Assembly: GCA_017307165.1 (NCBI GenBank) | Contig: JAFKGK010000013.1 | Coordinates: 14,520-78,519 of the forward strand | DNA length: 64,000 nucleotides | Source: Candidatus Melainabacteria bacterium | GTDB taxonomy: Bacteria; Cyanobacteriota; Vampirovibrionia; Obscuribacterales; Obscuribacteraceae | Direction: 5' to 3' | In this document: positions 1 through 64,000 of the stretch, one piece after another | Position numbering within the stretch: position 1 is the first letter of the stretch | Layout: each line of letters starts with the position of its first letter | Position numbers and translations under genes: made by a program | The notes under the pieces: model-generated | The model's input: the letters and a program-made list of their open reading frames with translations, nothing else | Databases searched by the model: none | Told to the model about the DNA's origin: nothing

Positions 1-1
1 G

Positions 2-1048
2 CTCAAGAGTCAATTGGCCGATATGGAGCAACAGACGCTCCAGCCAAATTTTTGGAACGATCAAAAAGAATCGCAAGCCCTGACGCAAAAGATGAGCCGT
101 ATAAAGGAGCTCATCGAGCGGCGCGAAGGTTGGTCCACTCGCATGCGCGACATCCGCGACTACGGCGAGTACGCCAACGATGCCGAGGGGACACCCGATG
201 CCGACGAAGCAGAAAAGCAGATGAAGGCACTGATCGAGGATCTGGACCGCGAACTCACCAAATTTGAATTGACTCGTCTTTTTGATGGCGAGTACGACGA
301 TTCCACGGCCATAGTGACGATCAATGCCGGGGCTGGTGGTACCGATGCCCAGGACTGGACCGAGATGATGCTGCGCATGTACTCGCGCTGGTGCGAAAAG
401 CGTGGCTTCAAGATCGAATTATTGGATCAGTCTCCTGGCGAAGAAGCAGGCCTCAAGAGTGCGACCTTTAGGGTCGAAGGCCCCTTTGCCTATGGCTATC
501 TTTCTTGCGAAAAAGGCGTGCACCGCTTGGTGCGCAAGAGCCCCTTCAAGCAAGGCAATGATTCGCGCCAGACGAGTTTTGCAGCTTTGGATGTCTCGCC
601 GATCATGGACGATCTCCAATCGCTGGTCGAGATCAAAGATGATGATATCGAAATCGACACTATGAGATCCGGTGGAGCAGGCGGCCAAAACGTCAACAAA
701 GTTGAGTCAGCTGTGCGAATCGTTCACAAACCAACGGGCATCGCAGTCAAATGCCAGCAAGAAAGAAGTCAGCTACAAAACAAGGCTCTAGCCATGGACC
801 TTTTGCGCTCTCGCCTCCTCGCTCTTAAGCAGGCTGAAAGAGAAGAAGAATTGGCGCGCCTCAAGGGAGATACCGTGCAGGCAACTTTTGGCAATGCCAT
901 CAGGTCATATGTGCTCGACGACAGGCTGGTCAAGGACAATCGGACCAAGCATGAAACGCCTCGAGTCGAGGCTGTGCTCGATGGCGATCTCGATGATTTT
1001 GTGGAGTCATATTTGCGCTTTAAAGCCGTTCAAAAGCAGCAGACTTGA
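2..1048 (+). CDS. prfB: Peptide chain release factor 2, 5'-truncated at window edge
   Basis: The reading frame is open from the first base of the window. The translation aligns to RF2 from about residue 30 onward and carries the GGQ loop ([20 protein letters not shown]) and an RF2-type domain. The true start and the programmed +1 frameshift site would lie upstream of the window. Confidence 0.9.
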
Positions 1049-1771
1049 AAACTAAACAAAACCTTAAGGCCTACTAATGTCAAGCGCTCGCAAGCCGGAA
1101 TATCTGGCCCATTGGGCGTTTCCGGGCTTTTGGTCCGCAAGCTGCGCTACCCGTTGCGAGACGCATTAACGAAACAAAATCATGGCTTTCTTTGAACTTA
1201 GCGCAACTACCGGGCAAAACCAGACAATTTGACTACCCCAAAATTGCTTTTGAACATAGGCTTGTTTCACCTCATCGACAGCTTGAGTTTTTGTCAGCCT
1301 GTGGCGTTTTACAAATTATTGACAACTCCCCAAAAACCGGTTCAGTCATGCCCTTAGTCTTTTCTTTAGGTTCGCGCAGCAACCCTTATAAGGACTGCGC
1401 AAAAATGTTTGGCCCCATCCACACCTTTTGATACGTTGAATATATTCATTCGCATTCCTCACTCACTTCGGAAAACCCAAGCAAAACCTCCAAAACCCTC
1501 TCAGCGCTATCCCCACCAGACAAGGCATCCCCACCCACTGCGGTTCCGGGTCCACACGGCTTATAAAAGACCATGGGATAAGCGCGCTAATCATTAGTTT
1601 GATCGAGAGAGTTAAAAGAGAAATGCAAGGCAATCCTTAGTAGGTGTGGTTTTTTCTGCCGCACTTCCTCAGATGTTCTCGTCGCGTACGCTTGCCGTCG
1701 ATCGATCGAGAGCATTAGTTGAAGTCGTCGTTGTCGATGAATCGACTTAACCTTCAAAGAAGGAGAAATCT

Positions 1772-3970
1772 ATGTCGGAAAACACTCAAAACCTCGAGGA
1801 GCTGCTGGGACTTAAGCCGCTCGTCGAGGAATCGATCACGTTTCCGGAGTTCTTGAAGTCCCTCAAGGACCATCCGGATCGAGTGGATACGGCGGCGGCG
1901 CGCCTCGTGCGAGCTGTGGAAGAGAAGGGCATCGTCTCCCCCGAGGAGGCAGGCCCCGATCGCCGTGCCTACATTCAGCTGTTGAAGGAACTGCGCATTC
2001 CCGCGTACAAGGCCTTCGACCACGTTCGCGGAGCTCAGCGATTTGCCCATCGTCTGATGACTCACTACAAGTCGGCGGCCAAGAACGGTTACCAGATGCG
2101 GCAGGCCCTCGTGCTGCTCTCTGGCCCCGGCGCCGGCAAGACCATGCTCGGCGATGCCCTGTCGCAGATCCTCGAAGGCGAGGACGTCTGGGCTGTCGAA
2201 GGCTGCCCCATCGGCGAAAACCCCATCAACCTCCTGACCCTGCTCACCGCCGAACAGCGCCTCAAGCTGTCCACGGCTCTGGGCATGCGCACGGAGAAGG
2301 GCGGCGTCTTTGTCGACAAGCTCGAAGAGCTGATGCTGACCGCTCAGGAGCCGTGCGAGCACTGCTTCAAGAAGGTCATGGGCGTCGAGAAGGGCGAAGG
2401 CGGCGCCGACGCGGCACATCCCAACCTGTCGACGATGAAGGTGCAGCGCATCCGCCTGTCCTCGCGTACCAACGGTCTGTCGGTCTGGAGTCCTTCCAAG
2501 GACGGCTCCGGCTGCGACCTCCATGGCGCGCTCGTGCAGGCCAACCGTGGCGTCGTCCGTCTGCTGGAGGCCTTCTCGGCCAACGGCGTCAAGGAAGGCG
2601 AAGTCTCCGAGCTGTCGCTCCTGCTCGAGGCCACCGACAGCCGTCGCGTGCCTTCGGGTACGGGCTCCGGCTGCAGCCAGTCCAACGGCTGGACGCATCT
2701 GGACCAGAACATCGTCATCGAGTCCAACCCGGGCGCCTGGAAGGGCTTCCTGGATGCCCAGCCGGACCGCGCTGCCTACCTGCGCCGCACGCGCGTGCTG
2801 TACATGCCGTACAACACCGTCGTCTCCGAAGAAGCGGAAGCTTATAAGGATGCGCTTCACAAGTTCAAGGCGCGTCCCGAGTACGACCCGCTGGCCCTGC
2901 GGCTCATGGCGATCCTCGCCGTGGCCAGCCGCATGATCGCCGACTCGTCCAAGACGGCCGGCGTCGATCTGGGCACCCGCATCCGCCTCTACGACGGCGA
3001 GCAGATCGTGCTGCCCAAGACGGTCTCGGCCGTCAAGGACGCACCGAGCCCGTACAACAACTACGGCGGCGCTGCCTCCATCGGCGGTGCCTCCAACGCC
3101 AAGAGCGAAGAGAAGAAATCGGCCACGGTCGAGGACATCTGGAAGCTCGCTGGCGAAGACGAGGCCAAGGTCGGTCTCAACATGGGCTTCATGCTCGCCG
3201 CGCTCTCTCGCATCAACGAGGTGGCGCTGAGCACGCCCAAGAAGGTCGCTCCTGCTCTGGCCGTCCTCGGCTGGCTGCAGACCATCGTCCAGATGGCGAA
3301 GGAAGTGCCCGACATCTCGAAAGAGGAACGGGAAGCCTACGAGCGCAGCCTCAAGTTCCTCAAGCCCCTGCAGACGCGTACGCAGGCCGGCTCCGACGGA
3401 GAATCGCTGATGGAAGCGGAATATCGTCGGCTGTTGCGTCAACAGTTTCTTTCCGTCTTTGCTCCTGACTACGACTCGCGGGCCAACAACCTCAACGAGA
3501 AGTACTGGGAGCACGCCATGGCTTCGGCCCAGGGCAAGGAGGTGTTCGACCCCGAGACCAAGCGCAAGCTGGCCGTGGACGTTCCTTTCATGTCCAAGAT
3601 CGAAGTCGCGATGGGCAAGACCGGCGACGAGGCCACTCGTTTCCGCTCGAGCCTGGTCGGCGAAAAGGCGATCCTGATCCAGGCACAGCTCAAGAAGTCC
3701 CAGGCGACTGGCGACGACTCGACTGGCCCCTTGGTCTTCGACTGGAAGCTCCATCCGGAGATCAAGAAGGCGATCAGCAAGATCCTCGACGAGGAGATCG
3801 CGGCCAAGGTGTCCAAGCTGCTCACCACCGAATTCGGCCTGACCGAAGAGGAGGAGAGCCTGCGCAAGGACTCCATGGACCGCCTCAAGGCGTTGGGGTA
3901 CTCCGAGGCCACGTTGGAAGTGGCGCTCAACTACTTCAAGGAAAACGAGCTCTGGAAGGTCAGCGAATAA
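1772..3970 (+). CDS. PrkA-family serine protein kinase paralog 1 (divergent; AAA-like N-domain with Walker A GPGAGKT)
   Basis: A 732-aa protein with an RBS (aaggag) 6 nt upstream of the ATG. It has the PrkA/YeaG architecture: an N-terminal P-loop (LLSGPGAGKTMLGD) and a weaker C-terminal kinase-like region (QANRGVVRLLEAF versus canonical RANQGIMEFVEMF). It is more divergent than the downstream paralog. Confidence 0.75.
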   Translation: MSENTQNLEELLGLKPLVEESITFPEFLKSLKDHPDRVDTAAARLVRAVEEKGIVSPEEAGPDRRAYIQLLKELRIPAYKAFDHVRGAQRFAHRLMTHYKSAAKNGYQMRQALVLLSGPGAGKTMLGDALSQILEGEDVWAVEGCPIGENPINLLTLLTAEQRLKLSTALGMRTEKGGVFVDKLEELMLTAQEPCEHCFKKVMGVEKGEGGADAAHPNLSTMKVQRIRLSSRTNGLSVWSPSKDGSGCDLHGALVQANRGVVRLLEAFSANGVKEGEVSELSLLLEATDSRRVPSGTGSGCSQSNGWTHLDQNIVIESNPGAWKGFLDAQPDRAAYLRRTRVLYMPYNTVVSEEAEAYKDALHKFKARPEYDPLALRLMAILAVASRMIADSSKTAGVDLGTRIRLYDGEQIVLPKTVSAVKDAPSPYNNYGGAASIGGASNAKSEEKKSATVEDIWKLAGEDEAKVGLNMGFMLAALSRINEVALSTPKKVAPALAVLGWLQTIVQMAKEVPDISKEEREAYERSLKFLKPLQTRTQAGSDGESLMEAEYRRLLRQQFLSVFAPDYDSRANNLNEKYWEHAMASAQGKEVFDPETKRKLAVDVPFMSKIEVAMGKTGDEATRFRSSLVGEKAILIQAQLKKSQATGDDSTGPLVFDWKLHPEIKKAISKILDEEIAAKVSKLLTTEFGLTEEEESLRKDSMDRLKALGYSEATLEVALNYFKENELWKVSE

Positions 3971-4045
3971 CCCTGGTGCGGCGCCTCGTCGCACCCCATC
4001 TCGCTACCCTCTGTTCTTCAAACATCTGAACGAAAGGTGAATCTC

Positions 4046-6259
4046 ATGAACACGAACATCAATTCCATCCTGGTTCCGGACTCCAAGAAGCTGTGGCTCC
4101 CCGAAGAGCCCTTCTCCGGTTCCTTCCGCGACTTCCTTCCCCACGCCATGGAGAACCCGTTCTCCGTCGCGTCCGCCAAGGCCCAGCTGTGGCGCCTGAT
4201 CATGCGCCAGGGCATCGACGAGGAGCGCACCGCGCGCCTCCAGGCCAAGTTCGGCACCTACATCCCCGCCTACAACGCCTTCAAGGAGTTCTACGGCGTG
4301 GAGCGTCAGATCCACATCGTCGTGGCTGACTACCTCGGCGCTGCCGTCAACGGCGGTGAAGCCGACAACCAGGTCCTCGTCATGATCGGGCCCAAGGGCT
4401 CGGGCAAGTCGCAGGGCGTCAAGAAGATGAAGACGATCCTCAAGTCGTCCGAACCCCTGCCGTTCCTGGCGGGCAGCCCGATGCGCGGCAACCCGCTCAA
4501 CCTGCTCTACATGATCCCGGTCGTGGCCAAGGCCAAGGCGATCGCCAACAAGACCTCGCTGGCCAAGGCCCGCGCGGAAATCCTGGCGTCGATCGGCCTG
4601 GACGGCAAGGAAGGCGGCGTGCAGCTCAACTTCGCCAACAACGAAGTGCAGCGCGTCTTCCGTCAGGCCGGCGTGGACAAGGCCAACTTCGAAGGCCTGT
4701 GCCAGATCGAAGACGAAGAGCTGCTGGTGTCCGCGATCGTGTTCGGCATGAACCTGCCGCGCTCGACCCGCAACAACATCGGCCGCCCCGACCCCTTCGT
4801 CAAGGCGCACGCGCTGGGCAAGTTCGGCTTCGAGCAGCACGAGCTGGGCAACTACCCGATCGACTCGTTCTTCTTCGAGGACGACCAGGAAGGCTCCGTC
4901 GGCATCTCGAGCGTGAAGGAAGTTCAGCCCCTGAACTTCGACATGCGCGTGATGATCGGTGAGGAAGACATCGCCAAGCTGGGCATGGTCGACCGCGACG
5001 ATCCGCGCTCGGTCCGCCTGAACGGCGCCTACAACCTCGCCAACCGCGGCATCCTGGAGTTCGTCGAGGGCTTCAAGAACCCGAAGGAAGCGCACCGCTC
5101 GGTGCTGGAAGCCACGCAGGACAAGTCGGTTCCGGCTCCGGACCCGATGCGCATGAACCTGCACTTCGACGGCGTGATCATCTATCACTCCAACTTCCCC
5201 GAGTTCCGCGAGTTCGGCAGCGAGCCCAAGAACGAGCCGTACCTGGACCGTATGGTCAAGGTCAACTGGCCGTACCCGCTGGAAGCCTCGGCGCAGCGCC
5301 GCGTCGTGGTCAAGCTGCTCGACCGCACCGACTTCGCCAAGCCCAAGGACGAGGGCGGCGTGCACTTCGAGCCGATCGTGCCGGACTTCCTGGCGCGGTT
5401 CGCGGTGCTGACCCGTCTGTCCGACTCCCAGAAGGTGGCCGACCCGATGATGAAGCTCGAGGCCTATGACGGCAACGAGGGTCGTCTGCGTGGCCTGGGC
5501 ATCAAGGTCGACGTCCGCGCCCTCATGATCGAGGCCGGCGCCGACGAAGGCATGGACGGCGTTTCGCCCCGTTTCATCGACAAGATCCTCACCGGTCTGG
5601 CCTCGCAGGCCAAGTCGGCGGGTCGTACGGCGGTGACTCTGCGTGAGGTGCGTGAGCGCCTCTTCGAAGAGATCGGGCTGATCGGCGACAAGAAGACCCG
5701 TGAGAAGTACGAGACCTTCGTGGTCAAGCACCTCGACACGTGGCAGCGCAAGGTCCGCGCGCGCATCCTGCGTGCGGCGCACGTCGAGGGCTTCAAGACC
5801 CAGTGCCAGGAGCAGTTCCGCAAGTACCTGGACAACGTGCAGGCCTTCAACTCCAACAAGCCGGCCTCGGTGCAGTACGGCACCCGTCGCGGTCCTGACG
5901 AGAACTTCATGCGTCAGATCGAGGCGGATCCGGAGCTGAACATCACGTCGGCCCAGGCCGACAAGTTCCGCAGCGAGGTCATCGCGGTGATGTCCGGCTA
6001 CATGCAGGAGCACAAGACCCTGGATGTGCCGTACACCGCGTACGAGCCGCTGGCGCGCGCCATCGAGCGCTTCGTCTGCGCCATGGTCGCCTCGGCGACC
6101 CGCATCCTCACCTTCAGCAACGCCGTGTCCGACGAAGAGAAGCGCAAGCTGAACTCCGTCAAGCGTCGCCTGATCGAGGATCACGGCTACGACGAGTACA
6201 CCGCCGACGAGCTGCTGCGCGAGGCGGAAGAGACCAAGGACTTCCTGAAGGAGGTCTGA
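4046..6259 (+). CDS. prkA: PrkA/YeaG-family serine protein kinase paralog 2 (canonical)
   Basis: The ATG at 4046 is preceded by gaaagg (the track begins at a GTG at 4037). It has a Walker A (MIGPKGSGKS). LANRGILEFVEGFKNPKEAH..ATQD and FDGVIIYHSNFPEF match the conserved PrkA/YeaG blocks. Confidence 0.8.
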   Translation: MNTNINSILVPDSKKLWLPEEPFSGSFRDFLPHAMENPFSVASAKAQLWRLIMRQGIDEERTARLQAKFGTYIPAYNAFKEFYGVERQIHIVVADYLGAAVNGGEADNQVLVMIGPKGSGKSQGVKKMKTILKSSEPLPFLAGSPMRGNPLNLLYMIPVVAKAKAIANKTSLAKARAEILASIGLDGKEGGVQLNFANNEVQRVFRQAGVDKANFEGLCQIEDEELLVSAIVFGMNLPRSTRNNIGRPDPFVKAHALGKFGFEQHELGNYPIDSFFFEDDQEGSVGISSVKEVQPLNFDMRVMIGEEDIAKLGMVDRDDPRSVRLNGAYNLANRGILEFVEGFKNPKEAHRSVLEATQDKSVPAPDPMRMNLHFDGVIIYHSNFPEFREFGSEPKNEPYLDRMVKVNWPYPLEASAQRRVVVKLLDRTDFAKPKDEGGVHFEPIVPDFLARFAVLTRLSDSQKVADPMMKLEAYDGNEGRLRGLGIKVDVRALMIEAGADEGMDGVSPRFIDKILTGLASQAKSAGRTAVTLREVRERLFEEIGLIGDKKTREKYETFVVKHLDTWQRKVRARILRAAHVEGFKTQCQEQFRKYLDNVQAFNSNKPASVQYGTRRGPDENFMRQIEADPELNITSAQADKFRSEVIAVMSGYMQEHKTLDVPYTAYEPLARAIERFVCAMVASATRILTFSNAVSDEEKRKLNSVKRRLIEDHGYDEYTADELLREAEETKDFLKEV

Positions 6260-6496
6260 TCCTGACGGCCTGACGGCCTGAGTGGACCAGCCTTCCTAAC
6301 CGACGAGGGGGACATCGGGCAACCGGTGTCTCCTTCATTTTGGCGGTAAGGGAGCCCAGAGGTTTCGTAGCTCGAGTCTATAAGGAGGCGAGAGGTGTGT
6401 CACCAGCAATGGTGGCATGCCTTTTCGCCTTTCTTTTTTTGTAGCGAAATTTCTGAACAAGCTTCCCCAGTCTAAAACCTCGAACAGGAGATCCAT

Positions 6497-7822
6497 ATGT
6501 CTAACGAACTCGATAAAGAGGTCGTTGCGACCGGTGGTGATACCGCTCAGAACACCGGCTCCGACCAGAACCAGGATCTGGGTGCCACCAACAGTGCACC
6601 GACCAGTCCGACCAACAAGATCGGACTCTTCAACGCGATGAACTCCCCGTTTCCGCTGGCGAACACCACGCGCGCCATGCTGAACGGGGGCATCATCGTC
6701 ACTCCGCCCAATCCCTCGGGCGGCGACCGTACGCGCGAAGACCGCGATCGCCACAAGGATCGCATCCGCGACCAGATCAAGCCCCAGCTGCCCGGCATCA
6801 TCGGCACCACGCCGATCTTTGGTGACGGCGGCAAGGTCAAGGTCCCGGTCAAGGGCGGCTACGAGCCCAAGTGGCGCTATGGCCGTGACCCCAAGGGCGG
6901 TGGCGGCGGCGGTGGCGGCGAAGCTGGCGACAACGCCGGCGAGCTCATCTACGTCGAGATCTCGATGGAAGAGCTGATCGAGATGCTCTTTGCCGACATG
7001 GAATTGCCGGACATGCTCAAGAAGCAGCTGGCGACGACCAAGGTCAAGACGTACAAGTACCGCGGCGTGCAGCCCAACGGTCCCAAGCCGCGTCTGCGCA
7101 AGAACGACACGGCCAAGGCCCGCATCCGGCGCGCGATCGGCATGAAGAATGCCCAGCCGGAAGCCTACCAGCACGTCACCACCCACATCCCGACGATCCA
7201 GGATGTGCCCTTCCACAAGCAGGACGAGCGCTACCACCGGGTGGACGAGACCTTCGACGAGGACAGCAAGTGCGTTGTCTTCTTTGTGCTCGACCGCTCC
7301 GGCTCCATGGGCGGTGACCCGCTCATGATCGCCAAGGCGTACTTCCTGCTCAACCTGATGTTCCTCCGTACCAAGTACAAGGACGTCACGGTCGTCATGA
7401 TCGCGCACGACGGCCAGGCCTATCGCATCCGCGATGAGAAGAACTTCTACGAGATCGAGGTGGACGGCGGCACGCTGTTCATCCCGGCCTACCAGATGAC
7501 CTGGGACATCGCCCAGGCCGAGTTCCCGCCCAGCGTCTGGAACCGGTACATGTTCCATGCCACCGACGGTGTCATGTTCGAACGCCCGGAAGAAGTCGCC
7601 GGCTGGTTCACCAAGCTGGTCAAGGGCAACTTCAACTTCCTCGGCTACCTGGAAATCGATCCGGGTCTCTGGGGCGGTGGCGGTGGCTGGCAAACCGGCG
7701 GCAAGGCACTCTTGACCCTCCCTGAGGAGATCGCAAAGCACGTGGGCATGGCCAAGGCGAAAACCTTGAAGGATGTCCCCGACGCGTTCAAGGCGATCCT
7801 CACGAAGGACAAGAAGGCCTAG
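6497..7822 (+). CDS. YeaH/YhbH-family protein (DUF444, vWA-like), conserved PrkA partner
   Basis: A 441-aa protein with an RBS (aggaga) before the ATG. It has the DUF444 core with a MIDAS-like VLDRSGSMGG. It also has Gly-rich low-complexity inserts (GGGGGGGGEAG; GGGGGWQTGG). It sits in the expected position between prkA and spoVR. Confidence 0.8.
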   Translation: MSNELDKEVVATGGDTAQNTGSDQNQDLGATNSAPTSPTNKIGLFNAMNSPFPLANTTRAMLNGGIIVTPPNPSGGDRTREDRDRHKDRIRDQIKPQLPGIIGTTPIFGDGGKVKVPVKGGYEPKWRYGRDPKGGGGGGGGEAGDNAGELIYVEISMEELIEMLFADMELPDMLKKQLATTKVKTYKYRGVQPNGPKPRLRKNDTAKARIRRAIGMKNAQPEAYQHVTTHIPTIQDVPFHKQDERYHRVDETFDEDSKCVVFFVLDRSGSMGGDPLMIAKAYFLLNLMFLRTKYKDVTVVMIAHDGQAYRIRDEKNFYEIEVDGGTLFIPAYQMTWDIAQAEFPPSVWNRYMFHATDGVMFERPEEVAGWFTKLVKGNFNFLGYLEIDPGLWGGGGGWQTGGKALLTLPEEIAKHVGMAKAKTLKDVPDAFKAILTKDKKA

Positions 7823-7854
7823 GCCTTTTTCCTAACCTTTAAAAGGAGCCTGAT

Positions 7855-9699
7855 ATGACTGACAAAACTCGTTTCCAGGAGCAGCCGCTCGCCACCAACA
7901 TCATGATGTGGGATGGTCGGCTGCAGAAGGCCGCCAAGCGCTTCAAGCTCGCTCCCTATCCGACCCGCTACGAAATGGTCACTGACGACCAGATGGTTCG
8001 CCTCATCCCTTACACGATGTTGCCGAGCCGCTATCGTCACTGGTCTTTCGGCAAGCGCTACGAGGAGCAGGCCAAAAACTTCGGCGGTCACATCTTCGAA
8101 GCTGTGATCAATTCCAACCCCAGCTTCTGCTACCTCGGCGTCACCAATCTGATGCCGATGCAGGTGCTGGTGATGGGCCACGCGACCTATGGTCACGTGG
8201 ACTTCTTCGCCAACAACCACCTCTTCCGTGAATCCGGCGCCGACTACATCGTCGAGAAGCTGGCCCAGCACGGCGAGTTCGTCAAGAACCTGATCGAGGA
8301 CCCGACCTACGGCGTCGGCAAGGTCGAATACATCCTCGACGCGGCCCACGCGCTCGACGACCACATCGGCTGGCTGCCGACCAACAAGGATCGCGTCAAG
8401 GAACCCGAGCTGCGCAAGCAGCTCGAAGCCGAGCTGATCAACCTGACCCAAAAGCGCAACGCCTCCATCTCGGAGTTCGAGCGCACCGGGCTGGACGAGC
8501 AGATCAAGGAGCTCAACGACCAGCTCCGCCGCGATCCGATCGCTCCCACCGATGATGTCCTCGGCTACATCATCAAGAACAACCCGCGCCTCACCGAAAA
8601 GGAGCGCGGCCTGCTCGCCATCGTGCGTGACGAAGGACGCTACCTGCAGCCGCAGGCGCGCACCAAGATCATGAACGAAGGCTGGGCGTCGTTCTGGGAA
8701 AAGTATCTCCTGCTGCAGCCGGAAGTCGGCATCGCCGGCACCAACTGGGCGCTGGAGATGTCCTCGTACTGGTCGATGCATGATCGCCAGGCGTCGGACT
8801 TCTACTTCAACCCCTACACCCTCGGTCTGTGCATCTTCGAGCACATCTTTGAGACGTACTGCACCGACGAAACCGAAGTCGAGGTGGAGCGTCCGACCTA
8901 CACCACGCGTCCGGCGACCGAGGAAGACGAGCGCGACGAATACCTGATCAAGTCGCTCAACGGCGAAGTGATCGAGTGGACCGGCGAGCTCGAGCGCGTC
9001 AAGACCATGCAGCGCGACATCAGCAAGATGCTCGCGGTGCGTGAAAACTTCGAGGACAAGACCTTCATCCGCCAGTTCCTCACCGAGGAATTGATCGAGA
9101 AGATCAACATGAAGGCCCTGAAGTGGCTGACGCGCACCATCCGCATGGTCTCCGACCTGCTGATCACGCGCGGCTTCAATCCGCAGCTGGCGGCTCCGGA
9201 TCCGCTGCCCTACTCGCTCGAAGAGCTGATGGGCATCATCGAAAAGTGGAACGAACTGGCCGAGACCGGACAGCAGATGCAGCAGATGGGGATGCCGCCT
9301 TTCCCGGTGCATCCGCAGACGCTCAAGTCGCTGGCCACGATCATCCAGATCGTCGCTGCTTTCGACCAGGACAAGAAGAAGTTCCGCAAGATGATGGTCA
9401 TGCGCACTGGCTACCACTCGGTGCCGGTGATCAAGATCGTCGACGGCGGTCCGCTCTCCTTGAACGACAACACCGGCACGCTGACCCTGGCGCACCACTT
9501 CGATCCCGATTATGGCTTCCTTCTGCAGTCGGAATGCCGCGACACGGTCAAGTTTGCCGTGCGCATCTGGGGTCGTCCGGTGCGGCTCATCACCATGGAG
9601 CAGCAGCAGGACAAGTTTGGTCGGCCCATCGGTCAGCCGCGTCCTTACGAGTACGTGAGCGACGAGGACGGTGAAGTGCGGGAGCGTTGGCTGGCCTGA
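7855..9699 (+). CDS. SpoVR/YcgB-family protein
   Basis: A 614-aa protein with an RBS (aaaggag). The SpoVR N-terminal block is present (RYRHWSFGKRYEEQ..GHIFEAVINSNP..LVMGHATYGHVDFFANN). It completes the PrkA-YeaH-SpoVR triad. Confidence 0.85.
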   Translation: MTDKTRFQEQPLATNIMMWDGRLQKAAKRFKLAPYPTRYEMVTDDQMVRLIPYTMLPSRYRHWSFGKRYEEQAKNFGGHIFEAVINSNPSFCYLGVTNLMPMQVLVMGHATYGHVDFFANNHLFRESGADYIVEKLAQHGEFVKNLIEDPTYGVGKVEYILDAAHALDDHIGWLPTNKDRVKEPELRKQLEAELINLTQKRNASISEFERTGLDEQIKELNDQLRRDPIAPTDDVLGYIIKNNPRLTEKERGLLAIVRDEGRYLQPQARTKIMNEGWASFWEKYLLLQPEVGIAGTNWALEMSSYWSMHDRQASDFYFNPYTLGLCIFEHIFETYCTDETEVEVERPTYTTRPATEEDERDEYLIKSLNGEVIEWTGELERVKTMQRDISKMLAVRENFEDKTFIRQFLTEELIEKINMKALKWLTRTIRMVSDLLITRGFNPQLAAPDPLPYSLEELMGIIEKWNELAETGQQMQQMGMPPFPVHPQTLKSLATIIQIVAAFDQDKKKFRKMMVMRTGYHSVPVIKIVDGGPLSLNDNTGTLTLAHHFDPDYGFLLQSECRDTVKFAVRIWGRPVRLITMEQQQDKFGRPIGQPRPYEYVSDEDGEVRERWLA

Positions 9700-9814
9700 T
9701 CGCAAGATCACGGCTAAGCACGCTCGATCAGATTAGGCGAGGCTTCTGCAGCAAAAGCAGGAGCCTCGTTTCCTTGTTTCACGATCGTTCATCTCTAAAG
9801 TAAAGGAGCAATCT

Positions 9815-10576
9815 ATGCATACTCACGCCAAAAACGGCGTTGGCGTCAGCGTGATCAACGCTGCGACCAACGCGAGCGCCCTCGGTGTGCTCCTCGACAA
9901 CGGCCTGCATCTCGTGCGCGTGCCTTATGGCCCGCTCAAGGTGCGGATCACCGCCCAGCACGACGTCGAAGTCGAGCTGCACTTCGAGGACCAACTCCGC
10001 CTGACCAAGCGCCTCGCCGCCGGCACGCACACGCTCGAGCGTGGCGACGACGGCATGCCGATCATGTTCGCGGCCCCCGAGTCGAGCTTCGTCTGCGTCC
10101 CCACGGACGACGACGATGCCGGCAACGCCGATCCTCGCGAATCGGTGCGGATGCCCAACTACATCGAGCAGGCGCTCAAGACCATCCGCGGCGAATCGCC
10201 GGCGCCCGTCGCCAAGACTGCGCCCGCGACTGCCGCTGCCGACGACGACGAACTGTCGTTCGGCGCCGTGACCAAGTCTGCCTCCCCGGTCGACGACAGC
10301 GCCGCTACGCTGTCCGCCGCCGACTCCGCCGATACGACGGGCGAGACCGATGCGCCGGTGCGTCAGCACCAGCACTCGGGCTTCCTCGGCGTGGTCGTGC
10401 GCTACGTCGAGCAAGCGCCGGTACCGGGTGTGGTGCCTCCGTCCTACGACGAGGCCGTGGTCACCTTCCAGCTGAACCCGCACGAGAAGCACCTCTCGGC
10501 GGTCGCAGCCAACTTCCACCGCATGGTGCCGCCGGAGCCCACCACCAAAAAGTGGTGCAGCTGCTGCCAGCACTAA
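9815..10576 (+). CDS. Hypothetical protein with acidic low-complexity middle and C-terminal WCSCCQH tail
   Basis: A 253-aa ORF with an RBS (aaaggag) on the same strand 116 bp after spoVR. Its codon usage matches its neighbours. I recognise no family. The C-terminus is KKWCSCCQH. Confidence 0.5.
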   Translation: MHTHAKNGVGVSVINAATNASALGVLLDNGLHLVRVPYGPLKVRITAQHDVEVELHFEDQLRLTKRLAAGTHTLERGDDGMPIMFAAPESSFVCVPTDDDDAGNADPRESVRMPNYIEQALKTIRGESPAPVAKTAPATAAADDDELSFGAVTKSASPVDDSAATLSAADSADTTGETDAPVRQHQHSGFLGVVVRYVEQAPVPGVVPPSYDEAVVTFQLNPHEKHLSAVAANFHRMVPPEPTTKKWCSCCQH

Positions 10577-10591
10577 GACTGGAGTAACGAT

Positions 10592-11131
10592 ATGCTGTGT
10601 CCCGACTGCAATCAGCTGTCCTTGAGCATCCTCAAGGGCACATGCGCGGAATGCGGCGGCGATACTGTCTCCGACGATCACATTTACTGCGATCAATGCA
10701 GTTTGGACCAGGACGCGTGCCAGGTCTGCGGAGATGAACTGGGCATCCATGCTGCTCAGGCCGCCGTCGCCACTCCCGGCGTCTTCATGGTGCGCAAGTT
10801 TATGAGCGACAACGGCTCGACGATCAAACTCAAGGTGGGCGACGAGCTGCACCTCGAGCTCGATGTCTCCAACGGTTACACATACCATTGGGTCAACGAG
10901 CGCAAGAACGATCGTGCCGTCGTCGACTTTCAGGCTGCGCAGCCGTTCGTTGCCGCCCAGGGCAACAATCAAAACAACTGGGGCAAGGGTACGCAGACCC
11001 TGGTCTTCAAGGCCACGGGAGTCGGCACGACCACTCTCGAGCTCAAAGAAGACGTCAACCGTTCCAACTTCTGGGGCGGTGGCAGCGGACCTTCCGGCGT
11101 CACCTGGTCGGCAACGATCCAGGTGAAGTAA
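10592..11131 (+). CDS. Zinc-ribbon (4x CxxC) fused to a chagasin-like (inhibitor I42-like) beta-sandwich domain
   Basis: It starts 16 bp after the previous stop. The N-terminus has CPDC..CAEC..CDQC..CQVC. The C-terminal half resembles chagasin-family motifs (KVGDELHLELDVSNGYTYHW; FKATGVGTTTLEL; VTWSATIQVK). The family call rests on motif resemblance only. Confidence 0.5.
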   Translation: MLCPDCNQLSLSILKGTCAECGGDTVSDDHIYCDQCSLDQDACQVCGDELGIHAAQAAVATPGVFMVRKFMSDNGSTIKLKVGDELHLELDVSNGYTYHWVNERKNDRAVVDFQAAQPFVAAQGNNQNNWGKGTQTLVFKATGVGTTTLELKEDVNRSNFWGGGSGPSGVTWSATIQVK

Positions 11132-11229
11132 CCGGATCAGAGAGTCGCTGGAAGGAAGCAAAGCTCGCAAGAGACAAGCTTCCTTCCAGCCGACTCTTCT
11201 TTTTAACCGCATCTATTCATTCATATAGT

Positions 11230-13140
11230 TGTTAAGAGTATTTTCTGATTGGTTTTGGCCCAGGTGCTCGTGTTAAACGATAAACTCTGCAGCTCAATAA
11301 GGCAGTTTTTGTCTCGAAATAGCTAAAATGCGTCATTCTGAGCATGCGGAAGCTAAGCCTTAACCTGACACTAAGTCTTGTAGAGTAGTTAGAGACTGGA
11401 TTCGCTGAAAGTTTGCAGATTAGAGATTCAACCAGGCCGTTAGAAACTCTCGCTGATATGGTGACTCAGAAGCTAGATGGAGTGCCACTTCTTTGGCCTT
11501 CTCCTTGACCAACACGCCAATTTTCAGAAAGCATAGTCTGAACGTTTCAACCGTCATCATCCTGAGCCTAGCTCGCTTTTGAACAGTTTTGATCAAAATG
11601 TAGGCAAACACGTGTAGGAATAATCGGAACTGGTTTGCCTCAAATTCCTGGCAGCTGGTGCGGCCAGAAGCTAGATAGAGCTTTAGATCTTTAATCCAAT
11701 TTTCGCATTGGGCACGGCTGCAGTACTTGTCTTCGTAGATTTTTCGAGCAGACATGGTTGTTGCATTAGTCACCACAAACCTAGTATCTGGGCCTTTTCT
11801 GCTGACCTCAGCTTTGAATATTACTCTGCGCTCTGATCGCCACTCTCGAGCTCTGTAGCTAAATTCGGCATACTTCTTAACTGAATAGACACTCTCGTGC
11901 ATCTCTTGAACGCGGCCCGCCAACTTAGAACCAAACCTTTTTTTCTCCTCCAATTGTCGCCAAGCAATTTTTCGATCTCCTGGAGATACCATCGTGGCGT
12001 ACTTTTTCAGCGCCGGACTTTCATAACCAAATTCATCAAATTCACGTTTGCATTGAAGAACTGTACTCTCCGCATGATATGCATAACCCGCATGGCCAGC
12101 GGCTGATACAAAGTAAGTGATGCCAGAGTCTTCCAGAAAGTTAAAAAGCTCTGAGCTCGCAAACGCTGCGTCAGCCTTCAATTCGATACGAACATTAGGC
12201 CAAGATAGCCTCAGCTCCCGAAAAAGTTGTTTTAACATTCTAATCGCATCGTCAATAGGGTTGGGGTTTCCCGGCCTCAGTAATGCGCACAGTGGAAACC
12301 CAGATTGATCAAAAATGAACAGCGGAGCATAACAAAACGCTTGATAATAGCCATTGTAGAAGGATAATTGTTGCGTGCCATAAGTTTCATCGCAAGTTGT
12401 GTCCATCGACAAATGTACTACCTTGGGCACTTTCTTAAATTGCTTCACATACAGATGAACAAGCAATCTCTGTAAAGCTGCATTTGTTGTGGCATCTACG
12501 CTGTTTTCAAAACGAGACAAGCTCGGCTGCGATGCTAAATGCTGCCCAGAGTCTGGATTCTGGCCAGCAGCGAGCATGTGCATCGCATCTCTTCTGAGTA
12601 AACCTGCATCGTTGCAATCCTCATATCCAGAGGCTATTGCGTAAATTCTTTGCTGCAGCATCTCAACGATTGAATGCTGAACGTACTCAGGGCGCCGCTT
12701 GTCACCAATGGCGCAAGATGCGAGGCCTGTTAAGCCCAGGCGCTCATCGGCTTTTCGCAAAAGTAGGAGACCGCCATCGCTGCAAACTGAGCCCCCATCA
12801 AAGTTAGCCTTCACTCGCTTTAAACCTGGCAAATCTAGCTGCATTTGGCCTTGCGAACTAAAATTGATCTGTTTAGACTGTGTCATATCAAAAGCCCTTT
12901 CTTTTGCTCTTTCTGGTGTGTGGTAACTTCAGATTCTGAGCCAAATGACAGGGCTTTTGTGCGTTTTTCTAGATTACTTTGGTATCACTCCCATGAATAA
13001 TGCAGGTTAATTCCTTCTGCTACTTCATACAGTATAAATCTGGTTTGTGTTATTTGGCTTGCCTTGGTTACTGGCTAATGATTTGTGATGGAGGCAGACA
13101 GACCAAAAAGGTCAATGAGCAGAGCAAACTAAGAGCTAAT
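11230..13140 (-). mobile_element. IS1380-family insertion sequence (boundaries approximate; terminal inverted repeats not resolved by eye)
   Basis: A low-GC block surrounds the transposase gene, and a sharp compositional transition occurs on both sides. Typical IS1380 elements are about 1.7-2 kb. Confidence 0.35.
11420..12886 (-). CDS. IS1380-family DDE transposase
   Basis: A 488-aa protein. Its N-terminus (FDGGSVCSDGGLLLLRKADERLGLTG) is characteristic of IS1380-family transposases. Its local GC content (about 45%) is far below that of flanking genes. Confidence 0.8.
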   Translation of the reverse strand: MTQSKQINFSSQGQMQLDLPGLKRVKANFDGGSVCSDGGLLLLRKADERLGLTGLASCAIGDKRRPEYVQHSIVEMLQQRIYAIASGYEDCNDAGLLRRDAMHMLAAGQNPDSGQHLASQPSLSRFENSVDATTNAALQRLLVHLYVKQFKKVPKVVHLSMDTTCDETYGTQQLSFYNGYYQAFCYAPLFIFDQSGFPLCALLRPGNPNPIDDAIRMLKQLFRELRLSWPNVRIELKADAAFASSELFNFLEDSGITYFVSAAGHAGYAYHAESTVLQCKREFDEFGYESPALKKYATMVSPGDRKIAWRQLEEKKRFGSKLAGRVQEMHESVYSVKKYAEFSYRAREWRSERRVIFKAEVSRKGPDTRFVVTNATTMSARKIYEDKYCSRAQCENWIKDLKLYLASGRTSCQEFEANQFRLFLHVFAYILIKTVQKRARLRMMTVETFRLCFLKIGVLVKEKAKEVALHLASESPYQREFLTAWLNL

Positions 13141-13855
13141 AATGAGTCTCTGTGCTCGTTTTGGTAGCACGGATAGAAACTACCACTCAACAATCAACCT
13201 TCCCTTCTATGCCTTTTAGAGCGAGTATGACGGCAAGCAACAAGCTCTTCGCGGGCATGCAGATCACTCACCAAAAATTCGGAAAATTCTTCTGTTATTT
13301 CAGCCGCGCTAATCACATTTGCCTCACGATCAAGCCAAAAATGAGTAGGCATTAATCAAGCGTTCAGAGTAAAAATGCCCACAAATAGGGCTTTTCAAGG
13401 TAGCGCTAGTCTGCGCTAGCAATTGTCAAGATTGTAAAGCGCACAAAAGAAAGGCTTTCTGAAGATCTCCTGGCACGAATGTTAAGAGCCTTTCTTTTTA
13501 GACCTGATAGTGACGGTGAAAGAGTCTTTAAGATTCAAGAAACAGTATGTGATCTCTTTAAGCACTTAGATCTTTGATCTATACAGGCCTTTTCTATATC
13601 TTGAAGTCATATTTTCTCTTTAGAAATCAAAGGCTTCATAAGAAACAAAGACAAAGCCCACCAGCGCAGACGAGCAGTCCATCCACCATCTCTTTCACAA
13701 AGAGTGATCTGGACCGGACCGCTTGTTGATCGCCATGCGGCAGTGCACTGAGTAAACCTTTGATCCGGTCTAGAAGCGCGTATTGCTGCGCTTCACACAA
13801 GCGCAAGCATTGTCTTTCAAACCAGACGAACCGTTCATCGGTTAGGAGGTAAAGC

Positions 13856-14914
13856 ATGACTCTCAACTTTCTGAATCCGTATCTGCTCTTGCTCGTGCCC
13901 GCAGCCCTGGCGATCCTCGTCTTTGCTGCTCGGCGACGCAAGGCTTTCGGCCACACGCAGGTGAGCACGCAAAAAAATCTGCGCTCGCTCTCCATCGTGG
14001 GCAAGTTGCCCATCGTTTTCTTTGGTGCCTTCATCGCCCTGCTCTTGATCGCACTCGCGCGCCCTGTCGTGCCCGAGACGTCGACGACGCAGGTCAAGGA
14101 GACACGCGACTTTGTCATCGCCGTGGACATTTCCGGTTCGATGACGACGGCGATCTCGGATCCCAACCAGCTCGCGATCGCGGACACGGCAGACCAAAAG
14201 CCAGCCGATCCGAACAGCCCGGCCGACGGCACGACGACGGATGCCTCCGGCAACGTCAAGAAGCCCGATCCGACCAGGTTGCGCGTGGCTCAAAAGGCCA
14301 TCGATCTCTTTGTGCCTCAGCGTGAAGGCGATCGCGTCGGACTGCTGATGTTCGACGACGAAGCTTACTACGCGTGGCCCCTGTCTGCGGATCTCCAATT
14401 GATCCTCAAGCGCAATCGCCGCACGGCCGGCTACTCGGGCGGTGGCACCAACTTCGATGGCCCGGATGGCTCGTCCTATTCCAAGATGGGCCCGATCCAG
14501 GCTGCGATCAATCACTTTCAGGAGGTGAGCCAGGCCAAGACCAAGGTCTTGATCATGGTCACCGACGGCGAGTCGAACATTTCGGAAGCCCGTTTCAACG
14601 AGCTTCTCGATCAGCTCAAGAAAGCCAACATCCGTGTCTACACACTGGGTGTCGGCGAGGGCTGGGTCGGCGCGTCGAGCCAGACGACGGACCTGCGTCG
14701 CCTTACCGAGAGTTCGGGAGGCAAGGTCATGGTGGTCGGCGATGCATCGCAGATGAAGGCCGGCTTCGACGAGATCAACGCCATGGAAAAGTCAAAGGTC
14801 GAGACGCAAGTCTCGGTCACTCACCGCGACGTCTTCCAGGTGTTTCTCTACGCAGCCATTGCCTTCGGCATTCTGTATCTTCTTTCGGCCGCCTTTGTCC
14901 GGGAGGACATCTAA
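13856..14914 (+). CDS. vWA-domain membrane protein (BatA-like)
   Basis: It has an N-terminal TM segment, a MIDAS motif (VIAVDISGSM) and a C-terminal TM segment. An RBS (ggaggtaaagc) precedes the ATG. Confidence 0.7.
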   Translation: MTLNFLNPYLLLLVPAALAILVFAARRRKAFGHTQVSTQKNLRSLSIVGKLPIVFFGAFIALLLIALARPVVPETSTTQVKETRDFVIAVDISGSMTTAISDPNQLAIADTADQKPADPNSPADGTTTDASGNVKKPDPTRLRVAQKAIDLFVPQREGDRVGLLMFDDEAYYAWPLSADLQLILKRNRRTAGYSGGGTNFDGPDGSSYSKMGPIQAAINHFQEVSQAKTKVLIMVTDGESNISEARFNELLDQLKKANIRVYTLGVGEGWVGASSQTTDLRRLTESSGGKVMVVGDASQMKAGFDEINAMEKSKVETQVSVTHRDVFQVFLYAAIAFGILYLLSAAFVREDI

Positions 14915-14939
14915 ACCTAACCTCGCGAGGTAAAAAGCT

Positions 14940-15533
14940 ATGGAACGTAAAACCACACTCCGCAAGCGGGTGGTGGTGATCCTGACCGTACTCGTCGGTA
15001 TCGCCTCCATCGCCTTTGGTCTGCATCTCTACTCCTGGCGCGACGCTCAGGTCGAGTTCTACAACCGTGGACTCGTCGCCTATCGCACCGGTGATGTGCA
15101 GCAGGCCATCAAGTTCTTTGACCAGAGCTTGTCCGTCTACAAGAGCCGCGTCAATCGCGAGGGCTGGCAGGAGCGCGTGCTCTACCCTGCTCCCGATCGC
15201 GGCATGGCGGCTCAGGCTGCCTTCCACAAAGCCAAGGCGCTGCTCTACGCACGCCAGGCCAAGCCTGCCGTGCAGGCCTTTCAGGAGTCGCTCGAGCTCA
15301 ATCCCGGCAACCTCTATCAGGGTCGGGGACTGAGTCAACGTGAAGTCCTGGAAGCCGAAGAGACGGCCAAGATCGTCAAGTACGATCTCGAGCTGCTCTT
15401 TAAGAACGACCCGAGCCAGGCCCAGCAGCAAGGCAAGGGCAAGGGTCAGGGCAAGCCCGATCCCAACGGCAAGCCCGTACCATCCGACGATCCCGGCAAG
15501 CAGCCCGGCAAGGGCAACCGCGACGCGATCTAA
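14940..15533 (+). CDS. TPR-repeat membrane protein (BatC-like) with K/G/P-rich tail
   Basis: It has an N-terminal TM segment, TPR-like helices (AYRTGDVQQAIKFFDQSL...AFHKAKALLYARQAKPAVQAFQESLELNPGN) and a (GKGKGQGKPDPNGKP) tail. Confidence 0.6.
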   Translation: MERKTTLRKRVVVILTVLVGIASIAFGLHLYSWRDAQVEFYNRGLVAYRTGDVQQAIKFFDQSLSVYKSRVNREGWQERVLYPAPDRGMAAQAAFHKAKALLYARQAKPAVQAFQESLELNPGNLYQGRGLSQREVLEAEETAKIVKYDLELLFKNDPSQAQQQGKGKGQGKPDPNGKPVPSDDPGKQPGKGNRDAI

Positions 15534-15561
15534 GACAAACCTCTGATGAGGAGTAACTCTT

Positions 15562-16659
15562 ATGACTGGAATTAGCACTCTGCAATTCCTGCGTCCGGAC
15601 ACGCTCTGGAGCCTGGCCGTGATACTGCCACTGGTGGCGGTACTCACCTGGGTCTCCTATAGGGAGCGGAGGAAGGCACGTCAGGAATGGGGCGAAGAAA
15701 AGCTCATCGAGCGGTTTTCCAAGCCCTTCAACCCCATCGTCGAGGGCGCCAAGGCACTCGGCTGGCTGGTATCGGTGGCGCTCGTCGTCATCGCGGCCAG
15801 CGGCCCCGTGCTTGAGGACGCCCCCGTCAAAGTCCCCGAAGGGAGCATGTCGCTCATCTCCGTCGTGGACGTGTCCAACAGCATGGCGGCAGAAGACTAC
15901 CGCGCTGCCATGCCTGACAAGGTCTTGCCCGACGGCACCAAGGTCCCGCCCATGCAAGTGGTCGGTCCTTATGGCAGCCGTCTGGATATGACCAAATACG
16001 TCATCCAGACGCAGGTGATGCCGACTCTCGAACGCATCAAGATCGGTCTCGTCAACTACACCGGCCAGGGTTTTATCCAGGCCGATCTGACCGACGACTA
16101 CACCGCACTCACCTGGGTGATGGATCACTGGATGCGCATCAACCAGGCACCTGGTGGCGGTTCGGACTACGCCGAAGGCCTCAAGACGGCTCTCGAAATG
16201 TTCAAAGGCGAACCCAAATCGGATAAGCAGAAGGTCATCCTGCTGTTTACCGACGGAGGGTTTACCGGCGATGACGAGGCTCTGACCAAGGTCATCGACG
16301 ACATCCGCGCCGAAGGAATCCGCATCATCGTCGTGGGCATCGGATCGGCAAGTCCGGTCACGATCCCCCTGTATAGCTCGCAAGGGCAGGTCACAGGTTA
16401 TCTCGAAAAGGACGGACAGGTCGTCACCACCGGCATCAACGAGGCCGCCCTGCAGGGTCTGGTATCGCTCACCGGCGGTGAATACATCCGTCTCGACCCC
16501 AACAACCCCAAGGTCCATATCGAGTGGGCCAAGGCACTCGGGGGCACCAAGACCGAAAAGCACCAGGACCAGGTCTTTCAGTATCCGCTCGCTGCTGCGG
16601 CGGTGATCATCGGACTGATCCTGCTTGCGGGCCTCTTCAAGGCTCGGCGCTCGCGCTGA
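15562..16659 (+). CDS. vWA-domain membrane protein (BatB-like)
   Basis: It has N- and C-terminal TM segments and a MIDAS motif (SVVDVSNSMAAEDY). An RBS (gaggag) precedes the ATG. Confidence 0.7.
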   Translation: MTGISTLQFLRPDTLWSLAVILPLVAVLTWVSYRERRKARQEWGEEKLIERFSKPFNPIVEGAKALGWLVSVALVVIAASGPVLEDAPVKVPEGSMSLISVVDVSNSMAAEDYRAAMPDKVLPDGTKVPPMQVVGPYGSRLDMTKYVIQTQVMPTLERIKIGLVNYTGQGFIQADLTDDYTALTWVMDHWMRINQAPGGGSDYAEGLKTALEMFKGEPKSDKQKVILLFTDGGFTGDDEALTKVIDDIRAEGIRIIVVGIGSASPVTIPLYSSQGQVTGYLEKDGQVVTTGINEAALQGLVSLTGGEYIRLDPNNPKVHIEWAKALGGTKTEKHQDQVFQYPLAAAAVIIGLILLAGLFKARRSR

Positions 16660-16712
16660 GGCGTTTTCTTTACTAGACCACCTTTCCTCCAAGATCCACC
16701 ATCCCAGGCTCA

Positions 16713-17741
16713 ATGCCTGCAAACGTCAACCGGAGAATTATCATGCACACGATCAAGCACTCTGTTTACGGTGAGATGTTCAACCAGGTCCGTGGCGTCG
16801 TCGTCGGCTATGACGAGATCATCGCCCTCTGCATCCGCGGCCTGCTCACCGGCAACCACATCCTCCTCACCTCTCTGCCCGGCCTGGCCAAGACCACGCT
16901 GGCCAACACTCTGGGCGCCACCATCGAGAGCGCCAAGTGCGGCCGCATCCAGATGCTGCCGGACACGCAGCCCTCCGACGTCGTCGGCGGCCTGGTGTTC
17001 AACATGAAGTCCGGCGAATACCAGCCGGCCCTCGGCCCGATCCACGGCTCCAACATCTTCCTCGCGGACGAAGTCAACCGTACTGGCCCCAAGACCAACG
17101 CCGCCATGCTGCAGGCCATGCAGGAAGGGCGTGTCACCATCGGCGACACCACCTATCCGATGGAAAAGGTCTTCATGGTCATCGCCACGCGCAACCCCGT
17201 CGAGCAGGAAGGCACCTACGACCTGCCCGAGGCCATGATCGACCGTTTCCAGGCCGAAGCCAACCTGCCGTACGTCAGCGCTGACGACGAGTTTGGCATC
17301 CTCAGCAACATCGCCGTCCACAAGGGCGACCCGTCCAAGCTGGTCAAGAAAGTCGTCACCCTCGACCAGATCCTGACCGACCGGGCGGCCATCCAGGCGA
17401 TCGCTGCGGCCTCGTCCGAACAGCTCAAGCGCTACATCGTGGCGCTCGTGCGTGCCACCCGTCCGGGCCTCGACGAGTTCAAGCGCGTCAAGGACAAGGA
17501 CAACAACGGCTTCGAGAACAAGGTCGCTGTCGGCGCTTCGCCGCGTGCGCAGATCAACCTGCTCCACGCTGCTTCCGCCGCGGCCTTCCTCGCCGGCCGT
17601 GACGCCGTCACTCCCGACGACGTCAAATACGTCGCCCGCGACATCCTGCGTGCCCGCATCGCCAAGAAGGAAGCGGCCCAGGGCAAGTTCAACGTCGACG
17701 ACTTCGTCACCGCCATCCTCAACTCGACGCCGATCCTGTAA
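16713..17741 (+). CDS. MoxR-family AAA+ ATPase
   Basis: It has a Walker A (LPGLAKTT) and the MoxR signature (ADEVNRTGPKTNAAMLQAMQEGRVTIGDTTY..VIATRNPVEQEGTYDLPEAMIDRF). An alternative start at M11 (16743) is possible. Confidence 0.85.
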   Translation: MPANVNRRIIMHTIKHSVYGEMFNQVRGVVVGYDEIIALCIRGLLTGNHILLTSLPGLAKTTLANTLGATIESAKCGRIQMLPDTQPSDVVGGLVFNMKSGEYQPALGPIHGSNIFLADEVNRTGPKTNAAMLQAMQEGRVTIGDTTYPMEKVFMVIATRNPVEQEGTYDLPEAMIDRFQAEANLPYVSADDEFGILSNIAVHKGDPSKLVKKVVTLDQILTDRAAIQAIAAASSEQLKRYIVALVRATRPGLDEFKRVKDKDNNGFENKVAVGASPRAQINLLHAASAAAFLAGRDAVTPDDVKYVARDILRARIAKKEAAQGKFNVDDFVTAILNSTPIL

Positions 17742-17834
17742 ATCGATCTCGCCCGATCTGCCGGGAGCCTCCTCGCGAGAGCGCCCGGCGGATAGCGTGA
17801 TCGGTTCGGGTGTTTCGACAAGGAGCACTAGCAT

Positions 17835-18842
17835 ATGAACAAAGAAACCTATGTTCAGGAACTGATCTCGTCGGTCGAGGAAAGGGCCATCAACAGCCCC
17901 GTCTCGGTAAACTGGCGTTCGGGTCAGGCCATGGTCGGAGCGGGCGAGCGCAACAGCCGTAGCCGTGGTTTTAACGGTTACGACCTGTACTCGGTCCGCG
18001 AATACCAGTACGGCGACGACGTGCGCAAGATCGACTGGGCTGCCACCGCAAGGACCGGCGGCCAGAAGGTCTTCGTGAGTCAGTTCTACGAACCCCGCGA
18101 AGTCAAATTCTTTATCCTGGTCGACTCCAAGCTGACCATGGATTACGGCACCGCCCGCACCACCAAGCGCATGCTCGCTGCGGAACTGGCCTGCTCGATC
18201 TTGAAGTCGGCTCGCAAGACCAACGACAAGGTCGGCTACATCGTCTACGACGAAAAGGGCATCCAGGCTCGCTCGAGCCGTGCCAAGTTTGTCCAGGGCG
18301 TGCAGCAGGAAGCCCTCCGTTCGATCGTCGAGCCTGGCGTCGCGCATCTTTTTCCACAGGAAAAGGCAGCCGATGGCCTGATCGACGAAGAAGCCTATGA
18401 CAGTGCGGGCAACCGCATGTCTGGTCTGCAGCAGGCTCTTGCCTATGTGCGCCGGCAGAGTCGCTCGCTGGTCTTTGTTATCTCGGATTTTATCGATCTC
18501 ACCGAGGTCGAAAAAGAAGAGCTCGAATACACGGCCGGCAAGCACGAGCTGATCGCCATGTATGTCCAGGATCGGCGCGAGCGCGAGCTCCCGCACACCT
18601 GGGGCATCTACATGCTCGAGGATATCCGCAAGGGTAACCGCAAGGCGATCTGGCTGCCGCCCAAGTGGTGGCCGCGCGTGGCAAATCGTGGCGTGCGCGA
18701 AACGTACGCCGACAACTTTGCCGCACGGCGAGCTGCGCTCACCGATTTCTTCAAAAATGTCGGCATCCGTTGGGAAGAGTTTTCCACGGAGGAAGGCGTG
18801 GCAGCCCAGCCGAAGCTCACGGCGCTCTTTGAGCGCCGCTGA
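17835..18842 (+). CDS. DUF58-domain protein (MoxR-associated vWA-like)
   Basis: It has the DUF58 block (YQYGDDVRKIDWAATARTGGQKVFVSQFYEPREVKFFILVD) immediately downstream of moxR. Confidence 0.75.
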   Translation: MNKETYVQELISSVEERAINSPVSVNWRSGQAMVGAGERNSRSRGFNGYDLYSVREYQYGDDVRKIDWAATARTGGQKVFVSQFYEPREVKFFILVDSKLTMDYGTARTTKRMLAAELACSILKSARKTNDKVGYIVYDEKGIQARSSRAKFVQGVQQEALRSIVEPGVAHLFPQEKAADGLIDEEAYDSAGNRMSGLQQALAYVRRQSRSLVFVISDFIDLTEVEKEELEYTAGKHELIAMYVQDRRERELPHTWGIYMLEDIRKGNRKAIWLPPKWWPRVANRGVRETYADNFAARRAALTDFFKNVGIRWEEFSTEEGVAAQPKLTALFERR

Positions 18843-18870
18843 GGTCAACACAACCTCAAGGAGTCATACG

Positions 18871-20145
18871 ATGTATATGAAATATTTCAGGACTACCCTG
18901 CTGGCCGTGCTGACCTGTGCGTCGGCTCAGGTCGCCATGGCCCAGGTCCCCACCACCCCGGTGCCATCGCCGGTGCAGATCACCACCGACGGTGCCCAGA
19001 ACAAGACCCAGGCGCAGGCTGTCCCTCAGGACCCCTGCACCACGGTCACTGGCGCCATCGATGGTGCCACTCAGGATCCCAACACCAGCTACGGCTACTG
19101 GGGCGAAGGCAGCTACTATGGCGAGCCCAAGCAGGATCCCAAGCCCAAGAACCCCACCTCCAAGGTTTGCGCCATGGGCAAGGTGCAGGTGGTCGTCGGT
19201 ATCACTCCGACGGACACCCGCGGCAACCCCGAGGCGCATCGCCACTTCGGGCACTTCATCATGGATCGGATCCCGATCACTGTGGTGCTGAGCCTGGACC
19301 CGTCGGTGGTCGTCGACTTTACCTCGCTCGAAAAGCAGCGCGTGGTCGGCTTTGCCGGCTCCGAGTTTGAGCTGGCCAAGCAGGCTCCGGGCGAGACGCC
19401 GGCGGTGCAGATCACCGGCCCGATGGTCGACAAGACTGGCCGCAAGGTCTACAAGATCGACCTGATCGTGCAGTCGATGGTCTACAAGCCGACCATCATC
19501 TTTAACCTCGATCTGCGCTACGCAACCGACAAGCTGCCCGACGGCTCCGGTTATGCCTGGCACACCATCACCACACCCGACTTTGTCATCAGCCGCACCA
19601 ATATCGTCGACAACGGCGAGGAGCTGCTCGAAGGCGATCTGTCGGCAAAGGGCATGCGCCTTTCGTGGATGACGGTCACTGCCTTCGCTGCCGGCACCTT
19701 CCTCGTGCTCATCTTTCCCGGCCTCTGGCTGGTAAAGTGGCTGTCGCGTCAGGTCCCGCGCCCGGCTCCGTCGCCGGAACGCGTCGCCTGGAAGTCCATC
19801 GAGTCGCACTACAAGAGCGGCAAGAAGGACGGCTTCAAGCGCAAAAACCTCAAGGCGATGGCACACGCCCTGCGTCGCTACCTCGCCACCACGGCAGACT
19901 ACCCGCAGCTGGCCGCCCTCACCTTCATGGAGATGGAGGCACGCTTTGCCGAGGTCGAGACCTTCCCGCTCGTCAGGCAGACGCTCGAACTCCTCGAGCG
20001 CGACGTCTTTGCGAGCGTGGATCTGGACGACGCCGAGGCAGTTGCCGCCACCATGGACAGTGCCACCAGCCTGACCGCCGAAGAGCTGCAAAAGGCCTTC
20101 GACGGCATCGAGGCCCTGGTGCCGCGTCCCTGGGACAGCAAGTAA
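18871..20145 (+). CDS. BatD-like secreted protein with C-terminal membrane anchor
   Basis: An ATG at 18871 follows an aaggag RBS; the track ORF from 18562 overlaps the DUF58 gene and is an over-extension. It has a signal peptide (MYMKYFRTTLLAVLTCASAQVAMAQ) and a C-terminal TM segment (WMTVTAFAAGTFLVLIFPGLWLV). Confidence 0.55.
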   Translation: MYMKYFRTTLLAVLTCASAQVAMAQVPTTPVPSPVQITTDGAQNKTQAQAVPQDPCTTVTGAIDGATQDPNTSYGYWGEGSYYGEPKQDPKPKNPTSKVCAMGKVQVVVGITPTDTRGNPEAHRHFGHFIMDRIPITVVLSLDPSVVVDFTSLEKQRVVGFAGSEFELAKQAPGETPAVQITGPMVDKTGRKVYKIDLIVQSMVYKPTIIFNLDLRYATDKLPDGSGYAWHTITTPDFVISRTNIVDNGEELLEGDLSAKGMRLSWMTVTAFAAGTFLVLIFPGLWLVKWLSRQVPRPAPSPERVAWKSIESHYKSGKKDGFKRKNLKAMAHALRRYLATTADYPQLAALTFMEMEARFAEVETFPLVRQTLELLERDVFASVDLDDAEAVAATMDSATSLTAEELQKAFDGIEALVPRPWDSK

Positions 20146-20396
20146 GGGTCTCAACCCAGTCCGATAAGCCGGGCCCCCGAGCCTTAAAAACGCCGGTATC
20201 GACAGCGCGCCTAAGCCACTGTCGGTGCCGGCGTCGGCGCATTCTTTGAACAAAACGGAGACACGTATCACACGGACCAACTCCGCATCACGCATAGCTA
20301 ACCTTAACGAAAGCGCCAGAGCCTTCTCCTTGCGACACAAGCAATCGTGTCCCACGGAGAGGGCTTTGGCGCTTCTTTCCATGAAAGAGAAATGCC

Positions 20397-22022
20397 ATGA
20401 ATGCCACCAAGAAAATCTCTCGCCTGCTCGCGGGCATCGCGCTCGCCACCGGGCTCTTGCTGGGCCTCTCCGGCACGACCATCGCATTTGCCGACCAGCC
20501 CATCACCACTTCTCAGCAGTCTCAGGCTGCACCGGTCAAGCCCGTCTTTGACGGCAAGCCCGCCTACGATGCCGCCCTCAGCGAACTCGCCAAGCGTCAC
20601 TTCACCCTGGTCGACCCGACCAAGCGTGCCGCCTGGGTCGCCGAATGGCAGCACAAGTTCGACAACACCGACTTTTTCAAGACCGAAGAAGGCACCGACA
20701 AGGCCATGTTCATGCTGGCCTGGAGCCTCGGTCAGCGCTTTGACTACTACAACCCGCCGGCTGCCAACAAGGCGGAAGACGAGCGCTTCAACTCCACTCT
20801 GGCCGGCGTCGGCCTGACGGTGCGCACCAAGGGCCTCGCCAAGGCTATCAAGGCTCTCGGCGACAAGCCCACCGAAGACCAGATGAAGGCTGTGTTCAAG
20901 CTCGCCGACGACCGTCCGTTGATGGTTGCCGACGATCCCGAAGAAGGCACGCCGGCCTTTGCCAGCCACAACCTCAAGAAGGGCGACCGCATCCTTTCCG
21001 TCGATGGAGTCTCCGTCAACGGTCTGACCTCCGACGAGGCGGTCAACAAGATCCGCGGCAAGGAAGGCACCACGGTGACGCTCACCATCAATCGCGTCAC
21101 CGAGTTTTCCAACACGACCTTCGACGTCAAGCTCACGCGCGCCAAGTTCCCGATCAAGGTGGTGCACACCGACGATCTGGGCGCCGGCGTGCTGCACGTC
21201 CGCCTGAGCCACTTTGGCTCTCAGTTTGGCAGTGAGGAAATGGCGCAGGCCTTGTCGGCGACCACGTCCGGCAAGGTTTCGGGTCTCGTCCTGGATCTGC
21301 GCGGCAACCCGGGCGGCATGCTCGACCAGGTGATCGAGATGGCTCAGATGATCATGGACGAGGGCACCATCGTCAGCCAGCTCTATCGGCAGGGCGACAA
21401 GATCATCACCATCACGCACAAGCTGACGCCGACCAACCTCATCGTCGAGGCTTCGGTCGACGGCAAGGTCGTGGAGCGCACCGTGGACGATCGCATCAAG
21501 CGCATCGTGCCCAAGGCGCTGCCGATGATCGTGCTGATCAACGAGGGCTCTGCCAGTGCTTCCGAGATTCTCTCGGGCGCGCTGCAGGACTCCGGTCGTG
21601 CTCTCGTCGTGGGCCAGCCCACGCACGGCAAGGGCGTCGGCCAGACGGTGATCAAGCTCCCGCTCAACCGCAACATGCACGTCACCTCCTTCGAGTTTCG
21701 TCCGGGCGGCATCGCCATGGACTGGATCGGCGTCGTTCCTGACGTGGAGGTCAAGCTGCCGGAGGATGCGGATACCGTCGAGGATCCGTCGACCGATACG
21801 CAGCTCACGGCGGCCAAGCTGGAGATGATCCGTCTCATGCTCGGCGAAGCCGCTCCCGTGCGTGATCCTGCCGAGATGAACGCTCGCAGGCAGGAGCTCA
21901 AGAAGATGCACGAAGACGAGTTTGCCAAGGAAGTCGAAGGCCGCAAGAAGGCCATCGAAGAGTGGACCAAGCCCAAGTCGGCTGCCCCCGCTGCCGATTC
22001 GGCGACGACCGACAAGCAGTAA
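20397..22022 (+). CDS. S41 C-terminal processing peptidase (signal peptide, PDZ domain)
   Basis: It has a signal peptide, a PDZ domain (GDRILSVDGVSVNGLTSDEA..TVTLTI) and S41 motifs (DLRGNPGGMLDQ; INEGSASASEILSGALQD). Confidence 0.8.
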   Translation: MNATKKISRLLAGIALATGLLLGLSGTTIAFADQPITTSQQSQAAPVKPVFDGKPAYDAALSELAKRHFTLVDPTKRAAWVAEWQHKFDNTDFFKTEEGTDKAMFMLAWSLGQRFDYYNPPAANKAEDERFNSTLAGVGLTVRTKGLAKAIKALGDKPTEDQMKAVFKLADDRPLMVADDPEEGTPAFASHNLKKGDRILSVDGVSVNGLTSDEAVNKIRGKEGTTVTLTINRVTEFSNTTFDVKLTRAKFPIKVVHTDDLGAGVLHVRLSHFGSQFGSEEMAQALSATTSGKVSGLVLDLRGNPGGMLDQVIEMAQMIMDEGTIVSQLYRQGDKIITITHKLTPTNLIVEASVDGKVVERTVDDRIKRIVPKALPMIVLINEGSASASEILSGALQDSGRALVVGQPTHGKGVGQTVIKLPLNRNMHVTSFEFRPGGIAMDWIGVVPDVEVKLPEDADTVEDPSTDTQLTAAKLEMIRLMLGEAAPVRDPAEMNARRQELKKMHEDEFAKEVEGRKKAIEEWTKPKSAAPAADSATTDKQ

Positions 22023-22107
22023 GTGTCTCGATTTATCTTTCCGGCGCCTCGCTCAAAGCGAGTTGAGGCGCCGGTTTCTTAACGCGTACCAACCGAAAGG
22101 CACTCTT

Positions 22108-23925
22108 ATGAATATGAACTCGCGACTGATGACCGTTGCGGCGCTCGCCTGCGGTCTCTTGCTGTCGAGCCAACTGCCGAGCATCGCTCAGCAAAAGCCC
22201 GACGCCATCCAGCAGATGGGCCAGCCCATCGACACGTCCAAGGCGCCTCAGCTCCAGATCGTCAAGCCCGACAAGGAGATCAAGGCGCCCGGCACCAAGC
22301 CGACTGACGACAAGAAGCCTGCCACTCCCGGCGATACCAACGCCGCACCGGCGGACAACAAGACCGACGGCGCCGACACCAAGCTCGATCCGTCCAGGCC
22401 CATCCCCGGCATCCCCCTGCCCGGCGGCATGGATCCCAAGATGGTCAAGAAGCTGCAGGAACTGCATGCCACTCTGACCGATACCAGCAAGCAGCCCAAG
22501 CCCGAAGAGCTGGAGGCCATCTACACCGAGGTGTGGGGTTTGGTCGGTCAAAGATACTTTGACGAGACCAAGCTCGCCAACTGGCACCTCTGGGCCAACA
22601 AGTACAAGGGCAAGCTCAACACCGTCGCCGACCTCAACGCCGCTCTGACCGAGATGGTCGGCTCGCTGGGCGATCGCTGGACCAAGTTTACCTCGATCGA
22701 AAAGATGGCTCGCAGCGCCGCGATCTATGGCTCGGGCATCGTGCCTCTGGGCATGTCGCTGGCTCAGCAAGCCGACGGCACGTACAAGGTCGAGGTCTTG
22801 ATGTACGGCTCCACTGCGTGGAACGTCAATCGCTTTCGCTCCGGCGACGTGGTCAAGACGGTCAAGATCACGCGCGCTACCGATGACAAGTCGGCTGCGC
22901 CGAAGGTGGATACCTACAATCTTGCCGGCATGCCCAAGGAGCAGGTCGACGAGATGCTGATGGCTAAGAAGGGGTCCAAGGCCGAACTCACCATCGTCCA
23001 TGACGGTGTGGAGGAAACCATCGAACTCGCGTTCGACGAAACGGCCGATGCTCCCTTCGAAGTGCGCCTCCTGCCCGGCAAGGTCGGCTACGTGCGCGTG
23101 CCTACCTTTGGCACTTCGCCCGAAGAAGGCCAGCAGTTGACGCAGGCCATAAACCAGACGATGAGCGCGCTCTACAAGGCGACCAACGGCGACATGCGTG
23201 GTCTGGTGCTCGACCTTCGTGGCAATACCGGCGGTCTGGTGGAGTTTGCCAAGCAACTGGCTGGCATCTTTATCGAAAAGGGGACCTTCATCCAGACGCG
23301 CGAACGCGATGGCCGGATCATCACCGAGCAGAAAGAGCAGTTTGCTGCTCCGACTGCGGCAGACTTTGCGAACATGCCGCCGGAGATCATCCCCTTCGTC
23401 GCCAGCCTCAAGAAGATGCCGATGGTGGTCCTCGTCAATGGCTCCTCCGCCTCGTCCTCGGAAATCCTGAGCGGTACGCTCAAGGACAACAAGCGCGCGG
23501 TGGTGATCGGCAACCAGACCTTTGGCAAGGCGGTAGCCTTTATCGACATGCCGGTCGGTGACAAGGACAAGCCCCTGGGCGAACTCCAGATCACCATCAT
23601 GCACTACCTGACGCCAAACGGTGACGATCTCTCCCACAAGGGCCTCACGCCCGACCTGGTAGTCGATCAGCCGCGCGGCGTCGCAGTCGATGCTCAGCTC
23701 GCAGCCGGCGTCGCCGTCATCCAGGCCGCCAACGATCGGACCACCGATCCCACCGGTCTGACGGCGCAGGCTCAGCAGCAGGGCGACAGCACCACCAGCG
23801 GTGACTCGCTCATCCTCTGGGGTGTCGGCCTCGGCCTGATCGCGCTCGTGGCGGTGCTGTCGCATCGCCATGCCCGCATCAAGCAGGAGCAGGCCAAAAA
23901 GGACGGCAAGTCCAAATCCAAGTAA
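22108..23925 (+). CDS. S41 C-terminal processing peptidase paralog with C-terminal TM anchor
   Basis: The start at ATG 22108 gives the signal peptide MNMNSRLMTVAALACGLLL. It has S41 motifs (LDLRGNTGGLVEF; NGSSASSSEILSGTLKD) and a C-terminal TM segment (LILWGVGLGLIALVAVL) plus a basic tail. Confidence 0.75.
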   Translation: MNMNSRLMTVAALACGLLLSSQLPSIAQQKPDAIQQMGQPIDTSKAPQLQIVKPDKEIKAPGTKPTDDKKPATPGDTNAAPADNKTDGADTKLDPSRPIPGIPLPGGMDPKMVKKLQELHATLTDTSKQPKPEELEAIYTEVWGLVGQRYFDETKLANWHLWANKYKGKLNTVADLNAALTEMVGSLGDRWTKFTSIEKMARSAAIYGSGIVPLGMSLAQQADGTYKVEVLMYGSTAWNVNRFRSGDVVKTVKITRATDDKSAAPKVDTYNLAGMPKEQVDEMLMAKKGSKAELTIVHDGVEETIELAFDETADAPFEVRLLPGKVGYVRVPTFGTSPEEGQQLTQAINQTMSALYKATNGDMRGLVLDLRGNTGGLVEFAKQLAGIFIEKGTFIQTRERDGRIITEQKEQFAAPTAADFANMPPEIIPFVASLKKMPMVVLVNGSSASSSEILSGTLKDNKRAVVIGNQTFGKAVAFIDMPVGDKDKPLGELQITIMHYLTPNGDDLSHKGLTPDLVVDQPRGVAVDAQLAAGVAVIQAANDRTTDPTGLTAQAQQQGDSTTSGDSLILWGVGLGLIALVAVLSHRHARIKQEQAKKDGKSKSK

Positions 23926-24175
23926 ACCCATCAACCTCATAGAAAGGAGTCCGGCCATGACAGGCATAGGGCAGCACGACCGTATGTAGGTCCTGGTGGG
24001 CGCACTGCTCGTCGCAGTGCAAGAGTGCAGGAGCAAACACCCGCTTGCTCGTCTTCCGTTGAAGCTTTTATAGCTTGCCTCTAGACAATCCCGTCTAGAG
24101 GCGGCTGCCTTACGCCTAAAAAGCCGAGGAAACTGCACTCTCCGCTTGCACCAGGGCCTCCAGATCGGAGGTTTT

Positions 24176-24484
24176 ATGGGCAAGTCTTATCGCGATCGCC
24201 GCGACCACGACGACAACGAGTCGATCGACAACCGTGTCGTCTACATCCACCTCGACGAGATCTACGTTTCCGACGCGACCTGGCACAAGCTGATGACCCG
24301 TGACGGTCAGCAGATTGAGGCCTACCGTCAGGCGTACGAAAACGGCGAGGAGATGGTGCGCGTCGTCCTGCGTCCCCGCTATGACGGCGGGTACAACGTC
24401 GAGGACGGCCGCCACCGCGTCATCGCCGCCAAGCAGGCCGGTGTCGGGCACATCGAGGCCATCATCATCGGCTCCATTGGCTGA
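24176..24484 (+). CDS. Small ParB/sulfiredoxin-like nuclease-domain protein
   Basis: The ATG at 24176 follows ggagg. It has a ParB N-domain-like core (NVEDGRHRVIAAKQAGVGHIEAII). Confidence 0.45.
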   Translation: MGKSYRDRRDHDDNESIDNRVVYIHLDEIYVSDATWHKLMTRDGQQIEAYRQAYENGEEMVRVVLRPRYDGGYNVEDGRHRVIAAKQAGVGHIEAIIIGSIG

Positions 24485-24573
24485 TCACATCTCAGGAAAG
24501 GGGGCTCCTCGCGGGGCCTCCTTTTCTTTTTGGTTATTTCTCTTGGCAACCCAAACCTAAAAATGAGGTCTGC

Positions 24574-25233
24574 ATGAAAATCAAAGCAACTGCACTCCTG
24601 GTAATTGGCGCTCTGGTGGCTCTCGCGCTGGTTCTTGCATCCTGCACGTCGTCCAAGAACGCGCGCTGGCAGGATCTGCCCGGGGACTATCAGCTCACCG
24701 AGCGGGCGGTATTTAAGATCAAAAATGCCTTTGACGTCTCCGACGATCGCGGCAACGACTATGGCAAGGTCTCCGAGGACCTGATCTCCTGGACGAGGAC
24801 TTTTACCTGGTATGACGGCGTCGGCGAAAAGGCCGCATCAGCCAGCGTCGCTCTCGTAAGCTGGGGCACGCGCATCGACGTCCTGGGTGGTGATGGCAAA
24901 AAGGTCGGCACCATCAAGGAAGAGGTCTTGAGCTCGATGTTTAAGACCTGGACCACTTACAAGATCCTCGACGATGCAGGCAACGAGATCGCGACCTCGC
25001 AAAAGGTCGAGTGGCTCGGGACCTCGATCACGCTGACCGGCAACGACGGCAAGACGATCGCAGTGGTGCATCGGCCGGCAATCAACCTCGTGTCTGATAC
25101 CTGGAAAATCTCGGTCAAGGAGACCAATCGCGTCGATTCGCGTGTGCTCGTGATGATCGCGGCATTCAAAACGGCTGTGGACAACGATCGCGAAGCGGCC
25201 GACAAAAAGAAGAAGGACACAGGCAAAAAGTAG
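24574..25233 (+). CDS. Lipoprotein of unknown function
   Basis: It has a signal peptide with a lipobox (LVLASC) and a beta-rich body. Confidence 0.6.
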   Translation: MKIKATALLVIGALVALALVLASCTSSKNARWQDLPGDYQLTERAVFKIKNAFDVSDDRGNDYGKVSEDLISWTRTFTWYDGVGEKAASASVALVSWGTRIDVLGGDGKKVGTIKEEVLSSMFKTWTTYKILDDAGNEIATSQKVEWLGTSITLTGNDGKTIAVVHRPAINLVSDTWKISVKETNRVDSRVLVMIAAFKTAVDNDREAADKKKKDTGKK

Positions 25234-25395
25234 TCTAAGGGTCTGATTTTTTTGGGAGAGGGAAGGGGGAGAAGGAGTGGATGGCTTGCTGCCTCCTTCT
25301 TTCCTTCTCTCTTTCTCAAAAATTTTGCTTTACACTGTTACTTGATATAGTAAGCAAAAGTGGGGCCTAGTTTTGATGTATGAGAGTCTGAGTGC

Positions 25396-25623
25396 TGTTA
25401 GAAATTTGAGAGGTTATGGAGGTTGAAAATGCAGATGGAGACTGAGGGGAATCTATTTTTTTGAAGGGTCGAAAAATTTGTAAAGGCGAAAATTAATTGC
25501 GCTTGACACTGCAAATCCGCTCACTGCAAGCGTTTCAAATTTAATAAAACCCCAAAACCTGCATTTTACATAACTTCACTCATTAATTTTGTGCGAGCAG
25601 AAACAAGACACCGCCTCACTCTC
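25396..25623. repeat. Left copy of an about 228-bp inverted repeat pair
   Basis: It is about 90% identical to the reverse complement of 28632..28859, read directly from the sequence. The shared core reads ...gaagggtcgaaaaatttgtaaag[g/a]cgaaaattaattg[c/t]gcttgacactgcaaa[t/c]ccgctcactgcaa... Confidence 0.85.
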
Positions 25624-25665
25624 CGCGCACATTATTTCTCACGTTTTAGCCGTGACCGTGCCCAT

Positions 25666-27822
25666 TCATTCTTTGAGTTTCCGACTGTAATGCATGGCAA
25701 TTGCATACAAGAGTAGCGCCACTATATTTAGTGCTTTCACTCCAAATGCCATTGATGCATACTCGAGGGCTCCACCGATGAGAGTGCCGAGGAGGTTCAT
25801 GCCGAGAGCCTTGGCGGGATCATTGACTCGCGAGTAGACGATCGCAAAAATCATCGCCGCAAACAAAAGAGGCGACGAAAGGATCATCGAGCCCAGGGCA
25901 ATGCTAGTGAGGGTCGGCAGACCATTGAGAATATTGAGATCAAAGAGGTAGTTACCGATGATCGAGATGAAGAGCAAGGCAAACAGTACGTTGAGGTTTT
26001 TAAATTTGTATTTGATCTGCAGGAGGTTTGCCACCAGAATCATCAGCAAGACGCCCGTCACTACTGCCGAATTGACCAACCACGTGGTGCCAGCCAACAA
26101 GCCCATTTGCGTAACGCTCTTGGTCTCGATCAGCATAAATGCCGCACCGAGAAAAAACATCAAACGCCCGGATGCATCACTGGTAAATGAGCCGAATGCC
26201 TTGCGCACCAGGCCTACGCCCAAGCTGAGAGTAAACAAAAGGCCAAAGGCATAGTTGAAAGTGAGGCCAGGAGTGCGCAAAAACACATACGGCCAATCGT
26301 CTGTCGTCGGATTGACAGCCTTCCATTCGGGCATGTCAAATTTCATCTCTTTGGCTGCCTGGTCCAGATCAAACATCTTGAGACCGCTGTTGCGCACGGC
26401 ATTTGCGTCGAGACCGGGGCCGACTAGCAGAGTCGGACCATTATTGCCTTTGGAGTAGACGCCGATCGGCTCGCCACCATAGCCTTGCTCGACCGAATGA
26501 TAGATGCGCGCCAGCTGCCACCAGGTCAAATAATAAAAGATGACCGACATGACGCCTTTTGGCTTGAGCAGCTGCGATGCGTCGTGAAAGCATTCGCGAG
26601 TGTAGACATAATTGTCGAGTCTGATGGAGGACATCGTCGAAAAAGCGCTGTGGCTGTCGAGATAAGCAAACACAACCAGGTCGTATTTTTTTTGGCAGCG
26701 CCTCAGATAGGCCCGAGCGTCATCCACGATGATGTGGACGCGCGGGTCGGAGTAAGGTTTTTCGGGGTGGATCTCACGGCCGAGTTTTGCGATAGTAGGA
26801 TCGATCTCGACGCAATCGATGTCGGTGGCGCCATGGCGCAGAGCTGCGGCAACGTCATTGCCCGTGCCCGCGGCGAGGACCAGTACGCTGCGTGGAGCAT
26901 CTCCCAGAGCCAGATAAGGCGTATCGTAATAATCGGCCGTGGCTTTGAGCTGCCCAGGTGGGAGTGCGGCGAGCACTTTAGGATCGTTGTTGTAGGCACC
27001 TTCTATGGTGTCATAATTGACGTTGATGTTATAGCCGTATTTAAAGGGCGGGTGGGCGCCTTCTGCAGGCAAGATGGCCTCGGAGAGCGTGATGCGATAG
27101 TAAGGTGACCACATGACGTTGGGCATGCTGAGGCCAAATGCGAGTGCTAAAGAAAGGATGAGCGCGCCGAGCTGGACTGGCTTGCGATAAAAGATCAGCA
27201 TGGGCAAGACGCCGATCAAAAGCCAGATTGGAGGTGTCAAGGACAAAAAGGAGATGCCGGTAAAGAGCAGTATACCGAGGAGGCTTGCAAAAACGTTGAT
27301 GCTGTAGGCTTTTAGGGGCGAAAATTGCTCGAAGAGTTGGCCGATTTTTTGGCCGAGGCCCGCAAATGTGAGGACGAGGATGTAAAAGACACCGACGAGC
27401 ACAATGAGGCCGGAGAGGAAAAAGCGCATCCGGTAAAGGATGTCGGTGTGTTCTTGATTGTCGCCAAAGTTGCCGATGAGGTAGTTTTCGAGTGGGTTGA
27501 TAAAGGTGACGTGTGCGAGATCAAAGACCTGCGAGCCCGATGTGTGGCCGGCGATGCAGATGAGGCCGACGATGACGCATAGCCCGATGGGAAACCATTT
27601 GAAGAGGTCTCGCGGGCTCTTCGATAGCGCCATGCCCAGTCCGAGGCCAAAAAGGCAGGCCATGAGTGGGATGTTTTTGAAATAGGCAAAGATGCGGATC
27701 TCTGATGAGAGCCAGCGTATGATGGCGAGCTCAAAATACAGCGAGGCGGCGCTGATGATCAGGAGCGGCCAGACTGAGGTTTTGGTTTGGGGACTGGTAA
27801 GGTTGTCGGTTTTTTCTTGCAT
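25666..27822 (-). CDS. Polytopic membrane protein with spermidine-synthase-like (aminopropyltransferase fold) domain
   Basis: A 718-aa protein with N-terminal multi-TM segments. Its soluble domain resembles the spermidine-synthase block (VLVLAAGTGNDVAAALRHGATDIDCVEIDPTIAKLGREIHPEKPYSDPRVHIIVDDARAYL..YDLVVFAYLDSHSA). It has further TM segments at the C-terminus. Confidence 0.7.
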   Translation of the reverse strand: MQEKTDNLTSPQTKTSVWPLLIISAASLYFELAIIRWLSSEIRIFAYFKNIPLMACLFGLGLGMALSKSPRDLFKWFPIGLCVIVGLICIAGHTSGSQVFDLAHVTFINPLENYLIGNFGDNQEHTDILYRMRFFLSGLIVLVGVFYILVLTFAGLGQKIGQLFEQFSPLKAYSINVFASLLGILLFTGISFLSLTPPIWLLIGVLPMLIFYRKPVQLGALILSLALAFGLSMPNVMWSPYYRITLSEAILPAEGAHPPFKYGYNINVNYDTIEGAYNNDPKVLAALPPGQLKATADYYDTPYLALGDAPRSVLVLAAGTGNDVAAALRHGATDIDCVEIDPTIAKLGREIHPEKPYSDPRVHIIVDDARAYLRRCQKKYDLVVFAYLDSHSAFSTMSSIRLDNYVYTRECFHDASQLLKPKGVMSVIFYYLTWWQLARIYHSVEQGYGGEPIGVYSKGNNGPTLLVGPGLDANAVRNSGLKMFDLDQAAKEMKFDMPEWKAVNPTTDDWPYVFLRTPGLTFNYAFGLLFTLSLGVGLVRKAFGSFTSDASGRLMFFLGAAFMLIETKSVTQMGLLAGTTWLVNSAVVTGVLLMILVANLLQIKYKFKNLNVLFALLFISIIGNYLFDLNILNGLPTLTSIALGSMILSSPLLFAAMIFAIVYSRVNDPAKALGMNLLGTLIGGALEYASMAFGVKALNIVALLLYAIAMHYSRKLKE

Positions 27823-27933
27823 AACACGTATTAGACCCAGATTTTTGCGTCTATATCCTTCTGATAATGTGTGCTGTTTGTTTTGGGGTGTAGTAAGAAC
27901 GGGTATGCTTAATGAGACTATTGAGGGAAAAAG

Positions 27934-28512
27934 TTGACTTTTTGGACCAAGTTAAGTCAAGACGTTGAGAATAGATACGCCGCTTGCGTTAAAGACCGCG
28001 TACGGCTATACATGACTCGATATCGCAAGGCTCATGATGAAGCTTTGGCTGCATCTTTGCACATCGATGGCGCAAAGGTCTTGGACTTTTCTTACATGAT
28101 CTATTGTCGTGAAACCTGGTATGCCGCTCAAAGCGGAGTAATATTCGAGCTGAGGCCAAAATATGCTGCGGATCGCGATGTTTTCCAAGTCGATGACGTA
28201 TGGAGTGCTTTTATGCACCTAAGAGATGATTCCATTGATGCAGCGCTAACATCGCAGTGCCCTTTAAAACGAGCTTTGTCGATTCTGGATGCTCGCGTGG
28301 GCAAAAGGCGTCTAACAAAAATCAATGTAATCGACGAAACTCAACTAGTGCAGCGCCTCTGGTATTTGCGCTGTAGTTCCGAGGGCATCTCCATTCCCGA
28401 TGATATTAAAGTCAATCTGAGACCTTTAACAGAAAAAATAAGGACTGATTATTACTCAAATCTCTATAAAGCGATGAGCAAGCAAGAAATTGAGAATCAT
28501 ATGATTGTATGA
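27934..28512 (+). CDS. Hypothetical protein (192 aa), divergent partner of the membrane spermidine-synthase-like gene
   Basis: It is an ORF of coding-like composition inside the repeat-bounded cassette. I recognise no family. Confidence 0.4.
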   Translation: MTFWTKLSQDVENRYAACVKDRVRLYMTRYRKAHDEALAASLHIDGAKVLDFSYMIYCRETWYAAQSGVIFELRPKYAADRDVFQVDDVWSAFMHLRDDSIDAALTSQCPLKRALSILDARVGKRRLTKINVIDETQLVQRLWYLRCSSEGISIPDDIKVNLRPLTEKIRTDYYSNLYKAMSKQEIENHMIV

Positions 28513-28631
28513 GGCAACCTAGAAATCAAGTTTTTGATAATTAGCAGTGCTCTGTTGGGGTTTGTTTTTTGTCGAAATATCTAACAGGTGGTTAGATTTT
28601 TGGTGAAAATTTTGGTTGCTGTGGATGAGAT

Positions 28632-28859
28632 GAGAGTGAGTCGGTATCTGCTTTTCGTCCCGACAAAATTAATGAGTGAAGTTTTGTAAAATGCGGGTTT
28701 TGGGGTTTTATTAAATTTGAAACCATTGCAGTGAGCGGGTTTGCAGTGTCAAGCACAATTAATTTTCGTCTTTACAAATTTTTCGACCCTTCAAAAAAAC
28801 AGATCCCCCTCAGTCTCCATCTGCATTTTCAACATCCAAAACCTCTCAAATTTCTAACA
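28632..28859. repeat. Right copy of the about 228-bp inverted repeat pair
   Basis: It is the reverse complement of 25396..25623, read directly from the sequence. Confidence 0.85.
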
Positions 28860-29017
28860 TCACACCCCCCACATTAAGCAAAACCCCAAACCCACTATAC
28901 CATATAACAACTCCTTGCACAAAAAAATCCAACCGGCAGACACAGCCCTTTCACCACCAAAGGCAAAAGAACCGCGTCCACCGGCCAGATATTTTAGAGC
29001 GCAGCGCGCAACATGCT

Positions 29018-30184
29018 TTAGAGCGCAGCCACCACGACCCACAGACGGAAACGCCCGATCAACCGATCGGCCATCCCATAAAACACATCGTAGACGTGCT
29101 CGTCATCATGCGTCGCAAGATCAGCCCGCTCGACGATGCCGGTGGGAAACACGACATTGTTGACGATGCCTTCCAGCTCATCGCGCGTCTCAGGCTTGAT
29201 AGCCGGCTCCGGCGAGACGTATTTGATGCGATGCGGCTCATCGCCGTCATGCAGCATCACGCCGCCAGCATAGCGCCCCTGGTATCCCGAAGGCCGCGTC
29301 GCCGACGCAAACTGATCGACACCATGAAAGATCTCGAGCAGATTGCCCGCGAGCAAGCCACGCGTGATCTTGACCGGAGCAGTGCCCGCGCCGCACTTAA
29401 AAGTCCCCCAGGCATCGAGCGGCGCAAAGACCAGCTCCGACTCGGTCACCTTGAGGATATTGGCAAAGTCAGCGCGCACAGCGTACAGAGGGATGTACGC
29501 AATGCGGATGCACTGCCGATCGGTGGGCGCCGCAGCCAGAGTCGACTGCACCACGTCCATGCCATCGCGAGCCGGGATATTGGTCATCGGCCGATGGTAA
29601 AGCGCCAGCGACACTTCGCCGGAGGGCGACATCACCGGCTCCGGAAAAAATGCCGCGTCCTTGTCATCGGGATGCAACCCAAAGGTCTCGGGGATATCCA
29701 GAAGCCCCAGACGGTGCCACTTGTATCCGTCCTGCGACCAGGCGAGCGCGATGCGAGGACCGGCCAGACCAAAGGCGGTGTAGCACATCATGTACCGATC
29801 GAGCTCGGCGATAAAGGTCACGCGAGGGTCTTCGCAGCCTTCACCGCCGATGGTGACGCTCTTGCCCGACTCGTCGATGCGGCGACGACGCTCGTAAGCG
29901 GCCTGCGGCACGAGGGCAAAGCCGACGCGCTCATAGGGAGCTTCGTTGCCATCAGCGTCGACGACGGGCTTGCCGTCGGCCCAGAGCTGACGGATCATTT
30001 CGAGACGCGACTGGTTGCCGTGGGCGACCGAGCGCATCATGACGATGAGGTGGCCGTCGCGATCATGGTAGACGGCGGGGTTGAGCACGCCTTCGACCTG
30101 ATAAGGACCGACAGGCGAGGCGACGATGCCGAGGCGCTCGACGCGAGTGGTGATCTTGACGGCAGAGGTGAGGTTGTTTTCCAT
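29018..30184 (-). CDS. GH130-like / DUF377 beta-propeller glycosidase-phosphorylase family protein
   Basis: It has GVLNPAV..DG..LIVMMRSVA and GEGCEDPRVT blocks typical of GH130/GH43-like five-bladed propellers. The start was chosen at MENNL (30184), which is M28 of the track ORF. Confidence 0.5.
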   Translation of the reverse strand: MENNLTSAVKITTRVERLGIVASPVGPYQVEGVLNPAVYHDRDGHLIVMMRSVAHGNQSRLEMIRQLWADGKPVVDADGNEAPYERVGFALVPQAAYERRRRIDESGKSVTIGGEGCEDPRVTFIAELDRYMMCYTAFGLAGPRIALAWSQDGYKWHRLGLLDIPETFGLHPDDKDAAFFPEPVMSPSGEVSLALYHRPMTNIPARDGMDVVQSTLAAAPTDRQCIRIAYIPLYAVRADFANILKVTESELVFAPLDAWGTFKCGAGTAPVKITRGLLAGNLLEIFHGVDQFASATRPSGYQGRYAGGVMLHDGDEPHRIKYVSPEPAIKPETRDELEGIVNNVVFPTGIVERADLATHDDEHVYDVFYGMADRLIGRFRLWVVVAAL

Positions 30185-30944
30185 TTCAATTGTCCTGCAA
30201 ACTTGTTGGAGAGCAGACCAATAGTCATAACCACCTTGCCAAATGGACTGGCGGAGGCTGGACATGACTATTGGACCGGGGGTGAGGTTGATGGTAGAAA
30301 AAATTTCTGGGATGTCTAGATAATAAATTTGCTCTCTATAAAATCACTGCTTTTTGTTAAAGGGATGATTTAAACCTACCTGTGCAGGCGTGCCTTTCCA
30401 AATCTTGCCGACCTTGAGTTCGTCCCACTGCCATAATTGCGCTAATCTGCAAAATGCCCAGAGGGAGGGCATCTATGCATGGAGAAATACCCGGGTGCAA
30501 ATGCAGGGCAGCAGATTATGAGAGGCAACTCAAAAGGACATGGTTGCGCGACCTTCGCTAGCACTGGCATAGGCTCAGTTTTATTAGCCATGGCTCAGTA
30601 AACCCGCAAAGCCAACAATCACGTCAACTTGCATGGCTGGCGCACATAACGGTTCTTTACAAGCCTCCTCAAAGGCACCCTTATAAAACGCCTGATTGGC
30701 TAGTTTGTTTCTACATCCTTCCTTTTCACTGTCCACGAGCAAATCCCGCCTAGTTTTCACCCAACTCCACCACTGCATCTTTATCGCAAATTTTTCCCTC
30801 GGCCCCACCGTTGGAAAAAGCACGCGAATCAGATGGCAGCAAAGGATCGATTCGATCTTGTGGTGTCAGCTAGCGATAAGCTCGTGCGTGCGTCGAATGG
30901 ATATGGATGGTTTAACAACCGCTCAAATCGAAAGTAGATCAAAC

Positions 30945-33056
30945 ATGGACACAGTGCTCGGTTACCTTCCCACCGTCCTGCCGATCGTCATCGGCCTCGC
31001 AGTCGTCGCCTTTTTGGCACTCAAATTTGTCGTGAACGTCGGTCCGACCCAGATCGCGATCATCGAACGTCGTTACATGGGCAAAAAGCTCCCCGCCAAC
31101 CGTGCCTTCGCCATGCCCGGCGAGGTCGGCATCCAGGCCAAGTATCTCGACCCCGGCCTGCACTTTGTGTTCTGGCCCTTTACGGTCGTGATCAAGAAGG
31201 AAAACTTTGTCATCATCGGCGCCAACGAGCTCGGCGTCCTGACGGCCACCGACGGTGAAGCCATGCCCTCGGGCCGTGTCTTTGCCGAAGACGCCGCCGG
31301 CGAAAAGCACGGCAATTTCCAGGACCCGATCGGCTTCCTCGAGAACGGTGGTATCCGCGGTAAGCAGCTGCGCTTCCTGACCAACGGTACCTACAAGATT
31401 CACCCGTTCCTCTTTCAGGTCGCTCGCATCCAAAAGACGATGATCCCCGAAGGCTGCATCGGTGTCGTCACCGCTGCTGACGGTGCGTCGCTCGAAGAAG
31501 GCCAGCTGCTCGGCAAGCGCATCGCCGGCCACGACAACTTCCAGAAGGCCGAGGTCTTCCTCAAGCAGGGCGGCCAGAAGGGTCCGCAGATCGACTTCCT
31601 CAAGCCGGGTACCTACAACATCCACACCGACATGCTCAAGATCGAGCAAAAGCAGGCGGTGCAGGTGCGCGAAAACGAGGTCGGCATCGTCGACTCCAAG
31701 GCCGGCCAGCCCATGGGCAAGGATGACGTCGTCGCCGAGACGCCGGACCTCCTGCTGCACTCGTCCTTCCAGGACGGCCAGGCCTTCCTCGACAACGGCG
31801 GCAAGCGCGGCCCGCAGGTCATGCCGCTGCGGCCCGGTACGTACTACATCAACCCCTACCTGTTCTCGGTGGTGATGAAGCCCCAGACGGTGATCAAGCA
31901 GGGCGAGGTCGGCGTGCTGATCTCGCATGTCGGCAAGGACCCGGCGGCCCTCAACGGCGAAAACAAGGTCCCTGGCACCGGCCCGGTTTCGACTGGCGCC
32001 GAGGATCCCGAAGAGTCGCGTCATGACTCTGGCGTCCGCGGCCGTCACGTTGTGCCCGAAGGCTTCCGCGGCATCCAGATGAACGTCCTGATGCCCGGCA
32101 ACTACAACATCAACCCGCTGGCCTACACGGTGATCAAGGTCCCGACGACGACCCGTTCGATCGAATGGTCCGAAAACCAGACCTCGGGCGACTTCAACCC
32201 CTTCTCGGTCGTCTCCAACGACGGCTTCGAGATGCAGGTCGAAGTGCGCTGCCAGTATCGCATCCTGCCGGAAAACGCACCGTATGTGGTGCAGAAGCTC
32301 GGCTCGATCGAAGAGCTCGAAAAGAACGTCCTGCATCCGCAGATCGACGGGATCTTTCGGGCGCAGGTGTCCAAGTCGCCGGCGATCAAGTACCAGCAGG
32401 AGCGCGCCAACGAGCAGACCGACGCCGAGACCGCGGTGCGCACCGACCTCGACCGCTACAAGGTCGAGATCGTCTCGGTCATGATCTGCAACATCAAGCT
32501 CCCGCAGGAGCTGATGCACACCACCCAGGAGCGCAACCTGGCCCAGCAGCGTGAGCAGATGTACACTGCTCAGGAAGCCGCCGAGAACAAGCGCATCTCC
32601 TTTGCCAAGAAAAAGGCCGAGGCCGACCAGCAGCCCGCCATCATCGCGGCGCAGTCGGGCATCGAGATCGCTCGCCACGAAGCCTCGCAGATGGAAGAGC
32701 GCGCCAAGGGTACGGCAAAGCAGATCGAGATCGAAGCCACCGCTACCGCCGGCCGCGTCAAGCAGATCGGAGATGCCGAAGCCTCGGTCATCGAGTCCAA
32801 GGGCGCCGCGACCGCCAAGGCCTACGCCGAGCAGGGTGCTGCCCTGACTCCGGAAGGCCTGACCGTCATCGAGATCATGCGCATGGTCTCCGAGGGCAAG
32901 GTCAAGATCGTCCCCGATGTCGTCGCCGGTGGTGGCAACTCGGGCGGCGGCATGGTCGACCTCCTGCTCGCCGATATGGTGCAGCGCAGCCGCGAGCCCA
33001 AGGCTCCGTCGCTGTCGGCTGCTCCGGCTCCGGCCAAGGCGGACGAGACCAAGTAA
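30945..33056 (+). CDS. Flotillin-like SPFH/band-7 protein (YqiK-like)
   Basis: It has an N-terminal TM segment (VLGYLPTVLPIVIGLAVVAFLALKFV) and an SPFH core. The C-terminus has a flotillin-type E/A/Q-rich coiled coil (AQQREQMYTAQEAAENKRISFAKKKAEADQQ...IEIEATATAGRVKQIG). The start could instead be 30897 or 30903. Confidence 0.75.
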   Translation: MDTVLGYLPTVLPIVIGLAVVAFLALKFVVNVGPTQIAIIERRYMGKKLPANRAFAMPGEVGIQAKYLDPGLHFVFWPFTVVIKKENFVIIGANELGVLTATDGEAMPSGRVFAEDAAGEKHGNFQDPIGFLENGGIRGKQLRFLTNGTYKIHPFLFQVARIQKTMIPEGCIGVVTAADGASLEEGQLLGKRIAGHDNFQKAEVFLKQGGQKGPQIDFLKPGTYNIHTDMLKIEQKQAVQVRENEVGIVDSKAGQPMGKDDVVAETPDLLLHSSFQDGQAFLDNGGKRGPQVMPLRPGTYYINPYLFSVVMKPQTVIKQGEVGVLISHVGKDPAALNGENKVPGTGPVSTGAEDPEESRHDSGVRGRHVVPEGFRGIQMNVLMPGNYNINPLAYTVIKVPTTTRSIEWSENQTSGDFNPFSVVSNDGFEMQVEVRCQYRILPENAPYVVQKLGSIEELEKNVLHPQIDGIFRAQVSKSPAIKYQQERANEQTDAETAVRTDLDRYKVEIVSVMICNIKLPQELMHTTQERNLAQQREQMYTAQEAAENKRISFAKKKAEADQQPAIIAAQSGIEIARHEASQMEERAKGTAKQIEIEATATAGRVKQIGDAEASVIESKGAATAKAYAEQGAALTPEGLTVIEIMRMVSEGKVKIVPDVVAGGGNSGGGMVDLLLADMVQRSREPKAPSLSAAPAPAKADETK

Positions 33057-33164
33057 CTAAGTAGAACGGGGGTCGATCGTCATTGACGGTCGGCCCTCGT
33101 TTCTTTTTTGGGAATGCATACGCACCCCAGTAGTAAGTAAGGTTTAAAGAAAAAGGATCAAAGA

Positions 33165-34190
33165 ATGAAGACAACCATTATAGTGATCGTCCTGATCGTC
33201 GCTGTAATTGTCATCGCCAAGATCATCGCCACCAGGCGTGCTCGCAAAAAGGCTGAGGCTGAGGCGTCCGCCGGCTCCGGCAACAAGGGTGGCAATATCT
33301 TTGCGGCGGCCTCCGGCACCACCGGCGATGCCGCCTCCCAGTCCAACGCAGCGTCGGCCTCGCTCCTCGAGCTTCAGGCGGAGCCTGCCCCTGAGCCCGA
33401 ACCGGAGCCCGAACCGACCGTGACAGATCTCATAAAAGAAGCAGACGAACATCTCGCGCAATTTGCCTACGACGATGCGGCCGACTCTCTCGAATCCGCG
33501 CTCGAACTCGCCATCCAGAACGATGGTGCCGACTCGATCGTGGTCGCGCAGATCCTGCTCAAATTGCAGCAAGCCCTGCAATCGCGCGACAACGACGACG
33601 AAGAAAGCATCGAGAGCCTCGAAGGCCGCCGCGCTCTCGCCATCATCGTCGGCGCGCACGGGCCGTTTTCGGCTGAGGCCAAGCCGGCTATCGAACGCGT
33701 GATCTCGTGCTACTTGCTGCTCGGCAAGCAGAGCGAGGCCGATGCGCTGATGCGACGTCATCGTCAGATCGACGATATCGCGTCGCTGTATGCCGACTCG
33801 CCGCGCGACTTTGTGCTCGGCTTTGGCATCGCGTTTGGCGAAAGTCCCGACACCGATGCCGATGACGCCATCTCGTCCCTAGACGATCTGATCAATACGA
33901 TCAGGCAGGACAAGGGTCGCGAAGCAGTCGAGCTCATCGAGCCCCTGCGCCGTCTCGGTCGTGCTACCCAGGCGCGCGACTGGCGTGATACCAACAGCGA
34001 TGGCGAGACCTATACCGATCCGGCGACGCTGTTTCAGCTCGCGCTGTCGATCGCCTATTTGCAGTATGGCCCTACCGACCGGCGCCTGGTGCCGATCTAC
34101 AACGATCTGGCGGCCTTTTGGGATCAGGCGGGCGATCACTTTAAGGCGGATGGATACGTCAATCAGATCCGCTCCATTTTGACCGCTTAG
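33165..34190 (+). CDS. Membrane-anchored helical (TPR-like) protein of unknown function
   Basis: It has an N-terminal TM segment (IIVIVLIVAVIVIAKII), a (EP)n linker and an acidic helical body. An RBS (aaaaaggat) precedes the start. It lies immediately downstream of the flotillin gene. Confidence 0.4.
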   Translation: MKTTIIVIVLIVAVIVIAKIIATRRARKKAEAEASAGSGNKGGNIFAAASGTTGDAASQSNAASASLLELQAEPAPEPEPEPEPTVTDLIKEADEHLAQFAYDDAADSLESALELAIQNDGADSIVVAQILLKLQQALQSRDNDDEESIESLEGRRALAIIVGAHGPFSAEAKPAIERVISCYLLLGKQSEADALMRRHRQIDDIASLYADSPRDFVLGFGIAFGESPDTDADDAISSLDDLINTIRQDKGREAVELIEPLRRLGRATQARDWRDTNSDGETYTDPATLFQLALSIAYLQYGPTDRRLVPIYNDLAAFWDQAGDHFKADGYVNQIRSILTA

Positions 34191-34493
34191 CTTTGACTAT
34201 GGCTTAAGTTTAGGGCCGGGATGACGATAGACCCAATGATCCGCACCGCTGTGCTTACGCAAGGCGGCGCTCAATCATTGGGTCTACTCGTCAATCTGAC
34301 AAAAAAATTTTGCGTGTAGAGCAAAGCGACGCGTTTTTTTAAAAACCCAATTCGGAGTAGACCGGTCTAATACATGCGACATTTCTTGTCGCGATGTCCT
34401 TGCTGAGGCACGCAGATTGGATGTGAAAGTGCCCAGGTTGGAGAGTGCGGCCATGCTGTTTGAAGCGGGCTAAATAGCTCAAGGAGTGGATGA

Positions 34494-35021
34494 TCAATCA
34501 ACCAGGATTTGGAAAGGCGAATGCCACTCCGGATACTCGACACTGCTGCCGATTATCTGAGGGTGTCGCATCTGAGCAAAATGCAATGTACGAGAGACTA
34601 AGGCCATTCGTTTTCGCATCTCGACATTTGATATCTCGGTCTCCGGCCGCAATATAAACTGGTACTCCTGTCGAGGGCTCAATCTCCTGGCGTGCGAAGA
34701 CTTTATCTCCTCATCAATATACTGTTCAAATTTGTCTATAGTCATCGTAGAAGGCAAGGACATCATCTCCAGCGAGACTGCGAGCAGAGGCTGATGATCA
34801 AAGGTCATCAATCCTTTTGGATAAAGCGCGTCATTGATTTTTTGATCTATTGCCGAGACTGGCCGAGGAGGCACAAACAAAAAGCATACTGCCATAACTA
34901 TGGTGGCAGCAAAAGCGATTTTAGCCAGCTTGTCGTATCGAACCACGGCTCGTAACCTCGCTAACACCGACCCTACCCTTACTTTGCGATTCAAAAATAA
35001 TTTTGGCAAGGGTGACTTCAC
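34494..35021 (-). CDS. Hypothetical membrane protein (low-GC island)
   Basis: A 175-aa ORF with one TM segment (IAFAATIVMAVCFLFV) in an AT-rich region. I recognise no family. Confidence 0.3.
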   Translation of the reverse strand: MKSPLPKLFLNRKVRVGSVLARLRAVVRYDKLAKIAFAATIVMAVCFLFVPPRPVSAIDQKINDALYPKGLMTFDHQPLLAVSLEMMSLPSTMTIDKFEQYIDEEIKSSHARRLSPRQEYQFILRPETEISNVEMRKRMALVSRTLHFAQMRHPQIIGSSVEYPEWHSPFQILVD

Positions 35022-35077
35022 GAGTTAAAGTGGTGGTAGACCGCAGTTTTTGTATGCCAATCAATAGGACCATCGTG

Positions 35078-35962
35078 ATGCGCGATCATTTTAAATATGG
35101 GCTGTTACTCTCGGCAGCACTAACAGTCACACTAGCCAATATGTCCTTCCTATCAGCCTTTGCCAGGGTAGAAGGAGCCAAATCAGCAAACGCTATCGCA
35201 CAAAAGCTTCTCAAGGTCGACAAAGATATCACGGTAACAGAATCTATCAGGATCGCAAATGCTCGCAGTTTAGGACTACCCGACGCCGCAAGCCTGGTCA
35301 TGATCGAAAACACAGCCTGGCATAAACATGCTGACCAACAAGCACAAATCTATGGATGGCCCATTGGCCTTGACAAACAAGACTTTGCAAAGCTAACCGA
35401 AAAACAAAAAAGAGACGATCTTTGTCGAAGAGCAAATTTGCCAGACTCAGCAACTGACGCCCAAATAGAAGACGCAAGTCGAAACCTAAAAGATCAACAA
35501 AAAAAGCTAATGGCCGAAGAACAGGCGATACAACACAAGAATCTCCCAGTAGACCTTGAAAATAAAGCCTATGTTTCAGTCATGCAAAAACAAAAAGAGT
35601 TAAACCGACCAGGTGCTGCACGAATGGCAGGATTACCACCATCTGCGACCTGGCAGCAAATCAAATCAAAGCAGCAAGACGATCTAATTCAACAACTAAA
35701 GAGGAAATACGGCTTATCAAAATCAGTGAGCCAAGAGCAGCTCAATCTTGCCATTAAAAACCATTTGGATCGAGAGAAAATTGAAATGGCCCGCCGCATT
35801 TTAAAGGCGCCAAAAACGCAGTCGGACTCGGAGATTTGGACTCAAATGCAAATATTAGCCAAGGCGTTGGGCTACTCGAAAGACGCAGCAATTCATTCGG
35901 AAGGTGAGATTTTCACAGCAGAGGATCTTTTTACTCAAATAACCCAAAGCAACGCAAAGTGA
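35078..35962 (+). CDS. Hypothetical secreted protein, K/Q-rich
   Basis: The start at MRDHFKYGLLLSAALTVTLANMSFLSAFA gives a signal peptide. I recognise no family. Confidence 0.35.
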   Translation: MRDHFKYGLLLSAALTVTLANMSFLSAFARVEGAKSANAIAQKLLKVDKDITVTESIRIANARSLGLPDAASLVMIENTAWHKHADQQAQIYGWPIGLDKQDFAKLTEKQKRDDLCRRANLPDSATDAQIEDASRNLKDQQKKLMAEEQAIQHKNLPVDLENKAYVSVMQKQKELNRPGAARMAGLPPSATWQQIKSKQQDDLIQQLKRKYGLSKSVSQEQLNLAIKNHLDREKIEMARRILKAPKTQSDSEIWTQMQILAKALGYSKDAAIHSEGEIFTAEDLFTQITQSNAK

Positions 35963-37161
35963 AATCAGCTCTCCAAAAAACCAAGCTCTTGTTCGTATCA
36001 GCGCTGCTGGCGATAGTCGGCTCCGCCGTTTCGACAAATCATGCAGATTCTAAATTTGCTTATTTTGATAGACAAAGAACCGGCCTCACCTATGGTTTCA
36101 TCGACAAGACTGGTCGTTTCATCATCCCACCAAAATTCTCAAAGGCATCGAGTTTCGATGCCACAGGCATTGCATTGGTCGAGATAAAATCCACAGCCGA
36201 CAAAAATTGGTACACTAGCAAATTGATCGACACGAACGGCCGCATGGCCCCAGGCTCCGATGAGATCGATGTTTTGAGTCTACCCAAGCAGTCCCTGGCA
36301 GTATGTCGCTGGAAAGATAAAGCTGAGAGCTCAAAAAAACCATTACGAAAGGGTTTCACGTACTGCACGGCTGATGGAAAAATCTTTAAACGAGATTTCC
36401 AATCAGCTGAAGATTTTGGTGAAGGTCTTGCCATAGCCACAACAGGCGGCTTGACTGGCTTTGTGCATAGCGACGAGACTTTTCAGCCTATACAAACACT
36501 GACTGGCTGCGATGCTTTAGGGGCTTTCGCCGACGGAGTAGCGCCTGTTCGTCAGCATGGCAAAAGCGGATACATCGATAAAAGAGGCAACTGGCACATC
36601 GAGCCGATTTTCAGAGACGCACAGGTCTTCAGCAAGGGCTTGGCCAGGGTGCAACACATGTTCTCCGCTGGCAGCATAGTCGATCACCGGCTGTTACCAA
36701 ACTCAATTAGATGGGGCCTGATAGATACTAAGGGGAAATGGGTGGTAACTCCTTGCTATTTAGAAATTGGCCCTCTTAAAGAAGGCTTGCAATACTTTCG
36801 TGATGGAGACTTGATGGGTTTTATGGACGAAACTGGAAAGATTGCAATCCCTGCCAAATATAGCCAGGCTGGATCTTTTTCAGAAGGTCTCGCACCGGTA
36901 TGCTTGCAAGACTCGCGCACCTTGGTCTTTATAGATCGAACAGGCAAAATCATCTTGAGTCGTGACTTAAAGGATCCCGTGCGGATTACCGATGAGTGGC
37001 CGACCTTTAGGCAAGGTCTCTGCGCAATGTACCAGAAGTATAAAAGCGAGTCTAGATGGGGGTTTATAGACAAGAAAAACCAATGGAAGATTAAGCCGAT
37101 GTTTAATGAGGTCAAATCATTCTCGGGGAAATACGCGGTGGCGGGAGTCAAATCCAGGTAG
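35959..37161 (+). CDS. WG-containing (KWG-type) repeat protein, secreted
   Basis: It has a signal peptide and seven repeats of the pattern GFIDKTGRFIIPPKF...F.EGLA (for example GYIDKRGNWHIEPIF..FSKGLARV; GFMDETGKIAIPAKY..FSEGLAPV). Confidence 0.7.
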   Translation: MKSALQKTKLLFVSALLAIVGSAVSTNHADSKFAYFDRQRTGLTYGFIDKTGRFIIPPKFSKASSFDATGIALVEIKSTADKNWYTSKLIDTNGRMAPGSDEIDVLSLPKQSLAVCRWKDKAESSKKPLRKGFTYCTADGKIFKRDFQSAEDFGEGLAIATTGGLTGFVHSDETFQPIQTLTGCDALGAFADGVAPVRQHGKSGYIDKRGNWHIEPIFRDAQVFSKGLARVQHMFSAGSIVDHRLLPNSIRWGLIDTKGKWVVTPCYLEIGPLKEGLQYFRDGDLMGFMDETGKIAIPAKYSQAGSFSEGLAPVCLQDSRTLVFIDRTGKIILSRDLKDPVRITDEWPTFRQGLCAMYQKYKSESRWGFIDKKNQWKIKPMFNEVKSFSGKYAVAGVKSR

Positions 37162-37295
37162 ACAAAATCGGGAATCTGAGCCATTTACGGAGCAAGCGCA
37201 CCTGCGCCTCAAGGTCTAAATCCATATGGATAACTAACGATATGACCTTCTTTGGGTTCAAATTCTGGCTTAGGTCGATCGATGGCATATTTTTG

Positions 37296-38170
37296 GGCTC
37301 TGTTGCAAAAATTTTTGGACACGAAATACGGTTACCTTTCCGTCGGCAGTGCCTCATATAGTGAGTGCCAGAACTCACGAGATGCCTCGTCGTCTTCGAT
37401 TCCGAAAACCTTTTCTACCAGGTAGACTTCTCCTTTGACTCCTGGGAAGCGCTGCCAGGCGCGAAGCTGGCCCTTTCGAAACATCCGCATGACCTCAAAT
37501 CCCTTAATGGTCGCATACGCTGTTTTCATCGTTTTAAATCCTCGCACCGGATAAATCAGACGCTTGAGCTTGCCATGATCGGCTTCCAGACCGTTATTCA
37601 AGTATTTGACTTGTCGATGCAGTATGTTCGGGTCGCACTTACCGGCAAGTTTCATTTCCTTGAGAGCCACACCGTATGAAGGGTTCTTGTCTGTATTGAT
37701 TGTGTGTGGGCTATCGGCCAACTTCATTTTTCGAATGGCTTTGCTAAGAAAACGCTTTGCCATAGCCGTGCTTCGAGTGGGCGACAAGAAGAAATCAATT
37801 GTGTCTCCGTCTTTGGATATCGCTCGATACAGGTATTTCCAGTCCCCGCCCACCTTGATGTATGTCTCGTCAACGTGCCAGGTGCCGCTAATTGCTGGGC
37901 GATAGCGCCAACGCAGCCGCTTTTCGAGTTCCGGTCCATAGTGTTGCACCCACCGGTATATTGTGGTGTGGTCAACTTCGATGCCTCGCTCTCGCATTAT
38001 TTCTTCGAGGTCTCGGTAGCTGAGACCGTACTTGCAGTACCAGCGAACACATTGCAAAATGGTCTCGCCTTTGAAGTGCCGCCATTTAAAATCGCTCATG
38101 CTTCCTCCTTTCAATGAGACTGGATGCCCGGGCGGGGTATTATTTCGCAGAATGGTAGATATGCGAAGTT
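37296..38170 (-). mobile_element. IS6-family element; one terminal IR identified, other end not found
   Basis: An IS26-like terminal repeat (ggctctgttgcaaa) sits at 37296..37309, 22 bp past the transposase stop. No matching inverted copy was found upstream of the transposase start. The element may therefore be 5'-truncated or rearranged against the adjacent integrase remnant. Confidence 0.5.
37332..38099 (-). CDS. IS6-family (IS26/IS257-like) transposase
   Basis: MSDFKWRHFKGETILQCVRWYCKYGLSYRDLEEIMRERGIEVDHTTIYRWVQHY..DETYIKV..KTMKTAYATIKGFEVMRMFRKGQ is collinear with IS26 Tnp26. Confidence 0.85.
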   Translation of the reverse strand: MSDFKWRHFKGETILQCVRWYCKYGLSYRDLEEIMRERGIEVDHTTIYRWVQHYGPELEKRLRWRYRPAISGTWHVDETYIKVGGDWKYLYRAISKDGDTIDFFLSPTRSTAMAKRFLSKAIRKMKLADSPHTINTDKNPSYGVALKEMKLAGKCDPNILHRQVKYLNNGLEADHGKLKRLIYPVRGFKTMKTAYATIKGFEVMRMFRKGQLRAWQRFPGVKGEVYLVEKVFGIEDDEASREFWHSLYEALPTER

Positions 38171-38191
38171 AAATCGCCGAAAGAAGGGTTA

Positions 38192-38868
38192 ATGCCTGCG
38201 CGCGCATCTAAAAAACCGGCCAGTTTCGCACCATCAAAAGGAAATGCGAAATCGGAGGCCGTCAAGAAAATTCTTCGTATCGCCAGGCAGCACCGCCTGG
38301 GCTATGACGATTTTGTGCAAGTCTGCCAACAAGTCCGGATCAAATTGAATTTGAGAAAGCCCAAGAAAGAGCGGCGGCTTCCAGAGCTGTTGCCGCCGGC
38401 AGAGCTAAAGAAATTTTTCAAAGCGGTCCAGAAGTGCGGCGATTTGCAGCACGAACTGATGCTCAAGCTGCTGTTATACACTGCCGTGCGAGTCAGCGAG
38501 TTAGTCAATATCCGTGTGAGCGATCTGGACCTAGAAGCCTGCAAGATCTTCATCGACAGCGGGAAGGGAAACAAAGACCGATATATTCTTTTTCCAGCGA
38601 GTTTCCGACTAGCACTGAAAAGCTTTGTGGAAGCCCGGCCGCAGAATGTATCTCTTCGAGTCTCGTTTGAATCAACCCTACACTACCAGGCGTATTCAGC
38701 AAATAGTGCGGCTTTACACCGATGAAGCCGGTCTTGAGCTCTGATTCCAAGCTCCAGCTCATTTCCGGCCATGAAAGCCGCAAGAGCTTGGAGTTGTATC
38801 AGCACTTATCGCTTGAATCTGTTGAAGCCGAATATCAGCAAGCAGTCCGACTTTTGGATGTCTAGAAG
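38192..38868 (+). pseudogene. Tyrosine recombinase/integrase remnant (frameshifted, internal deletion)
   Basis: The N-terminal part (LLLYTAVRVSELVNIRVSDLDLEACKIFIDSGKGNKDRYILFP) is the integrase catalytic-domain start. The frame breaks near 38680 (RRIQQIVRLYTDEAGLEL* in frame +1). The C-terminal block (LQLISGHESRKSLELYQHLSLESVEAEYQQAVRLLDV*) lies in a third frame. The H-x-x-R segment between them is missing. Confidence 0.55.
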
Positions 38869-38878
38869 CAAGCTGCTC

Positions 38879-39946
38879 TCACCGAGTTTCATACCAAGCT
38901 TTGCTTGAATTCACGATTTTGACGACCGACAACATAACCGGCACTTCGATCAGAACACCCACAACAGTGGCCAGGGCGGCGCCGGAATTGAAGCCAAATA
39001 GGCTTATGGCCGTGGCTACCGCCAACTCGAAGAAGTTGCTGGCGCCGATCAATGCGGACGGGCAAGCTACGGAGTGCGCGACGCCGAGGCGCTTGTTTAG
39101 CAGGTATGCAAGGGCCGAATTGAAATAGACCTGAATCAGGATCGGTACAGCCAGGATGGCGATGACCATGGGCTGCCTGATGATAGCGTCACCCTGGAAG
39201 CCAAACAATAAAACCAGCGTCGTTAACAGTGCAAGCAACGACAGCGGATGCAATTTGTCTAGCACGCCTTCCAGCGCTTGAGGACCGGCTTTGAGCAAAG
39301 CACCGCGCCACAGTTGTGACAGCAAGACCGGTACAACGATATAGAGTCCCACCGAAATTAAGAGAGTTTCCCATGGCACAGTTATTGATGAAAGCCCCAG
39401 AAGAAGCCCGACTATGGGCGCAAACGCAAAGACCATGATGAGGTCATTTACTGCAACCTGGCTGAGCGTAAAGTATGGATCGCCTTTTGTTAGTTGACTC
39501 CAGACAAACACCATAGCGGTACAGGGAGCCGCTGCCAGGATGATCAGACCAGCTATGTAGCTATCAATTTGTGCGGCTGGTAGGTACGGTGCAAAGACAT
39601 GTTTGATGAAAATGAAGCCTAAGAAAGCCATGGAGAATGGCTTAATAGCCCAGTTTATAAAGAGTGTCACGCCCATTCCGCGCCAATGTTGTTTCACCTG
39701 GTCGATTGCTTTGAAGTCAATTTTCAAAAGCATCGGGATAATCATGACCCAGATGAGAAGCCCCACGGGCAGGTTAACGCGGGCGATCTCCATCGCACCA
39801 ATCGCTTTGAAAACTCCAGGCATTAGCTGACCAAGAAGGACACCGGCACCAATGCACAGGAACACCCACAACGTAAGCCACCGCTCGAAAAAGCCTATGC
39901 TCGGCTCGTTGTCGGTTAGTTTTGGAGTCGCTATCTGGGAAGTCAT
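38879..39946 (-). CDS. acr3: Arsenite efflux permease, ACR3 family
   Basis: A 355-aa protein whose N-terminal block (FFERWLTLWVFLCIGAGVLLG) is ACR3-typical. It has about 10 TM segments. Confidence 0.85.
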   Translation of the reverse strand: MTSQIATPKLTDNEPSIGFFERWLTLWVFLCIGAGVLLGQLMPGVFKAIGAMEIARVNLPVGLLIWVMIIPMLLKIDFKAIDQVKQHWRGMGVTLFINWAIKPFSMAFLGFIFIKHVFAPYLPAAQIDSYIAGLIILAAAPCTAMVFVWSQLTKGDPYFTLSQVAVNDLIMVFAFAPIVGLLLGLSSITVPWETLLISVGLYIVVPVLLSQLWRGALLKAGPQALEGVLDKLHPLSLLALLTTLVLLFGFQGDAIIRQPMVIAILAVPILIQVYFNSALAYLLNKRLGVAHSVACPSALIGASNFFELAVATAISLFGFNSGAALATVVGVLIEVPVMLSVVKIVNSSKAWYETR

Positions 39947-39948
39947 TT

Positions 39949-40368
39949 TTACACCTGCACTGGATCAGCACAGCAGTTTGTCGCGTTCAAGCCCTGTAGA
40001 AGCTTGAGCACGCGCGTTCTTATCTCGTCTCGGATTTGGCACACTTCATCGTCAGACTTGCCTTTTGGATCTGGCAAAGGCCAATCATCGCGCTTCAGAC
40101 CGGGCACAAAGGGACAGGCTTCGCCACATCCCATGGTTACAAGTAGGTCGGCGCCGGCCGCTAGTTCGTCTGTCAGAAGCTGGGGCCTAACGTTTGCCAA
40201 GTCGATCCCGGCTTGTTTCATGGCATGCAGAACACAGTCATGAACTTTGTCGGCCGGTTGCGTTCCGGCTGACACTGCCTGAGCTTTTGCCGGGTCGGCA
40301 AACTGATTGAAAAAGGCGGCCGCCATCTGTGAGCGTCCTGCATTGTGTACGCAGGCGAATATTACTTT
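39949..40368 (-). CDS. arsC: Arsenate reductase, LMW-PTP (thioredoxin-coupled) type, with extra C-terminal CC tail
   Basis: It has a CX5R P-loop (CVHNAGRSQMA) and a GCGEACP region, and ends ..NATNCCADPVQV. The start MKVIF at 40368 overlaps the upstream stop (ATGA). Confidence 0.8.
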   Translation of the reverse strand, partial: KVIFACVHNAGRSQMAAAFFNQFADPAKAQAVSAGTQPADKVHDCVLHAMKQAGIDLANVRPQLLTDELAAGADLLVTMGCGEACPFVPGLKRDDWPLPDPKGKSDDEVCQIRDEIRTRVLKLLQGLNATNCCADPVQV

Positions 40369-40838
40369 CATCTGCTGCATTCCTTCTTGCCTATGCTGAC
40401 CGGCACCGCTTCCGGCATTGGAGCGCAGCAAGCCGAGTTGGTTTGTGTTGTAAAATCGGCGTCTTCGCCATAGGTTGTGGCGCTATCGGTCGTGTAGAAG
40501 CTTTCCCAGGCAATGCCTTGAGGATCGTGTACCCACGCTTTATCCGCTTTGGCGTAACAGCAAGTAGTTTGTTCTTGCTCAAGAATTGGCTGTTGAGCCT
40601 GTTTGAGTCGTACTGAAATTTCCTTGAGCGCTTCGCCGTCGTCAACTTGAATGCCCAAATGGTCGAGCCCTGGCTCTCTTCCGCGAGTAGAGATGGCAAA
40701 GTTTATGCGAGGATCATCAAGCATCCATTTGGCATAGTCTTCCTTCTTGACGGTTGGCGGCACATCAAAAAAGGTTGAGTAGAACTGTATCGACTGCTCT
40801 AAGTCAGCCACTGCAACATGAACATGGAACCTTTTCAT
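40368..40838 (-). CDS. VOC/glyoxalase-fold protein, ArsI/CadI-like (vicinal cysteine pair)
   Basis: MKRFHVHVAVADLEQSIQFYSTFF and TTCCYAKADKAWVHDPQGIAWESFYT resemble the ArsI C-As lyase As(III)-binding region. It has a second CC (NSACCAPMPE) near the C-terminus. Confidence 0.6.
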   Translation of the reverse strand: MKRFHVHVAVADLEQSIQFYSTFFDVPPTVKKEDYAKWMLDDPRINFAISTRGREPGLDHLGIQVDDGEALKEISVRLKQAQQPILEQEQTTCCYAKADKAWVHDPQGIAWESFYTTDSATTYGEDADFTTQTNSACCAPMPEAVPVSIGKKECSR

Positions 40839-41191
40839 TAACACTTTCCTCCATTGTCGGCACAACAGTTTTCCATCAAGAACCCGAGTAGCTCTTGCAT
40901 GTGACCGTAATTTGCCGCGTATATAATTGACCGGCTCTCGCGCCTGGATGCTATCAAACCTGCATTACTCAGCTCTTTTAGGTGGAATGACATAGTTGCC
41001 GGTGGCATTGAGAAATGATCGCTCAATTCCCCAGCAGCCATACCGGTTGCACCTTTGCGGACCAATAGCCTGAAGATATCCAAGCGTGATTCTTGCGCTA
41101 AAGCCCCAAGGGCCTTAACTGCGTCGTTTGTTTTCATATTTCCAGAATAATCGAAGGGTTGCGATAAGTCAAGCCTCCAGAATTTTTGCAA
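40838..41191 (-). CDS. arsR: ArsR/SmtB-family repressor with C-terminal CC-x6-C arsenite site
   Basis: It has a wHTH (LAQESRLDIFRLLVRKGATGMAAGELSDHF) and ends ENCCADNGGKC, like C-terminal-site (AfArsR-type) ArsR. The start is ambiguous: TTG at 41191 or ATG at 41137. Confidence 0.75.
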   Translation of the reverse strand: MQKFWRLDLSQPFDYSGNMKTNDAVKALGALAQESRLDIFRLLVRKGATGMAAGELSDHFSMPPATMSFHLKELSNAGLIASRRESRSIIYAANYGHMQELLGFLMENCCADNGGKC

Positions 41192-41197
41192 CAGAGC

Positions 41198-41503
41198 CTA
41201 TTTTTGAGTGCCCAGATCCGCATACATAAGCAACCCACCTTTTTTGATGACTCTCTTAGTGCGTCTGTCCACCGCACTCATAATTGATTTAACATTGTCG
41301 CAACGAAGTTCTATTGGCGCATTCTTCGCGAGTTTAACCTGCCTGATTTCACTACCATTTATTTCATGACCTAGAGCTAAATCCTGAGTAGCTTGAGTAC
41401 CCATGTAATCCCAGTCAATTTCTTCATGCGAAGTTAGATAAAATCCGATGATTGTTAAACCAAGGCAAACTCCACCAATAATTAGCAATCTACCGGGTTT
41501 CAT
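41198..41503 (-). CDS. Small single-TM protein of unknown function
   Basis: A 101-aa protein (MKPGRLLIIGGVCLGLTIIGFYL...) immediately upstream of arsR on the same strand. Confidence 0.35.
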   Translation of the reverse strand: MKPGRLLIIGGVCLGLTIIGFYLTSHEEIDWDYMGTQATQDLALGHEINGSEIRQVKLAKNAPIELRCDNVKSIMSAVDRRTKRVIKKGGLLMYADLGTQK

Positions 41504-41585
41504 TACTGCTACCTCTACCCTCATAATCTACAAACTAAGATTAGCTTTTCAAAAAAACAATACGTAACTCACGGACAGTTTTATC

Positions 41586-42082
41586 TGCGCGAGCAGACAT
41601 AGAAGGGAGGGCAGTTCATTTTCTTGCTCGCAACTATGTACGACACCTTGCCGATTACATCTAAGAAAGCAGGCACAGAAGGGAGGGCAGTTCATTTTCT
41701 TGCTCGCGTCTACGCACACCACCTTGCCGATTTCATCTAAGAGGGCAGGCATAGAAGGGAGGGCAGATCATTTTCTCGCTTGCGTTAACGCACACCACCT
41801 TGCCGATTACATCTGAGAGGGCAGGCATAGAGGGGAGGGCAAATGTTTTTCTTGCTTGCGTCAACGCACACCACCTTGCCGATTACATCTAAGAGAGCAG
41901 GCATAGAAGGGAGGGCAGTTGATTTTCTCGCTTGCGTCAACGCACACCACCTTGCCGATTACATCTGAGAGGGCAGGCATAGAAGGGAGGGCAGTTGATT
42001 TTCTCGCTTGCGGCAGCGCACACCACCTTGCCGATTACATCTAAGAGAGCAGGCATAGAAAGGAGGGCAGTTGCTTTTCTGC
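41586..42082. repeat. Tandem repeat array, 76-bp unit x about 6.5 copies
   Basis: The anchor gattacatct recurs at 41653, 41729, 41805, 41881, 41957 and 42033, an exact 76-bp period. Units are about 90-95% identical, with the consensus gcaggcatagaagggagggcagttgattttctcgcttgcgtcaacgcacaccaccttgccgattacatctaagaga. There are no unique spacers. The period is not a multiple of 3. Confidence 0.9.
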
Positions 42083-42309
42083 TATCTCTGCACTCATATG
42101 CGATTCTCTGTTCGCAATAAAGCCAAAGCCAGTGCGATCTCAGCCCTATCTCTGCTCTATGCATTTAAGCCGCAGATGAATGCATTGGGGGTTGAGCGGC
42201 CCTTTGCGTCAGCACCGGGGCCGCGATCCCTCAATACATTCATCACCCCAGCTAAAAGACTCTAGACAAAGATAGTCTGCTAGATACGAGATGGCTCTTT
42301 AATGCGAGA

Positions 42310-43227
42310 TCAAAGCCCCTGTCTCTTCAACTGCTTATCGACAATCTCCGCCTGCGCCGCCAATCTCGCAAAGCTTGCATAATCGACTTTGCCGCGCACT
42401 TTTTCCATATGATCGGTCAGTGCAGCCTTGTGCTTGACCAGTTTGTCCATCTTGTCGTTTTTGATCCAGTTCTTGAGCGATCTTTGAGCTGCGCGCTCAT
42501 CCCACGATTTTTCCATCCCCTGAAAAATCTTGGCTCTCACTTTGTCACCCACGCGACCCTTGTCGCTGCCATTAGCCTGCTTTTTGAGACCATACTTGAG
42601 ATAGCTGGTATCGGCCGCTTCGCTCGACTTAAAGGGCTTGATCGGTCCCAGAGACTCGAGTTTCTTTTTCTCTTTTTCTTTGAGCGCATTATTGATCGCC
42701 GCATCAGCTCTTGCCGCAGCCAGTGCCGAGGTCTTAGCGTCCATGTGCTTGTTAAACTGGCCTTCCTTAGCTTGCTTCATCTCATCCATGACCGAAAACG
42801 CCGCACCCATGCCCAGGAGAAATAGCGGGCTGAACATCGCAGCACCCAAAAATCCAAACTTGTCGCGAGTCGACATTTCGTCGGCGACTTTCATTTTGCG
42901 CAGGTCTTCCATGGTCATATGACCAAAGAGCTCGGGGTATTTGTGCTGCAGAGTACCGAGCTGCTTGATGGCTTCTTCGGGGCTCATCACCGAGATATTG
43001 CCGATCTCCTGCATGGCGGCACGTTGCTTGTCTTCAAAGGTTTCTGGTTTAGCGACAGACTCGCTGGCCTGCACAGCCTCGGTGGCGGCAGTCTCGTGTC
43101 CTGAGGTCAGAGCTCTAAAATCCAGCCTTGCGCCCAGGTTTTCGCCTGCACCGGTCCCTGCGTCGCGACCAAAGGCAAACTGAGATTTTTCGGGGCTGGG
43201 ATTAGGATTAAAGTTCAAGATAGACAC
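42310..43227 (-). CDS. Hypothetical bitopic membrane protein (single central TM, K/E-rich C-terminal half)
   Basis: A 305-aa protein with a TM segment FGFLGAAMFSPLFLLGMGAAFSV near residue 130. I recognise no family. Confidence 0.4.
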   Translation of the reverse strand: MSILNFNPNPSPEKSQFAFGRDAGTGAGENLGARLDFRALTSGHETAATEAVQASESVAKPETFEDKQRAAMQEIGNISVMSPEEAIKQLGTLQHKYPELFGHMTMEDLRKMKVADEMSTRDKFGFLGAAMFSPLFLLGMGAAFSVMDEMKQAKEGQFNKHMDAKTSALAAARADAAINNALKEKEKKKLESLGPIKPFKSSEAADTSYLKYGLKKQANGSDKGRVGDKVRAKIFQGMEKSWDERAAQRSLKNWIKNDKMDKLVKHKAALTDHMEKVRGKVDYASFARLAAQAEIVDKQLKRQGL

Positions 43228-43310
43228 CCGTGCAGGACATGATCAAAATTTAAGCCCTACACGCTCCGCTGTCGATGGTGAAAATCCCATCTTGATATCA
43301 AAAAGCTTGC

Positions 43311-44282
43311 CTAACGCGACCGCAAAAACGAGATCGTCTCATTGTCGGTTAGCCAGTACATATAACCCAGAACGCCCGTCAGGACAAAATACGCCAGGCC
43401 GATCAGCACTTTTTCGCCGGTCGTCGCCTCCCTGATATCGCCATATCCGGCCTCATGGACGATCCCGGGCCCTGCAGGTGCGCTGCCGGCTGGCTCATCT
43501 TTAGTTTCTTTGCGACCAGCGCCGCCACCGATGCCCCTCATCAAACGCTCCGCATCACTCTCCTGCCTTTTCTCCTTATTTTTCATATGGCTGATCAATT
43601 GAGAAACGGTGATGAAAGTGGCGATGATGCCGATAATGATGAGAAATGCAGAATGGAGATAGGCGGCCATGGCAAAGAGTATGCCCAGACCCGGCACCAT
43701 CAGCCAGGGACTGATCGCACCCAGCACGGCGCCGCCATCAAAGGGGCGCACCGGGATCAACTGGATGAGATTGAGGAAACAGCCAAAATGCCCGGCAGCC
43801 ATTAGGAGCGGCATTTGCCAGACCACGCCCATGTAAAAGAAAGCAATAGAGGTCACCCCACCCACAAGCGGTCCCCCGATCGAATACCAGGCGATCGATG
43901 TCTGATCCTTGGGCAAAAGGGTCACGCGCGTGGAAGCGCCGACAAAGGGGATGATCATGCCCAGTTGCGGTTTGAGACCCATGGCTTGCATAAAGATAAA
44001 ATGCCCCATCTCATGGATGATGATCACGCCGACTACGACCAGGGCAAAGATAGGACCAAAAAAGGCCCAGTACACACCAATGGCCACAAAGATGCTGGCC
44101 AAAGATTTGAGTAGCCAGGCAAATTTGAGAAAGCTCAGGCCTTTGAGAGCAATAAGTATCGCTGTCTTAAACTTGAACAGAGCGATGCCAAGCACACCCA
44201 AACCGCCCAATAAGGCTTTTTTGCCAGTTTCGTCCTTTTGCTCGCTCATTGATTTACTCTCAAAAAACTCGGGTTTTATCAA
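43311..44282 (-). CDS. M50-family (site-2 protease-like) intramembrane zinc metalloprotease
   Basis: It has HExxH within a TM segment (VIIIHEMGHFIFMQAMG), an LDG-type motif (VRPFDGGAVLG) and multiple TM segments. Confidence 0.7.
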   Translation of the reverse strand: MIKPEFFESKSMSEQKDETGKKALLGGLGVLGIALFKFKTAILIALKGLSFLKFAWLLKSLASIFVAIGVYWAFFGPIFALVVVGVIIIHEMGHFIFMQAMGLKPQLGMIIPFVGASTRVTLLPKDQTSIAWYSIGGPLVGGVTSIAFFYMGVVWQMPLLMAAGHFGCFLNLIQLIPVRPFDGGAVLGAISPWLMVPGLGILFAMAAYLHSAFLIIIGIIATFITVSQLISHMKNKEKRQESDAERLMRGIGGGAGRKETKDEPAGSAPAGPGIVHEAGYGDIREATTGEKVLIGLAYFVLTGVLGYMYWLTDNETISFLRSR

Positions 44283-44411
44283 AGCTTACACCCAGTCTTC
44301 TATAATTAAACCCGCTCGATGCGAGCGAACAAAAGGCAAAGTGTTGGATCAGGAGCAATTGTTTGCCGAGCGCAGTTAGTCTTTTGACACGGGAAACAAA
44401 TAGTAAAAGAG

Positions 44412-45227
44412 ATGACCGAGAGCCTGCCCAAGCAAAATAATAATCCGCTGACAGCGCCTTTTCGATTTATCGAGGAGCAGGCCACTGTAGGCGTGCAACT
44501 CATCGGTCAGGTCTGCCTGCTGTTTGTCAAAACGCTCTGGTATATCCTCAGACTCGATCTAGACTGGCGCGAGACCTTTCGCCAGGCTTATATGATCGGC
44601 TGGAAGTCATTTTGGGTCGTACTCATCACCGCCATTTTTACTGGTTTTGCCATGTCGCTGCAGATCTCGCGCGAGCTGGTCGGCTTTGGTGCTGATACTG
44701 CCATTGGTGGCGTGGTATCCCTCGCGCTTATTCGCGAGATCGGTCCCATCACTGCCGGAGTTATGGTCGCTGGTCGCGTCGGCTCCTCTATCGCCGCCGA
44801 GCTCACCACCATGATGGTCACAGAGCAGATCGACGCTCTCAAAGTCATGCGCGTCGACCCAGTGCGCTTTCTCGTCGTGCCTCGCTATGCCGCGGCCCTC
44901 GTGATGATCCCCACTCTTTCCACCTATGCCATGTTTGTCGGCCTCCTGGCCGGCATTATCATCGCCAAGAGTGCCGCCAATTTGCCCCCCGAGACATTTC
45001 TCGACTCAGTCAGGCAGACCATCCTCGATCGTGACTTTGCCGTGCACTACCTCAAGTCAGCGATCAATGCCACCATCATCATATTTTTCTCTTGCGCCAT
45101 CGGCCTCAATACCAGGGGTGGTGCCGAGGATGTAGGCATCGCCACCACACGCGCTATCGTCTGGACGATGACCGCGATCTTTATCTTCAATTTTATCGTT
45201 ACTTCTCTCACATACGCACCGCGCTGA
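44412..45227 (+). CDS. mlaE: Phospholipid ABC transporter permease MlaE
   Basis: It has the MlaE/YrbE permease blocks (ELVGFGADTAIGGVVSLALIREIGPITAGVMVAGRVGSSIAAELTTMMVTEQIDALKVM). Confidence 0.8.
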   Translation: MTESLPKQNNNPLTAPFRFIEEQATVGVQLIGQVCLLFVKTLWYILRLDLDWRETFRQAYMIGWKSFWVVLITAIFTGFAMSLQISRELVGFGADTAIGGVVSLALIREIGPITAGVMVAGRVGSSIAAELTTMMVTEQIDALKVMRVDPVRFLVVPRYAAALVMIPTLSTYAMFVGLLAGIIIAKSAANLPPETFLDSVRQTILDRDFAVHYLKSAINATIIIFFSCAIGLNTRGGAEDVGIATTRAIVWTMTAIFIFNFIVTSLTYAPR

Positions 45228-45238
45228 GGCAGAGAGAA

Positions 45239-45997
45239 ATGCAAGAAAATAATGCGGATATAAAGAAGAGAAATATAAGGGATCAAGAGCCGATCCTGGA
45301 ATTGAGAGATGTCTACAAGTCATTTGGCGATAGACAGATCCTCAAGGGCGTCTCCTTTAAAGTGTACGCCGGCGAGATGCTGGGTCTAATCGGGCCTTCG
45401 GGCTGCGGCAAATCCACCATTTTTAAGATCATCTGCGGGCTGCTGGAGCCTGATTCTGGCGAGGTGATCCTGCGCAGCAACGATATCGGCCTGGTTTTTC
45501 AGGGCTCTGCTCTCCTCAACAGCCTCAGCGTGCGCGACAATCTCGCCCTGGCGCTCGAAAGACGCAAGCTCAGCCGCAAGGACGAGGACGAGATCATCCA
45601 GCAAAAGCTTTCTCTGGTAGGTCTTGGCGATTACATGCAATCATTTCCCACCCAGCTCTCCGGCGGTCAGCAAAAACGCACCAGCTTTGCACGCGCCATT
45701 GTCGACGACCCCAAGATCATTCTTTACGACGAGCCCACCACTGGTCTCGATCCTGTTATGTCCACCGTCATCGAGGACTACATGAGCGAGCTGTCCAACA
45801 AGCTCGACGCCGCCTCCATCGTCGTCACGCACCAGCACTCGACCTGGACACGCACAGCCGACCGCGTCATCTTGATGTACTCCGGCAAGATCGTCTGGGA
45901 AGGCTCAGCCGAACAAGGCATGCATTCGGATAACCCCTATATGAAACAGTTTGCCTCCGCCTCGCGCGAAGGTCCGATGCTCGCGGGCGTCGTTTAG
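45239..45997 (+). CDS. mlaF: Phospholipid ABC transporter ATPase MlaF
   Basis: It has a Walker A (GPSGCGKST), an ABC signature (LSGGQQKRTSFARA) and a Walker B (ILYDEPTTGLD). Confidence 0.85.
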   Translation: MQENNADIKKRNIRDQEPILELRDVYKSFGDRQILKGVSFKVYAGEMLGLIGPSGCGKSTIFKIICGLLEPDSGEVILRSNDIGLVFQGSALLNSLSVRDNLALALERRKLSRKDEDEIIQQKLSLVGLGDYMQSFPTQLSGGQQKRTSFARAIVDDPKIILYDEPTTGLDPVMSTVIEDYMSELSNKLDAASIVVTHQHSTWTRTADRVILMYSGKIVWEGSAEQGMHSDNPYMKQFASASREGPMLAGVV

Positions 45998-46015
45998 ATC
46001 GAATAGAGAGAGACC

Positions 46016-47371
46016 ATGAACAATAAACCGAGTTACGAAATCAGAGTAGGATTATTTTTCTTGACGGCAGTGTGCATGCTGACGTCCGGTTGGTCCTGGC
46101 TCAAGAGTGCTTCTCTCTTTCATCCGCCGCAGAGATTTGTCGTCACCTTTAAAGACGTGGCCGGCCTCAATAACAATGCCCCGGTCAATATCAACGGCGT
46201 CCGTGTCGGGTCGGTCGAAAACATCGACCTGATGGGCAAGGGCCAGGTCGCCGTCCATCTCAAGATATCCAGTGAAGAAATCACCATCCCCCATGGCTCA
46301 GCGATCACCATCCAGACTCTCGGTCTGGTCGGCGCAAAATACATCGAGATCACTCTGCCCGATACCTCTACCAAAAACGACGACATCAAGCCAGGAGAGA
46401 CCGTAGTCGGCCAGGACCCCGTCAGACTCGAGCTCATCGCCAACAAGATCGCCACCAAGCTCAGTGGCTTTGTCAACTCTCTCGGCTCCGAGGATGTCGG
46501 CCCCAGTCTCGCTGATGCGCTCAAGCACTCGGGCGAAGCAGTCAACAACATCAACTCAGCAGCCAAAAAGCTCAACAACAATATGGATAAGATGAGCGTG
46601 GCGACCGAATCATTTACCACTACGTCCAACAAGATCGGCGCCTTTGCCGACGACATTCGCGGCACTGGTGCAAATGCCAAGCAGTTTTTTACCAATGCCT
46701 CATCCCTCGCAGTCGATCTCAAGCGTACTTCGGGTAGCCTCAATCGCATGCTAGGCAACCCCAATCTTTCTGGCGATCTGCGCGGCACAGCCGAGCTGGC
46801 CAAGCAGACCGTGGACAATCTCCGCGGCACGGTGCACGAGCTCAACGACACGCTCAAGGATCCTCAAATACGCGCCGACGTCAATGCCATGCTCGCTCGT
46901 CTCAATACCTCGACCGAGCATGTGAGGCAATCGATCGAACGTGCAGACAAGCTTGCAAAAGACCAAAAGCTGCGCACAGACATCGTCGATGCCACCAGCA
47001 ATCTGCGCGACTCGCTCAACAAGCTCAACAATATAGTGCAAGACGCAGGCTTCAAAGACGACCTCAAGGCCACCATGGGCAAGGTCAAATCAGCCGCTAC
47101 CAGCGTAGATATCGCCGCCAATCGACTCAATCAAGCCATCGACAAGCCGCCATTTTTTCTCAAGCTATTGATTGGCAAACCCAAAAAATCAGGCGAGCCG
47201 CAAGAGATAAAAGTAGAGGCAAAAAATGCCGATGGCACCAAGGCCGATGTCAAAATCAAAAAATCAGATAGCAAATCCGGCGACAAGTCAGGCGACGACC
47301 AAAAAGATAAAGATGGAGATCAGGACCAAAAGACAGGCGTAGCCGGTAACGCCGAAGTGGAGATCAAATAA
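46016..47371 (+). CDS. mlaD: MCE-domain protein MlaD with long coiled C-terminal extension and K/D-rich tail
   Basis: It has an N-terminal TM segment and an MCE domain (FKDVAGLNNNAPVNINGVRVGSVENIDL), followed by a long helical region. Confidence 0.75.
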   Translation: MNNKPSYEIRVGLFFLTAVCMLTSGWSWLKSASLFHPPQRFVVTFKDVAGLNNNAPVNINGVRVGSVENIDLMGKGQVAVHLKISSEEITIPHGSAITIQTLGLVGAKYIEITLPDTSTKNDDIKPGETVVGQDPVRLELIANKIATKLSGFVNSLGSEDVGPSLADALKHSGEAVNNINSAAKKLNNNMDKMSVATESFTTTSNKIGAFADDIRGTGANAKQFFTNASSLAVDLKRTSGSLNRMLGNPNLSGDLRGTAELAKQTVDNLRGTVHELNDTLKDPQIRADVNAMLARLNTSTEHVRQSIERADKLAKDQKLRTDIVDATSNLRDSLNKLNNIVQDAGFKDDLKATMGKVKSAATSVDIAANRLNQAIDKPPFFLKLLIGKPKKSGEPQEIKVEAKNADGTKADVKIKKSDSKSGDKSGDDQKDKDGDQDQKTGVAGNAEVEIK

Positions 47372-48816
47372 TGCCCTGGGAATCAGTAATCGGCCTGGAA
47401 GTGCACGCACAACTCAAGACCAAGACCAAGATCTTTTGTGGTTGTCCAACCGATTTTGGCATGGAGCCCAACGAGCAGATCTGCCCGGTCTGTATCGGCA
47501 TGCCTGGAGTCCTGCCCGTGCTCAATCGCGAGGCAGTCGAGCTTGCTATCCGTACTGGTCTCGCGCTCAATTGCGAGATAGCTGCCGATTGCAGGTTTGA
47601 TCGCAAAAACTATTTTTATGCCGACCTGCCCAAGGGCTACCAGATCTCCCAATTTGAATTGCCCATCTGCAAAGAAGGCCACCTCGACATCACCGGCAAG
47701 ACCGTGCGCATCCAGCGCGCCCACCTCGAAGAAGACGCCGGCAAGCTAGTCCACGCAGGCGCAGACGGTCTGCACGGATCGGAGTATTCGCTCGCCGATT
47801 ACAATCGCTCGTCCATGCCTTTGCTGGAGATCGTCAGCCAGCCGGACATCGAGACGCCGGAGCAGGCTCGCGAGTATCTCACCAATCTCCGCAATATACT
47901 CCGCTACGTCGAGACTTGCGATGGCAACCTCGAAGAAGGCAGTTTTAGATGCGATGCCAATGTCTCGATCCGTCCCAAAGGCGAGACCAAGCTGGGCACG
48001 CGCACCGAAATCAAAAACATGAATAGCTTTAAGGCTGTCCAGCGCGCTATCCAGAGCGAGATCGAGAGGCAGATCGCCCTGGTCGAGAGCGGCGGAACGG
48101 TCGTGCAAGAGACCAGGCTCTGGGATGATAATACCGGCAAGACTTTTACCATGCGCTCAAAAGAAGACGCGCATGACTACAGATATTTTCCCGAGCCCGA
48201 CCTCATGCCTTTGCAGATCGATCGCGAGTGGGTCGAACGTGTCAGGCAAACCCTGCCCGAGTTGCCCAACGCTCGTCGCGAAAGGTATATGAGCCAATTT
48301 GGCCTCACAGCGGAGTCGGCCACGATACTTTCAGAGACGAGAGAAATGGCGGAGTTTTTTGAAGCCACCCTCAAAGCAGGGGCGGAGTCGGCAGTAGCCG
48401 AAGCAGCCAAATATCTCGTCGGCCCCATCACGGCCTACCTCAATGACAAAAAGCTCGACCCCAGCCAGATCGCGCTGACCCCCGACCATTTTGCCAAGCT
48501 CATCGTTGCCGAAAAATCAGGCACAATCGGTTCGACAACCTCAAAGCAGCTCCTGCCCGAGCTCCTCGAAAAGGGCGGCGATCCAGCAGTCATAATCAAA
48601 GAGCGCAATCTAGCCCAGATCTCCGACCCGGCTGTGATCAAGGGCTGGATCCAGGATGTCTTTGCACGCAGCGAGAGCCAGCTCCAAGATTACAAAAACG
48701 GCAAGGTCAAACTGCGTCAGTATTTTGTCGGAGAGCTCATGAAACTAGCCAAAGGCAAGGCAAACACGCAAGTGATGAATCAATTGCTGGACGAGATGCT
48801 GCCCACGCCCCAATAA
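47371..48816 (+). CDS. gatB: Asp-tRNA(Asn)/Glu-tRNA(Gln) amidotransferase subunit B
   Basis: MPWESVIGLEVHAQLKTKTKIFCGC..PVCIGMPGVLPVLN is the GatB N-terminus. Its start overlaps the mlaD stop (TAATG). Confidence 0.9.
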   Translation: MPWESVIGLEVHAQLKTKTKIFCGCPTDFGMEPNEQICPVCIGMPGVLPVLNREAVELAIRTGLALNCEIAADCRFDRKNYFYADLPKGYQISQFELPICKEGHLDITGKTVRIQRAHLEEDAGKLVHAGADGLHGSEYSLADYNRSSMPLLEIVSQPDIETPEQAREYLTNLRNILRYVETCDGNLEEGSFRCDANVSIRPKGETKLGTRTEIKNMNSFKAVQRAIQSEIERQIALVESGGTVVQETRLWDDNTGKTFTMRSKEDAHDYRYFPEPDLMPLQIDREWVERVRQTLPELPNARRERYMSQFGLTAESATILSETREMAEFFEATLKAGAESAVAEAAKYLVGPITAYLNDKKLDPSQIALTPDHFAKLIVAEKSGTIGSTTSKQLLPELLEKGGDPAVIIKERNLAQISDPAVIKGWIQDVFARSESQLQDYKNGKVKLRQYFVGELMKLAKGKANTQVMNQLLDEMLPTPQ

Positions 48817-48835
48817 CGTGGTAAGAAATAGGGGT

Positions 48836-49549
48836 ATGAACACAAACAGAGCGACCCCGCCATTTTTTGCCTTACTGACTCTTGCAGGTCTCGTAACGGC
48901 CCTGGCCTCACCGATTGCATCGCAGGCCTATGATTTTGCGGGCTATTACGTGCCGGCGCCGAGACAATCGGCATTTCGTCCTGATGCAGTCTATTCGCCG
49001 GTAGGCATGGGCACTGTGACCTCACGCGGGGGTTTTCGCGTGCATCCTGTGACTGGTCGCGGCGACTTTCACAATGGGGTGGACCTGGCAGCCAAGCTAA
49101 ATGAGCCGGTGTATTGCCTCCTGGACGGCATCGTGACGCGGGTCGGCAAGCGGGGCAATCTTGGCGTGGCCGTGGAGATCTATCATCCCTATCCCAATGT
49201 ACGCACGATCTGCGGGCACCTCAACGCTTATGCGGTGCGCCCTGGCGATATCGTGGCTCGCGGGCGAGTGATCGGCTATGCTGGCTCGACCGGTCGTTCG
49301 ACTGGGGTGCACGTGCACTATACGGTCGTCAAAGAGGACACCAATGAGTACATCGAGCCCTACCAATTTATAAAAGCTGTCCCAAACTATGTGGCGGCTA
49401 TCAACTCGGCCGAGGGCCGCTTTGCCTATGCGCAAAACATGCGGACCATGCCAAAGTTTGATCGCAAACTCATCGATACCGATACCGAAGACCTGCCAGC
49501 CCAACCACCTAAGCGCGAAGGCTCGCCACCGGCGAGCCTCGAGCCTTGA
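48836..49549 (+). CDS. M23-family metallopeptidase (secreted)
   Basis: It has a signal peptide and the M23 motifs HNGVDLAA and GSTGRSTGVHVHYTV. The start was chosen at ATG 48836, inside the GTG-initiated track ORF. Confidence 0.75.
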   Translation: MNTNRATPPFFALLTLAGLVTALASPIASQAYDFAGYYVPAPRQSAFRPDAVYSPVGMGTVTSRGGFRVHPVTGRGDFHNGVDLAAKLNEPVYCLLDGIVTRVGKRGNLGVAVEIYHPYPNVRTICGHLNAYAVRPGDIVARGRVIGYAGSTGRSTGVHVHYTVVKEDTNEYIEPYQFIKAVPNYVAAINSAEGRFAYAQNMRTMPKFDRKLIDTDTEDLPAQPPKREGSPPASLEP

Positions 49550-49565
49550 TCCAAATAATCCGCGC

Positions 49566-51110
49566 CTAATTGACGCAGTATAGATTGCCGTCCTGGCTGC
49601 CGATCAGTATGCCGCCGCGCGATGCGGCAGGCGAAGAGACGATGGGACGCTGGGTCTTGAGCTTCCACTTTATAGCGCCGTTGCGGGTGTCGATGGCATA
49701 GAGATTGCTGTCCGGACTGCCGCAATAGAGCATGTTGCCGACAATGGCAGGCGAGGACGAAAGCAGCGGCACAGGCGAGTTGATCTGGGTCTTCCACAGG
49801 AGCTTGCCGGTGTGGCTGTCCATGCAGTAGAGCTTGAGGTCGTCATTGCCGACAAAGATCTTGCCGCCGGCACCGGTGGCAGAGATGCTAAATGATTCGG
49901 GGCAGTTGACCCGCCATTTTTGCTTGCCGCTGGCAGCGTCGATTGCATAAAAGGAATGATCCCAGCTACCGACATAGACGGTGTGGTCCATGATCATCGG
50001 CGAGGCCATGAGGCGGCCGCCAGTGCGAAACTGCCACAATAGCGAGCCGTCGCGCATCGAGATGGCATATATGTAGCCGTTGTGGCAGGTGGCGAGGACC
50101 ATGCCGGGTCCGATGCAAGGCGAGCTAGTGATGCGGCCGGTCTTGATCTGCGCCGTGCCGGTAGCTACTCCAGCGGCAAGAGTATTGGTGTCGGCACCAC
50201 CGGAGAGGGCATGGGCGGTGACGCCGCCGGTCAAGGCGTTGGGATTTGATTTTTCGTTATTGGCGTTTAAATTAGATGCAGGGGAAGAGCCAGAGGAGTC
50301 GGCGGCAGCTGAAGAGGTCGGAGGCACTGTGGCGGCGGGAGTGCTTTGCTCGCCGACCTGACCGACGGCGGTTGCACCCGCGGTGCCGGGAAACTGCCAC
50401 TTGAGCGCACCACTTGCGATATCAATCGCATATACATTACCATCCCATGAGCCGACATAAGCTACTCCATCATGCACGGCAGGCGAGGAGGAGACCCGAT
50501 CTTGGGTGGGTACGGACCAGAGGATCTTGCCGTCGGTACCGTTGAGGCAATAGACTTTTTTGTCTTCGCAACCTACGACTATCTTGCCATTGCTCCAGGC
50601 AGGAGATGATTTGACCTTGTCGCCAAGGCGCGAACGCCAGAGTTGGCGGCCTGTTGCTTCGTCTATGGCATAGACGTGACCGTCATCGGAGCCAACGTAG
50701 ACGACACCCTTGATGATCGCGCATGAGCTATCGATGGGGCCTTCGGCAGGAAAAGTCCATCTAACCTTGCCGCTGGTCGCCAGCGCGAGGTCGGGTGAAG
50801 CCTGTCCGGTATGGCATGGGTTCTGCAAAAACATGGACCAGCCACCATGGTGCCCGGCGATCACCGCCTGCATGGGTGATGCTTGTGCGGTCGCGTTAGC
50901 CGCTTGGGCTGGGGCGTTGAGCGTAGCCGCCGGTTTTGCGACAGCCGTCGGAGCGGGCGTCTGCGGATTTTTGACTGGCGAGCTAACTGGCTTGGTAGCA
51001 GGATTTGAGGTGGTCTGAGCTATGGCATTATTTGCCATATAAAAGGATAGGGCCAAACCGAGGGTAGTCGCGAAAACGGCCTGAGCCGCCACTTTTGATG
51101 AGGTTGTCAT
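49566..51110 (-). CDS. PQQ-like beta-propeller repeat protein (BamB-like fold), secreted
   Basis: It has a signal peptide and repeated blocks (VYVGSWDGNVYAIDIASGALKWQF; LYAIDTRNGAIKWK; GHVYAIDEATGRQLWRS). A low-complexity S/A/T linker sits mid-protein. Confidence 0.7.
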   Translation of the reverse strand: MTTSSKVAAQAVFATTLGLALSFYMANNAIAQTTSNPATKPVSSPVKNPQTPAPTAVAKPAATLNAPAQAANATAQASPMQAVIAGHHGGWSMFLQNPCHTGQASPDLALATSGKVRWTFPAEGPIDSSCAIIKGVVYVGSDDGHVYAIDEATGRQLWRSRLGDKVKSSPAWSNGKIVVGCEDKKVYCLNGTDGKILWSVPTQDRVSSSPAVHDGVAYVGSWDGNVYAIDIASGALKWQFPGTAGATAVGQVGEQSTPAATVPPTSSAAADSSGSSPASNLNANNEKSNPNALTGGVTAHALSGGADTNTLAAGVATGTAQIKTGRITSSPCIGPGMVLATCHNGYIYAISMRDGSLLWQFRTGGRLMASPMIMDHTVYVGSWDHSFYAIDAASGKQKWRVNCPESFSISATGAGGKIFVGNDDLKLYCMDSHTGKLLWKTQINSPVPLLSSSPAIVGNMLYCGSPDSNLYAIDTRNGAIKWKLKTQRPIVSSPAASRGGILIGSQDGNLYCVN

Positions 51111-51478
51111 TATTTAAATTCTTTCCTTTTCGCGAGGGCCGCGACGGTCTTGCAAAACCCACTGACTGTCTCAGTTTTGAGAGGCAGGGGATCGAGCCAT
51201 ATTATAGAGCCTTGTGAAAGTCTTGCCCGGAAATTGATGAACTGGGACTTTCATTAAATCATGGGCGTTTTGGTCACTCTAGATCGGGAGATCATCAGCA
51301 CTTTGGAGGGTGGTCCAACCGAGCTACCTCTAAAACATGCACGGTATCTATATCTCAGATAGCCTTTCCAAAAAAAAATTGCATTTTTCCTCTCAAAATG
51401 GCTTGTTTAAAGCAATTAGTGGTGTTAACATCTCTCTCCGTGGGTTGGGATGAGCATTCCAACAAGGAGAAAACAACA

Positions 51479-51898
51479 ATGAATCGAGCCGAGCTCGTCG
51501 ATACAATCGCAAAGACCACTGGCCAGAACAAGTCCGAAGTGACTCGCACTCTGTCCGCTCTTATTCACACCGTAACTGGCGCTCTTTCTAAGGGCGACAA
51601 AGTTACCCTCGTCGGCTTCGGCACTTTCGAGCGTCGTAACCGCAAAGCCCGCACCGGCCGTAACCCGAGAACTCTCGCTCCCTTGAAGATTCAAGCTGCT
51701 AAAGTTCCCGCTTTCCGCGCTGGCAAAGAGCTCAAGGACATCGTAAACGGCCGCGCTAAGCAGCCCGCTCTCGTCCTCGCTAAAGCCAAAGCTGCTGCTA
51801 AGCCCGTAGCCAAAAAGGCTGCTGCTAAGCCCGCTAAAAAGGCTGCTGCCAAGCCCGCTAAAAAAGCCGTTGCCAAAAAAGGCGGCAAAAAAAGATAG
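51479..51898 (+). CDS. HU/IHF-family DNA-binding protein with lysine/alanine-rich (AAKPAKK)n C-terminal tail
   Basis: An RBS (aaggaga) precedes the ATG at 51479. The HU core is present (MNRAELVDTIAKTTGQNKSEVTRTL..GFGTFERRNRKARTGRNPRT). The tail reads PVAKKAAAKPAKKAAAKPAKKAVAKKGGKKR. Confidence 0.8.
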   Translation: MNRAELVDTIAKTTGQNKSEVTRTLSALIHTVTGALSKGDKVTLVGFGTFERRNRKARTGRNPRTLAPLKIQAAKVPAFRAGKELKDIVNGRAKQPALVLAKAKAAAKPVAKKAAAKPAKKAAAKPAKKAVAKKGGKKR

Positions 51899-51907
51899 GT
51901 CCTAGAT

Positions 51908-51937
51908 GAGAGTGCTCTACTGGCGTAGAGCACTCTC
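51908..51937 (+). terminator. Perfect 13-bp stem-loop just after the HU gene
   Basis: The sequence gagagtgctctac-tggc-gtagagcactctc starts 10 nt after the stop. The downstream tract is only weakly U-rich. Confidence 0.5.
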
Positions 51938-52064
51938 TCTTGAATCGAATCGAAATTATCTCCCTTCGAAAAATATTTTTGCTCAAAGATAGATCGGAGA
52001 TAGGACCAAAAAAATTAGGATGGATTAGGTTAGGTTATCCTCCATTCTCAACCCACAAAAAAAA

Positions 52065-52096
52065 GAGGGCCGCGAAAGCGGTCCTCTTTTTTATTG
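52065..52096. terminator. Rho-independent terminator, bidirectional (A-tract / GNRA-loop hairpin / U-tract)
   Basis: The sequence is aaaaaaaa-agagggccgc-gaaa-gcggtcctct-tttttatt: a 10-bp stem with one G-U pair, flanked by A and T runs. Confidence 0.65.
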
Positions 52097-52467
52097 CTCC
52101 CTGTTTTTAGCTAAATGCCCTGCACCTCTCGCGAGCCGCGCAAGGCTAAAGCGTCGTTAATCTACAACTAATTCGCCCCCGCGGCCTGACTCTGCGAGGC
52201 TCCGCTAAGCACCCGCTTCCTTAGGATTTTCTACTATTAGCTCAAAAGATATGGCTATTAGATGTCATACAGTACAAGAATCATGAGTATATATCTTTTC
52301 TTTTCTCATTAAGTAGAGCTCTTTCTCCACCAACCAAAAAACCATTGCCTCTGCCGCACGCCGCTCACTCTCTCGCCAATAAGCGAGTCAAAGTCGCGCG
52401 GGCAAATCGAGGGTAATACACAGGTTATACAGGTTGGTCCTCCAAACCTTTGATCCGGAGAGACCTT

Positions 52468-53223
52468 ATGGATCTGACTGCCACTCTCGAGCAGATCGGA
52501 CATGCAATGCCCGATTTGTCGACTATCGTACCCGACTGGATGAATCAGTGGTTTCACACCCTGGGCACCAACTCGGTCTTTCTCTCGACGCAAAACTACA
52601 TGCCGCCGCTCCTGGTCGCATTGTTTCTCGGGCTGTTGATCGGCATCGAGCGTCGTCGTCGTCACAAGGTTGCGGGCGTGCGCACCAATATGGTCGTCGC
52701 AGCAAGCTCGTGCCTCATCACCATGGTCGGTCTAGTCGTTTTTGAAGCGACCAAGCTGGGCGATCCTGCTCGCTTGCCGGGTCAGATCATCGCCGGCATC
52801 ACCTTCCTTGGTGCTGGTGTTATCTGGAAGCACGGCTGGAAAACGCAGGGCATCACCACCGCCGCCTTGATTTTGTTTTCGACCGTGACCGGCATCCTTT
52901 GCGGCTTTGGCTATCTGATGTGGGCGACCACCGCCACCATCTCGGTCGTCATCGTCGTGCAATTGTCGTACTGGCTCTTTCCCTCGGACGACAGCAATGA
53001 GCACACGCTGCGCTTTGTCTGCCCGCTCGAAAAGTTTGACGAAGTCCGCGCTCTCTTTCCGAGCAAGGCAAACATCGACCAGTTTACCCGGCGTGAAGGC
53101 GACACCGTAGAGGTGCGCATCAACGCACGGTTGACTCGGGCCGAGCTCAACAATCTGATCTCCACCCATATCCACAACTCCTCGGTGCACGCGATCGATC
53201 TGGTCGACGAACCGGGCAGCTAA
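52468..53223 (+). CDS. mgtC: MgtC/SapB-family membrane protein
   Basis: LLVALFLGLLIGIERRRRHKVAGVRTNMVVAASSCLITMVG is the MgtC signature. The ATG at 52468 follows ggag. Confidence 0.75.
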   Translation: MDLTATLEQIGHAMPDLSTIVPDWMNQWFHTLGTNSVFLSTQNYMPPLLVALFLGLLIGIERRRRHKVAGVRTNMVVAASSCLITMVGLVVFEATKLGDPARLPGQIIAGITFLGAGVIWKHGWKTQGITTAALILFSTVTGILCGFGYLMWATTATISVVIVVQLSYWLFPSDDSNEHTLRFVCPLEKFDEVRALFPSKANIDQFTRREGDTVEVRINARLTRAELNNLISTHIHNSSVHAIDLVDEPGS

Positions 53224-53239
53224 CAGGATCTGCTCATCC

Positions 53240-53851
53240 ATGCGCAACAAGATCTTGGCCATAGTCGCTGCGGTCATGATGGTCTTTGGCGGCGGTACCT
53301 ACACGGGATACCGTCTCCACGACCTGACTGCAAACGACTACTCGACGAGCAAGGACCAGTTTTATAGCAAGACCGTCTTTACGCCGTTCGAGGATGGCCT
53401 GGCAGAGTATCTCAAGTTTCTCGACGGTACGCAGCACAAGCTGCGTATCGCGACCTACGTCCTGACAGAGGACTCGATCACCGACAAGCTGATCGAGCTC
53501 AAAAAGAATCGGGGCGTCGACGTCAAAGTGCTGCTCGACCGTTCGCAGTCGGTGGCGCGATCAGGCAAGTATGTGCAGGAGCAGGTGGCTCGTCTGCGTG
53601 CGGCCGGCATCGAGGTGGTCATCGGCACCTCCGAAAAGAAAGGCCAGATCATGCACCTCAAGTACACGGTGCGTGATGATGCCTGGGTCGAGGATGGCAG
53701 CTGGAATTATTCGGCGTCTGCCAGCTGGCAGAACAACAATCTCGACTTTACCCATGATCCGGCGCGGGCCCAGCGGTTTACCGACAACTGGGATCGCATG
53801 TATCGCTTTGTCATCACCCAGGACCAGACGCCCTGGGACAAGACCGATTGA
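53240..53851 (+). CDS. Phospholipase-D-like (single HKD, Nuc-like) domain protein
   Basis: It has an HxKx4Dx6GSxN motif (MHLKYTVRDDAWVEDGSWNYS) and an N-terminal TM segment or signal peptide. Confidence 0.65.
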   Translation: MRNKILAIVAAVMMVFGGGTYTGYRLHDLTANDYSTSKDQFYSKTVFTPFEDGLAEYLKFLDGTQHKLRIATYVLTEDSITDKLIELKKNRGVDVKVLLDRSQSVARSGKYVQEQVARLRAAGIEVVIGTSEKKGQIMHLKYTVRDDAWVEDGSWNYSASASWQNNNLDFTHDPARAQRFTDNWDRMYRFVITQDQTPWDKTD

Positions 53852-53884
53852 TCGGTTTCAAAATCAAATCACGAAGGACACCCT

Positions 53885-54763
53885 ATGGTCACATCCGCAA
53901 TCGTAATCGTCCTGCTGGCCTGGTTTGGCTGGCGCCTCCGTTATTGGTACGGCGAGGGTCGCAAGCTCGCTCAGAGCGGCTACATGCCTCCGCCGTCGAC
54001 CAAGTTTGCTCGGCTCTTTCTCAAGGGCTTTTGCAAGGTCTTTACGTTTTTGACCGTCGGTCCCGTCAAGGTGATCGATGCCGGCAATGGGCAGTTCACC
54101 GGCCGTGGCCTGGTGCTGCCCAACCATCAGCTGGCGCCTGATTTTGCGGTGATCGGCTCGAGCCTGCCTTTTTCGTTTCGCCAGATCGCAAAGTACAAGG
54201 AGATCCAAAATCCTGTGCTGAGCACTGCGGCGGCATGGATCGGCGTTGTCGGCGTGCAGGTCGAAAACGGCAAGACGCAGGACAATGCAGGCAAGGCGAT
54301 CGTCGATGCCGGTGCCAAAATCCTCGTCAGTTCCAAGGGCAGTCGCATGCTGCTCTTTCCGCAGGGAAAGCTCGTGTGGGACAACGTGCTCCGCACCGAG
54401 GAATACCGCACGGGGGCGACGCGCATCATGGCACAGGCAGCATCGCTGATCGATGGGCAGCCGCTGTACGCTCTGCCTATCGCGATCCACTACCTGCGGG
54501 ATCCTCGTCACAAGACCTGGCTGCACAAGCTGGTCAATGCGGTCGGCATCAAGGGCTTTCGTCGGTATGCCGACTATGAGCTCGTGACCAATGCCGATGG
54601 CACCAAGACCAAAAAGCCGCGTGTGTTTCAGCAGTACGGTGCGGTCGTGGTGATCGGCAAACCGATCTCGGTCTACGATCTGCCGGCTGATCCGCGTGCG
54701 GCAATCGAGGTCGTGCGCGCGGCTACCGACGAGCTTTTGGCGCGAGCAAAGTCATACGAATAA
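53885..54763 (+). CDS. Lysophospholipid (1-acyl-glycerol-3-phosphate) acyltransferase-family protein, PlsC-like
   Basis: It has an N-terminal TM segment, an NHQxxxD motif (PNHQLAPDF) and an FPQG block (LLFPQGKLVW). Confidence 0.6.
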   Translation: MVTSAIVIVLLAWFGWRLRYWYGEGRKLAQSGYMPPPSTKFARLFLKGFCKVFTFLTVGPVKVIDAGNGQFTGRGLVLPNHQLAPDFAVIGSSLPFSFRQIAKYKEIQNPVLSTAAAWIGVVGVQVENGKTQDNAGKAIVDAGAKILVSSKGSRMLLFPQGKLVWDNVLRTEEYRTGATRIMAQAASLIDGQPLYALPIAIHYLRDPRHKTWLHKLVNAVGIKGFRRYADYELVTNADGTKTKKPRVFQQYGAVVVIGKPISVYDLPADPRAAIEVVRAATDELLARAKSYE

Positions 54764-55524
54764 TCGGCTAGGCCGATTAGGCAATGAGAGGGTGCAGGTC
54801 GAAAGATCTGACACTCTCTCATTTTGGTTTTGCATACTGCGTTTTATAGTATAACTGGATTTAGTTTGGTGGAAATGTAGAAATGGTTGGCAGGCAGGAC
54901 ATATTGCCGGCCACTGGTGCTGCGCAATGCGGCCTACACAATTTGCCTCACCTGCCTACACTCACTAAATGACCGACAATTTCCACCATGCAAATCTTCT
55001 CAACAACTAAAAACTCAGTGCAAGCAGTTTACAAGCAGCACATTTAATTTAGCCACTTCACAACCAAATGAACAATACAACGACCGCACAATGGCACTTC
55101 AAGCATTACCACCCACTCAAACAACAATTACGAAAAAATGAATCTCCTCCTTGAGATTGATTGCGCATGGCGTGGAATATATGTATCATGTGATCTAGTT
55201 ATTGAGAATGATTGTCACACCAATCGCTCAGCAGAGGAAATTGTGGATATGAAAAACGAAAGAGCCGCAAGCCAATTTCTCGGATTTCTCGCGCCGACTG
55301 GTCGGATTATCCTTATGCCGCACTCGACTCGCTCAGGCCAGTCCCCTCAGAGAGCTGCCAGCGAGCTGGATGAGATGAGCGAGGCCGCCAATCAAAAAGA
55401 GATCAATGTCATAGAAATGCCCGTAGCGGGACTTTTTGAGTCGACAAAAAATCGCAAGAGCGCTCATGAGAGCCACACTCCCACCTAATCGCACACTAAA
55501 GCGCATCCATTTGACCAGCCCGCC

Positions 55525-55962
55525 GTGAATAACACTTTGGACCCAATACCATTTACAGCGACAAACGCGACAAGTGCCGCCGACTCTCTCGAAACGGAGG
55601 AGGCCAGGACATTGTATGCGTGGATGCAAACCTTTCCTCAGCCCAGCATAGATAAACTAAGACAGATCAATGCAGGGGCGCGCAGCGCCAAGCACGTCCT
55701 GCTCGCGTTGGCCTATGGTGCGACAGATCGCCACGTAGGCAGCGTCAATCGGCTCATAGTCAGCCTCTTAGTCTCAAGAATGAAAGCAGAAAGTCGCCAG
55801 GAGTTATTGAGAATAGCTCGCATCCAGGAGACGTTGACGGCCCTCCATACCGCCATAGACGCTATCACGGGCGTTCCTGCCTATGCGATGCTCAGCAAAG
55901 AAAAGGATGCGCCTTGCCGCAAGCCGATCAGAGCCAAGTTTAAAGATGTCTTGTCCGCTTAA
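55525..55962 (+). CDS. Hypothetical protein (145 aa)
   Basis: It is an ORF of coding-like composition. I recognise no family. Confidence 0.3.
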   Translation: MNNTLDPIPFTATNATSAADSLETEEARTLYAWMQTFPQPSIDKLRQINAGARSAKHVLLALAYGATDRHVGSVNRLIVSLLVSRMKAESRQELLRIARIQETLTALHTAIDAITGVPAYAMLSKEKDAPCRKPIRAKFKDVLSA

Positions 55963-55978
55963 CCAACGAGAAATGTCA

Positions 55979-56133
55979 TAAAAGAGATGTTCTCATTGCC
56001 TGATCCCAGAGAGAAAGAGAGAGAAATGGCATAACAGAGATGTTCTCATTGCCTGATCTCAGAGAGAAAGAGAGAGAAATGGCCTGACAGATATCTGCTC
56101 TTATTGCCTGATCTCAGAGTAAGTAATAAATGC
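55979..56133. repeat. Direct repeats, about 53-bp unit x 2.8
   Basis: agagatgttctcattgcctgatc[c/t]cagagagaaagagagagaaatggc occurs at 55979-56029 and 56033-56083, with a degenerate third copy to 56133. Confidence 0.8.
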
Positions 56134-56264
56134 AATAACGGATGATGGCAATTAGTGTAGGCCGCTTTGCGCAGCACCGGCGGCCGGCTAATTGCCTCAT
56201 CCGTTATCCATAACTACTCTAAAGAGATCACGGCATAGCAGCCTCATCCGTTATCCATAACTAC
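56131..56264. repeat. Nested inverted repeat / hairpin plus a 23-bp direct repeat
   Basis: gcaataacggatgatggcaattag (56131-56154) is inverted relative to ctaattgcctcatccgttatcc (56186-56207). The GC-rich spacer carries an inner ggccgc..gcggcc stem. cctcatccgttatccataactac is repeated at 56242-56264. Confidence 0.75.
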
Positions 56265-56282
56265 CCAAATGAGATCACGACA

Positions 56283-57248
56283 TCAGATGTACTGATCCAA
56301 TTCTCGCCTCGTGATATCCACAAAATAAGCAAACACACTCATTGCAAGCTTATCGACACTATCCAGTTCGCTCGGCAGAGACTGCGCCCGACCGCAGACC
56401 CTCGCCGCCTGCTGATCAAATAAGGCACTGCGATCGTCGACCATCCATTCGGCACACCCCGATCTAATGCGCACATTGATCGATAGTATCGGCCTAAACT
56501 GATCCTCGCTCACGCTCAGCGCCATCGCCTTATCCACAGGCATGACATAAAACTCGAGCTTATTGATGCCACCACGTAGCATCAGCGTATACAGCGAATT
56601 AGAAAGTCTGGCCCTAAAATAAGTAACCGTCTCTTCCGCTTCTCTATTTTTATTGATCGTAATTACCTCTGCCACCTCACCCATGATCGAGCTTGAGATC
56701 TGCAGGCCAGTCCCTTGAGCCACCTTGTTGAGCTCAAAGGCATAATGCTTGAGATGACGAAACAACTGATCGACCAGATAACAAACCGCTGACTTAAACA
56801 AACTATCCTGCAGCTCTCTTTCCGCATCCTCATCCCGACGGCTCTGGATAAAATGCTCGGATTGAGCCTTTAGATCATCCATCCACGACTGCACGTCATC
56901 TGACACTCCAATACCAAAATCACTCAAATGCTTATCCGAAAGCTCGGCATGCGCGATCATCCCAGCAAGTGAGCTACTGTCTTTTATCGCACGCGACTCT
57001 CCAAACTCACCAGCAGCACCCGCCGTCAGGTCATGCCCAAACATCGAACGATCCAGCTGCCGCGGCAAACCCTGTTGCATGGCCGGATGCATATCGACAA
57101 ACTTACGCAATTGCTCGCGCCCCAGAGGTTTGGGCCTATCCGCGCCGCCACGCATACTACCTGATTGCGACTGACCTTTAAGCATAATCACCTCTTTCGT
57201 GCCGATATCTCGATTGTGCTCTCTGGAGCGAGTACCGTCATCGACCAA
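56283..57248 (-). CDS. Hypothetical protein (about 320 aa)
   Basis: It is an ORF of coding-like composition. I recognise no family. The start is uncertain: 57248 or an internal M at 57186. Confidence 0.4.
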
Positions 57249-57290
57249 AGCGTATTAGCGAAATGGTGTATGCTCCTCTCTATGATAGCC

Positions 57291-58016
57291 ATGCATTTCC
57301 ACGTCGTTACGCTCTTTCCGGATCTCATCCAGACCTATTGCTCCACCAGTATTATCGGTCGCGGAGTCAAGGCCGGACATCTTGCCGTAAATGCCTACAA
57401 TCCCCGCGACTATTGCCAGGACAAATACCGCAAGGTCGATGACACCCCCTATGGTGGTGGCGCCGGCATGGTGCTCAAACCCGAGCCATTTTATGCTTGC
57501 TTTGAGAGCATACCTAGAGAGCCAGACTCTCCGGTACTACTGATGACACCACAAGGCAAACCTTTCAAACAAGCTGACGCTCAGCGACTAGCCGGTCACA
57601 GCCACGTCACTCTGCTTTGCGGCCATTATGAGGGTTTTGACGAGCGCATACGAGCCGTCGCCACCGAGGAGATCTCCATCGGCGATTTTGTCCTCACCGG
57701 CGGTGAGCTTGCCAGCCTCACCATCATCGACGCCGTCGGCCGTCTCGTACCAGGGGTACTGGGCGCAAGCACCTCTCTAGATCACGAATCATTTAACGAA
57801 GGCCTGCTCGAAGGCCCTCAATACACAAAGCCACCAGAGTTTAGAGGCATGTCCGTGCCAGAGGTCTTGCGTGGTGGCAATCACGCTCACATCACGGAAT
57901 GGCGCAGGCAACAAGCCCTCATACGCACATTAGAGAGACGACCGGACCTTTTGCAAACTGCCAAATTGACAGAAAAGGACAGAAAGTTCTTGGCAAAACT
58001 CAAAGAAAGTCTATAA
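57291..58016 (+). CDS. trmD: tRNA (guanine37-N1)-methyltransferase
   Basis: [62 protein letters not shown] is the TrmD signature. Confidence 0.9.
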
Positions 58017-58058
58017 TATAAAAGACTTAATTTTGGTTTCGCATCCGGTGGCGCTTGC

Positions 58059-58862
58059 ATGGCAGAGCTAGCTCGTAAAATACACCCATTGGTACCAGTG
58101 GCAAAGGCAGCCAGATTATTGCGCCTCGACGAAAACCTCCTGATATCGCGCATTTCGCGTGGAGTTATAGCAGGAGAGTGTCGGCGCATCGATAGCACCT
58201 CCAGTGATACTACCAAACCTGGCTCTCGCAAAAAGCGTAGCACCACCACTGGTTACCAAGAGCAGTGGTTTATCCACGCCGACGAGTTTGACCGCTTGCT
58301 AGACGACAAGTTGGCAAACCTGGAGGAGCGAGTCACCACTTCGGGGATGGATGATTTTTTCACCACCAATTTTGACGCCACACCCACCTATGATTTTGCA
58401 CCGCCTAGACAATACCCAGAGATGAGTTTTGTCCCCGGGCACGACGAGTCGGTCGACACTCACCCGCACCGGATTGCGACCGACAGAGCACGCGATCACG
58501 TACATATCAGCGAGTCAGACCTGAGGCCCTCCGACAGCTCGGACGACCACCAGGCCATCGATGCCGAGATGGACGCGCAGTGCGCAACCAAGTCCCAGAC
58601 GACATCCGCTCAGGAGTTTGTTGCCACCACTTTCAATACCGAGCTCTCCAAGACGATCGGTACCGCCATCGCAGCCGAGATCATAGGCATGCTGAGCCAG
58701 GAGGTCGAGCGCAACCAGACGCTGCACGACCGCATCGACTCACTCGAGCGCGAGATCGTCGCCCTCAAGACCGAGCTGTATTACCAGGTCGATAGCAAGC
58801 CTACTGTGGTGTCCCGAGTAGGCGGCTATTTTGCGCGTATGTTTGGCTTAAAGGTGAAGTAG
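58059..58862 (+). CDS. Hypothetical acidic protein (267 aa)
   Basis: It is an ORF of coding-like composition. I recognise no family. Its last about 10 nt overlap the 3' end of rnpB on the other strand. Confidence 0.4.
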   Translation: MAELARKIHPLVPVAKAARLLRLDENLLISRISRGVIAGECRRIDSTSSDTTKPGSRKKRSTTTGYQEQWFIHADEFDRLLDDKLANLEERVTTSGMDDFFTTNFDATPTYDFAPPRQYPEMSFVPGHDESVDTHPHRIATDRARDHVHISESDLRPSDSSDDHQAIDAEMDAQCATKSQTTSAQEFVATTFNTELSKTIGTAIAAEIIGMLSQEVERNQTLHDRIDSLEREIVALKTELYYQVDSKPTVVSRVGGYFARMFGLKVK

Positions 58863-59200
58863 CGTATAAGCCGGGTTCTGTATTTGACCGTCATCTATCT
58901 GGGAGAGCGATCTCTCGCCCCCTCTAGCGGCATCGGCAGAACGAGACGACGGGCAGCCGCTTACTCGATCTATACCTTCGCCTTGCACCTTTAGCGGGGT
59001 TTACCTAGCCAGAGCCTCTCGACTCTGCTGGTGCGCTCTTACCGCACCGTTGCACCCTTGCCTGCTTGCGCAGGCGGTCATCATTTCTGTGGCACTATCC
59101 TCACGCTCACGCGCACTGGGCATTACCCAGCAACCAGCCCTGCGGTGCCCGGACTTTCCTCATTGGCAAGCCAACGCGACAGTCTGCGCTACTTCAGCCC
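58850..59200 (-). ncRNA. rnpB: RNase P RNA (bacterial type A)
   Basis: Three universally conserved motifs are present on the minus strand: GGAAAGUCCGGGC (complement of 59148-59160), GGGUGCAACGGUGCGGUAAGAGCGCACC, and ACAGAACCCGGCUUAU (complement of 58866-58881). The 5' GAAGUAGCG and 3' CGCUACUUC ends pair as helix P1. A TATAAT -10 box sits about 7 nt upstream of the 5' end (complement of 59203-59208). Confidence 0.85.
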
Positions 59201-59386
59201 AGATTATACTGGATGCGCCTGCTGCATCCCCCAAAATTCCCCATTACCTTTCGCCTGCCTTTCACCCAAAACCCGCATGACACGGCGATTATAAAGATTT
59301 AGGCGGTTTATACGAAAAACCACTTTCCAAGTAGCTTCAAACTGTGTTACACATATATCCCTGGTCCGAAGCAAAGAGGTGGCAGC

Positions 59387-59650
59387 ATGCATTTCACATT
59401 AGACGTGGCATTCTTTCTGTTCTTTGCCTTCTTTTGCCTTAGCGTCATCATCTTTCATGCGCTCACGGCTCAACACGGTATCCGTCGCAAGGGCGCAGTG
59501 CCAGCAAGCTACTGGGGCGCTTACTCCAGCTCTGACGCGCCGACAGAGCACAAACCGATGGTCACACCCGACGGTCGCATCATTTTGCCAAAACCTTCCG
59601 ACAAACTTTCCACTACCACTATTGGAAAAGCCGTTCCCGGGGCAAAATAA
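59387..59650 (+). CDS. Small hypothetical membrane protein (87 aa)
   Basis: It has one TM segment (VAFFLFFAFFCLSVIIF). The coding status is uncertain. Confidence 0.25.
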   Translation: MHFTLDVAFFLFFAFFCLSVIIFHALTAQHGIRRKGAVPASYWGAYSSSDAPTEHKPMVTPDGRIILPKPSDKLSTTTIGKAVPGAK

Positions 59651-59701
59651 ATTTGGGGCCGGTGCTTTGCAGGTAAGCACCTGAGCTGCCAGGGTGAAAA
59701 T

Positions 59702-61039
59702 TTGGCAGAAGACTACAACGATCTCTACAACGAAGCCCGTCAAAACGGCTCATACGGCAATTTTGAGGCTGCCGCCGGCAATTACGAGCGCGCCGCCGAC
59801 GTAGCCGCCAGAGAGTTTGGCCCTGAGGACGAACGCCTATTGGACAGTCTCAGCCGCCTGGGCTACTGCCGCTACCGCCTTGGTGAGCTGGTCAAGGCCG
59901 AGCAATCCTACAAGGAGGCGCTGACCCTCATCGAGCGTTTTCACAACGACGCCTATCCCGACCGCCTTGCTTCAATACTCTGGGCCCTGGCCGTCCTCAT
60001 GTCGGACGCGCAGCGCTACTCCGAGGCAGAGCAGTATTACAAGCGTTCGATGGCCGTGTCCGAGACCTGGGCGGGACCTACCGACAGATTTGTCGCCGAC
60101 TGCCTCTGGGGCCTATCCAAATGCCTGACCAACTCAGGACGCGGACTCGAAGCCGAGAGCGCCATCAAACGCGCCATTAGCATATACGAGAGCCTCCCTG
60201 ATGATTGCCGCGATTATCTCGCCACCAACCACGCCAATCTCGGTGCTCTCATATTTAAGAGAAATGATTATGAGGGTGCGCTGCACCATTTGGTGAGAGC
60301 ATTTGCATTGAGAGCCGATCTAAATGGCGCAAACCTGGCCGAGACCAAAGATGACGTGCACAAATACGCAAGTGTGCGCTTTGAGCGGTATTACGATGAT
60401 GCGACATTTGCCCTAGTCGAAAAAATCGTCTTTGTCTGTCTCAAGCAGCACAAGTATTCTCTCGCCGAAAAATATCTGCATCAGTCTTTATCCGCTGCCT
60501 ATCGGCTCTTTGGCTACGACGACATGCAGACCCTGGCTATCCTGCTCGAGTCTGCCGCCTGCTACAACAGCCAAAACAAATACTTAAAAACCGTTGCCAT
60601 GCTGCAAAAGCCGCTGTCTATACTCAGACAAGTACCTCTGGAGCGCGACTTTTCGCCACCTGCACTGCGCGTGGCCGTGGCCTTTGAGATGTCGCTCGCT
60701 TTGATCGCACTCAAACGCAAAAAAGAAGCCAAAGAACACCTCAACTGGCTCCTCCAGGTACACCGCGACGATCGACTCTCCCTAGACAATATCTATGCCG
60801 AGAGCAATATGCGCCTGGGTCTCATATTAGAAGAAGAGTGCCAATACAAAAAAGCACGCAAGCATTTTGAAGACGCTTTATTTAGCCGCCAAAAGATCTA
60901 TGGCCCCGAGCACAAGATGGTCGCCGAGGCCATGCTCAATCTCGCCAGATGCTTTGAGTACTTGCGACTCCATGACGAAGCCTCACGCCTCTCGCAAAAG
61001 GCCGGACAAATGATCAGAGATTTGCGCAACAGGGCTTAG
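59702..61039 (+). CDS. Tetratricopeptide-repeat protein (TPR_10/12-like)
   Basis: It has repeated TPR helices (YNEARQNGSYGNFEAAAGNYERA; AEQSYKEALTLIERF; AEQYYKRSMAVSE...). A TTG start follows agggtga; the exact start is uncertain. Confidence 0.6.
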   Translation: MAEDYNDLYNEARQNGSYGNFEAAAGNYERAADVAAREFGPEDERLLDSLSRLGYCRYRLGELVKAEQSYKEALTLIERFHNDAYPDRLASILWALAVLMSDAQRYSEAEQYYKRSMAVSETWAGPTDRFVADCLWGLSKCLTNSGRGLEAESAIKRAISIYESLPDDCRDYLATNHANLGALIFKRNDYEGALHHLVRAFALRADLNGANLAETKDDVHKYASVRFERYYDDATFALVEKIVFVCLKQHKYSLAEKYLHQSLSAAYRLFGYDDMQTLAILLESAACYNSQNKYLKTVAMLQKPLSILRQVPLERDFSPPALRVAVAFEMSLALIALKRKKEAKEHLNWLLQVHRDDRLSLDNIYAESNMRLGLILEEECQYKKARKHFEDALFSRQKIYGPEHKMVAEAMLNLARCFEYLRLHDEASRLSQKAGQMIRDLRNRA

Positions 61040-61059
61040 ATAGCTATATCTAACTGTTT

Positions 61060-63837
<2,778 letters not shown>

Positions 63838-64000
63838 TCAAATCTTTGCCTGAGGCCAAGTTTACAACGAGATCTGGTTTAAATATTAACTTGCTCGTGA
63901 TTTGCATGTGGGATAGGCTTAAGATAATCACAGGTCTAAATGGGTTGGCAATCGTGAACGAAAAAAAAGCTTTGACTCCTCGCAGTGAAACCTCAGAAGC

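Follow-up and report, generated by a model that had tools for sequence, protein, structure and literature searches.

The stretch of DNA analyzed here (the window, 64,000 nucleotides) carries the PrkA/YeaG-YeaH-SpoVR stress and starvation module of a member of Candidatus Obscuribacterales (Melainabacteria), a non-photosynthetic relative of cyanobacteria. ORF calls and Pfam matches place four genes between positions 1772 and 9699 in the order PrkA paralog 1 (1772-3970), PrkA paralog 2 (4037/4046-6259), the DUF444 gene yeaH (6497-7822), and spoVR (7855-9699). These genes and all other features described below lie on the + strand. The original prediction had described the module as complete and as preceded on the same strand by a second full-length PrkA gene, and both statements hold. 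All three families of the module have Pfam matches, and the domains AAA_PrkA and PrkA_C (PF08298 and PF06798) are present in both of the first two genes. The prkA, yeaH, and spoVR families are all adjacent on one strand, and this arrangement is kept in relatives. The gene for release factor 2 (prfB, 14-1048; Pfam PCRF and RF-1, NCBIfam prfB 430 bits) is a conserved upstream neighbor outside the module; it precedes paralog 1 in nearly every related locus, though not in L021.

The YeaH/YhbH homologue (441 aa, Pfam DUF444 201 bits) displays in its translation a VWA-type DxSGS motif (VLDRSGSM) and two glycine runs. The runs had been called poly-glycine inserts. The second one indeed looks lineage-specific, whereas the first lies at a loop that is Gly-rich in canonical YeaH too. 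The SpoVR/YcgB homologue (614 aa, Pfam SpoVR 279 bits) is followed by a terminator-like hairpin (9735-9771), for which a consensus scan gave 15 pairs and a weak T-tail.

Paralog 1 is a divergent PrkA-family AAA+ ATPase of 732 aa, as indicated by Pfam (AAA_PrkA 102 bits, PrkA_C 64 bits, cut-off 25), a family alignment, an AF2 model, and fold matches. A Shine-Dalgarno sequence, AAGGAG (1760-1765), was read directly from the sequence in a region conserved in close relatives. Paralog 2 (4046-6259, 737 aa) is the more canonical of the two. It scores 209 bits for AAA_PrkA and 135 bits for PrkA_C (cut-off 25), matches PDB 9xip, a 'serine protein kinase', with E = 1e-44, and is 100% identical to a 737-aa NCBI protein of a Candidatus Obscuribacterales MAG. 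Its start is most likely the ATG at 4046, behind the Shine-Dalgarno sequence GAAAGG at 4032-4037, and the spacer between the paralogs is therefore 75 nt rather than the 66 bp given originally. The NCBIfam YeaG equivalog model (NF011999) has a cut-off of 576 bits; paralog 1 scores 77 bits and paralog 2 scores 197 bits. Both are far below it, and neither paralog is an equivalog of E. coli YeaG.

The PrkA family is a family of AAA+ ATPases. The Walker A motif is the one ATP site demonstrated for it, and in B. subtilis PrkA the Walker A Lys (K108) is required for ATP binding and function, with no kinase activity found (PMC9512850). Paralog 1 had been proposed to be a regulatory pseudo-kinase with a changed P-loop and a weakly conserved kinase-like C-domain containing QANRGVVRLLEAF. 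That stretch (residues 256-268) lies inside AAA_PrkA (Pfam 22-390) and forms the Walker B strand. The P-loop strings quoted for the two paralogs were correct, but the P-loop of paralog 1 is not degenerate, since K123 and T124 of Walker A are present. Residue comparison and the AF2 model show that E266 (Walker B), N319 (sensor 1), R339, and R387 are retained as well, and the pseudo-kinase reading fails because paralog 1 keeps these AAA+ nucleotide-site residues. In both clades the Walker A Lys is present in 100% of sequences; in the paralog 2 clade it is the Lys of GKS. In the paralog 1 clade, the sensor-1 Asn is conserved in 100%, R339 in 96%, and R387 in 87% of sequences, and the Walker B Glu is invariant among the 18 closest sequences.

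Further evidence comes from the structure model of paralog 1 (pLDDT 91.5, pTM 0.90), which was built from a 132-sequence alignment; the 18-sequence family alignment alone gave a pLDDT of 64. In the model, E266 ends the strand 261-265 and N319 ends the strand 313-318. Fold searches with the model returned AAA+ matches only, including Lon, FtsH, NorQ, CbbQ, and RuvBL, with Lon the closest in Foldseek, and there was no protein kinase among these matches.

Paralog 1 differs from canonical PrkA at several other positions. It is without the ~27-aa segment that bears the proposed pore loop of Bacillus PrkA; a pore-loop Tyr-Gly was proposed for B. anthracis PrkA (PMC13001217). An Arg replaces the PrkA-invariant Glu (conserved in 86% of canonical PrkA) that precedes the Walker B Glu by three positions. 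A Ser replaces the Lys after Walker B, the His and Glu flanking sensor 1 are changed, and the EGMxGxSxR motif has a Gly in place of its Arg. Only within the window's own subclade does a Ser replace the first P-loop Gly. Paralog 2 keeps both the pore-loop segment and the EGMxGxSxR motif. Paralog 1, in turn, has a Cys/His cluster (C145, C195, H197, C198), probably a zinc cluster. It is kept in 39 of 47 paralog 1 sequences, a count anchored by a Walker A search pattern, so that most of the other 8 are pattern misses. The CxxC is absent from all 34 paralog 2 sequences and present in 45 of 93 canonical PrkA. The cluster is an ancestral feature retained by paralog 1 and lost by paralog 2. The locus encodes two full-length PrkA-family AAA+ ATPases that appear to have divided ancestral features between them.

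The original prediction that the pair is not a recent duplicate is borne out by low identity and by conservation of the same order down to deep relatives. The paralogs are ~28% identical over local BLAST segments and 22% identical over 618 profile-aligned columns. Across Candidatus Obscuribacterales, all related loci long enough to tell have the pair in this order, even those of deep relatives, in which paralog 2 shares no more than 42-45% identity with that of the window. Both paralogs are old, and selection maintains them throughout the order. In all 11 loci holding the full five-gene set, paralog 1 has the lowest conservation among the five genes and so is the fastest-evolving. For example, the identities of paralog 1 and paralog 2 were 72 and 89%, 50 and 62%, and 42 and 55% in three loci. 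It is full-length and undisrupted in >40 sequences. In a profile search over 1.84 billion representatives, the paralog 1 clade consisted of 24 full-length representatives scoring from 1185 down to 269 bits, followed by canonical PrkA at ≤188 bits with nothing between the clade and ordinary PrkA. All named members of the clade are Obscuribacterales or Obscuribacter.

How did the pair arise? Profile-profile scores were 367 between the paralogs, 627 between paralog 1 and canonical PrkA, and 842 between paralog 2 and canonical PrkA, which indicates that the paralogs moved away from a canonical-type ancestor along separate paths. Neighbor-joining recovered each paralog clade in 50 of 50 bootstraps and joined the two paralogs in 0 of 50, at saturated distances (>2). 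Because of this saturation and because the clades never joined, duplication within the lineage and separate acquisition are both candidate origins of the pair. The 'nearest' canonical protein (P0046) is simply an Oligoflexia/Bdellovibrionota-type PrkA that evolves slowly.

Paralog 1 is preceded by a long non-coding region (1049-1771, 47% GC) defined by an ORF scan and locus comparison. The ~720-bp ORF-free leader described earlier measures 723 bp and holds no ORF of ≥80 aa, the longest being 79 aa. The equivalent region in relatives spans 580-1500 bp. The leader contains collinear conserved blocks, namely TACCCCAAAA (1234-1243), CTTTTCTTTAG (1359-1369), and TGATACGTTG (1429-1438), and the distance from the first to the second block is 125-128 nt in 7 loci. 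A block, TTTGATACGTTG..ATAT, is conserved in the window and in L017, L018, L019, L001, and L006. Within 1418-1448, a promoter-like site found by consensus scan, TCCACA-17-TATATT, overlaps the best-conserved block. The leader is probably a promoter/operator region together with a 5' UTR.

Several more specific readings of the leader were rejected. By eye, the conserved blocks had no consistent -10 or -12 partner that would make them sigma-70 or sigma-54 promoters. The 12-bp perfect palindrome TGAATATATTCA (1437-1448) resembles an ARG box; as a conserved operator it was dismissed, since no loci but the three closest have it. A structured RNA or riboswitch was dismissed too: an Rfam search of the stretch 900-10000 gave nothing better than E = 0.17, with neither weak match in the leader, and RNAalifold on an 11-locus leader alignment gave 0 consensus pairs. 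Nor does the leader appear to hold a small conserved ORF, as tblastx matches were short and scattered across all frames and no frame-consistent conservation with relatives was seen.

A GC-rich 9-bp stem-loop (3975-3995) lies just 3' of the paralog 1 stop codon. The stem-loop reported at this position is real, with arms at 3975-3983 and 3987-3995. The fold of the spacer (3968-4048) has an MFE of -21.9 kcal/mol (z = -2.95, 1 of 200 shuffles as good). The stem is followed by CCCATCTCGC without a U-tract, so it is not a canonical intrinsic terminator. In ~7 of 17 loci a comparable hairpin, differing in sequence, stands in this position, and loci with a spacer of 0-32 nt have none. Across loci, the spacers between the paralogs are 0-90 nt, with a separate Shine-Dalgarno sequence for each gene. 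A consensus scan found no promoter-like site within the spacer, and a hairpin with a T-run 3' of paralog 1 was seen in 0 of 15 loci. Because of the short spacers and the lack of both a spacer promoter and a hairpin with a T-run after paralog 1, the two paralog genes look co-transcribed.

The spacer between paralog 2 and yeaH (6260-6496, 237 nt) is highly structured. Its MFE is -105.6 kcal/mol (z = -6.0, 0 of 200 shuffles as good), and its fold contains stable hairpins, one of them GCAA-capped. At 6390-6425, a terminator scan identified a strong terminator-like hairpin with a T-run after it. A hairpin with a T-run is present 3' of paralog 2 in 8 of 15 loci, the window included, and is missing in 7 of 15 by a strict rule. 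This terminator-like hairpin suggests that the two paralogs form a bicistron. The sequences of this spacer are highly divergent across loci.

How do the two paralogs work? The preferred reading, with a probability of roughly 0.55, is that ancient PrkA paralogs share out ancestral features, are expressed from a bicistron, and form one mixed AAA+ ring that works with YeaH and SpoVR. The pair would be transcribed as a bicistron from a promoter within the long, conserved region upstream of it, and the two PrkA proteins would assemble into one mixed ring. Paralog 2 would supply the canonical substrate-engaging elements, and paralog 1 would be a specialized ATP-binding subunit with a regulatory or scaffolding role. 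The ring would act with the VWA-like YeaH and with SpoVR, as the single PrkA does elsewhere, and a terminator or attenuator after paralog 2 would set a different dosage for yeaH-spoVR. The role of partner subunit, which the original prediction had given to paralog 1, is plausible in such a ring. Hetero-oligomeric rings of paralogous AAA+ subunits are known from FtsH type A/B and FtsHi, RuvBL1/2, and Pex1/Pex6. Their subunits are likewise old paralogs with complementary motif retention that are encoded and expressed together, and the likeness is an analogy of mechanism only. FtsHi and RuvBL chains were among the fold matches of paralog 1.

One alternative is that the paralogs are two independent homo-oligomeric ATPases, each with its own ring and its own clients or inputs, which share an operon because both feed the YeaH/SpoVR pathway. 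With a complete set of nucleotide-site residues in both, each could act alone, and the distance between the paralogs is as large as their distance to any canonical PrkA. PrkA is moreover a single gene product in other bacteria (L022; PMC9512850). The clues to a mixed ring, complementary motif loss and tight linkage, would fit two homo-oligomers equally well. However, throughout the order the paralogs strictly co-occur and adjoin each other, with spacers as short as 0-20 nt, which speaks against independence, and the complementary losses (the pore-loop segment in paralog 1, the Cys cluster in paralog 2) are what would be expected of interdependent subunits. Two separate rings are thus considered possible, though rather unlikely. 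The mixed ring of subfunctionalized paralogs remains the probable arrangement as far as sequence comparison can tell.

Two further explanations concern the activity of paralog 1 and the transcription of the pair. Paralog 1 evolves fastest, has exchanged the Lys after Walker B and the His and Glu flanking sensor 1, and in the window's subclade has a Ser for the first P-loop Gly. The change from Glu to Arg three residues before the Walker B Glu could abolish its hydrolysis. These features would suit a catalytically dead pseudo-ATPase acting as a pure regulator that binds paralog 2, YeaH, or SpoVR. However, dead AAA+ subunits normally lose some of the Walker A Lys, Walker B Glu, sensor-1 Asn, and conserved Arg residues; all of these, including R339 and R387, are highly conserved in paralog 1, and the many intact sequences also make a dead subunit doubtful. 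Far less probable still is that the paralogs belong to separately regulated transcription units expressed under different conditions, with the 3975-3995 hairpin serving for termination or processing. The hairpin does exceed chance in its stability, and hairpins of differing sequence recur at the same spot, but it lacks a U-tract, hairpins with a T-run are absent after paralog 1, the spacer is without a promoter-like site, and spacers of 0-32 nt in several relatives are too short for a terminator plus a promoter.

The locus can be compared with known systems. In E. coli, Bacillus, and many other bacteria, the canonical prkA/yeaG-yhbH/yeaH-spoVR/ycgB triad has the same three families in the same order on a single strand. 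Its biochemical role is disputed, as kinase, protease, and plain ATPase activities have all been claimed. In six bacteria, yeaG, yeaH, and ycgB show tight cofitness (bioRxiv 10.1101/072470). The locus differs from the canonical triad in having two PrkA genes, each exceeding the canonical length of ~640 aa by ~90 aa, and two extra conserved genes 3' of spoVR. In the canonical proteobacterial locus L022, prkA and yeaH overlap, whereas here they are separated by the structured spacer with its terminator-like hairpin. Compared with MoxR-type AAA+/VWA pairs (NorQ-NorD, CbbQ-CbbO), PrkA is extended at its N-terminus and carries a large additional domain at its C-terminus, and MoxR systems have no counterpart of SpoVR.

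The closest precedent comes from another domain of life. A cluster of two adjacent PrkA-related genes together with DUF444 and SpoVR genes was described as a signature shared by all haloarchaea (Anderson et al. 2011, PMC3102087), which is the same four-gene architecture with adjacent PrkA paralogs, likewise lineage-wide. The novelty claimed for a four-component variant was therefore overstated. Because its layout is order-wide and like the haloarchaeal one, the locus is a useful natural variant and not a new kind of system. The gap below the paralog 1 clade, together with the finding that a composition filter revealed no halophile-like acidic sequences in the paralog 1 profile search, argues for an origin independent of the haloarchaeal pair. 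In a plasmid/chromid collection, there was one PrkA place per record in 75 of 75 matching records, and no haloarchaeal PrkA among the 60 of these that were listed. The locus gives the unstudied two-PrkA cluster of haloarchaea a counterpart in bacteria, and the two-copy variant makes the question of the PrkA oligomer directly testable. The split points to separable features, the nucleotide site and Cys/His cluster in paralog 1 versus the pore-loop segment and EGMxGxSxR motif in paralog 2. The locus also adds a strongly structured intercistronic element and two candidate partners.

These candidates are the conserved genes X (9815-10576, 253 aa) and Y (10592-11131, 179 aa). Gene X, defined by homologues in related loci, has no Pfam or NCBIfam match. 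Its homologues lie directly 3' of spoVR in 13 non-redundant loci of the 15 matched (L001/L015 and L004/L005 are duplicates), including the deep relatives L020 and L021, and it is a possible fifth component. Gene Y, a possible sixth, was defined by Pfam and related loci and combines an N-terminal double zinc ribbon with a C-terminal chagasin-like (peptidase inhibitor I42) domain. A more speculative and doubtful reading is that of a six-part machine, in which an obligate hetero-oligomeric PrkA ring would work with YeaH, SpoVR, and gene X and gene Y as lineage-specific partners, gene Y being a putative peptidase inhibitor. In this ring, paralog 1, zinc-binding and devoid of the pore-loop segment, would gate paralog 2. 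If true, a dedicated inhibitor beside the module would lend independent support to the disputed role of PrkA systems in proteolysis. Against the Pfam Inhibitor_I42 cut-off of 27.2 bits, gene Y falls short in the window with 23.5 bits, and its L001 homologue passes with 28.9 bits. Gene Y follows gene X in 9 non-redundant loci (10 matches, with L001 and L015 being the same contig).

The window encodes two adjacent PrkA-type genes followed by DUF444 (yeaH) and SpoVR/YcgB (spoVR) genes. A six-frame ORF listing and translation placed paralog 1, the divergent upstream PrkA copy, at 1772-3970 (+; 732 aa). Paralog 2, the more canonical downstream copy, lies at 4037/4046-6259 (+; 740 or 737 aa). Both matched Pfam AAA_PrkA and PrkA_C, at 102 and 64 bits for paralog 1 and 209 and 135 bits for paralog 2, and both missed the NCBIfam YeaG equivalog cut-off of 576 bits (77 and 197 bits, respectively). 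The yeaH homologue (6497-7822, +; 441 aa) matched Pfam DUF444, and its translation is VWA-like with a DxSGS motif; the spoVR homologue (7855-9699, +; 614 aa) matched Pfam SpoVR. The paralogs share ~28% identity in local BLAST segments and 22% over 618 columns of a profile-profile alignment (probability 100%). These ORFs, family matches, and identities confirm the original prediction of a complete triad with a tandem second, full-length and strongly divergent PrkA gene. The gene upstream of the set is prfB (14-1048, +). Its ORF opens with TTG at the window edge, with a model match from position 25, and its start probably lies upstream of that edge.

Does paralog 1 still resemble an ATPase? In a single alignment of 93 canonical PrkA, 46 paralog 1, and 33 paralog 2 sequences, the Walker A Lys was present in 100% of the 46 paralog 1 sequences and the Ser/Thr was retained. 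E266, a near-invariant Glu after the Walker B strand, was invariant in the 18 closest sequences. N319, an Asn after strand 4, was 100% conserved, the conserved Arg after it (R339) 96%, and a helix-end Arg (R387) 87%. Likewise, the C-domain invariants Y578 and R625 were retained. A structure model of paralog 1 (pLDDT 91.5, pTM 0.90; 132-sequence alignment) places E266 immediately after strand 261-265 and N319 immediately after strand 313-318, matching the AAA+ Walker B and sensor 1 sites. Therefore QANRGVVRLLEAF, formerly read as a weakly conserved kinase-like C-domain, is the ATPase domain's Walker B region. The P-loop is indeed changed, being SGPGAGKT in the window and GGPGSGKS or GPPGSAKS in relatives, but it still looks functional, and the P-loop of the solved PrkA 9xip is itself GSAKS. 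Walker A is the sole demonstrated ATP site of B. subtilis PrkA, which showed no detectable kinase activity (PMC9512850). A report on B. anthracis PrkA calls it an AAA+ ATPase whose protease activity is negligible (PMC13001217). Together, the retained residues, the model, and these reports leave the pseudo-kinase framing unsupported.

Both PrkA copies keep intact nucleotide sites and have lost other ancestral elements in a complementary manner. Compared with the canonical invariants, paralog 1 has Arg in place of the Glu at position -3 relative to the Walker B Glu, Ser for the Lys after Walker B, Glu/Ala for the His/Glu flanking sensor 1, and Gly for the Arg of EGMxGxSxR. A stretch of ~27 residues that follows the second strand region and precedes the pre-Walker B helix in canonical PrkA and paralog 2 is also missing from paralog 1. 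In B. anthracis PrkA, the proposed pore loop 1, a Tyr-Gly, falls in this segment (PMC13001217). Paralog 1 has a family-invariant Cys/His cluster, GCP ... CxHC (C145, C195, H197, and C198), which about half of canonical PrkA share as GCP ... CPxC. Paralog 2 has lost this cluster (CxxC in 0 of 34 sequences), together with one Glu and one Tyr still present in both canonical PrkA and paralog 1. Profile-profile scores of 367 (paralog 1-paralog 2), 627 (paralog 1-canonical), and 842 (paralog 2-canonical) indicate that the copies followed different paths away from a canonical-type ancestor. In neighbor-joining, with saturated distances, each paralog clade was recovered in 50 of 50 bootstraps and the two were never united. 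Paralog 1 was the fastest-evolving of five genes in all 11 loci with the full five-gene set.

The pair appears in a narrow lineage. An NCBI protein assigned to a Candidatus Obscuribacterales MAG matches paralog 2 at 100% identity. When one genome from each GTDB species was scanned with the paralog 1 profile, 11 loci were found; the titles of ten name Obscuribacterales, Obscuribacteraceae or Melainabacteria. The remaining locus (L013, JAJPJO010000360.1) carries a full Obscuribacterales-type cluster, though titled 'Proteobacteria bacterium', and a partial paralog-2-type protein (P0206) is labelled Gemmataceae; both probably derive from mis-binned or mislabelled MAG contigs. A word-indexed search gave only 19 paralog 1 clusters. 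An exhaustive HMMER family-profile search of 1.84 billion representatives gave 24 full-length, single-stretch clade members (1185-269 bits), below which scores fell steeply to ordinary PrkA (<=188 bits, in three stretches). All source-named members were Obscuribacterales or Obscuribacter, and this search found no specific clade relatives outside the Obscuribacterales lineage. The paralog 2 clade comprised 32 clusters at 100-40% identity, followed by a fall to canonical PrkA at ~28%.

Every related locus of sufficient length had the order paralog 1-paralog 2-DUF444-SpoVR, including deep relatives with paralog 2 at only 42-45% identity; in one deep-relative locus, prfB was replaced as the upstream neighbor. 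A canonical proteobacterial locus, in contrast, has one PrkA of 638 aa overlapping yeaH. In 2011, all haloarchaeal genomes were reported to share, as a signature, two adjacent PrkA genes with DUF444 and SpoVR (PMC3102087). The two-PrkA architecture is therefore not new, and the four-component variant is less novel than it had seemed. The literature searched never tied Obscuribacter or Melainabacteria to PrkA.

How are the genes transcribed? A predicted layout is a paralog 1-paralog 2 bicistron, then yeaH-spoVR (gap of 32 nt), then a terminator-like hairpin (9735-9771, +). The 9-bp stem-loop at 3975-3995 between the paralogs is real (z = -2.95) and no U-tract follows it; with the paralog 2 start placed at ATG 4046, downstream of GAAAGG, the spacer, given earlier as 66 bp, measures 75 nt. 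About 7 of 17 related loci have analogous hairpins of differing sequence, and some others have spacers of 0-32 nt. It is very improbable that the paralogs are separate transcription units, as a hairpin with a T-run followed paralog 1 in 0 of 15 loci (by our own rule) and no promoter-like site was found in the spacer. Such a hairpin followed paralog 2 in 8 of 15. In the window, the 237-nt paralog 2-yeaH spacer (6260-6496; -105.6 kcal/mol, z = -6.0 versus shuffles) consists of long hairpins in a stack, one of them with a GCAA cap, with a terminator-like hairpin and T-run at its 3' end (6390-6425, +). In all related loci examined, this spacer was a stack of stable hairpins of differing sequence, several with GCAA or GAAA loops (reaching -249 kcal/mol across 479 nt in locus L001), too divergent for covariation alignment. 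The spacer may act in mRNA stability or attenuation.

The overall picture, in which two subfunctionalised PrkA paralogs serve one module, carries a probability of roughly 0.55. Within it, one tentative model, by analogy with the paralogous AAA+ rings of FtsH type A/B and RuvBL1/2, is that the copies assemble as a single mixed ring, which we consider somewhat short of an even chance. Paralog 2 would supply the canonical substrate-engaging parts and paralog 1 would be a specialised ATP-binding subunit. The ring would work with VWA-like YeaH and SpoVR, in keeping with the tight cofitness of yeaG-yeaH-ycgB in other bacteria (bioRxiv 10.1101/072470). Separate homo-oligomers, each copy assembling with itself, seem unlikely. 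That paralog 1 is a dead regulatory subunit is more doubtful still, with its fast evolution in favour and its retained nucleotide-site residues against. The locus comes from uncultured organisms and gives a clean handle on the separability of PrkA features.

The leader (1049-1771) is, as predicted, a long non-coding region, a 723-bp gap with no conserved reading frame; the corresponding region in relatives spans 580-1500 bp. A structured RNA was not borne out, with no Rfam match and no consensus structure in the leader. Sequence conservation is mostly absent, except for short collinear blocks, in order TACCCCAAAA, cTTGACAAC, TTAgCCTTTTCTTTAG, TTTGATACGTTG, and GGAACCC. In seven loci, the first block lies 125-128 nt from the third. 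Of 19 related loci examined, 13 carry the decamer TACCCCAAAA (1234-1243 in the window), with <=1 mismatch, ahead of paralog 1 and at a constant distance of 125-128 nt from the CTTTTCTTTAG block. The block that is conserved best coincides partly with a promoter-like site (1418-1446, +), and the leader is read as a putative promoter/operator region followed by a ~320-nt 5' UTR. A perfect 12-bp palindrome, TGAATATATTCA (1437-1448), adjoins the conserved TGATACGTTG block, with one-mismatch copies in the two closest loci only. It resembles an ARG-box half-site arrangement, but with different spacing.

Two genes lie directly 3' of spoVR in most related loci, deep relatives included, and may therefore belong to the PrkA module, making a conserved array of six genes. 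Gene X (9815-10576, +; 253 aa) had no family match. Gene Y (10592-11131, +; 179 aa) encodes a double zinc ribbon at its N-terminus and, at its C-terminus, a chagasin-like peptidase-inhibitor (I42) domain that is sub-threshold in the window and above threshold in the L001 homologue. A 477-aa ORF without a family match (9779-11212, -) overlaps both; GC-rich coding sequence probably explains it as a shadow ORF. A search of the whole window for tRNA genes gave none, and a bacterial RNase P RNA class A lies at 58851-59196 (-; 256 bits).

Follow-up and report, generated by a model that had tools for sequence, protein, structure and literature searches.

Invertons such as fimS, the Hin/Gin systems and those of Bacteroides are bounded by repeats of approximately 10-40 bp, are flipped by a dedicated recombinase of the site-specific type and act on genes outside the flipped segment. 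When IS26/IS6 elements undergo intramolecular replicative transposition, the DNA in between is inverted and two inverted copies remain (PMC7986276; see also PMC4471558). Motifs conserved at the ends of the IS6 family are cTGTt and caaa, and MITEs derived from IS6 elements, 227 and 336 bp long, are on record (PMC7986276). The qnrS2 cassette of Aeromonas plasmids is bracketed by 22-bp inverted repeats (PMC5444012). Mobile insertion cassettes (MIC/MICE) and MITE-flanked cassettes carry passenger genes, but no transposase, between their inverted repeats; those known have short IS-type ends and target duplications and occur on several replicons.

The locus considered here lies in a window of 64,000 nucleotides, by which we mean the whole stretch of DNA analysed, from a Candidatus Melainabacteria bacterium of the Obscuribacterales, the non-photosynthetic relatives of cyanobacteria. 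A repeat search recovered two inverted-repeat arms at 25392-25623 and 28632-28863, each of 232 nt and 91% complementary, with 3008 nt between them. The first-pass annotation, which had reported a 90% identical repeat of about 228 bp at 25396-25623 and 28632-28859, was essentially right; it also correctly described the repeat as far longer than ordinary IS terminal repeats and as bracketing a divergent two-gene unit, two complete genes being found inside the arms. The repeat is real: one arm compared with the window by blastn matched the other at E 4.6e-90, with nothing else below E 0.1. The whole repeat-bounded unit measures 3.47 kb, the segment within it approximately 3.0 kb, and similarity stops at both arm boundaries (shuffle p 0.17 outer, 0.82 inner). 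The 22 mismatches between the arms comprise 11 transitions and 11 transversions spread over all bases. Counted from the outer end, 12 fall in positions 1-201 (94% identity) and 10 in positions 202-232, and the longest perfect block is 30 nt. A diversity-generating retroelement was considered and rejected, as the mismatches affect all bases, with no adenine-specific bias of the DGR type between the arms, and there is no RT gene in the neighborhood.

Each arm was said earlier to lie 3' of an enclosed gene, and this stands, the inner ends falling 42 nt and 119 nt past the stop codons of the two genes. To it must be added that each is likewise 3' of an outer gene, so that both arms occupy convergent intergenic gaps. 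The left arm, non-coding and of about 38% G+C, fills the gap between the converging 3' ends of a LOR-like gene and the enclosed gene for a 718-aa membrane protein; the right arm lies between those of the enclosed SF0329-family gene and a GH130 gene. The LOR-like gene (24574..25233, plus strand; 219 aa, PF04525) is intact and is followed at 25244..25325 on the same strand by a long GA/CT-rich terminator-like hairpin, which lies outside the repeat and gives only generic Rfam hairpin matches. Also intact is the GH130-family glycoside phosphorylase-like gene (29018..30265, minus strand), whose tblastn alignments to relatives reach residue 410-414 of 415.

The first enclosed gene (25666..27822, minus strand) codes for a polytopic membrane protein of 718 aa, with hydropathy peaks at residues 17-233 and 575-709 and a central spermidine-synthase-like or class-I methyltransferase domain at residues ~300-430, which matches Pfam PF01564 over residues 309-426 (40.2 bits against a cutoff of 22.9, 3.3e-10). 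Judging from the sequence, this fold could equally serve a methyltransferase, and no substrate is assignable, because the protein scores far under the cutoffs of the NCBIfam SpeE equivalogs PRK03612, PRK00811 and TIGR00417 (42.9, 42.2 and 39.1 bits against 472, 260 and 249.55) and its motif I reads AAGTGND, as against the GGGDG of SpeE. PADLOC returned only a weak methyltransferase-domain match (mad2) for it and no match for the SF0329 protein.

The gene for the latter (27934..28512, plus strand; 192 aa) is separated from its neighbor by a divergent intergenic region that, from the ORF coordinates, measures 111 bp (27823..27933) and lies wholly within the repeat-bounded segment; a common promoter region of about 110 bp had been proposed, in agreement with this. 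The small protein had been called an orphan, which is not strictly so, as it belongs to SF0329, a family of unknown function (PF25753, 89.9 bits against a cutoff of 27; NF049912, 83.9 bits against 60). The Pfam model aligns from residue 4, supporting the TTG start at 27934. Among 5.8 billion sequences it fell in its own cluster only, with no close relative outside the species; 436 representative clusters were found at E<=1e-3, the nearest other SF0329 representatives being 36-40% identical. A PDB sequence search with it gave no match, a literature search on SF0329 gave nothing relevant, and a single-sequence AlphaFold model had a pLDDT of 35, too low for use. Its gene is atypical in composition, with a G+C of 43.5% and a GC3 of 0.43 against 0.73-0.84 in the flanking genes. 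A low-G+C island spanning the whole cassette was considered and rejected: the 718-aa gene has a GC3 of 0.66, inside the window range, its homologues also lie slightly under the local G+C, and the description is true of the SF0329 gene only.

An IS6-type cargo transposon in the same window (37296-41198), 8.4 kb from the repeat, served as a positive control for the detection of transposon marks. At 3.9 kb it resembles the cassette in size, in carrying passenger genes and in having ends with a CTGTT..AAA core like the repeat tips, whereas its near-perfect 19-nt terminal repeats, its 8-bp direct duplication (TATTTTTG) and its own transposase (37332-38114) are all absent from the cassette. Neither direct nor inverted target duplications of 4-9 bp, with boundary wiggle allowed, were found around the 3.47-kb unit or either copy, and the flanks of the unit read GAGTCTGA and ACCCCCCA. 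There are no terminal inverted repeats within either copy, the best pair involving an end being 12 nt long at 83% and lying away from the terminus on its inner side, and there is no transposase or recombinase inside the segment. As in IS26/IS6 replicative inversion, two inverted copies surround a short segment at one locus with no direct target duplication of the whole unit; here, however, the copies are 232-bp non-coding units rather than an IS, and the inverted 8-bp target copies of the IS6 mechanism are absent. The unit has the layout of a mobile insertion cassette or MITE-flanked cassette, with an inverted repeat at either end and passenger genes but no transposase inside, but differs from the known cassettes in its 232-bp ends, the absence of a duplication and the absence of a second occurrence in our searches. 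Inverted repeats were also sought near the IS4-type transposase (11420-12886), which yielded nothing relevant to the arms.

The 232-nt unit is present in two copies in everything searched. In the window plus its flanks only the two arms were found, and the 18-nt tip of the repeat recurs nowhere else in the window even when 3 mismatches are allowed. An exact 20-mer scan of JGI metagenome contigs returned this locus alone, apart from a single chance match of 24 nt. No copy was found by exact-word scans of 185,579 GTDB representative genomes and, three times, of IMG/VR, or by blastn against PLSDB and INPHARED, and the unit does not occur in the 182 kb examined from related loci in Obscuribacterales. 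The exact-word scans relied on single words of 20-29 nt, which many 90%-identical copies would escape. A high-copy dispersed repeat, which the first-pass annotation had named as grounds for discarding its reading, was not encountered in the collections reached, although the test, by exact words in some and blastn in others, is weak. Each arm, being non-coding and 232 nt long, is of the size of a MITE; the suggestion of a MITE pair nevertheless finds no support, since neither copy has terminal repeats or a target duplication. The exact-word and blastn collection searches added no copy to the two arms.

We tentatively favor the interpretation that the repeat is an old scar, that is, an inverted duplication, now fixed and decaying, which a single rearrangement or insertion left behind, and we found nothing that points to movement, flipping or regulation by the repeat. 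Under this proposal the arms would be a locus-specific inverted duplication of approximately 230 bp of AT-rich non-coding DNA at the two ends of a 3.0-kb segment whose insertion or inversion took place once, in an ancestor of this Obscuribacterales species. It is conceivable that the segment was inverted or inserted at staggered or replicative breakpoints, whose sequence would thereby have been copied in inverted orientation. The copies would then have drifted apart, the divergence reaching 6% in the core and a far higher value over the inner 30 nt, and the structure would now be fixed and passive, a poor though possible substrate for a RecA-mediated flip. In favor of this proposal are the two-copy occurrence, the lack of transposon marks and of coding or RNA signals, the unhomogenized arms and the uniform orientation of the spanning contigs. 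In addition, the SF0329 gene is compositionally foreign and the context of the 718-aa gene differs in every relative examined. Against it, the uneven divergence of the arms (12/201 versus 10/31) is not what a simple neutral duplicate predicts and could reflect constraint or gene conversion in the core, and the weakly IS6-like outer tips favor a transposon origin. We infer both the single-event origin and the absence of a present function; the rearrangement itself is reconstructed rather than seen, because no outgroup with an empty or un-inverted arrangement occurs in the data. The nearest relatives are ~70-77% identical at the protein level and have no shared synteny. Scanning GTDB genomes for a GH130 protein pattern brought up no relative. 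A homologue search reached GH130 relatives of 72% identity, and an empty-site comparison is impossible because these share no synteny.

As found, the scar would add one more case of an inverted duplication at the borders of a short stretch of chromosome, the lineage being uncultured and without a close outgroup, and its main use would be as a marker of past rearrangement and as a caution for assemblers. Should further copies, an empty site or both orientations come to light, it would instead represent either a cargo element of a new, long-ended kind or a complete gene pair that flips in a RecA-dependent manner.

Among the alternatives, it is unlikely, though less so than the others, that the 3.47-kb unit represents the decayed remains of a non-autonomous element with cargo, a "mobile insertion cassette" whose terminal repeats are unusually long and which may derive from the IS6 family. 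A transposase acting in trans would have moved it, bringing the two genes to their place between the LOR-like gene and the GH130 gene. The sharp outer and degenerate inner boundaries of the repeat, the presence of passenger genes with no transposase inside and the foreign composition of the SF0329 gene are all consistent with such an element. So are the outer tips, which read CTGTTAGAAATT against the IS6-type GGCTCTGTTGCAAAAATT in the correct inward orientation, as well as the IS6 end motifs and the derived MITEs cited above. However, the tips (CTGTTAGAAA and ATGTTAGAAA) only weakly resemble the IS6 terminal-repeat core CTGTTGCAAA, a marginal similarity (shuffle p 0.03-0.15) that was spotted post hoc, and they have no GG dinucleotide. 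Neither an 8-bp nor any other target duplication, direct or inverted, accompanies the unit, and no other copy or autonomous partner was found in the collections searched. Moreover, ~94% identity over 200 nt has the character of a duplication, whereas functional transposon ends conserve binding sites only, and the 718-aa gene resembles relatives (77%) no less than the flanking GH130 gene does (72%) and hence does not look imported. The fuller version, in which this would be an undescribed non-autonomous cargo element of Melainabacteria/Obscuribacterales whose ~230-bp terminal repeats derive distantly from IS6-type ends and are mobilized in trans by the IS6-family transposase 8.4 kb away, appears to us improbable; if the IS6-mobilized cargo reading were true, it would extend IS6 biology to long-ended passenger cassettes.

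Somewhat less probable than a decayed cargo element is that the arm core constitutes a functional non-coding module, such as an array of protein-binding sites, an antisense promoter facing outward or a small RNA, kept in two copies to serve the two convergent gene junctions. It would account for the 94% identity of the core (1-201) against the 10 mismatches of the inner 31 nt, and for the sub-repeats at 15-19-nt spacing inside the arms, among them a direct sub-repeat TTGCAGTG-N7-TTGCAGTG at 25507..25529 (minus strand), whose twin in the right arm lies at 28726-28748 (plus strand). The right arm is also invariant, with 100% identity, in five 99.6% strains (L012, L013, L015, L016 and L030), but two copies and a strain divergence of 0.4% confer no power to detect constraint, and nothing similar occurs in the relatives. 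A weak outward-facing TTTACA-N18-AAAAAT match is seen in the left arm, but promoter-like matches in the region are at chance level (4 found versus 4.5 expected). RNA folding of both strands of an arm was no better than shuffles (z -0.7 and -1.1), Rfam 15 at its gathering threshold recovered only RNase P in the whole window, and at E<=5 the left arm had no credible match, the generic hairpins matching the GA-rich stem outside it. There are no terminator-like sites within the arms; a duplicated terminator or sRNA module, suggested earlier, accordingly finds no counterpart in the folds, in Rfam or in the termination signals. A six-frame examination found no conserved ORF in the arms, only stops or mostly non-synonymous differences between the copies.

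Finally, an active switch at the population level, with the arms driving inversion of the cassette through RecA, is very improbable: the inverted orientation, the length of 232 nt and perfect blocks of up to 30 nt, against a minimum of ~25 bp for RecA recombination in E. coli, would permit it, but the arms are 9% diverged and show no homogenization, complete genes with their promoter lie inside so that there is nothing to switch, and every junction-spanning contig from 13 samples is in the reference arrangement (left 7/7, right 9/9), in consensus assemblies that cannot show minority forms. The species is abundant in samples ERZ1079238, ERZ27250192, SRR35802150 and JGI 3300072015. The first-pass annotation had regarded the cassette as RecA-invertible and advised inspecting long reads for inverted or excised isoforms; the contigs gave no junction of the alternative orientation. 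With perfect blocks of at most 30 nt and 9% divergence, there is no sign of concerted evolution. Like an inverton the segment contains a promoter region between inverted repeats; unlike one, it has neither short repeats nor a dedicated recombinase nor target genes outside. The outer genes converge on the arms while both genes and the 111-bp divergent region are internal, so the arrangement is not that of an inverton, with its promoter inside and its regulated gene outside, and a flip would not be expected to alter expression because both transcription units and their promoter lie within the segment. There is no recombinase gene within ~9 kb of the segment and no recombinase domain in the seven ORFs between 21.9 and 33.1 kb, the nearest recombinase-type gene being an integrase fragment (38192-38725) inside the IS6 transposon. 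Logan contigs break recurrently at 28692/3, ~30 nt past the last SNP between two co-occurring strains. An inversion junction at this point was rejected, as both strain types end ~30 nt after the last distinguishing SNP; Logan unitigs use k=31, and the offset fits an artefact that arises where two strains merge at that k.

The gene pair is not conserved. The small protein had been presented as the obligate partner of the membrane protein, a claim refuted by the five species-level loci of the nearest 718-aa homologues (77% and 65% identity), 0/5 of which have an SF0329 neighbor. In these five related species the 718-aa gene stands in other surroundings, and neither SF0329 nor the repeat accompanies it. 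The membrane spermidine-synthase-like protein of the Obscuribacterales thus has no fixed small partner, a negative that is useful in itself. A small divergent gene beside a 65% homologue (L031) was compared with SF0329 and rejected as a relative. In two of the three species with 77% identity, which include Ca. Obscuribacter, a divergent GT87 glycosyltransferase gene adjoins the 718-aa homologue, and this association hints at a role in the cell envelope.

The inverted repeat described in the first-pass annotation is real: a repeat search places its left arm at 25392-25623 and its right arm at 28632-28863 (232 nt each, inverted, 91% complementary, spaced by 3008 nt), and the pairing was reproduced both by MAFFT alignment and by a blastn search of the window with one arm as query, which recovered the other (E 4.6e-90) with no further match below E 0.1. 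A scan of the whole window for repeats gave these two copies only. The arms differ at 22 positions (11 transitions and 11 transversions), with a longest mismatch-free block of 30 nt. Twelve of the mismatches lie in the core (positions 1-201 from the outer end; 94% identity) and the other 10 in the last 31 positions, at the inner end, where swapped dinucleotides resemble 1-nt indels that compensate each other. Similarity beyond the boundaries was not found in the outer (shuffle p 0.17) or the inner flanks (shuffle p 0.82).

The repeat-bounded feature is real and ordinary in kind. The reading that we tentatively prefer is that a single ancient rearrangement or insertion would have left an inverted duplication specific to this locus, which would then have become fixed and has perhaps been decaying since, without demonstrated function. 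No further copy of the arms was found in the window with extra flanks, in 182 kb of related Obscuribacterales loci, in 185,579 GTDB representative genomes (exact-word scan), in IMG/VR (three exact words) or in PLSDB and INPHARED (blastn); among JGI metagenome contigs an exact 20-mer common to both arms retrieved three contigs that all represent this right-arm locus, besides a chance match of 24 nt, these scans for dispersal being weak in that exact 20-mers would overlook the majority of 90%-identical copies and no complete genome of the organism was among the sequences scanned. Contigs of 13 metagenome samples contain this strain or ones 98.5-99.9% identical to it. The nearest homologues (77% identical for the 718-aa protein, 72% for the GH130 protein) belong to MAGs of Candidatus Obscuribacter and other Melainabacteria; these relatives show no synteny around the locus, and the ancestral state is therefore not reconstructible with available data.

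Between the arms, a 718-aa ORF (25666-27822, minus strand) and a 192-aa ORF (27934-28512, plus strand) diverge from a 111-bp gap. The arms do lie 3' of these two genes, as had been proposed, but each is also 3' of an outer gene, LOR-like on the left (24574-25233, plus) and GH130 on the right (29018-30265, minus), so that both occupy convergent gaps. A 112-aa ORF at 24146-24484 (plus), with no Pfam match at E<=0.01, carries a motif of the DGRHR type that recalls nuclease domains of the ParB/sulfiredoxin-like kind. A spermidine-synthase-like domain (PF01564, 40.2 bits; cutoff 22.9) occupies the centre of the 718-aa protein, with hydrophobic segments on either side (residues 17-233 and 575-709); the protein scores far under the SpeE equivalog cutoffs, and its chemistry hence stays putative. 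The 192-aa protein is not strictly the orphan it was called, since it falls in the SF0329 family (PF25753, 89.9 bits; NF049912, 83.9 bits), for which no function was found in the literature or by PDB sequence search. Nor is it an obligate partner in a conserved pair: homologues of the 718-aa protein occur in five related species (loci L007/L008, L009 and L010/L011 at 77%; L031/L032 and L033 at 65%), and the SF0329 gene and the repeat are absent from all five. Among the three species at 77% identity, two (L007, L008, L010, L011) instead have the homologue next to a divergent GT87 (PF09594) glycosyltransferase gene, which hints at a role for the family in cell-envelope glycoconjugates. The SF0329 protein has no relatives above 40% identity beyond its own cluster among 1.84 billion representative proteins, and with a GC3 of 0.43, against 0.73-0.84 in the flanking genes, its gene resembles an accessory gene of recent or foreign origin; the GC3 of the 718-aa gene (0.66) is inside the window's normal range.

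It is also conceivable, if unlikely, that the arms are the long ends of a decayed cargo cassette, possibly related to IS6. Their outer tips, CTGTTAGAAATT (left) and ATGTTAGAAATT (right), resemble in the correct orientation the IS6 end core cTGTt...caaa (Varani et al., PMC7986276) but lack the GG tip; the likeness is marginal (shuffle p 0.03-0.15) and was noticed post hoc, and we treat it as a lead rather than count it as evidence. The segment between the arms has no transposase or recombinase, neither arm has terminal repeats of its own, and no target duplication of 4-9 bp, direct or inverted, was found at any plausible boundary; the last two results, and the lack of further copies in the collections scanned, leave the suggested pair of MITE-like elements unsupported. 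As a positive control, the same window holds a genuine IS6-family cargo transposon (37296-41198), with 19-nt ends GGCTCTGTTGCAAAAATT(T/C) at 37296-37314 (plus) and 41180-41198 (minus), an 8-bp target site TATTTTTG duplicated in direct orientation at its flanks, an IS240/IS6 DDE transposase (37332-38114, minus), an integrase fragment (38192-38725) and four passengers (SBF/Acr3-like, LMWPc/ArsC-like, glyoxalase-fold and an ArsR-type HTH regulator) that look like an ars operon. As just one member of the family is recorded with a passenger gene (PMC7986276), a multi-gene IS6 'tIS' from a relative of Melainabacteria may be worth separate study. About 300 nt past its right end starts a non-coding tandem array between ORFs (41507-42114; 76-nt unit, 6.4-8 copies, ~90% identity) without an Rfam match at the gathering threshold. 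An inverted-repeat search around a DDE_Tnp_1_4 (IS4-type) transposase (11420-12886, minus), in a low-G+C island at 11-13.5 kb, gave nothing bearing on the arms.

Less probable still is a duplicated regulatory or sRNA module. The better conservation of the core than of the inner end and the sub-repeats within the arms, such as TTGCAGTG-N7-TTGCAGTG, hint at constraint or conversion, two copies affording no statistical power; however, the arms have no Rfam match, terminator-like site or ORF conserved between copies, promoter-like matches occur at chance rate, and folding z-scores are -0.7 and -1.1. Elsewhere in the window are a full-length bacterial class A RNase P RNA (58851-59196, minus, 256 bits) and two short tandem repeats within 55968-56283 (2.8 copies of a 53-nt unit and 1.9 of a 47-nt unit), whose region is spanned by an inverted pair (54877-54947 and 56147-56217; 71 nt, 73%).

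An active RecA-driven flip of the cassette, as the first-pass annotation envisaged, is very improbable, since all spanning contigs (7 distinct at the left junction, 9 at the right) have the reference arrangement, the arms are not homogenised and no recombinase gene lies near the cassette. With both genes and their promoter internal, inversion would leave expression unchanged; rare RecA-mediated events are compatible with consensus assemblies, and nothing suggests a switch. Logan contigs repeatedly end at 28692/3, within the right arm, those of both strain types ~30 nt past the last distinguishing SNP. We rejected these breaks as inversion junctions, because unitigs at k=31, which we take to be Logan's value, behave so where two co-occurring strains merge.

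Aligned contigs of the two strain types (for example L019 versus L017, L018 and L020) differ by ~7% over 28519-28692, the non-coding DNA 3' of the SF0329 gene including the right arm's inner 61 nt, and by ~0.4% in the adjoining coding DNA. Divergence between them has a local hot spot in this segment, with no changes toward the left-arm sequence. Abutting the right arm's outer edge, a poly-C tract (28865-28870) has six residues (C6) in the window and seven (C7) at the same locus in the 99.6% strains (L012, L013, L015, L016, L030), reflecting either slipped-strand length variation or homopolymer error.

What the first reader, a model, noticed from the sequence alone, without database searches (positions are those of the whole stretch)
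38879..41191. ars operon (arsR, ArsI-like VOC, LMW-PTP arsC, acr3) in which three different proteins end in a similar vicinal-cysteine CCA(D/P) tail
ArsR ends ENCCADNGGKC, an AfArsR-type C-terminal As(III) site. The LMW-PTP ArsC carries an extra NATNCCADPVQV tail beyond its catalytic cysteines. The VOC-fold protein has both the ArsI-type TTCCY pair and a second NSACCAPMPE near its C-terminus. Recurrence of near-identical CCA(D/P) tails on a repressor, a reductase and a lyase-like enzyme suggests a shared As(III)-handover or sensing tag rather than coincidence. The start/stop overlaps (ATGA) indicate tight translational coupling. The operon lies in a low-GC island next to IS6 and integrase remnants, consistent with horizontal acquisition.
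Basis: partly seen in the sequence, partly recalled or inferred. Interest (0 to 1): 0.55.

Follow-up and report, generated by a model that had tools for sequence, protein, structure and literature searches.

The report
Mobile arsenic operon with cysteine-pair tails
This is an ordinary four-gene arsenic-resistance operon from an uncultured Obscuribacterales (Melainabacteria) bacterium; the look-alike cysteine-pair tails on three of its proteins have separate evolutionary origins and are not a shared tag, and the operon sits inside a 3.9-kb IS6-type mobile unit.

Summary
The operon on the minus strand is arsR (40838-41137), arsI (40368-40838), arsC (39949-40371) and acr3 (38879-39946).

A cysteine pair (CC) near the C-terminus is far commoner here than chance allows: all three soluble Ars proteins have one, against 4 of 194 other ORFs. 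The similarity beyond CC does not hold up, because the tails differ in evolutionary age:
- **ArsR.** NCCADNGGKC is the known AfArsR-type As(III) sensor site and is nearly invariant in 120 relatives.
- **ArsI.** A-CC-x-P on a disordered tail is a family-wide trait. It occurs in 59 of 81 diverse representatives and in Burkholderia, Bacillus, Mycobacterium and Streptomyces isolates.
- **ArsC.** The CC tail is confined to close Obscuribacterales relatives, usually reads ECCDL, and is reduced to one cysteine or lost in many of them, including several 83-89% identical ones. NCCAD occurs in only 3 of 45 CC-bearing clusters.

The "shared tag" is therefore best read as independent use of As(III)-binding thiols. 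Product capture or handover remains possible but untested.

Only one gene junction is ATGA, and the operon is not a low-GC island (51.0% against 52.1% nearby). Horizontal mobility is nevertheless well supported: perfect 18-bp IS26-like inverted repeats and an 8-bp target duplication bracket the transposase, an integrase remnant and the operon.

The parts
40838..41137 (-). arsR, a 99-aa AfArsR-type (C-terminal site) As(III)-responsive repressor. Sensor cysteines are C91/C92 (40862-40867) and C99 (40841-40843).
   Evidence: Pfam HTH_20/HTH_5 and NCBIfam HTH_metalloreg 69.6 bits against a cut-off of 55. Best PDB relative is AfArsR 6J05 at E 8.8e-18, with ENCC aligned. The tail NCCADNGGKC is nearly invariant in 120 homologues.
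41144..41172 (-). Promoter of the operon: TTGACT, 17 nt, TATTCT. The -10 box ends 6 nt before the arsR ATG, so the arsR mRNA is probably leaderless. In relatives a conserved TATTTC-N10-GAAATA inverted repeat overlaps the -10 box and the start codon and is a likely ArsR operator.
   Evidence: Promoter scan. Alignment of the upstream regions of 13 related loci shows a conserved TTGAC-N17-TAATAT-TGGAAAT-ATG. The operator role is inferred.
40368..40838 (-). arsI, a 156-aa ArsI/CadI-family VOC-fold enzyme (C-As lyase type). Putative Fe(II) ligands are H5, H60 and E112. The substrate-binding pair is C93/C94 (40557-40562).
   Evidence: NCBIfam NF041414 138.9 bits against 116. Aligned with T. curvata ArsI. 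Invariant columns. Foldseek top 15 hits are all C-As lyase, TM 0.91.
40371..40478 (-). ArsI C-terminal tail, residues 121-156. It is predicted disordered and carries C137/C138 (40425-40430, SACCAP) and C154 (40377-40379).
   Evidence: pLDDT 51-58 beyond residue 120. CC is present in 115 of 115 close homologues, as CCAP in 101 and with a further downstream Cys in 89. 59 of 81 diverse family representatives have at least one CC in the tail.
39949..40371 (-). arsC, a 140-aa LMW-PTP-fold arsenate reductase of the thioredoxin-coupled Cg_ArsC1' type. Catalytic cysteines are C7 (P-loop CVHNAGRS), C82 and C86.
   Evidence: Pfam LMWPc. Best PDB hit is 3T38 at E 4.5e-29, with C7/C82/C86 aligned to C88/C162/C166. 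Foldseek top hit is Cg_ArsC1'.
39952..39987 (-). ArsC C-terminal tail NATNCCADPVQV, with C133/C134 at 39970-39975. It is an extra, flexible, clade-specific extension.
   Evidence: The last helix ends at residue 128 and the tail pLDDT is about 59. Among the 109 top homologues with a scorable tail, 45 have CC, 25 a single C and 39 none; NCCAD occurs in only 3. The tail is absent from the roughly 140 loci outside Obscuribacterales.
38879..39946 (-). acr3, a 355-aa ACR3-family arsenite efflux permease.
   Evidence: TIGR00832 383.6 bits against a cut-off of 282.8.
37296..41198 (.). A 3,903-bp IS6-family-bounded unit. It has perfect 18-bp terminal inverted repeats GGCTCTGTTGCAAAAATT (37296-37313 and 41181-41198) and encloses the transposase, an integrase remnant and the whole ars operon with its promoter.
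   Evidence: Inverted repeat I1 is 100% complementary. There are only two copies in the window and none next to the transposase start. The repeat is 13 of 14 identical to the IS26 TIR GGCACTGTTGCAAA (PMC8477213).
37288..37295 (.). Left copy of the 8-bp target-site duplication TATTTTTG. The right copy is at 41199-41206.
   Evidence: Read directly from the sequence. An 8-bp duplication is the IS26/IS6 hallmark.
41199..41206 (.). Right copy of the 8-bp target-site duplication TATTTTTG.
   Evidence: Removing the unit and one copy in silico extends the flanking 108-aa ORF (41198-41524, minus strand) to 134 aa.
37332..38114 (-). IS6-family DDE transposase, full length.
   Evidence: NF033587 265.8 bits against 125, covering profile positions 1-202 of 202. 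Pfam DDE_Tnp_IS240.
38192..38725 (+). Truncated tyrosine recombinase (integrase) remnant, convergent with acr3.
   Evidence: Pfam Phage_integrase covers only profile positions 3-86 of 172. The XerA-like profile is covered at positions 76-182 of 263, far below cut-off.

Best explanation
**What it is.** This is a standard ArsR-controlled arsenic detoxification operon of the arsR-arsI-arsC-acr3 kind. It is carried as cargo inside an IS6-family transposable unit in an Obscuribacterales (Melainabacteria) genome.

**How it works** (inferred from family knowledge):
1. ArsR dimers sit on an operator that overlaps the -10 box and start of a leaderless arsR.
2. As(III) binds the three C-terminal cysteines (C91, C92, C99) and releases the repressor.
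3. ArsC reduces As(V) to As(III) through the C7 to C82 to C86 disulfide relay, which thioredoxin recycles.
4. ArsI, a non-haem Fe(II) dioxygenase, binds trivalent organoarsenicals at C93/C94 and cleaves the C-As bond to give As(III).
5. Acr3 exports As(III).

**The tails.** The cysteine-pair tails are three independent acquisitions of the same chemistry, namely soft thiol ligands for As(III) on flexible C-termini:
- ArsR's tail is the sensor site.
- ArsI's tail is an ancestral, family-wide Cys-rich appendage that lies outside the crystallised catalytic domain.
- ArsC's tail is a recent, loosely conserved accessory of one clade.

The CCA(D/P) look-alike is coincidental on top of that convergence. 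If the enzyme tails have a function, the most likely one is transient capture or buffering of the As(III) product. This last step is inferred, not shown.
For: - **Family assignments:**
- **Catalytic and sensor residues present:**
- **Operon conserved in Obscuribacterales.** ArsR and ArsI tails stay constant while ArsC tails vary (CC, single C or none).
- **ArsI tail is family-wide.** 59 of 81 diverse representatives have at least one CC after the VOC domain and 33 of 81 have two or more pairs; P at +2 follows 48 of 106 pairs. The same is seen in Burkholderia, Bacillus, Mycobacterium and Streptomyces isolates.
- **ArsC tail is clade-restricted.** Counts are 45 CC, 25 single C and 39 none; ECCDL dominates and NCCAD occurs in 3 clusters. 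No CC tail occurs in the Acidobacteriota, Myxococcota or proteobacterial loci or in the isolate ArsCs.
- **Tails are disordered:**
- **CC enrichment in the window:**
- **All solved ArsI structures are 123-126-residue constructs,** shorter than the 145-159-aa isolate ArsI proteins read, so they probably lack such a tail.
- **Mobile unit:**. The same insertion is seen in four further contigs, and a variant has an adjacent deletion.
Against: - NCCAD is shared as five identical residues by ArsR and ArsC, in a region where ArsC relatives are variable. A rough chance estimate is a few per cent, so convergence on ArsR's local motif, or an old micro-conversion, cannot be excluded.
- CC in the ArsC tail is kept in most relatives above about 78% identity while flanking residues change and the Cys codons vary synonymously. 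This suggests some selection on the pair, so "accessory" may understate it.
- The ArsI of this clade has Ala where T. curvata ArsI has Gln103, which a review reports as essential. Lyase activity of this subfamily is therefore assumed, not shown.
- No binding or activity data exist for any of these proteins.
Confidence: 0.7

Rival explanations
1. Shared As(III)-handover or sensing tag. The CC tails on ArsC and ArsI capture nascent As(III) at the two As(III)-producing enzymes and pass it by thiol exchange to Acr3 for export, or to the like-looking ArsR site for induction. This would be a built-in metallochaperone arm analogous to ArsD.
For: - Both enzymes with extra tails release As(III), and the third protein senses it.
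- The tails are flexible.
- The ArsI tail offers the same ligand set (CC plus a distal C) as ArsR.
- Other lineages also show ArsR and ArsI ending alike, for example ...SCC in Bacillus sp. BS98 and ...GCC in Polyangia.
- Acr3-ArsC fusions in Mycobacterium show that coupling of reductase and pump can be selected (PMC6514093).
Against: - The ArsC tail is lost or reduced in many close relatives that keep ArsR, ArsI and Acr3 (L083, L084, L085).
- CC-tailed ArsC occurs without an adjacent acr3 (L162, L164).
- ArsI tails occur across phyla regardless of ArsC type.
- A review reports that As(III) does not bind ArsI significantly by ITC; the construct used was not stated.
- The tail-less 123-126-residue constructs still fold and bind substrate in the crystal (5v0f with Roxarsone).
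- By LMW-PTP topology, the ArsC tail starts at the end of a 22-residue helix whose far end faces the active site. It probably cannot reach its own active site in a monomer (inference).
Confidence: 0.15
2. The ArsC tail is functionally neutral. It is a drifting clade-specific C-terminus that happens to contain cysteines. Only the ArsR site and the ArsI catalytic pair matter.
For: Among the closest relatives the pair is replaced by GC, CR, YC or TR (P0003, P0009, P0011, P0014). Overall, 64 of 109 scorable relatives lack the pair. Tail length and sequence vary widely.
Against: - In the top 60 hits, 42 of 57 scorable tails keep CC although every flanking position varies.
- The Cys codons vary synonymously (TGC/TGT) across loci.
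- CC near a C-terminus is rare in this window, at about 2% of ORFs.
Confidence: 0.12
3. The extra ArsC cysteines are part of the redox relay. They would act as an additional resolving pair or internal reductant that makes the enzyme less dependent on thioredoxin.
For: LMW-PTP arsenate reductases work by intramolecular disulfide cascades. Cg_ArsC1' is described as a thioredoxin-dependent enzyme with three catalytic cysteines.
Against: The complete C7/C82/C86 triad is already present and invariant. The tail pair is dispensable in many close orthologues. The tail is remote from the P-loop by fold topology (inference).
Confidence: 0.03

Closest known systems
Bacillus subtilis SKIN-element ars operon (arsR-arsI/yqcK-acr3-arsC) and its plasmid relatives
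   Same: It has the same four functions under one ArsR-controlled promoter. It lies in a mobile context. Its ArsR has C-terminal CC...CC and its ArsI has a Cys-pair tail (PMC12607644; Bacillus sp. BS98 plasmid).
   Different: The gene order here is arsR-arsI-arsC-acr3. The ArsC here is of the Cg_ArsC1' type, not the pI258/B. subtilis type: 54 bits against a 174-bit cut-off. The Bacillus ArsC has no CC tail. The host is a non-photosynthetic cyanobacterial relative.
Acidithiobacillus ferrooxidans ArsR (AfArsR, PDB 6J05), with the type 2 C-terminal As(III) site
   Same: It is the best structural relative, with ENCC aligned to Cys95/Cys96. A third cysteine follows on the tail, and there is no alpha-3 CXC site.
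   Different: The spacer is CC-x6-C here, against Cys96 to Cys102 (x5) in AfArsR. Identity over the aligned stretch is moderate.
Thermomonospora curvata and Bacillus sp. MD1 ArsI C-As lyases
   Same: The VOC fold, the metal triad, the substrate-binding CC, and Tyr and Lys at the Tyr38 and Lys105 positions are shared.
   Different: Ala98 replaces Gln103; this whole subfamily has Ser or Ala at that position. The solved structures are 123-126-residue constructs, probably without a C-terminal tail, so nothing is known structurally about the CCAP tail.
Corynebacterium glutamicum Cg_ArsC1' (PDB 3T38), a thioredoxin-dependent arsenate reductase
   Same: The P-loop cysteine and the GCGxxCP resolving pair align with C88, C162 and C166. 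It is the top hit by both sequence and fold.
   Different: Cg_ArsC1' has an 80-residue N-terminal extension and no C-terminal CC. The window protein has no N-terminal extension but has the 12-residue CC tail.
ArsD arsenic metallochaperone
   Same: It works like what the handover reading proposes: vicinal cysteine pairs bind As(III) and pass it to an efflux component (general knowledge of the family; not tested here).
   Different: There is no sequence or fold relationship. ArsD is a separate protein that serves ArsA. No arsD or arsA gene lies in the operon or in the IS6-bounded unit.
IS26/IS6-family insertion sequences
   Same: A full-length IS6 transposase, terminal repeats 13 of 14 identical to the IS26 TIR, an 8-bp target duplication, and a variant showing an adjacent deletion.
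   Different: The unit is 3.9 kb, with about 3 kb of cargo lying between one terminal repeat and the transposase gene. By my recollection, IS6 elements are usually a bare IS of about 0.8 kb, or a pair of IS copies flanking the cargo.

Membership tests
AfArsR-type (C-terminal site) ArsR repressor | ArsR/SmtB winged helix-turn-helix fold | tested here: met
   HTH_20 50.9 bits, HTH_5 30 bits, NF033788 69.6 bits against 55.
AfArsR-type (C-terminal site) ArsR repressor | Three C-terminal cysteines (vicinal pair plus one) equivalent to Cys95/96/102, and no alpha-3 CXC site | tested here: met
   C91/C92 align with Cys95/96 of 6J05. C99 lies 6 residues after the pair, against 5 in AfArsR. These are the only cysteines in the protein (sequence).
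AfArsR-type (C-terminal site) ArsR repressor | As(III)-dependent release from the operator | not testable with these tools
   Only a conserved promoter-overlapping inverted repeat was found.
ArsI C-As lyase (ArsI/CadI VOC family) | Family profile above the curated cut-off, and the VOC fold | tested here: met
   NF041414 138.9 bits against 116. Foldseek TM 0.91 and rmsd 1.8 A to 5v0f.
ArsI C-As lyase (ArsI/CadI VOC family) | Fe(II) triad (Gln/His8, His65, Glu117 in TcArsI numbering) and the substrate-binding vicinal Cys98/Cys99 | tested here: met
   H5, H60, E112, C93 and C94 are aligned and invariant in 45 sequences.
ArsI C-As lyase (ArsI/CadI VOC family) | Second-sphere residues Tyr38, Gln103 and Lys105, reported as essential | tested here: not met
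   Y35 and K100 are present, but Gln103 corresponds to Ala98. It is Ser or Ala in this subfamily and Gln in the Bacillus, Mycobacterium and Streptomyces members. So fold and family membership are shown, while identical chemistry is assumed.
ArsI C-As lyase (ArsI/CadI VOC family) | MAs(III)/aromatic arsenical C-As bond cleavage activity | not testable with these tools
   Requires an enzyme assay.
Thioredoxin-coupled LMW-PTP arsenate reductase, Cg_ArsC1' type | CX5R(S/T) P-loop nucleophile plus two resolving cysteines in GCGxxCP | tested here: met
   C7-VHNAG-R13-S14. C82 and C86 align to C162 and C166 of 3T38.
pI258/B. subtilis ArsC (TIGR02691) and Synechocystis glutaredoxin-type ArsC (TIGR02689) | Equivalog profile above the curated cut-off | tested here: not met
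   54.3 against 174.3 bits and 57.8 against 157.6 bits. The protein shares the fold but is not a member of these subfamilies.
ACR3 arsenite efflux permease | TIGR00832 above cut-off | tested here: met
   383.6 against 282.8 bits, profile positions 2-326 of 327.
IS6-family insertion sequence | IS6 DDE transposase, IS26-like terminal inverted repeats and an 8-bp target duplication | tested here: met
   NF033587 265.8 bits. 18-bp perfect repeats, 13 of 14 identical to the IS26 TIR. TATTTTTG lies on both flanks.
IS6-family insertion sequence | Compact element (about 0.7-0.9 kb) with the repeats directly flanking the transposase gene and no passenger genes | tested here: not met
   The unit is 3,903 bp, and one repeat is separated from the transposase start by the ars operon and an integrase remnant. 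There is no internal repeat. The typical size is from my own knowledge.
ArsD-type metallochaperone (considered for the tails) | ArsD fold with the Cys12/13/18 site and an ArsA partner | tested here: not met
   There is no ArsD or ArsA gene in the operon or the IS6 unit. The tails are disordered peptides, not a domain.

The most novel reading that the evidence does not exclude
The Cys-pair tails of the two As(III)-generating enzymes may be built-in metallochaperone arms. ArsI's tail occurs family-wide and has the same CC-plus-distal-Cys ligand set as its partner ArsR. ArsC's tail is an Obscuribacterales innovation. On this reading the arms catch the product at the enzyme and deliver it directly to the ArsR sensor site and/or to Acr3. 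Induction and export would then be fed by channelled rather than free As(III). In several unrelated lineages ArsR and ArsI in one operon end alike (...SCC, ...GCC), which would fit matched donor and acceptor sites.
Probability: 0.12. Interest if true: 0.6.

Novelty: new variant of a known kind. Interest (0 to 1): 0.3.

Why it matters
As found, this mostly tidies up the observation. It shows which cysteines belong to known sites and which are extra, and that a striking three-fold motif is a coincidence layered on convergent thiol chemistry.

Two points have some value:
- The Cys-rich tail of ArsI/CadI enzymes is widespread, yet all solved structures are short 123-126-residue constructs. Its role is an open and easily testable question. 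The loosely conserved ArsC tail offers a natural series of with, half and without variants for that test.
- A whole regulated ars operon is packaged between the terminal repeats of a single IS6-type transposase, with a clean 8-bp target duplication. This is an unusual way for this IS family to carry cargo, and it shows how arsenic resistance moves among uncultured Melainabacteria.

Tried and rejected
- **Recent copying of the tail between genes.** Rejected. The NCCAD codons of arsR (AAC TGT TGT GCC GAC) and arsC (AAC TGC TGT GCT GAT) differ at three synonymous sites, and arsI uses GCT TGC TGC GCT CCA.
- **CC-tailed ArsC needs an adjacent acr3.** Rejected. L162 and L164 have the tail without a neighbouring acr3, while L005 and L044 have acr3 after a tail-less ArsC.
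- **Low-GC island.** Rejected.
- **Primary papers on ArsI truncations and cysteines.** Yoshinaga and Rosen 2014, Pawitwar 2017 and the MAs(III)-selective ArsR paper are not held in the library. Searches for NsArsI and CadI gave nothing on the tails. My recollection that C-terminally truncated ArsI remains active is therefore not used as evidence.
- **Empty-site allele of the IS6 insertion.** Not found. The reconstructed 134-aa ORF is not in the protein collection, and every contig carrying the 101/108-aa form also carries the insertion.
- **A matching second terminal repeat in L163.** Only a degenerate copy before the arsR promoter was found.
- **Structured RNAs.** Rfam gave no hit in 36-44 kb.
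- **Intramolecular distances from tail to active site.** These could not be measured because model coordinates are not exposed.


Full report
**1. What is there**

The minus strand of 38879-41191 holds four tightly packed genes:
- arsR: 40838-41137, 99 aa from the ATG used by nearly all homologues.
- arsI: 40368-40838, 156 aa.
- arsC: 39949-40371, 140 aa.
- acr3: 38879-39946, 355 aa.

The junctions are TAATG (arsR/arsI, 1-nt overlap), ATGA (arsI/arsC, 4-nt overlap) and TAA-AA-ATG (arsC/acr3, 2-nt gap). Shine-Dalgarno-like GGAGGA and AAGGA sit 8-9 nt before the arsI and arsC starts. The genes are close enough for coupled translation, but "ATGA overlaps" describes only one junction.

The tails read exactly as reported:
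- ArsR ends ...ENCCADNGGKC.
- ArsI ends ...NSACCAPMPEAVPVSIGKKECSR, in addition to TTCCY.
- ArsC ends ...NATNCCADPVQV.

**2. Identity of the proteins**

*ArsR.* It is an ArsR/SmtB winged-helix protein. Its best solved relative is Acidithiobacillus ferrooxidans ArsR (6J05, E 8.8e-18), with ENCC aligned to the Cys95/Cys96 pair. AfArsR binds As(III) with Cys95, Cys96 and Cys102 (PMC12607644). The window protein has exactly three cysteines (C91, C92, C99) and no alpha-3 CXC site.

*The VOC protein.* It passes the NCBIfam ArsI/CadI equivalog (138.9 against 116 bits). It aligns over 116 residues with T. curvata ArsI and keeps H5/H60/E112, C93/C94, Y35 and K100, all invariant in a 45-sequence alignment. 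Its AlphaFold model superposes on the C-As lyase crystal structures (TM 0.91, rmsd 1.8 A). One caveat applies. The residue matching Gln103, which a review lists as essential, is Ala98 here. It is Ser or Ala throughout this subfamily, whereas the Bacillus, Mycobacterium and Streptomyces members have Gln.

*ArsC.* It has the LMW-PTP fold. Its nearest relative is the thioredoxin-dependent Cg_ArsC1' (3T38, E 4.5e-29; Foldseek top hit). C7, C82 and C86 align with the catalytic C88, C162 and C166 (PMC6514093). It falls far below the cut-offs of the pI258 and Synechocystis subfamilies.

*Acr3.* It passes TIGR00832.

*Organism.* Named homologues are from Candidatus Melainabacteria/Obscuribacterales. 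The window matches a 264.6-kb JGI metagenome contig.

**3. Are the tails more than chance?**

For the cysteine pair, yes. Among 197 stop-to-stop ORFs of at least 100 aa in the window, only 7 have CC in the last 25 residues. Three of the 7 are the soluble Ars proteins, and the other four are on other strands and in other places.

For the CCA(D/P) resemblance, no:
- **ArsR.** In its 120 best homologues the residues flanking CC are N (118), A (101) and D (116). This is a fixed lineage motif.
- **ArsI.** All 115 full-length close homologues have the tail pair. 101 have it as CCAP, and 89 have a further cysteine, typically 13-17 residues downstream.
- **ArsC.** This tail is the only free variable. 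Among the 109 top hits with a scorable tail, 45 have CC, 25 a single C and 39 none. The common form is (E/D/A/G)CCDL, and NCCAD occurs in 3 clusters: the window's own and its two nearest. Given the fixed ArsR and ArsI motifs, the three-way likeness is roughly a 1-in-15 outcome within the ArsC clade.

**4. Evolutionary depth of each tail**

*ArsI.* A whole-library HMMER search returned 150 representatives, each from a 50%-identity cluster. Of 81 with an intact catalytic domain and at least 15 residues after it, 59 carry at least one CC in the tail and 33 carry two or more pairs, with up to six. The typical context is A-CC-x-P; P sits at +2 after 48 of 106 pairs, and 18 pairs lie at the very C-terminus. 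Isolate genomes show the same:
- Burkholderia multivorans: ...ASACCSPARGKPIGVPVKSSCC
- Bacillus sp. BS98: ...PSCCTTSNEVEKNSCC
- Mycobacterium avium CadI-type: ...GVCCSS...ATSCC
- Streptomyces: ...DACCSS...GCACG

CCAP is therefore a family trait, and the NCBIfam profile itself extends over it (query residues 3-141).

*ArsC.* In 160 loci recovered with ArsC as query, no ArsC from Acidobacteriota, Myxococcota, Proteobacteria or Bdellovibrionota has a CC tail. Only Obscuribacterales relatives do. Within that clade the operon arsR-arsI-arsC(-acr3) is conserved and the ArsR and ArsI tails stay constant. ArsC, by contrast, ends in CCDLE, CCGSE, CCAEE, HCES, RCES or cysteine-free sequences. Several of the closest relatives (83-89% identity) read NGCADP, KCRSD, NYCVDP or ATRVDS. 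Against pure neutrality, 42 of 57 scorable tails among the top 60 hits keep CC while every flanking position varies, and the Cys codons differ synonymously between loci.

**5. Structure**

AlphaFold places the last ArsC helix at residues 107-128 and leaves residues 129-140 at low confidence, with mean pLDDT about 59. The ArsI VOC domain ends near residue 120, and residues 121-156 have pLDDT 51-58. All three cysteine pairs therefore sit on, or directly after, the last ordered element. All solved ArsI structures are 123-126-residue constructs. These are shorter than the 145-159-aa isolate proteins, so they probably lack such a tail.

**6. Mechanism**

The supported reading is the textbook circuit:
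1. ArsR represses from a site overlapping the promoter.
2. As(III) bound by C91/C92/C99 relieves repression.
3. ArsC makes As(III) from As(V) by the C7 to C82 to C86 relay, reduced by thioredoxin.
4. ArsI makes As(III) from trivalent organoarsenicals.
5. Acr3 exports As(III).

These steps are inferred from family membership; none was assayed. The extra cysteines on the two As(III)-producing enzymes are plausible product ligands.

Evidence that weakens a dedicated handover tag:
- The ArsC pair is dispensable in close orthologues.
- There is no link between a CC-tailed ArsC and an adjacent acr3 (L162 and L164 against L005 and L044).
- A review reports that As(III) does not bind ArsI appreciably by ITC, with the construct unspecified.
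- By fold topology, the ArsC tail starts at the far end of a 22-residue helix from the P-loop (inference).

Evidence that keeps handover alive:
- ArsI's CC-plus-distal-Cys mirrors ArsR's ligand set.
- ArsR and ArsI of one operon end alike in other lineages as well: Bacillus ...GSCC and ...NSCC; Polyangia ...GCC and ...GCC.
- Acr3-ArsC fusions exist in Mycobacterium.

**7. Context: a mobile unit**

The operon's GC (0.510) equals that of its 30-kb surroundings (0.521). The compositional outliers are 60-65% GC blocks at 2-11, 14-24 and 29-34 kb.

Mobility is shown differently:
- A perfect 18-bp inverted repeat, GGCTCTGTTGCAAAAATT, lies at 37296-37313 and 41181-41198. It is 13 of 14 identical to the IS26 terminal repeat GGCACTGTTGCAAA (PMC8477213). 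There is no further copy in the window.
- The repeats enclose a full-length IS6 transposase (37332-38114), a truncated tyrosine recombinase (38192-38725) and the whole ars operon with its promoter.
- The 8-bp direct repeat TATTTTTG flanks both ends (37288-37295 and 41199-41206).
- Removing the unit in silico extends the adjacent 108-aa ORF to 134 aa.
- The same insertion occurs in four other contigs. One variant protein reads straight from that ORF into the repeat 16 codons earlier, as expected for an IS26-like adjacent deletion.
- A related locus (L163) keeps a degenerate repeat at the same position before the arsR promoter and also has an IS6 transposase and an integrase next to acr3.

No empty-site allele was found.

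**8. Promoter**

TTGACT-17-TATTCT (41172-41144) ends 6 nt before the arsR ATG. Thirteen related loci share TTGAC-N17-TAATAT-TGGAAAT-ATG with an embedded TATTTC-N10-GAAATA inverted repeat. This suggests a leaderless arsR and an operator overlapping the -10 box and the start codon. Both points are inferred.

**9. Verdict**

The gene calls are right. The shared-tag interpretation is only weakly supported. The system is a known kind of ars operon with two modest twists: a loosely conserved Cys-pair tail on a Cg_ArsC1'-type reductase, and packaging inside a single IS6-type unit. Interest is low to moderate.

Noticed in passing
window 37288-41206: The ars operon, an integrase remnant and an IS6 transposase lie between perfect 18-bp IS26-like inverted repeats. 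The unit is flanked by the 8-bp duplication TATTTTTG. It is a 3.9-kb cargo-carrying IS6 unit that interrupts a 134-aa ORF.
   Followed up: yes
window 41135-41172; loci L001, L002, L003, L082, L084-L087, L120, L162-L164: The arsR promoter is conserved, with its -10 box 6-7 nt before the ATG, so the mRNA is probably leaderless. A TATTTC-N10-GAAATA inverted repeat overlaps the -10 box and the start codon and is a candidate ArsR operator.
   Followed up: partly
window 41591-42080: A tandem repeat of a 76-bp unit, 6.4 copies at about 90% identity, lies just beyond the interrupted ORF. It occurs nowhere else in the window and has no Rfam match.
   Followed up: partly
window 2000-11000, 14000-24000, 29000-34000: Blocks of 60-65% GC sit in a window that is otherwise about 50% GC, with long ORFs on both strands. 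One encodes a PrkA-type kinase (1772-3970). An IS4-like DDE_Tnp_1_4 transposase (11420-12886, 45% GC) lies between two of the blocks. They could be foreign islands or a mosaic assembly.
   Followed up: no
L161 3426-4040: In a close relative (ArsC 88% identical), an unannotated 204-aa membrane protein sits between arsC and acr3. It has GCCGSP in a hydrophobic segment and a C-terminal ...AGCCDTGTQC tail, which is another CC-x5-C motif in an ars operon. It has no Pfam or NCBIfam hit.
   Followed up: no
L170 (Bacillus sp. BS98), L171 (M. avium), L034/L065/L068/L076/L077 (Polyangia): ArsR and ArsI of the same operon often end alike: ...GSCC and ...NSCC in Bacillus, and ...GCC and ...GCC in Polyangia. 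The M. avium Rv2640c-type regulator has VCCAP near its N-terminus and ends NCCT. This may reflect matched sites or simply shared ancestry within lineages.
   Followed up: partly
P0512 (cluster of the 108-aa ORF, window 41198-41524): A variant of the flanking ORF runs directly into the IS6 terminal repeat 16 codons earlier (...DRRTKR-GLCCKNSGG...). This indicates an adjacent deletion at the IS end in another population.
   Followed up: partly
window 40545-40547 (ArsI Ala98): This ArsI subfamily, which includes Burkholderia and Obscuribacterales members, has Ser or Ala where T. curvata ArsI has Gln103. A review reports that residue as essential for catalysis.
   Followed up: partly
window 35959-37161: A 400-aa WG_beta_rep (KWG-type repeat) protein lies directly left of the IS6 unit. 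In the JGI annotation of the source contig, no gene is called where arsR lies.
   Followed up: no

What the first reader, a model, noticed from the sequence alone, without database searches (positions are those of the whole stretch)
41586..42082. 76-bp tandem repeat array (about 6.5 copies) in the upstream region of the ars operon
The period is exactly 76 bp, with anchors at 41653, 41729, 41805, 41881, 41957 and 42033. Units are 90-95% identical and have no unique spacers, so this is not CRISPR. The period is not a multiple of 3, so the small ORFs the track places here are repeat artefacts. Each unit carries an aagggaggg motif and a ttgccg..acatct segment. The array sits between a hypothetical gene and the small TM gene that precedes arsR on the minus strand. 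That places it in the promoter-proximal region of the arsenic-resistance operon. Candidate roles are an iteron-like regulator-binding array, a copy-number-variable (VNTR) promoter spacer giving phase or tuning variation, or a satellite inherited with the accessory island.
Basis: seen in the sequence. Interest (0 to 1): 0.6.

Follow-up and report, generated by a model that had tools for sequence, protein, structure and literature searches.

The report
Tandem repeat beside transposon-split SAF gene
A real 76-bp non-coding tandem repeat sits upstream of a small membrane-protein gene that an arsenic-resistance transposon later split, so it is an ordinary-looking bacterial minisatellite with one conserved 24-bp core of unknown function, not an arsenic-operon control element.

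Summary
A 76-bp head-to-tail array of 6.4 copies lies at about 41575-42082. It is non-coding and is seen in more than 20 independent metagenome contigs. The ars interpretation does not hold. The ars operon lies inside a 3.9-kb IS6-type transposon (37296-41198) with perfect 18-nt inverted ends and an 8-bp target duplication. This transposon inserted into the small "TM" gene. Removing it in silico restores a 128-aa SAF-domain gene. The array therefore belongs to that gene's upstream region, at the edge of an accessory segment in an Obscuribacterales-like genome, and relatives lack it. Contigs carry 6.4, 5.4 or 4.4 copies in five structures on nearly identical flanks. Every deletion junction falls in the longest internal exact repeats, and all short forms come from one assembler, so copy-number variation is suggested but not proven. 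The array has no Rfam match, no RNA structure above shuffles, no promoter or terminator signal, and no dispersed copies. Two results argue for function. Variation avoids a 21-nt core and a 19-nt block (p = 7e-7). The core also recurs, 21-23 of 24 nt identical, in a different 98-bp array beside a homologous SAF gene. My best guess is a multi-site DNA-binding array, held with low confidence.

The parts
41575..42082 (.). 76-bp tandem array, 6.4 units (u0-u5 complete, u6 partial). The TRF core interval is 41591-42080.
41593..42069 (+). Seven copies of the conserved 21-nt core GCAGGCATAGAAGGGAGGGCA. They start at 41593, 41669, 41745, 41821, 41897, 41973 and 42049. The core is purine-rich and contains GGGAGGG.
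   Evidence: Only 3 of 126 cells vary. The core is shared with the 98-bp array of L118-L120.
41644..42042 (+). Six copies of the conserved 19-nt block B (CCTTGCCGATTACATCT region), at positions 54-72 of each unit.
   Evidence: Only 1 of 114 cells varies. Block B is absent from the 98-bp array.
41525..41552 (-). Promoter-like site TTGAAA-16-TAGATT. It lies 22 nt upstream of the ATG at 41503 and about 25-40 bp from the array edge.
   Evidence: This is a consensus match only.
41199..41524 (-). 5' fragment of the small SAF-domain membrane-protein gene. The likely true start is ATG 41503. The fragment ends at the transposon end, and its stop codon is created by the first base of the inverted repeat.
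   Evidence: homologs continue for 26 more residues; SAF PF08666 in 3 of 6 family members.
37209..37295 (-). 3' fragment of the same SAF-domain gene (QKYAIDRPKPEFEPKEGHIVSYPYGFRP, then stop).
37296..41198 (.). IS6-type transposon carrying the IS6 transposase (37332-38114, minus), a truncated integrase, ACR3, arsC, an ArsI-like glyoxalase and arsR. The 18-nt terminal inverted repeats GGCTCTGTTGCAAAAATT lie at 37296-37313 and 41181-41198. The 8-bp target duplication TATTTTTG lies at 37288-37295 and 41199-41206.
   Evidence: (repeat I5). The IS26/IS15 inverted repeat GGCACTGTTGCAAA and its 8-bp duplications are described in PMC5328509.
42173..42246 (-). Strong hairpin between the stop of the 305-aa gene and the array. 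It is probably a 3' end or terminator-type structure of that gene, but it has no U-tract.
   Evidence: -50.2 kcal/mol and z = -5.2 for the folded stretch 42160-42260. (repeat I1). One search gives only generic hairpin hits.
42310..43227 (-). 305-aa hypothetical core gene. It is the last gene syntenic with the nearest relatives.

Best explanation
The array is a lineage-specific, non-coding minisatellite in the upstream region of a small SAF-domain membrane-protein gene. It lies at the border between conserved core genes and an accessory segment of an uncultured Obscuribacterales-like (Vampirovibrionia) genome. It grew, and probably still changes, by in-register recombination or slippage between units. 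It has no evolutionary link to the ars operon, which arrived later inside an IS6-type transposon that split the SAF gene. This much is shown. The following is inferred. The array acts at the DNA level as a row of seven binding sites for an unknown sequence-specific protein. Each site is a 21-24-bp asymmetric core, and in this array each core is accompanied by a second 19-bp block. The row starts about 25-40 bp upstream of the SAF gene's -35-like hexamer, so it could tune that promoter or organise the local DNA. Unit number would then set the dose of sites.
For: Shown:
- The array is real and reproducible.
- Transposon ends, target duplication and restoration of the 128-aa ORF place the ars genes in a later insertion.
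- Relatives that share the flanking core genes have neither the array nor the ars genes, and synteny with L017 stops at about 42310.

Supporting function:
- Substitutions among units avoid the core and block B. These show 4 minor cells of 240, against 29 of 216 elsewhere (Fisher p = 7e-7, or p = 4e-4 without u0).
- A different array (98-bp period, 3-4 units) lies next to a 54%-identical homolog of the SAF protein in L118-L120. It carries the same core at 21-23 of 24 nt, while the adjacent coding sequences are only 61% identical at the nucleotide level.

Supporting DNA-level rather than RNA-level action:
- The array's position and orientation relative to the SAF gene differ between the two loci.
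- Neither strand folds better than shuffled sequence, with z between -0.2 and +2.6.
- There is no Rfam hit even at E <= 5.
- No unit carries a promoter or terminator consensus.
Against: - No candidate binding protein was identified. No rep, par or regulator gene lies next to the array in the window apart from arsR, which is transposon-borne.
- The core has no dyad symmetry.
- In the 98-bp array the core is not better conserved than the rest of the unit.
- Four other clades of the SAF gene family have no array.
- The sample is small, at six to seven units.
- Concerted evolution can produce uneven variation without selection.
- The SAF gene downstream is now disrupted, so any regulatory role here may be vestigial.
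Confidence: 0.35

Rival explanations
1. The array is a neutral minisatellite. It arose by tandem duplication through replication slippage or unequal recombination, persists in an unconstrained intergenic gap, and has no function. The shared core reflects common descent or chance seeding.
For: - The array is restricted to one near-clonal population. It is absent from relatives, from GTDB representatives and from the metagenome scan other than this locus.
- It shows no promoter, terminator, RNA structure or family match.
- The same 64-kb window has two other small intergenic arrays, at 55968-56119 and 56194-56283. The genome therefore tolerates such repeats.
- The edge unit is the most diverged, as expected for neutral array dynamics.
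Against: - A 24-nt core is kept at 88-96% identity between two arrays whose neighbouring homologous genes are only 61% identical in DNA. This is hard to explain neutrally.
- Variation within the array is strongly non-uniform (p = 7e-7).
Confidence: 0.3
2. The array is an RNA-level element transcribed as one long, unstructured RNA. Read on the plus strand it carries seven Shine-Dalgarno-like GGGAGGG motifs, which could act as a sponge for ribosomes, for a CsrA-type protein, or for C-rich small RNAs. Read on the minus strand it forms part of a long leader of the SAF gene with seven CCCUCCC anti-Shine-Dalgarno-like motifs.
For: - The most conserved part of the unit is the purine tract AGAAGGGAGGG.
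- Variants in the 98-bp array keep AAAGGAGGG or GGGAGGG in most units.
- Both strands are less structured than shuffled sequence, with z = +1.5 and +2.6, as expected for accessible single-stranded motifs.
- No canonical terminator separates the 305-aa gene from the array.
Against: - No promoter consensus drives the array on either strand.
- One 98-bp unit has AAGAGAGGG, without GGAGG or GGA.
- A very stable hairpin lies between the upstream gene and the array.
- No Rfam family matches.
- No expression data are available.
Confidence: 0.15
3. The array is a regulatory part of the ars operon, either an ArsR operator or iteron array or a copy-number-variable promoter spacer that tunes arsenic resistance.
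For: - The array is on the 5' side of the ars genes, which are all on the minus strand.
- Read-through from the SAF promoter into the transposon is physically possible, because only 6 bp separate the truncated ORF from the arsR ORF.
Against: - The ars genes are inside a transposon with intact ends and a target duplication, inserted into the SAF gene.
- About 380 bp of unrelated gene plus the transposon end lie between the array and arsR.
- A promoter-like site for arsR lies inside the element at 41172-41144.
- A related array exists at loci with no ars genes.
- The units contain no conserved inverted repeat of the ArsR/SmtB operator type.
Confidence: 0.03

Closest known systems
Bacterial intergenic minisatellites / VNTR loci such as mycobacterial MIRUs (46-101-bp units; from my own knowledge) and the promoter-active minisatellite 'BrickBuilt' of Porphyromonas gingivalis (PMC4596501)
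   Same: Both are head-to-tail non-coding units of tens of bp in an intergenic gap. Copy number apparently differs between otherwise near-identical genomes, with in-register deletions at the longest identities. Both lie close to a promoter.
   Different: MIRU and BrickBuilt are multi-copy families dispersed over many loci, and BrickBuilt has leader and tail modules with inverted ends. Here only one locus is known. No significant flanking inverted repeats were found. No other copy exists in the window or in about 55 kb of related genomes.
Iteron and centromere arrays of plasmids, e.g. F sopC (12 x 43-bp repeats, each with one SopB site; from my own knowledge)
   Same: Both are direct repeats in which a short conserved recognition core is embedded in a longer unit. 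Function would be independent of orientation relative to neighbouring genes.
   Different: There is no rep or par gene nearby. The context is chromosomal. The core is asymmetric and lacks the inverted repeat typical of SopB/ParB sites. The periods of 76 and 98 bp are much longer than usual iterons.
Tandem small-RNA gene arrays such as NsiR1 of Nostocales (from my own knowledge)
   Same: Both are tandem units of sub-100-nt size in an intergenic region of a member of the cyanobacterial lineage.
   Different: NsiR1 units each have a promoter and a terminator hairpin. These units have neither, and they show no stable fold.
IS6/IS26-family transposable elements (this applies to the neighbouring ars unit, not to the array)
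   Same: The ars unit has a DDE_Tnp_IS240 transposase. Its terminal repeat GGCTCTGTTGCAAA matches the IS26/IS15 inverted repeat at 13 of 14 positions, and it has an 8-bp target duplication.
   Different: A single transposase copy and 3 kb of passenger genes lie between the two ends. This differs from a bare 0.8-kb IS and from a composite transposon with two IS copies.

Membership tests
CRISPR array | Short conserved repeats separated by unique spacers of similar length | tested here: not met
   Whole 76-bp units repeat head to tail. The least conserved 30-nt stretch still varies in only about 13% of cells between units.
Bacterial VNTR / minisatellite | Head-to-tail non-coding units of 10-100 bp | tested here: met
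   TRF: period 76, 6.4 copies, 90% matches, no indels. No open frame runs through the array.
Bacterial VNTR / minisatellite | Copy number differs between strains | tested here: inconclusive
   Contigs carry 6.4, 5.4 (two structures) and 4.4 (two structures) copies on flanks that differ by 0-5 SNPs. All short forms come from megahit contigs. Every junction lies in the longest internal exact repeats of 45, 44, 40 and 31 nt. Low-k assembly shortcuts therefore cannot be excluded (general problem: PMC6868369, from its title and abstract as listed).
Dispersed repeat family (MIRU / REP / MITE-like) | Many copies at different loci of the genome | tested here: not met
   The window has no other copy at up to 3 mismatches. 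Among the 123 fetched loci the core pattern occurs only at this locus and in L118-L120. The block-B pattern is absent from GTDB representatives, and in JGI metagenomes it occurs only at this locus. The core pattern itself could not be scanned against those two collections.
Iteron / centromere array | A cognate initiator or partition gene adjacent to the repeats | tested here: not met
   Pfam and PHROGs scans of all neighbouring ORFs, in the window and in the loci with the related array, give no Rep, ParA, ParB or similar hit.
Iteron / centromere array | Specific protein binding to each repeat | not testable with these tools
   This needs EMSA, footprinting or a pull-down. The only indirect support is the conserved core.
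Tandem sRNA gene array (NsiR1-like) | Each unit has its own promoter and terminator or a stable fold | tested here: not met
   No promoter or terminator hits fall inside the array. Single units have z = +0.8 and +1.1. There is no Rfam hit.
ArsR/SmtB operator of the ars operon | An inverted-repeat operator overlapping the promoter that drives arsR | tested here: not met
   The array is separated from arsR by the SAF gene fragment and the transposon end. arsR has a promoter-like site inside the element. The only palindrome in the units (TGCGTNNACGCA) is among their most variable parts.
IS6-family transposable element (the ars unit) | DDE transposase of the IS6/IS240 type, IS26-like terminal inverted repeats, and an 8-bp target duplication | tested here: met
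   PF13610 at E = 2.6e-46. The 18-nt inverted repeats are perfect, and their first 14 nt match the IS26/IS15 inverted repeat at 13 positions. TATTTTTG is duplicated, and excision restores the interrupted ORF.

The most novel reading that the evidence does not exclude
The 21-24-bp core (AGAGCAGGCAnAnAAGnGAGGGCA), iterated at 76- or 98-bp spacing, could be a previously undescribed cis element that travels with a family of small SAF-domain membrane-protein genes in accessory DNA of Vampirovibrionia-like bacteria. It might be a loading or partition-type site array, or a multi-seed RNA, recognised by an unknown conserved factor, with unit number as a fast-evolving dosage control.
Probability: 0.15. 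Interest if true: 0.55.

Novelty: new member of a known kind. Interest (0 to 1): 0.3.

Why it matters
The main value is corrective. Proximity to the ars operon is an accident of a transposon insertion, so the array should not be treated as an arsenic-resistance regulator. If the copy-number differences are real, the locus would be a handy strain marker for an uncultured Obscuribacterales-like population seen in many metagenomes. The conserved core shared by two otherwise different arrays beside homologous genes is a small but concrete lead to a cis element and its binding factor, in a phylum with almost no experimental genetics.

Tried and rejected
- **Structured RNA.** Rfam at gathering and at E <= 5 gave nothing in either array. 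Whole arrays and single units fold no better than shuffles.
- **tRNA or tmRNA origin.** None found.
- **Sigma-70 promoters or intrinsic terminators inside the units.** None above chance. By eye, a TGTAAT hexamer recurs on the minus strand, but it has no usable -35.
- **Coding repeat.** The period is 1 mod 3, stops occur in all frames, and the called 41-75-aa ORFs are artefacts.
- **Dispersed family.** The block-B pattern found nothing in GTDB representatives. In JGI metagenomes it found only this locus plus nine unrelated chance hits. IMG/VR gave nothing. BLAST against plasmids and phages found no match.
- **MITE-like bracket.** Short inverted matches between the array edge and 42146-42180, and motifs such as CCTATCTCT and ATGCATTGG shared with L120, are at chance level for regions this size (and my estimate).
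- **Origin from flanking unique sequence.** None found.
- **Phage or plasmid origin of the SAF gene family.** There are no viral relatives and no informative PHROGs or Pfam hits for its neighbours.
- **Missing arsR in some contigs.** This is only a gene-calling difference, because the DNA is identical.

Full report
**1. Observation**

Tandem Repeats Finder reports a single strong array at 41591-42080, with period 76, 6.4 copies, 90% matches and no indels. Written in register, there are six full units and a seventh that stops after about 35 nt. Two motifs define the unit. GCAGGCATAGAAGGGAGGGCAG occurs seven times and CACCACCTTGCCGATTACATCT six times, always 76 bp apart. Neither occurs elsewhere in the 64-kb window or in any of 100 shuffles. 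Pairwise unit identity is 80-95%, and the unit nearest the small gene is the most diverged. Only the stated identity range of 90-95% is slightly optimistic. The ORFs of 51-75 aa that overlap the array are broken by stops and shift frame with each unit.

**2. Source and reproducibility**

The flanking genes are gatB, mlaDEF and an M50-like peptidase. Their best matches are Candidatus Obscuribacterales MAGs, at only 60-67% GatB identity. The source is therefore an uncultured Vampirovibrionia-type bacterium with no close species representative. Exact-protein look-ups for the two flanking genes returned more than 20 metagenome contigs carrying the same locus. They come from ENA/megahit, JGI, Logan and scaffold-type assemblies. 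The array is a property of the organism and not an artefact of one assembly.

**3. The ars operon is a later insertion**

A perfect 18-nt inverted repeat, GGCTCTGTTGCAAAAATT, lies at 37296-37313 and 41181-41198. Its first 14 nt match the IS26/IS15 inverted repeat GGCACTGTTGCAAA at 13 positions (PMC5328509).

- Between the two arms lie an IS6/IS240-type transposase, a truncated integrase, ACR3, arsC, an ArsI-like glyoxalase and arsR.
- The 8 bp outside each arm are identical (TATTTTTG), which is the target duplication size of this family.
- The small "TM" ORF ends exactly at the right arm, and its stop codon uses the first base of the repeat.
- Homologs of this ORF continue for 26 more residues.
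- Those residues (YAIDRPKPEFEPKEGHIVSYPYGFRP) are encoded just outside the left arm, 3.9 kb away.
- Deleting 37296-41206 in silico restores a 128-aa ORF colinear with the homologs.

The ars genes therefore arrived inside a 3,903-bp IS6-type transposon that split this gene. A promoter-like site for arsR lies inside the element at 41172-41144. A second haplotype (L121, L122) has a 52-bp deletion directly next to the transposon end. The array is about 380 bp and one transposon boundary away from arsR, and it was there independently of the ars genes.

**4. What the array does flank**

The interrupted gene encodes a small protein with an N-terminal hydrophobic segment and a SAF domain (PF08666 in 3 of 6 family members, best E = 3e-5). 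Its likely start is ATG 41503. A TTGAAA-16-TAGATT site lies at 41552-41525. The array begins 25-40 bp beyond that -35-like hexamer.

On the other side, the 305-aa hypothetical gene ends at 42310. A very stable hairpin follows at 42173-42246 (-50 kcal/mol, z = -5.2 for the folded stretch 42160-42260). About 90 bp then separate the hairpin from the array.

Synteny with the nearest relative stops exactly at the end of the 305-aa gene. More distant relatives of that gene are followed within about 6-100 bp by another gene, with no array and no ars genes. The array thus lies at the edge of an accessory segment.

**5. Copy-number variation**

Complete contigs carry one of five structures:

| Copies | Structure | Contigs |
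|---|---|---|
| 6.4 | full array | window, L008-L011, L016, L121 (also the one-flank contigs L013 and L015) |
| 5.4 | u4/u5 fusion | L001, L012 |
| 5.4 | u0/u1 fusion | L002 |
| 4.4 | u4 and u5 lost | L003, L005, L007 |
| 4.4 | u3 and u4 lost | L004 |

L122 also carries 4.4 copies, but its unit structure was not resolved.

The flanks differ by only 0-5 SNPs over several kb. Both 6.4 and 4.4 copies occur on the slightly diverged second haplotype. This looks like a fast VNTR, but two facts prevent a firm conclusion. All shortened forms come from megahit contigs. Every junction also lies in the longest internal exact repeats, of 45, 44, 40 and 31 nt. Both recombination and low-k graph shortcuts would choose exactly those points. 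Tandem repeats are a known source of assembly error (PMC6868369, from its title and abstract as listed). I rate real variation at roughly even odds.

**6. What the array is not**

- No Rfam family matches at gathering thresholds or at E <= 5.
- There is no tRNA or tmRNA.
- Both strands of the whole array, and single units, fold no better than dinucleotide shuffles, with z from +0.8 to +2.6.
- There are no promoter or terminator consensus sites within the units.
- There are no matches in plasmid, phage or viral collections.
- A 20-base pattern from block B is absent from 185,000 species representatives. In JGI metagenomes it occurs only at this locus, and nine other hits are unrelated coding sequences.

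**7. Signs of function**

First, differences among units are not spread evenly. The 21-nt core and the 19-nt block B together show 4 minor-allele cells of 240. The 30-nt middle and the unit junction show 29 of 216 (Fisher p = 7e-7, or 4e-4 without the edge unit).

Second, loci L118-L120 encode a 54%-identical homolog of the SAF protein. About 177 bp downstream of that gene they carry a different tandem array of 98-bp units, with 3 units in L118 and 4 in L120. Its units share only the core with the 76-bp unit, but they share it at 21-23 of 24 nt. The adjacent coding sequences are 61% identical at the nucleotide level.

The array is upstream of the gene and antisense to it in the window. It is downstream and sense in L118-L120. 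Four other clades of the gene family show no array. Their neighbours include integrase, resolvase, a Mu-type transposase and a PemK toxin, which points to mobile DNA, but none gives a functional clue.

**8. Interpretation**

The secure part is that this is a lineage-specific intergenic minisatellite upstream of a SAF-domain gene, unrelated to ars regulation. For mechanism I commit, at about 0.35, to a DNA-level multi-site binding array. The asymmetric core, with block B in this array, would be recognised by an unknown protein, and unit number would set site dosage near the SAF promoter. Orientation independence, the lack of RNA structure and the lack of unit promoters favour DNA over RNA.

The rivals are:

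- a neutral satellite (0.3), weakened by the core conservation;
- an unstructured RNA carrying seven GGGAGGG or CCCUCCC motifs (0.15);
- the ars-regulator reading (0.03), contradicted by the insertion structure.

**9. Novelty**

Bacterial intergenic minisatellites near promoters are well known. Examples are the MIRU loci and the BrickBuilt element (PMC4596501). This is a new member of that kind, and the shared core gives it modest extra interest.

Noticed in passing
window 37288-41206: The whole ars operon (arsR, ArsI-like glyoxalase, LMWP-type arsC, ACR3), a truncated tyrosine-recombinase gene and one IS6-family transposase form a 3,903-bp unit. It is bounded by perfect 18-nt IS26-like inverted repeats and has an 8-bp target duplication (TATTTTTG). 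It is inserted inside a 128-aa SAF-domain gene. A single IS6 copy carrying 3 kb of passenger genes between its ends is unusual for this family.
   Followed up: yes
L121 and L122, corresponding to window 41199-41250: A second haplotype of the same locus, with 15 shared SNPs in the mlaE-mlaF region (about 43150-45850), has a 52-bp deletion immediately adjacent to the right transposon end. It removes the 3' end of the truncated SAF fragment and looks like an IS6-mediated adjacent deletion.
   Followed up: partly
L118 2176-2448, L119 2971-3223, L120 753-1123: A 98-bp-period tandem array of 2.6-3.8 units lies downstream of a 128-aa homolog of the SAF gene in unrelated contigs. It shares only the 24-nt core with the window's array. 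Its units contain a GC-rich segment, GCGGCGCGGAGATGGCCCCACAGGCCGCG. Copy number differs between L118 and L120.
   Followed up: partly
window 42173-42246 (minus strand): A very stable long hairpin lies 64-137 nt after the stop of the 305-aa gene (-50.2 kcal/mol, z = -5.2 for the folded stretch 42160-42260). It has a 13-bp outer stem and a GC-rich inner stem, and no U-tract follows it.
   Followed up: partly
window 55968-56119 and 56194-56283: Two further small tandem arrays (53 bp x 2.8 and 47 bp x 1.9) lie side by side in one intergenic gap between convergent or neighbouring ORFs. They are unrelated in sequence to the 76-bp unit and suggest that this genome tolerates intergenic tandem duplications.
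   Followed up: no
window 25392-25623 and 28632-28863: A pair of 232-nt inverted repeats, 91% complementary, brackets about 3 kb of lower-GC DNA. That DNA encodes a 718-aa spermine-synthase-like methyltransferase protein and an SF0329-family protein. It is possibly another mobile or invertible segment.
   Followed up: no
window 58851-59196 (minus strand): Bacterial RNase P RNA class A (RF00010, 256 bits).
   Followed up: no
window 51791-51876; also L017 and L018: A 24-bp coding repeat, GCTGCTGCTAAGCCCGCTAAAAAG (AAKPAKK-type lysine- and alanine-rich repeats), is conserved in the Obscuribacterales relatives. It probably belongs to a histone-like or DNA-binding protein tail.
   Followed up: no
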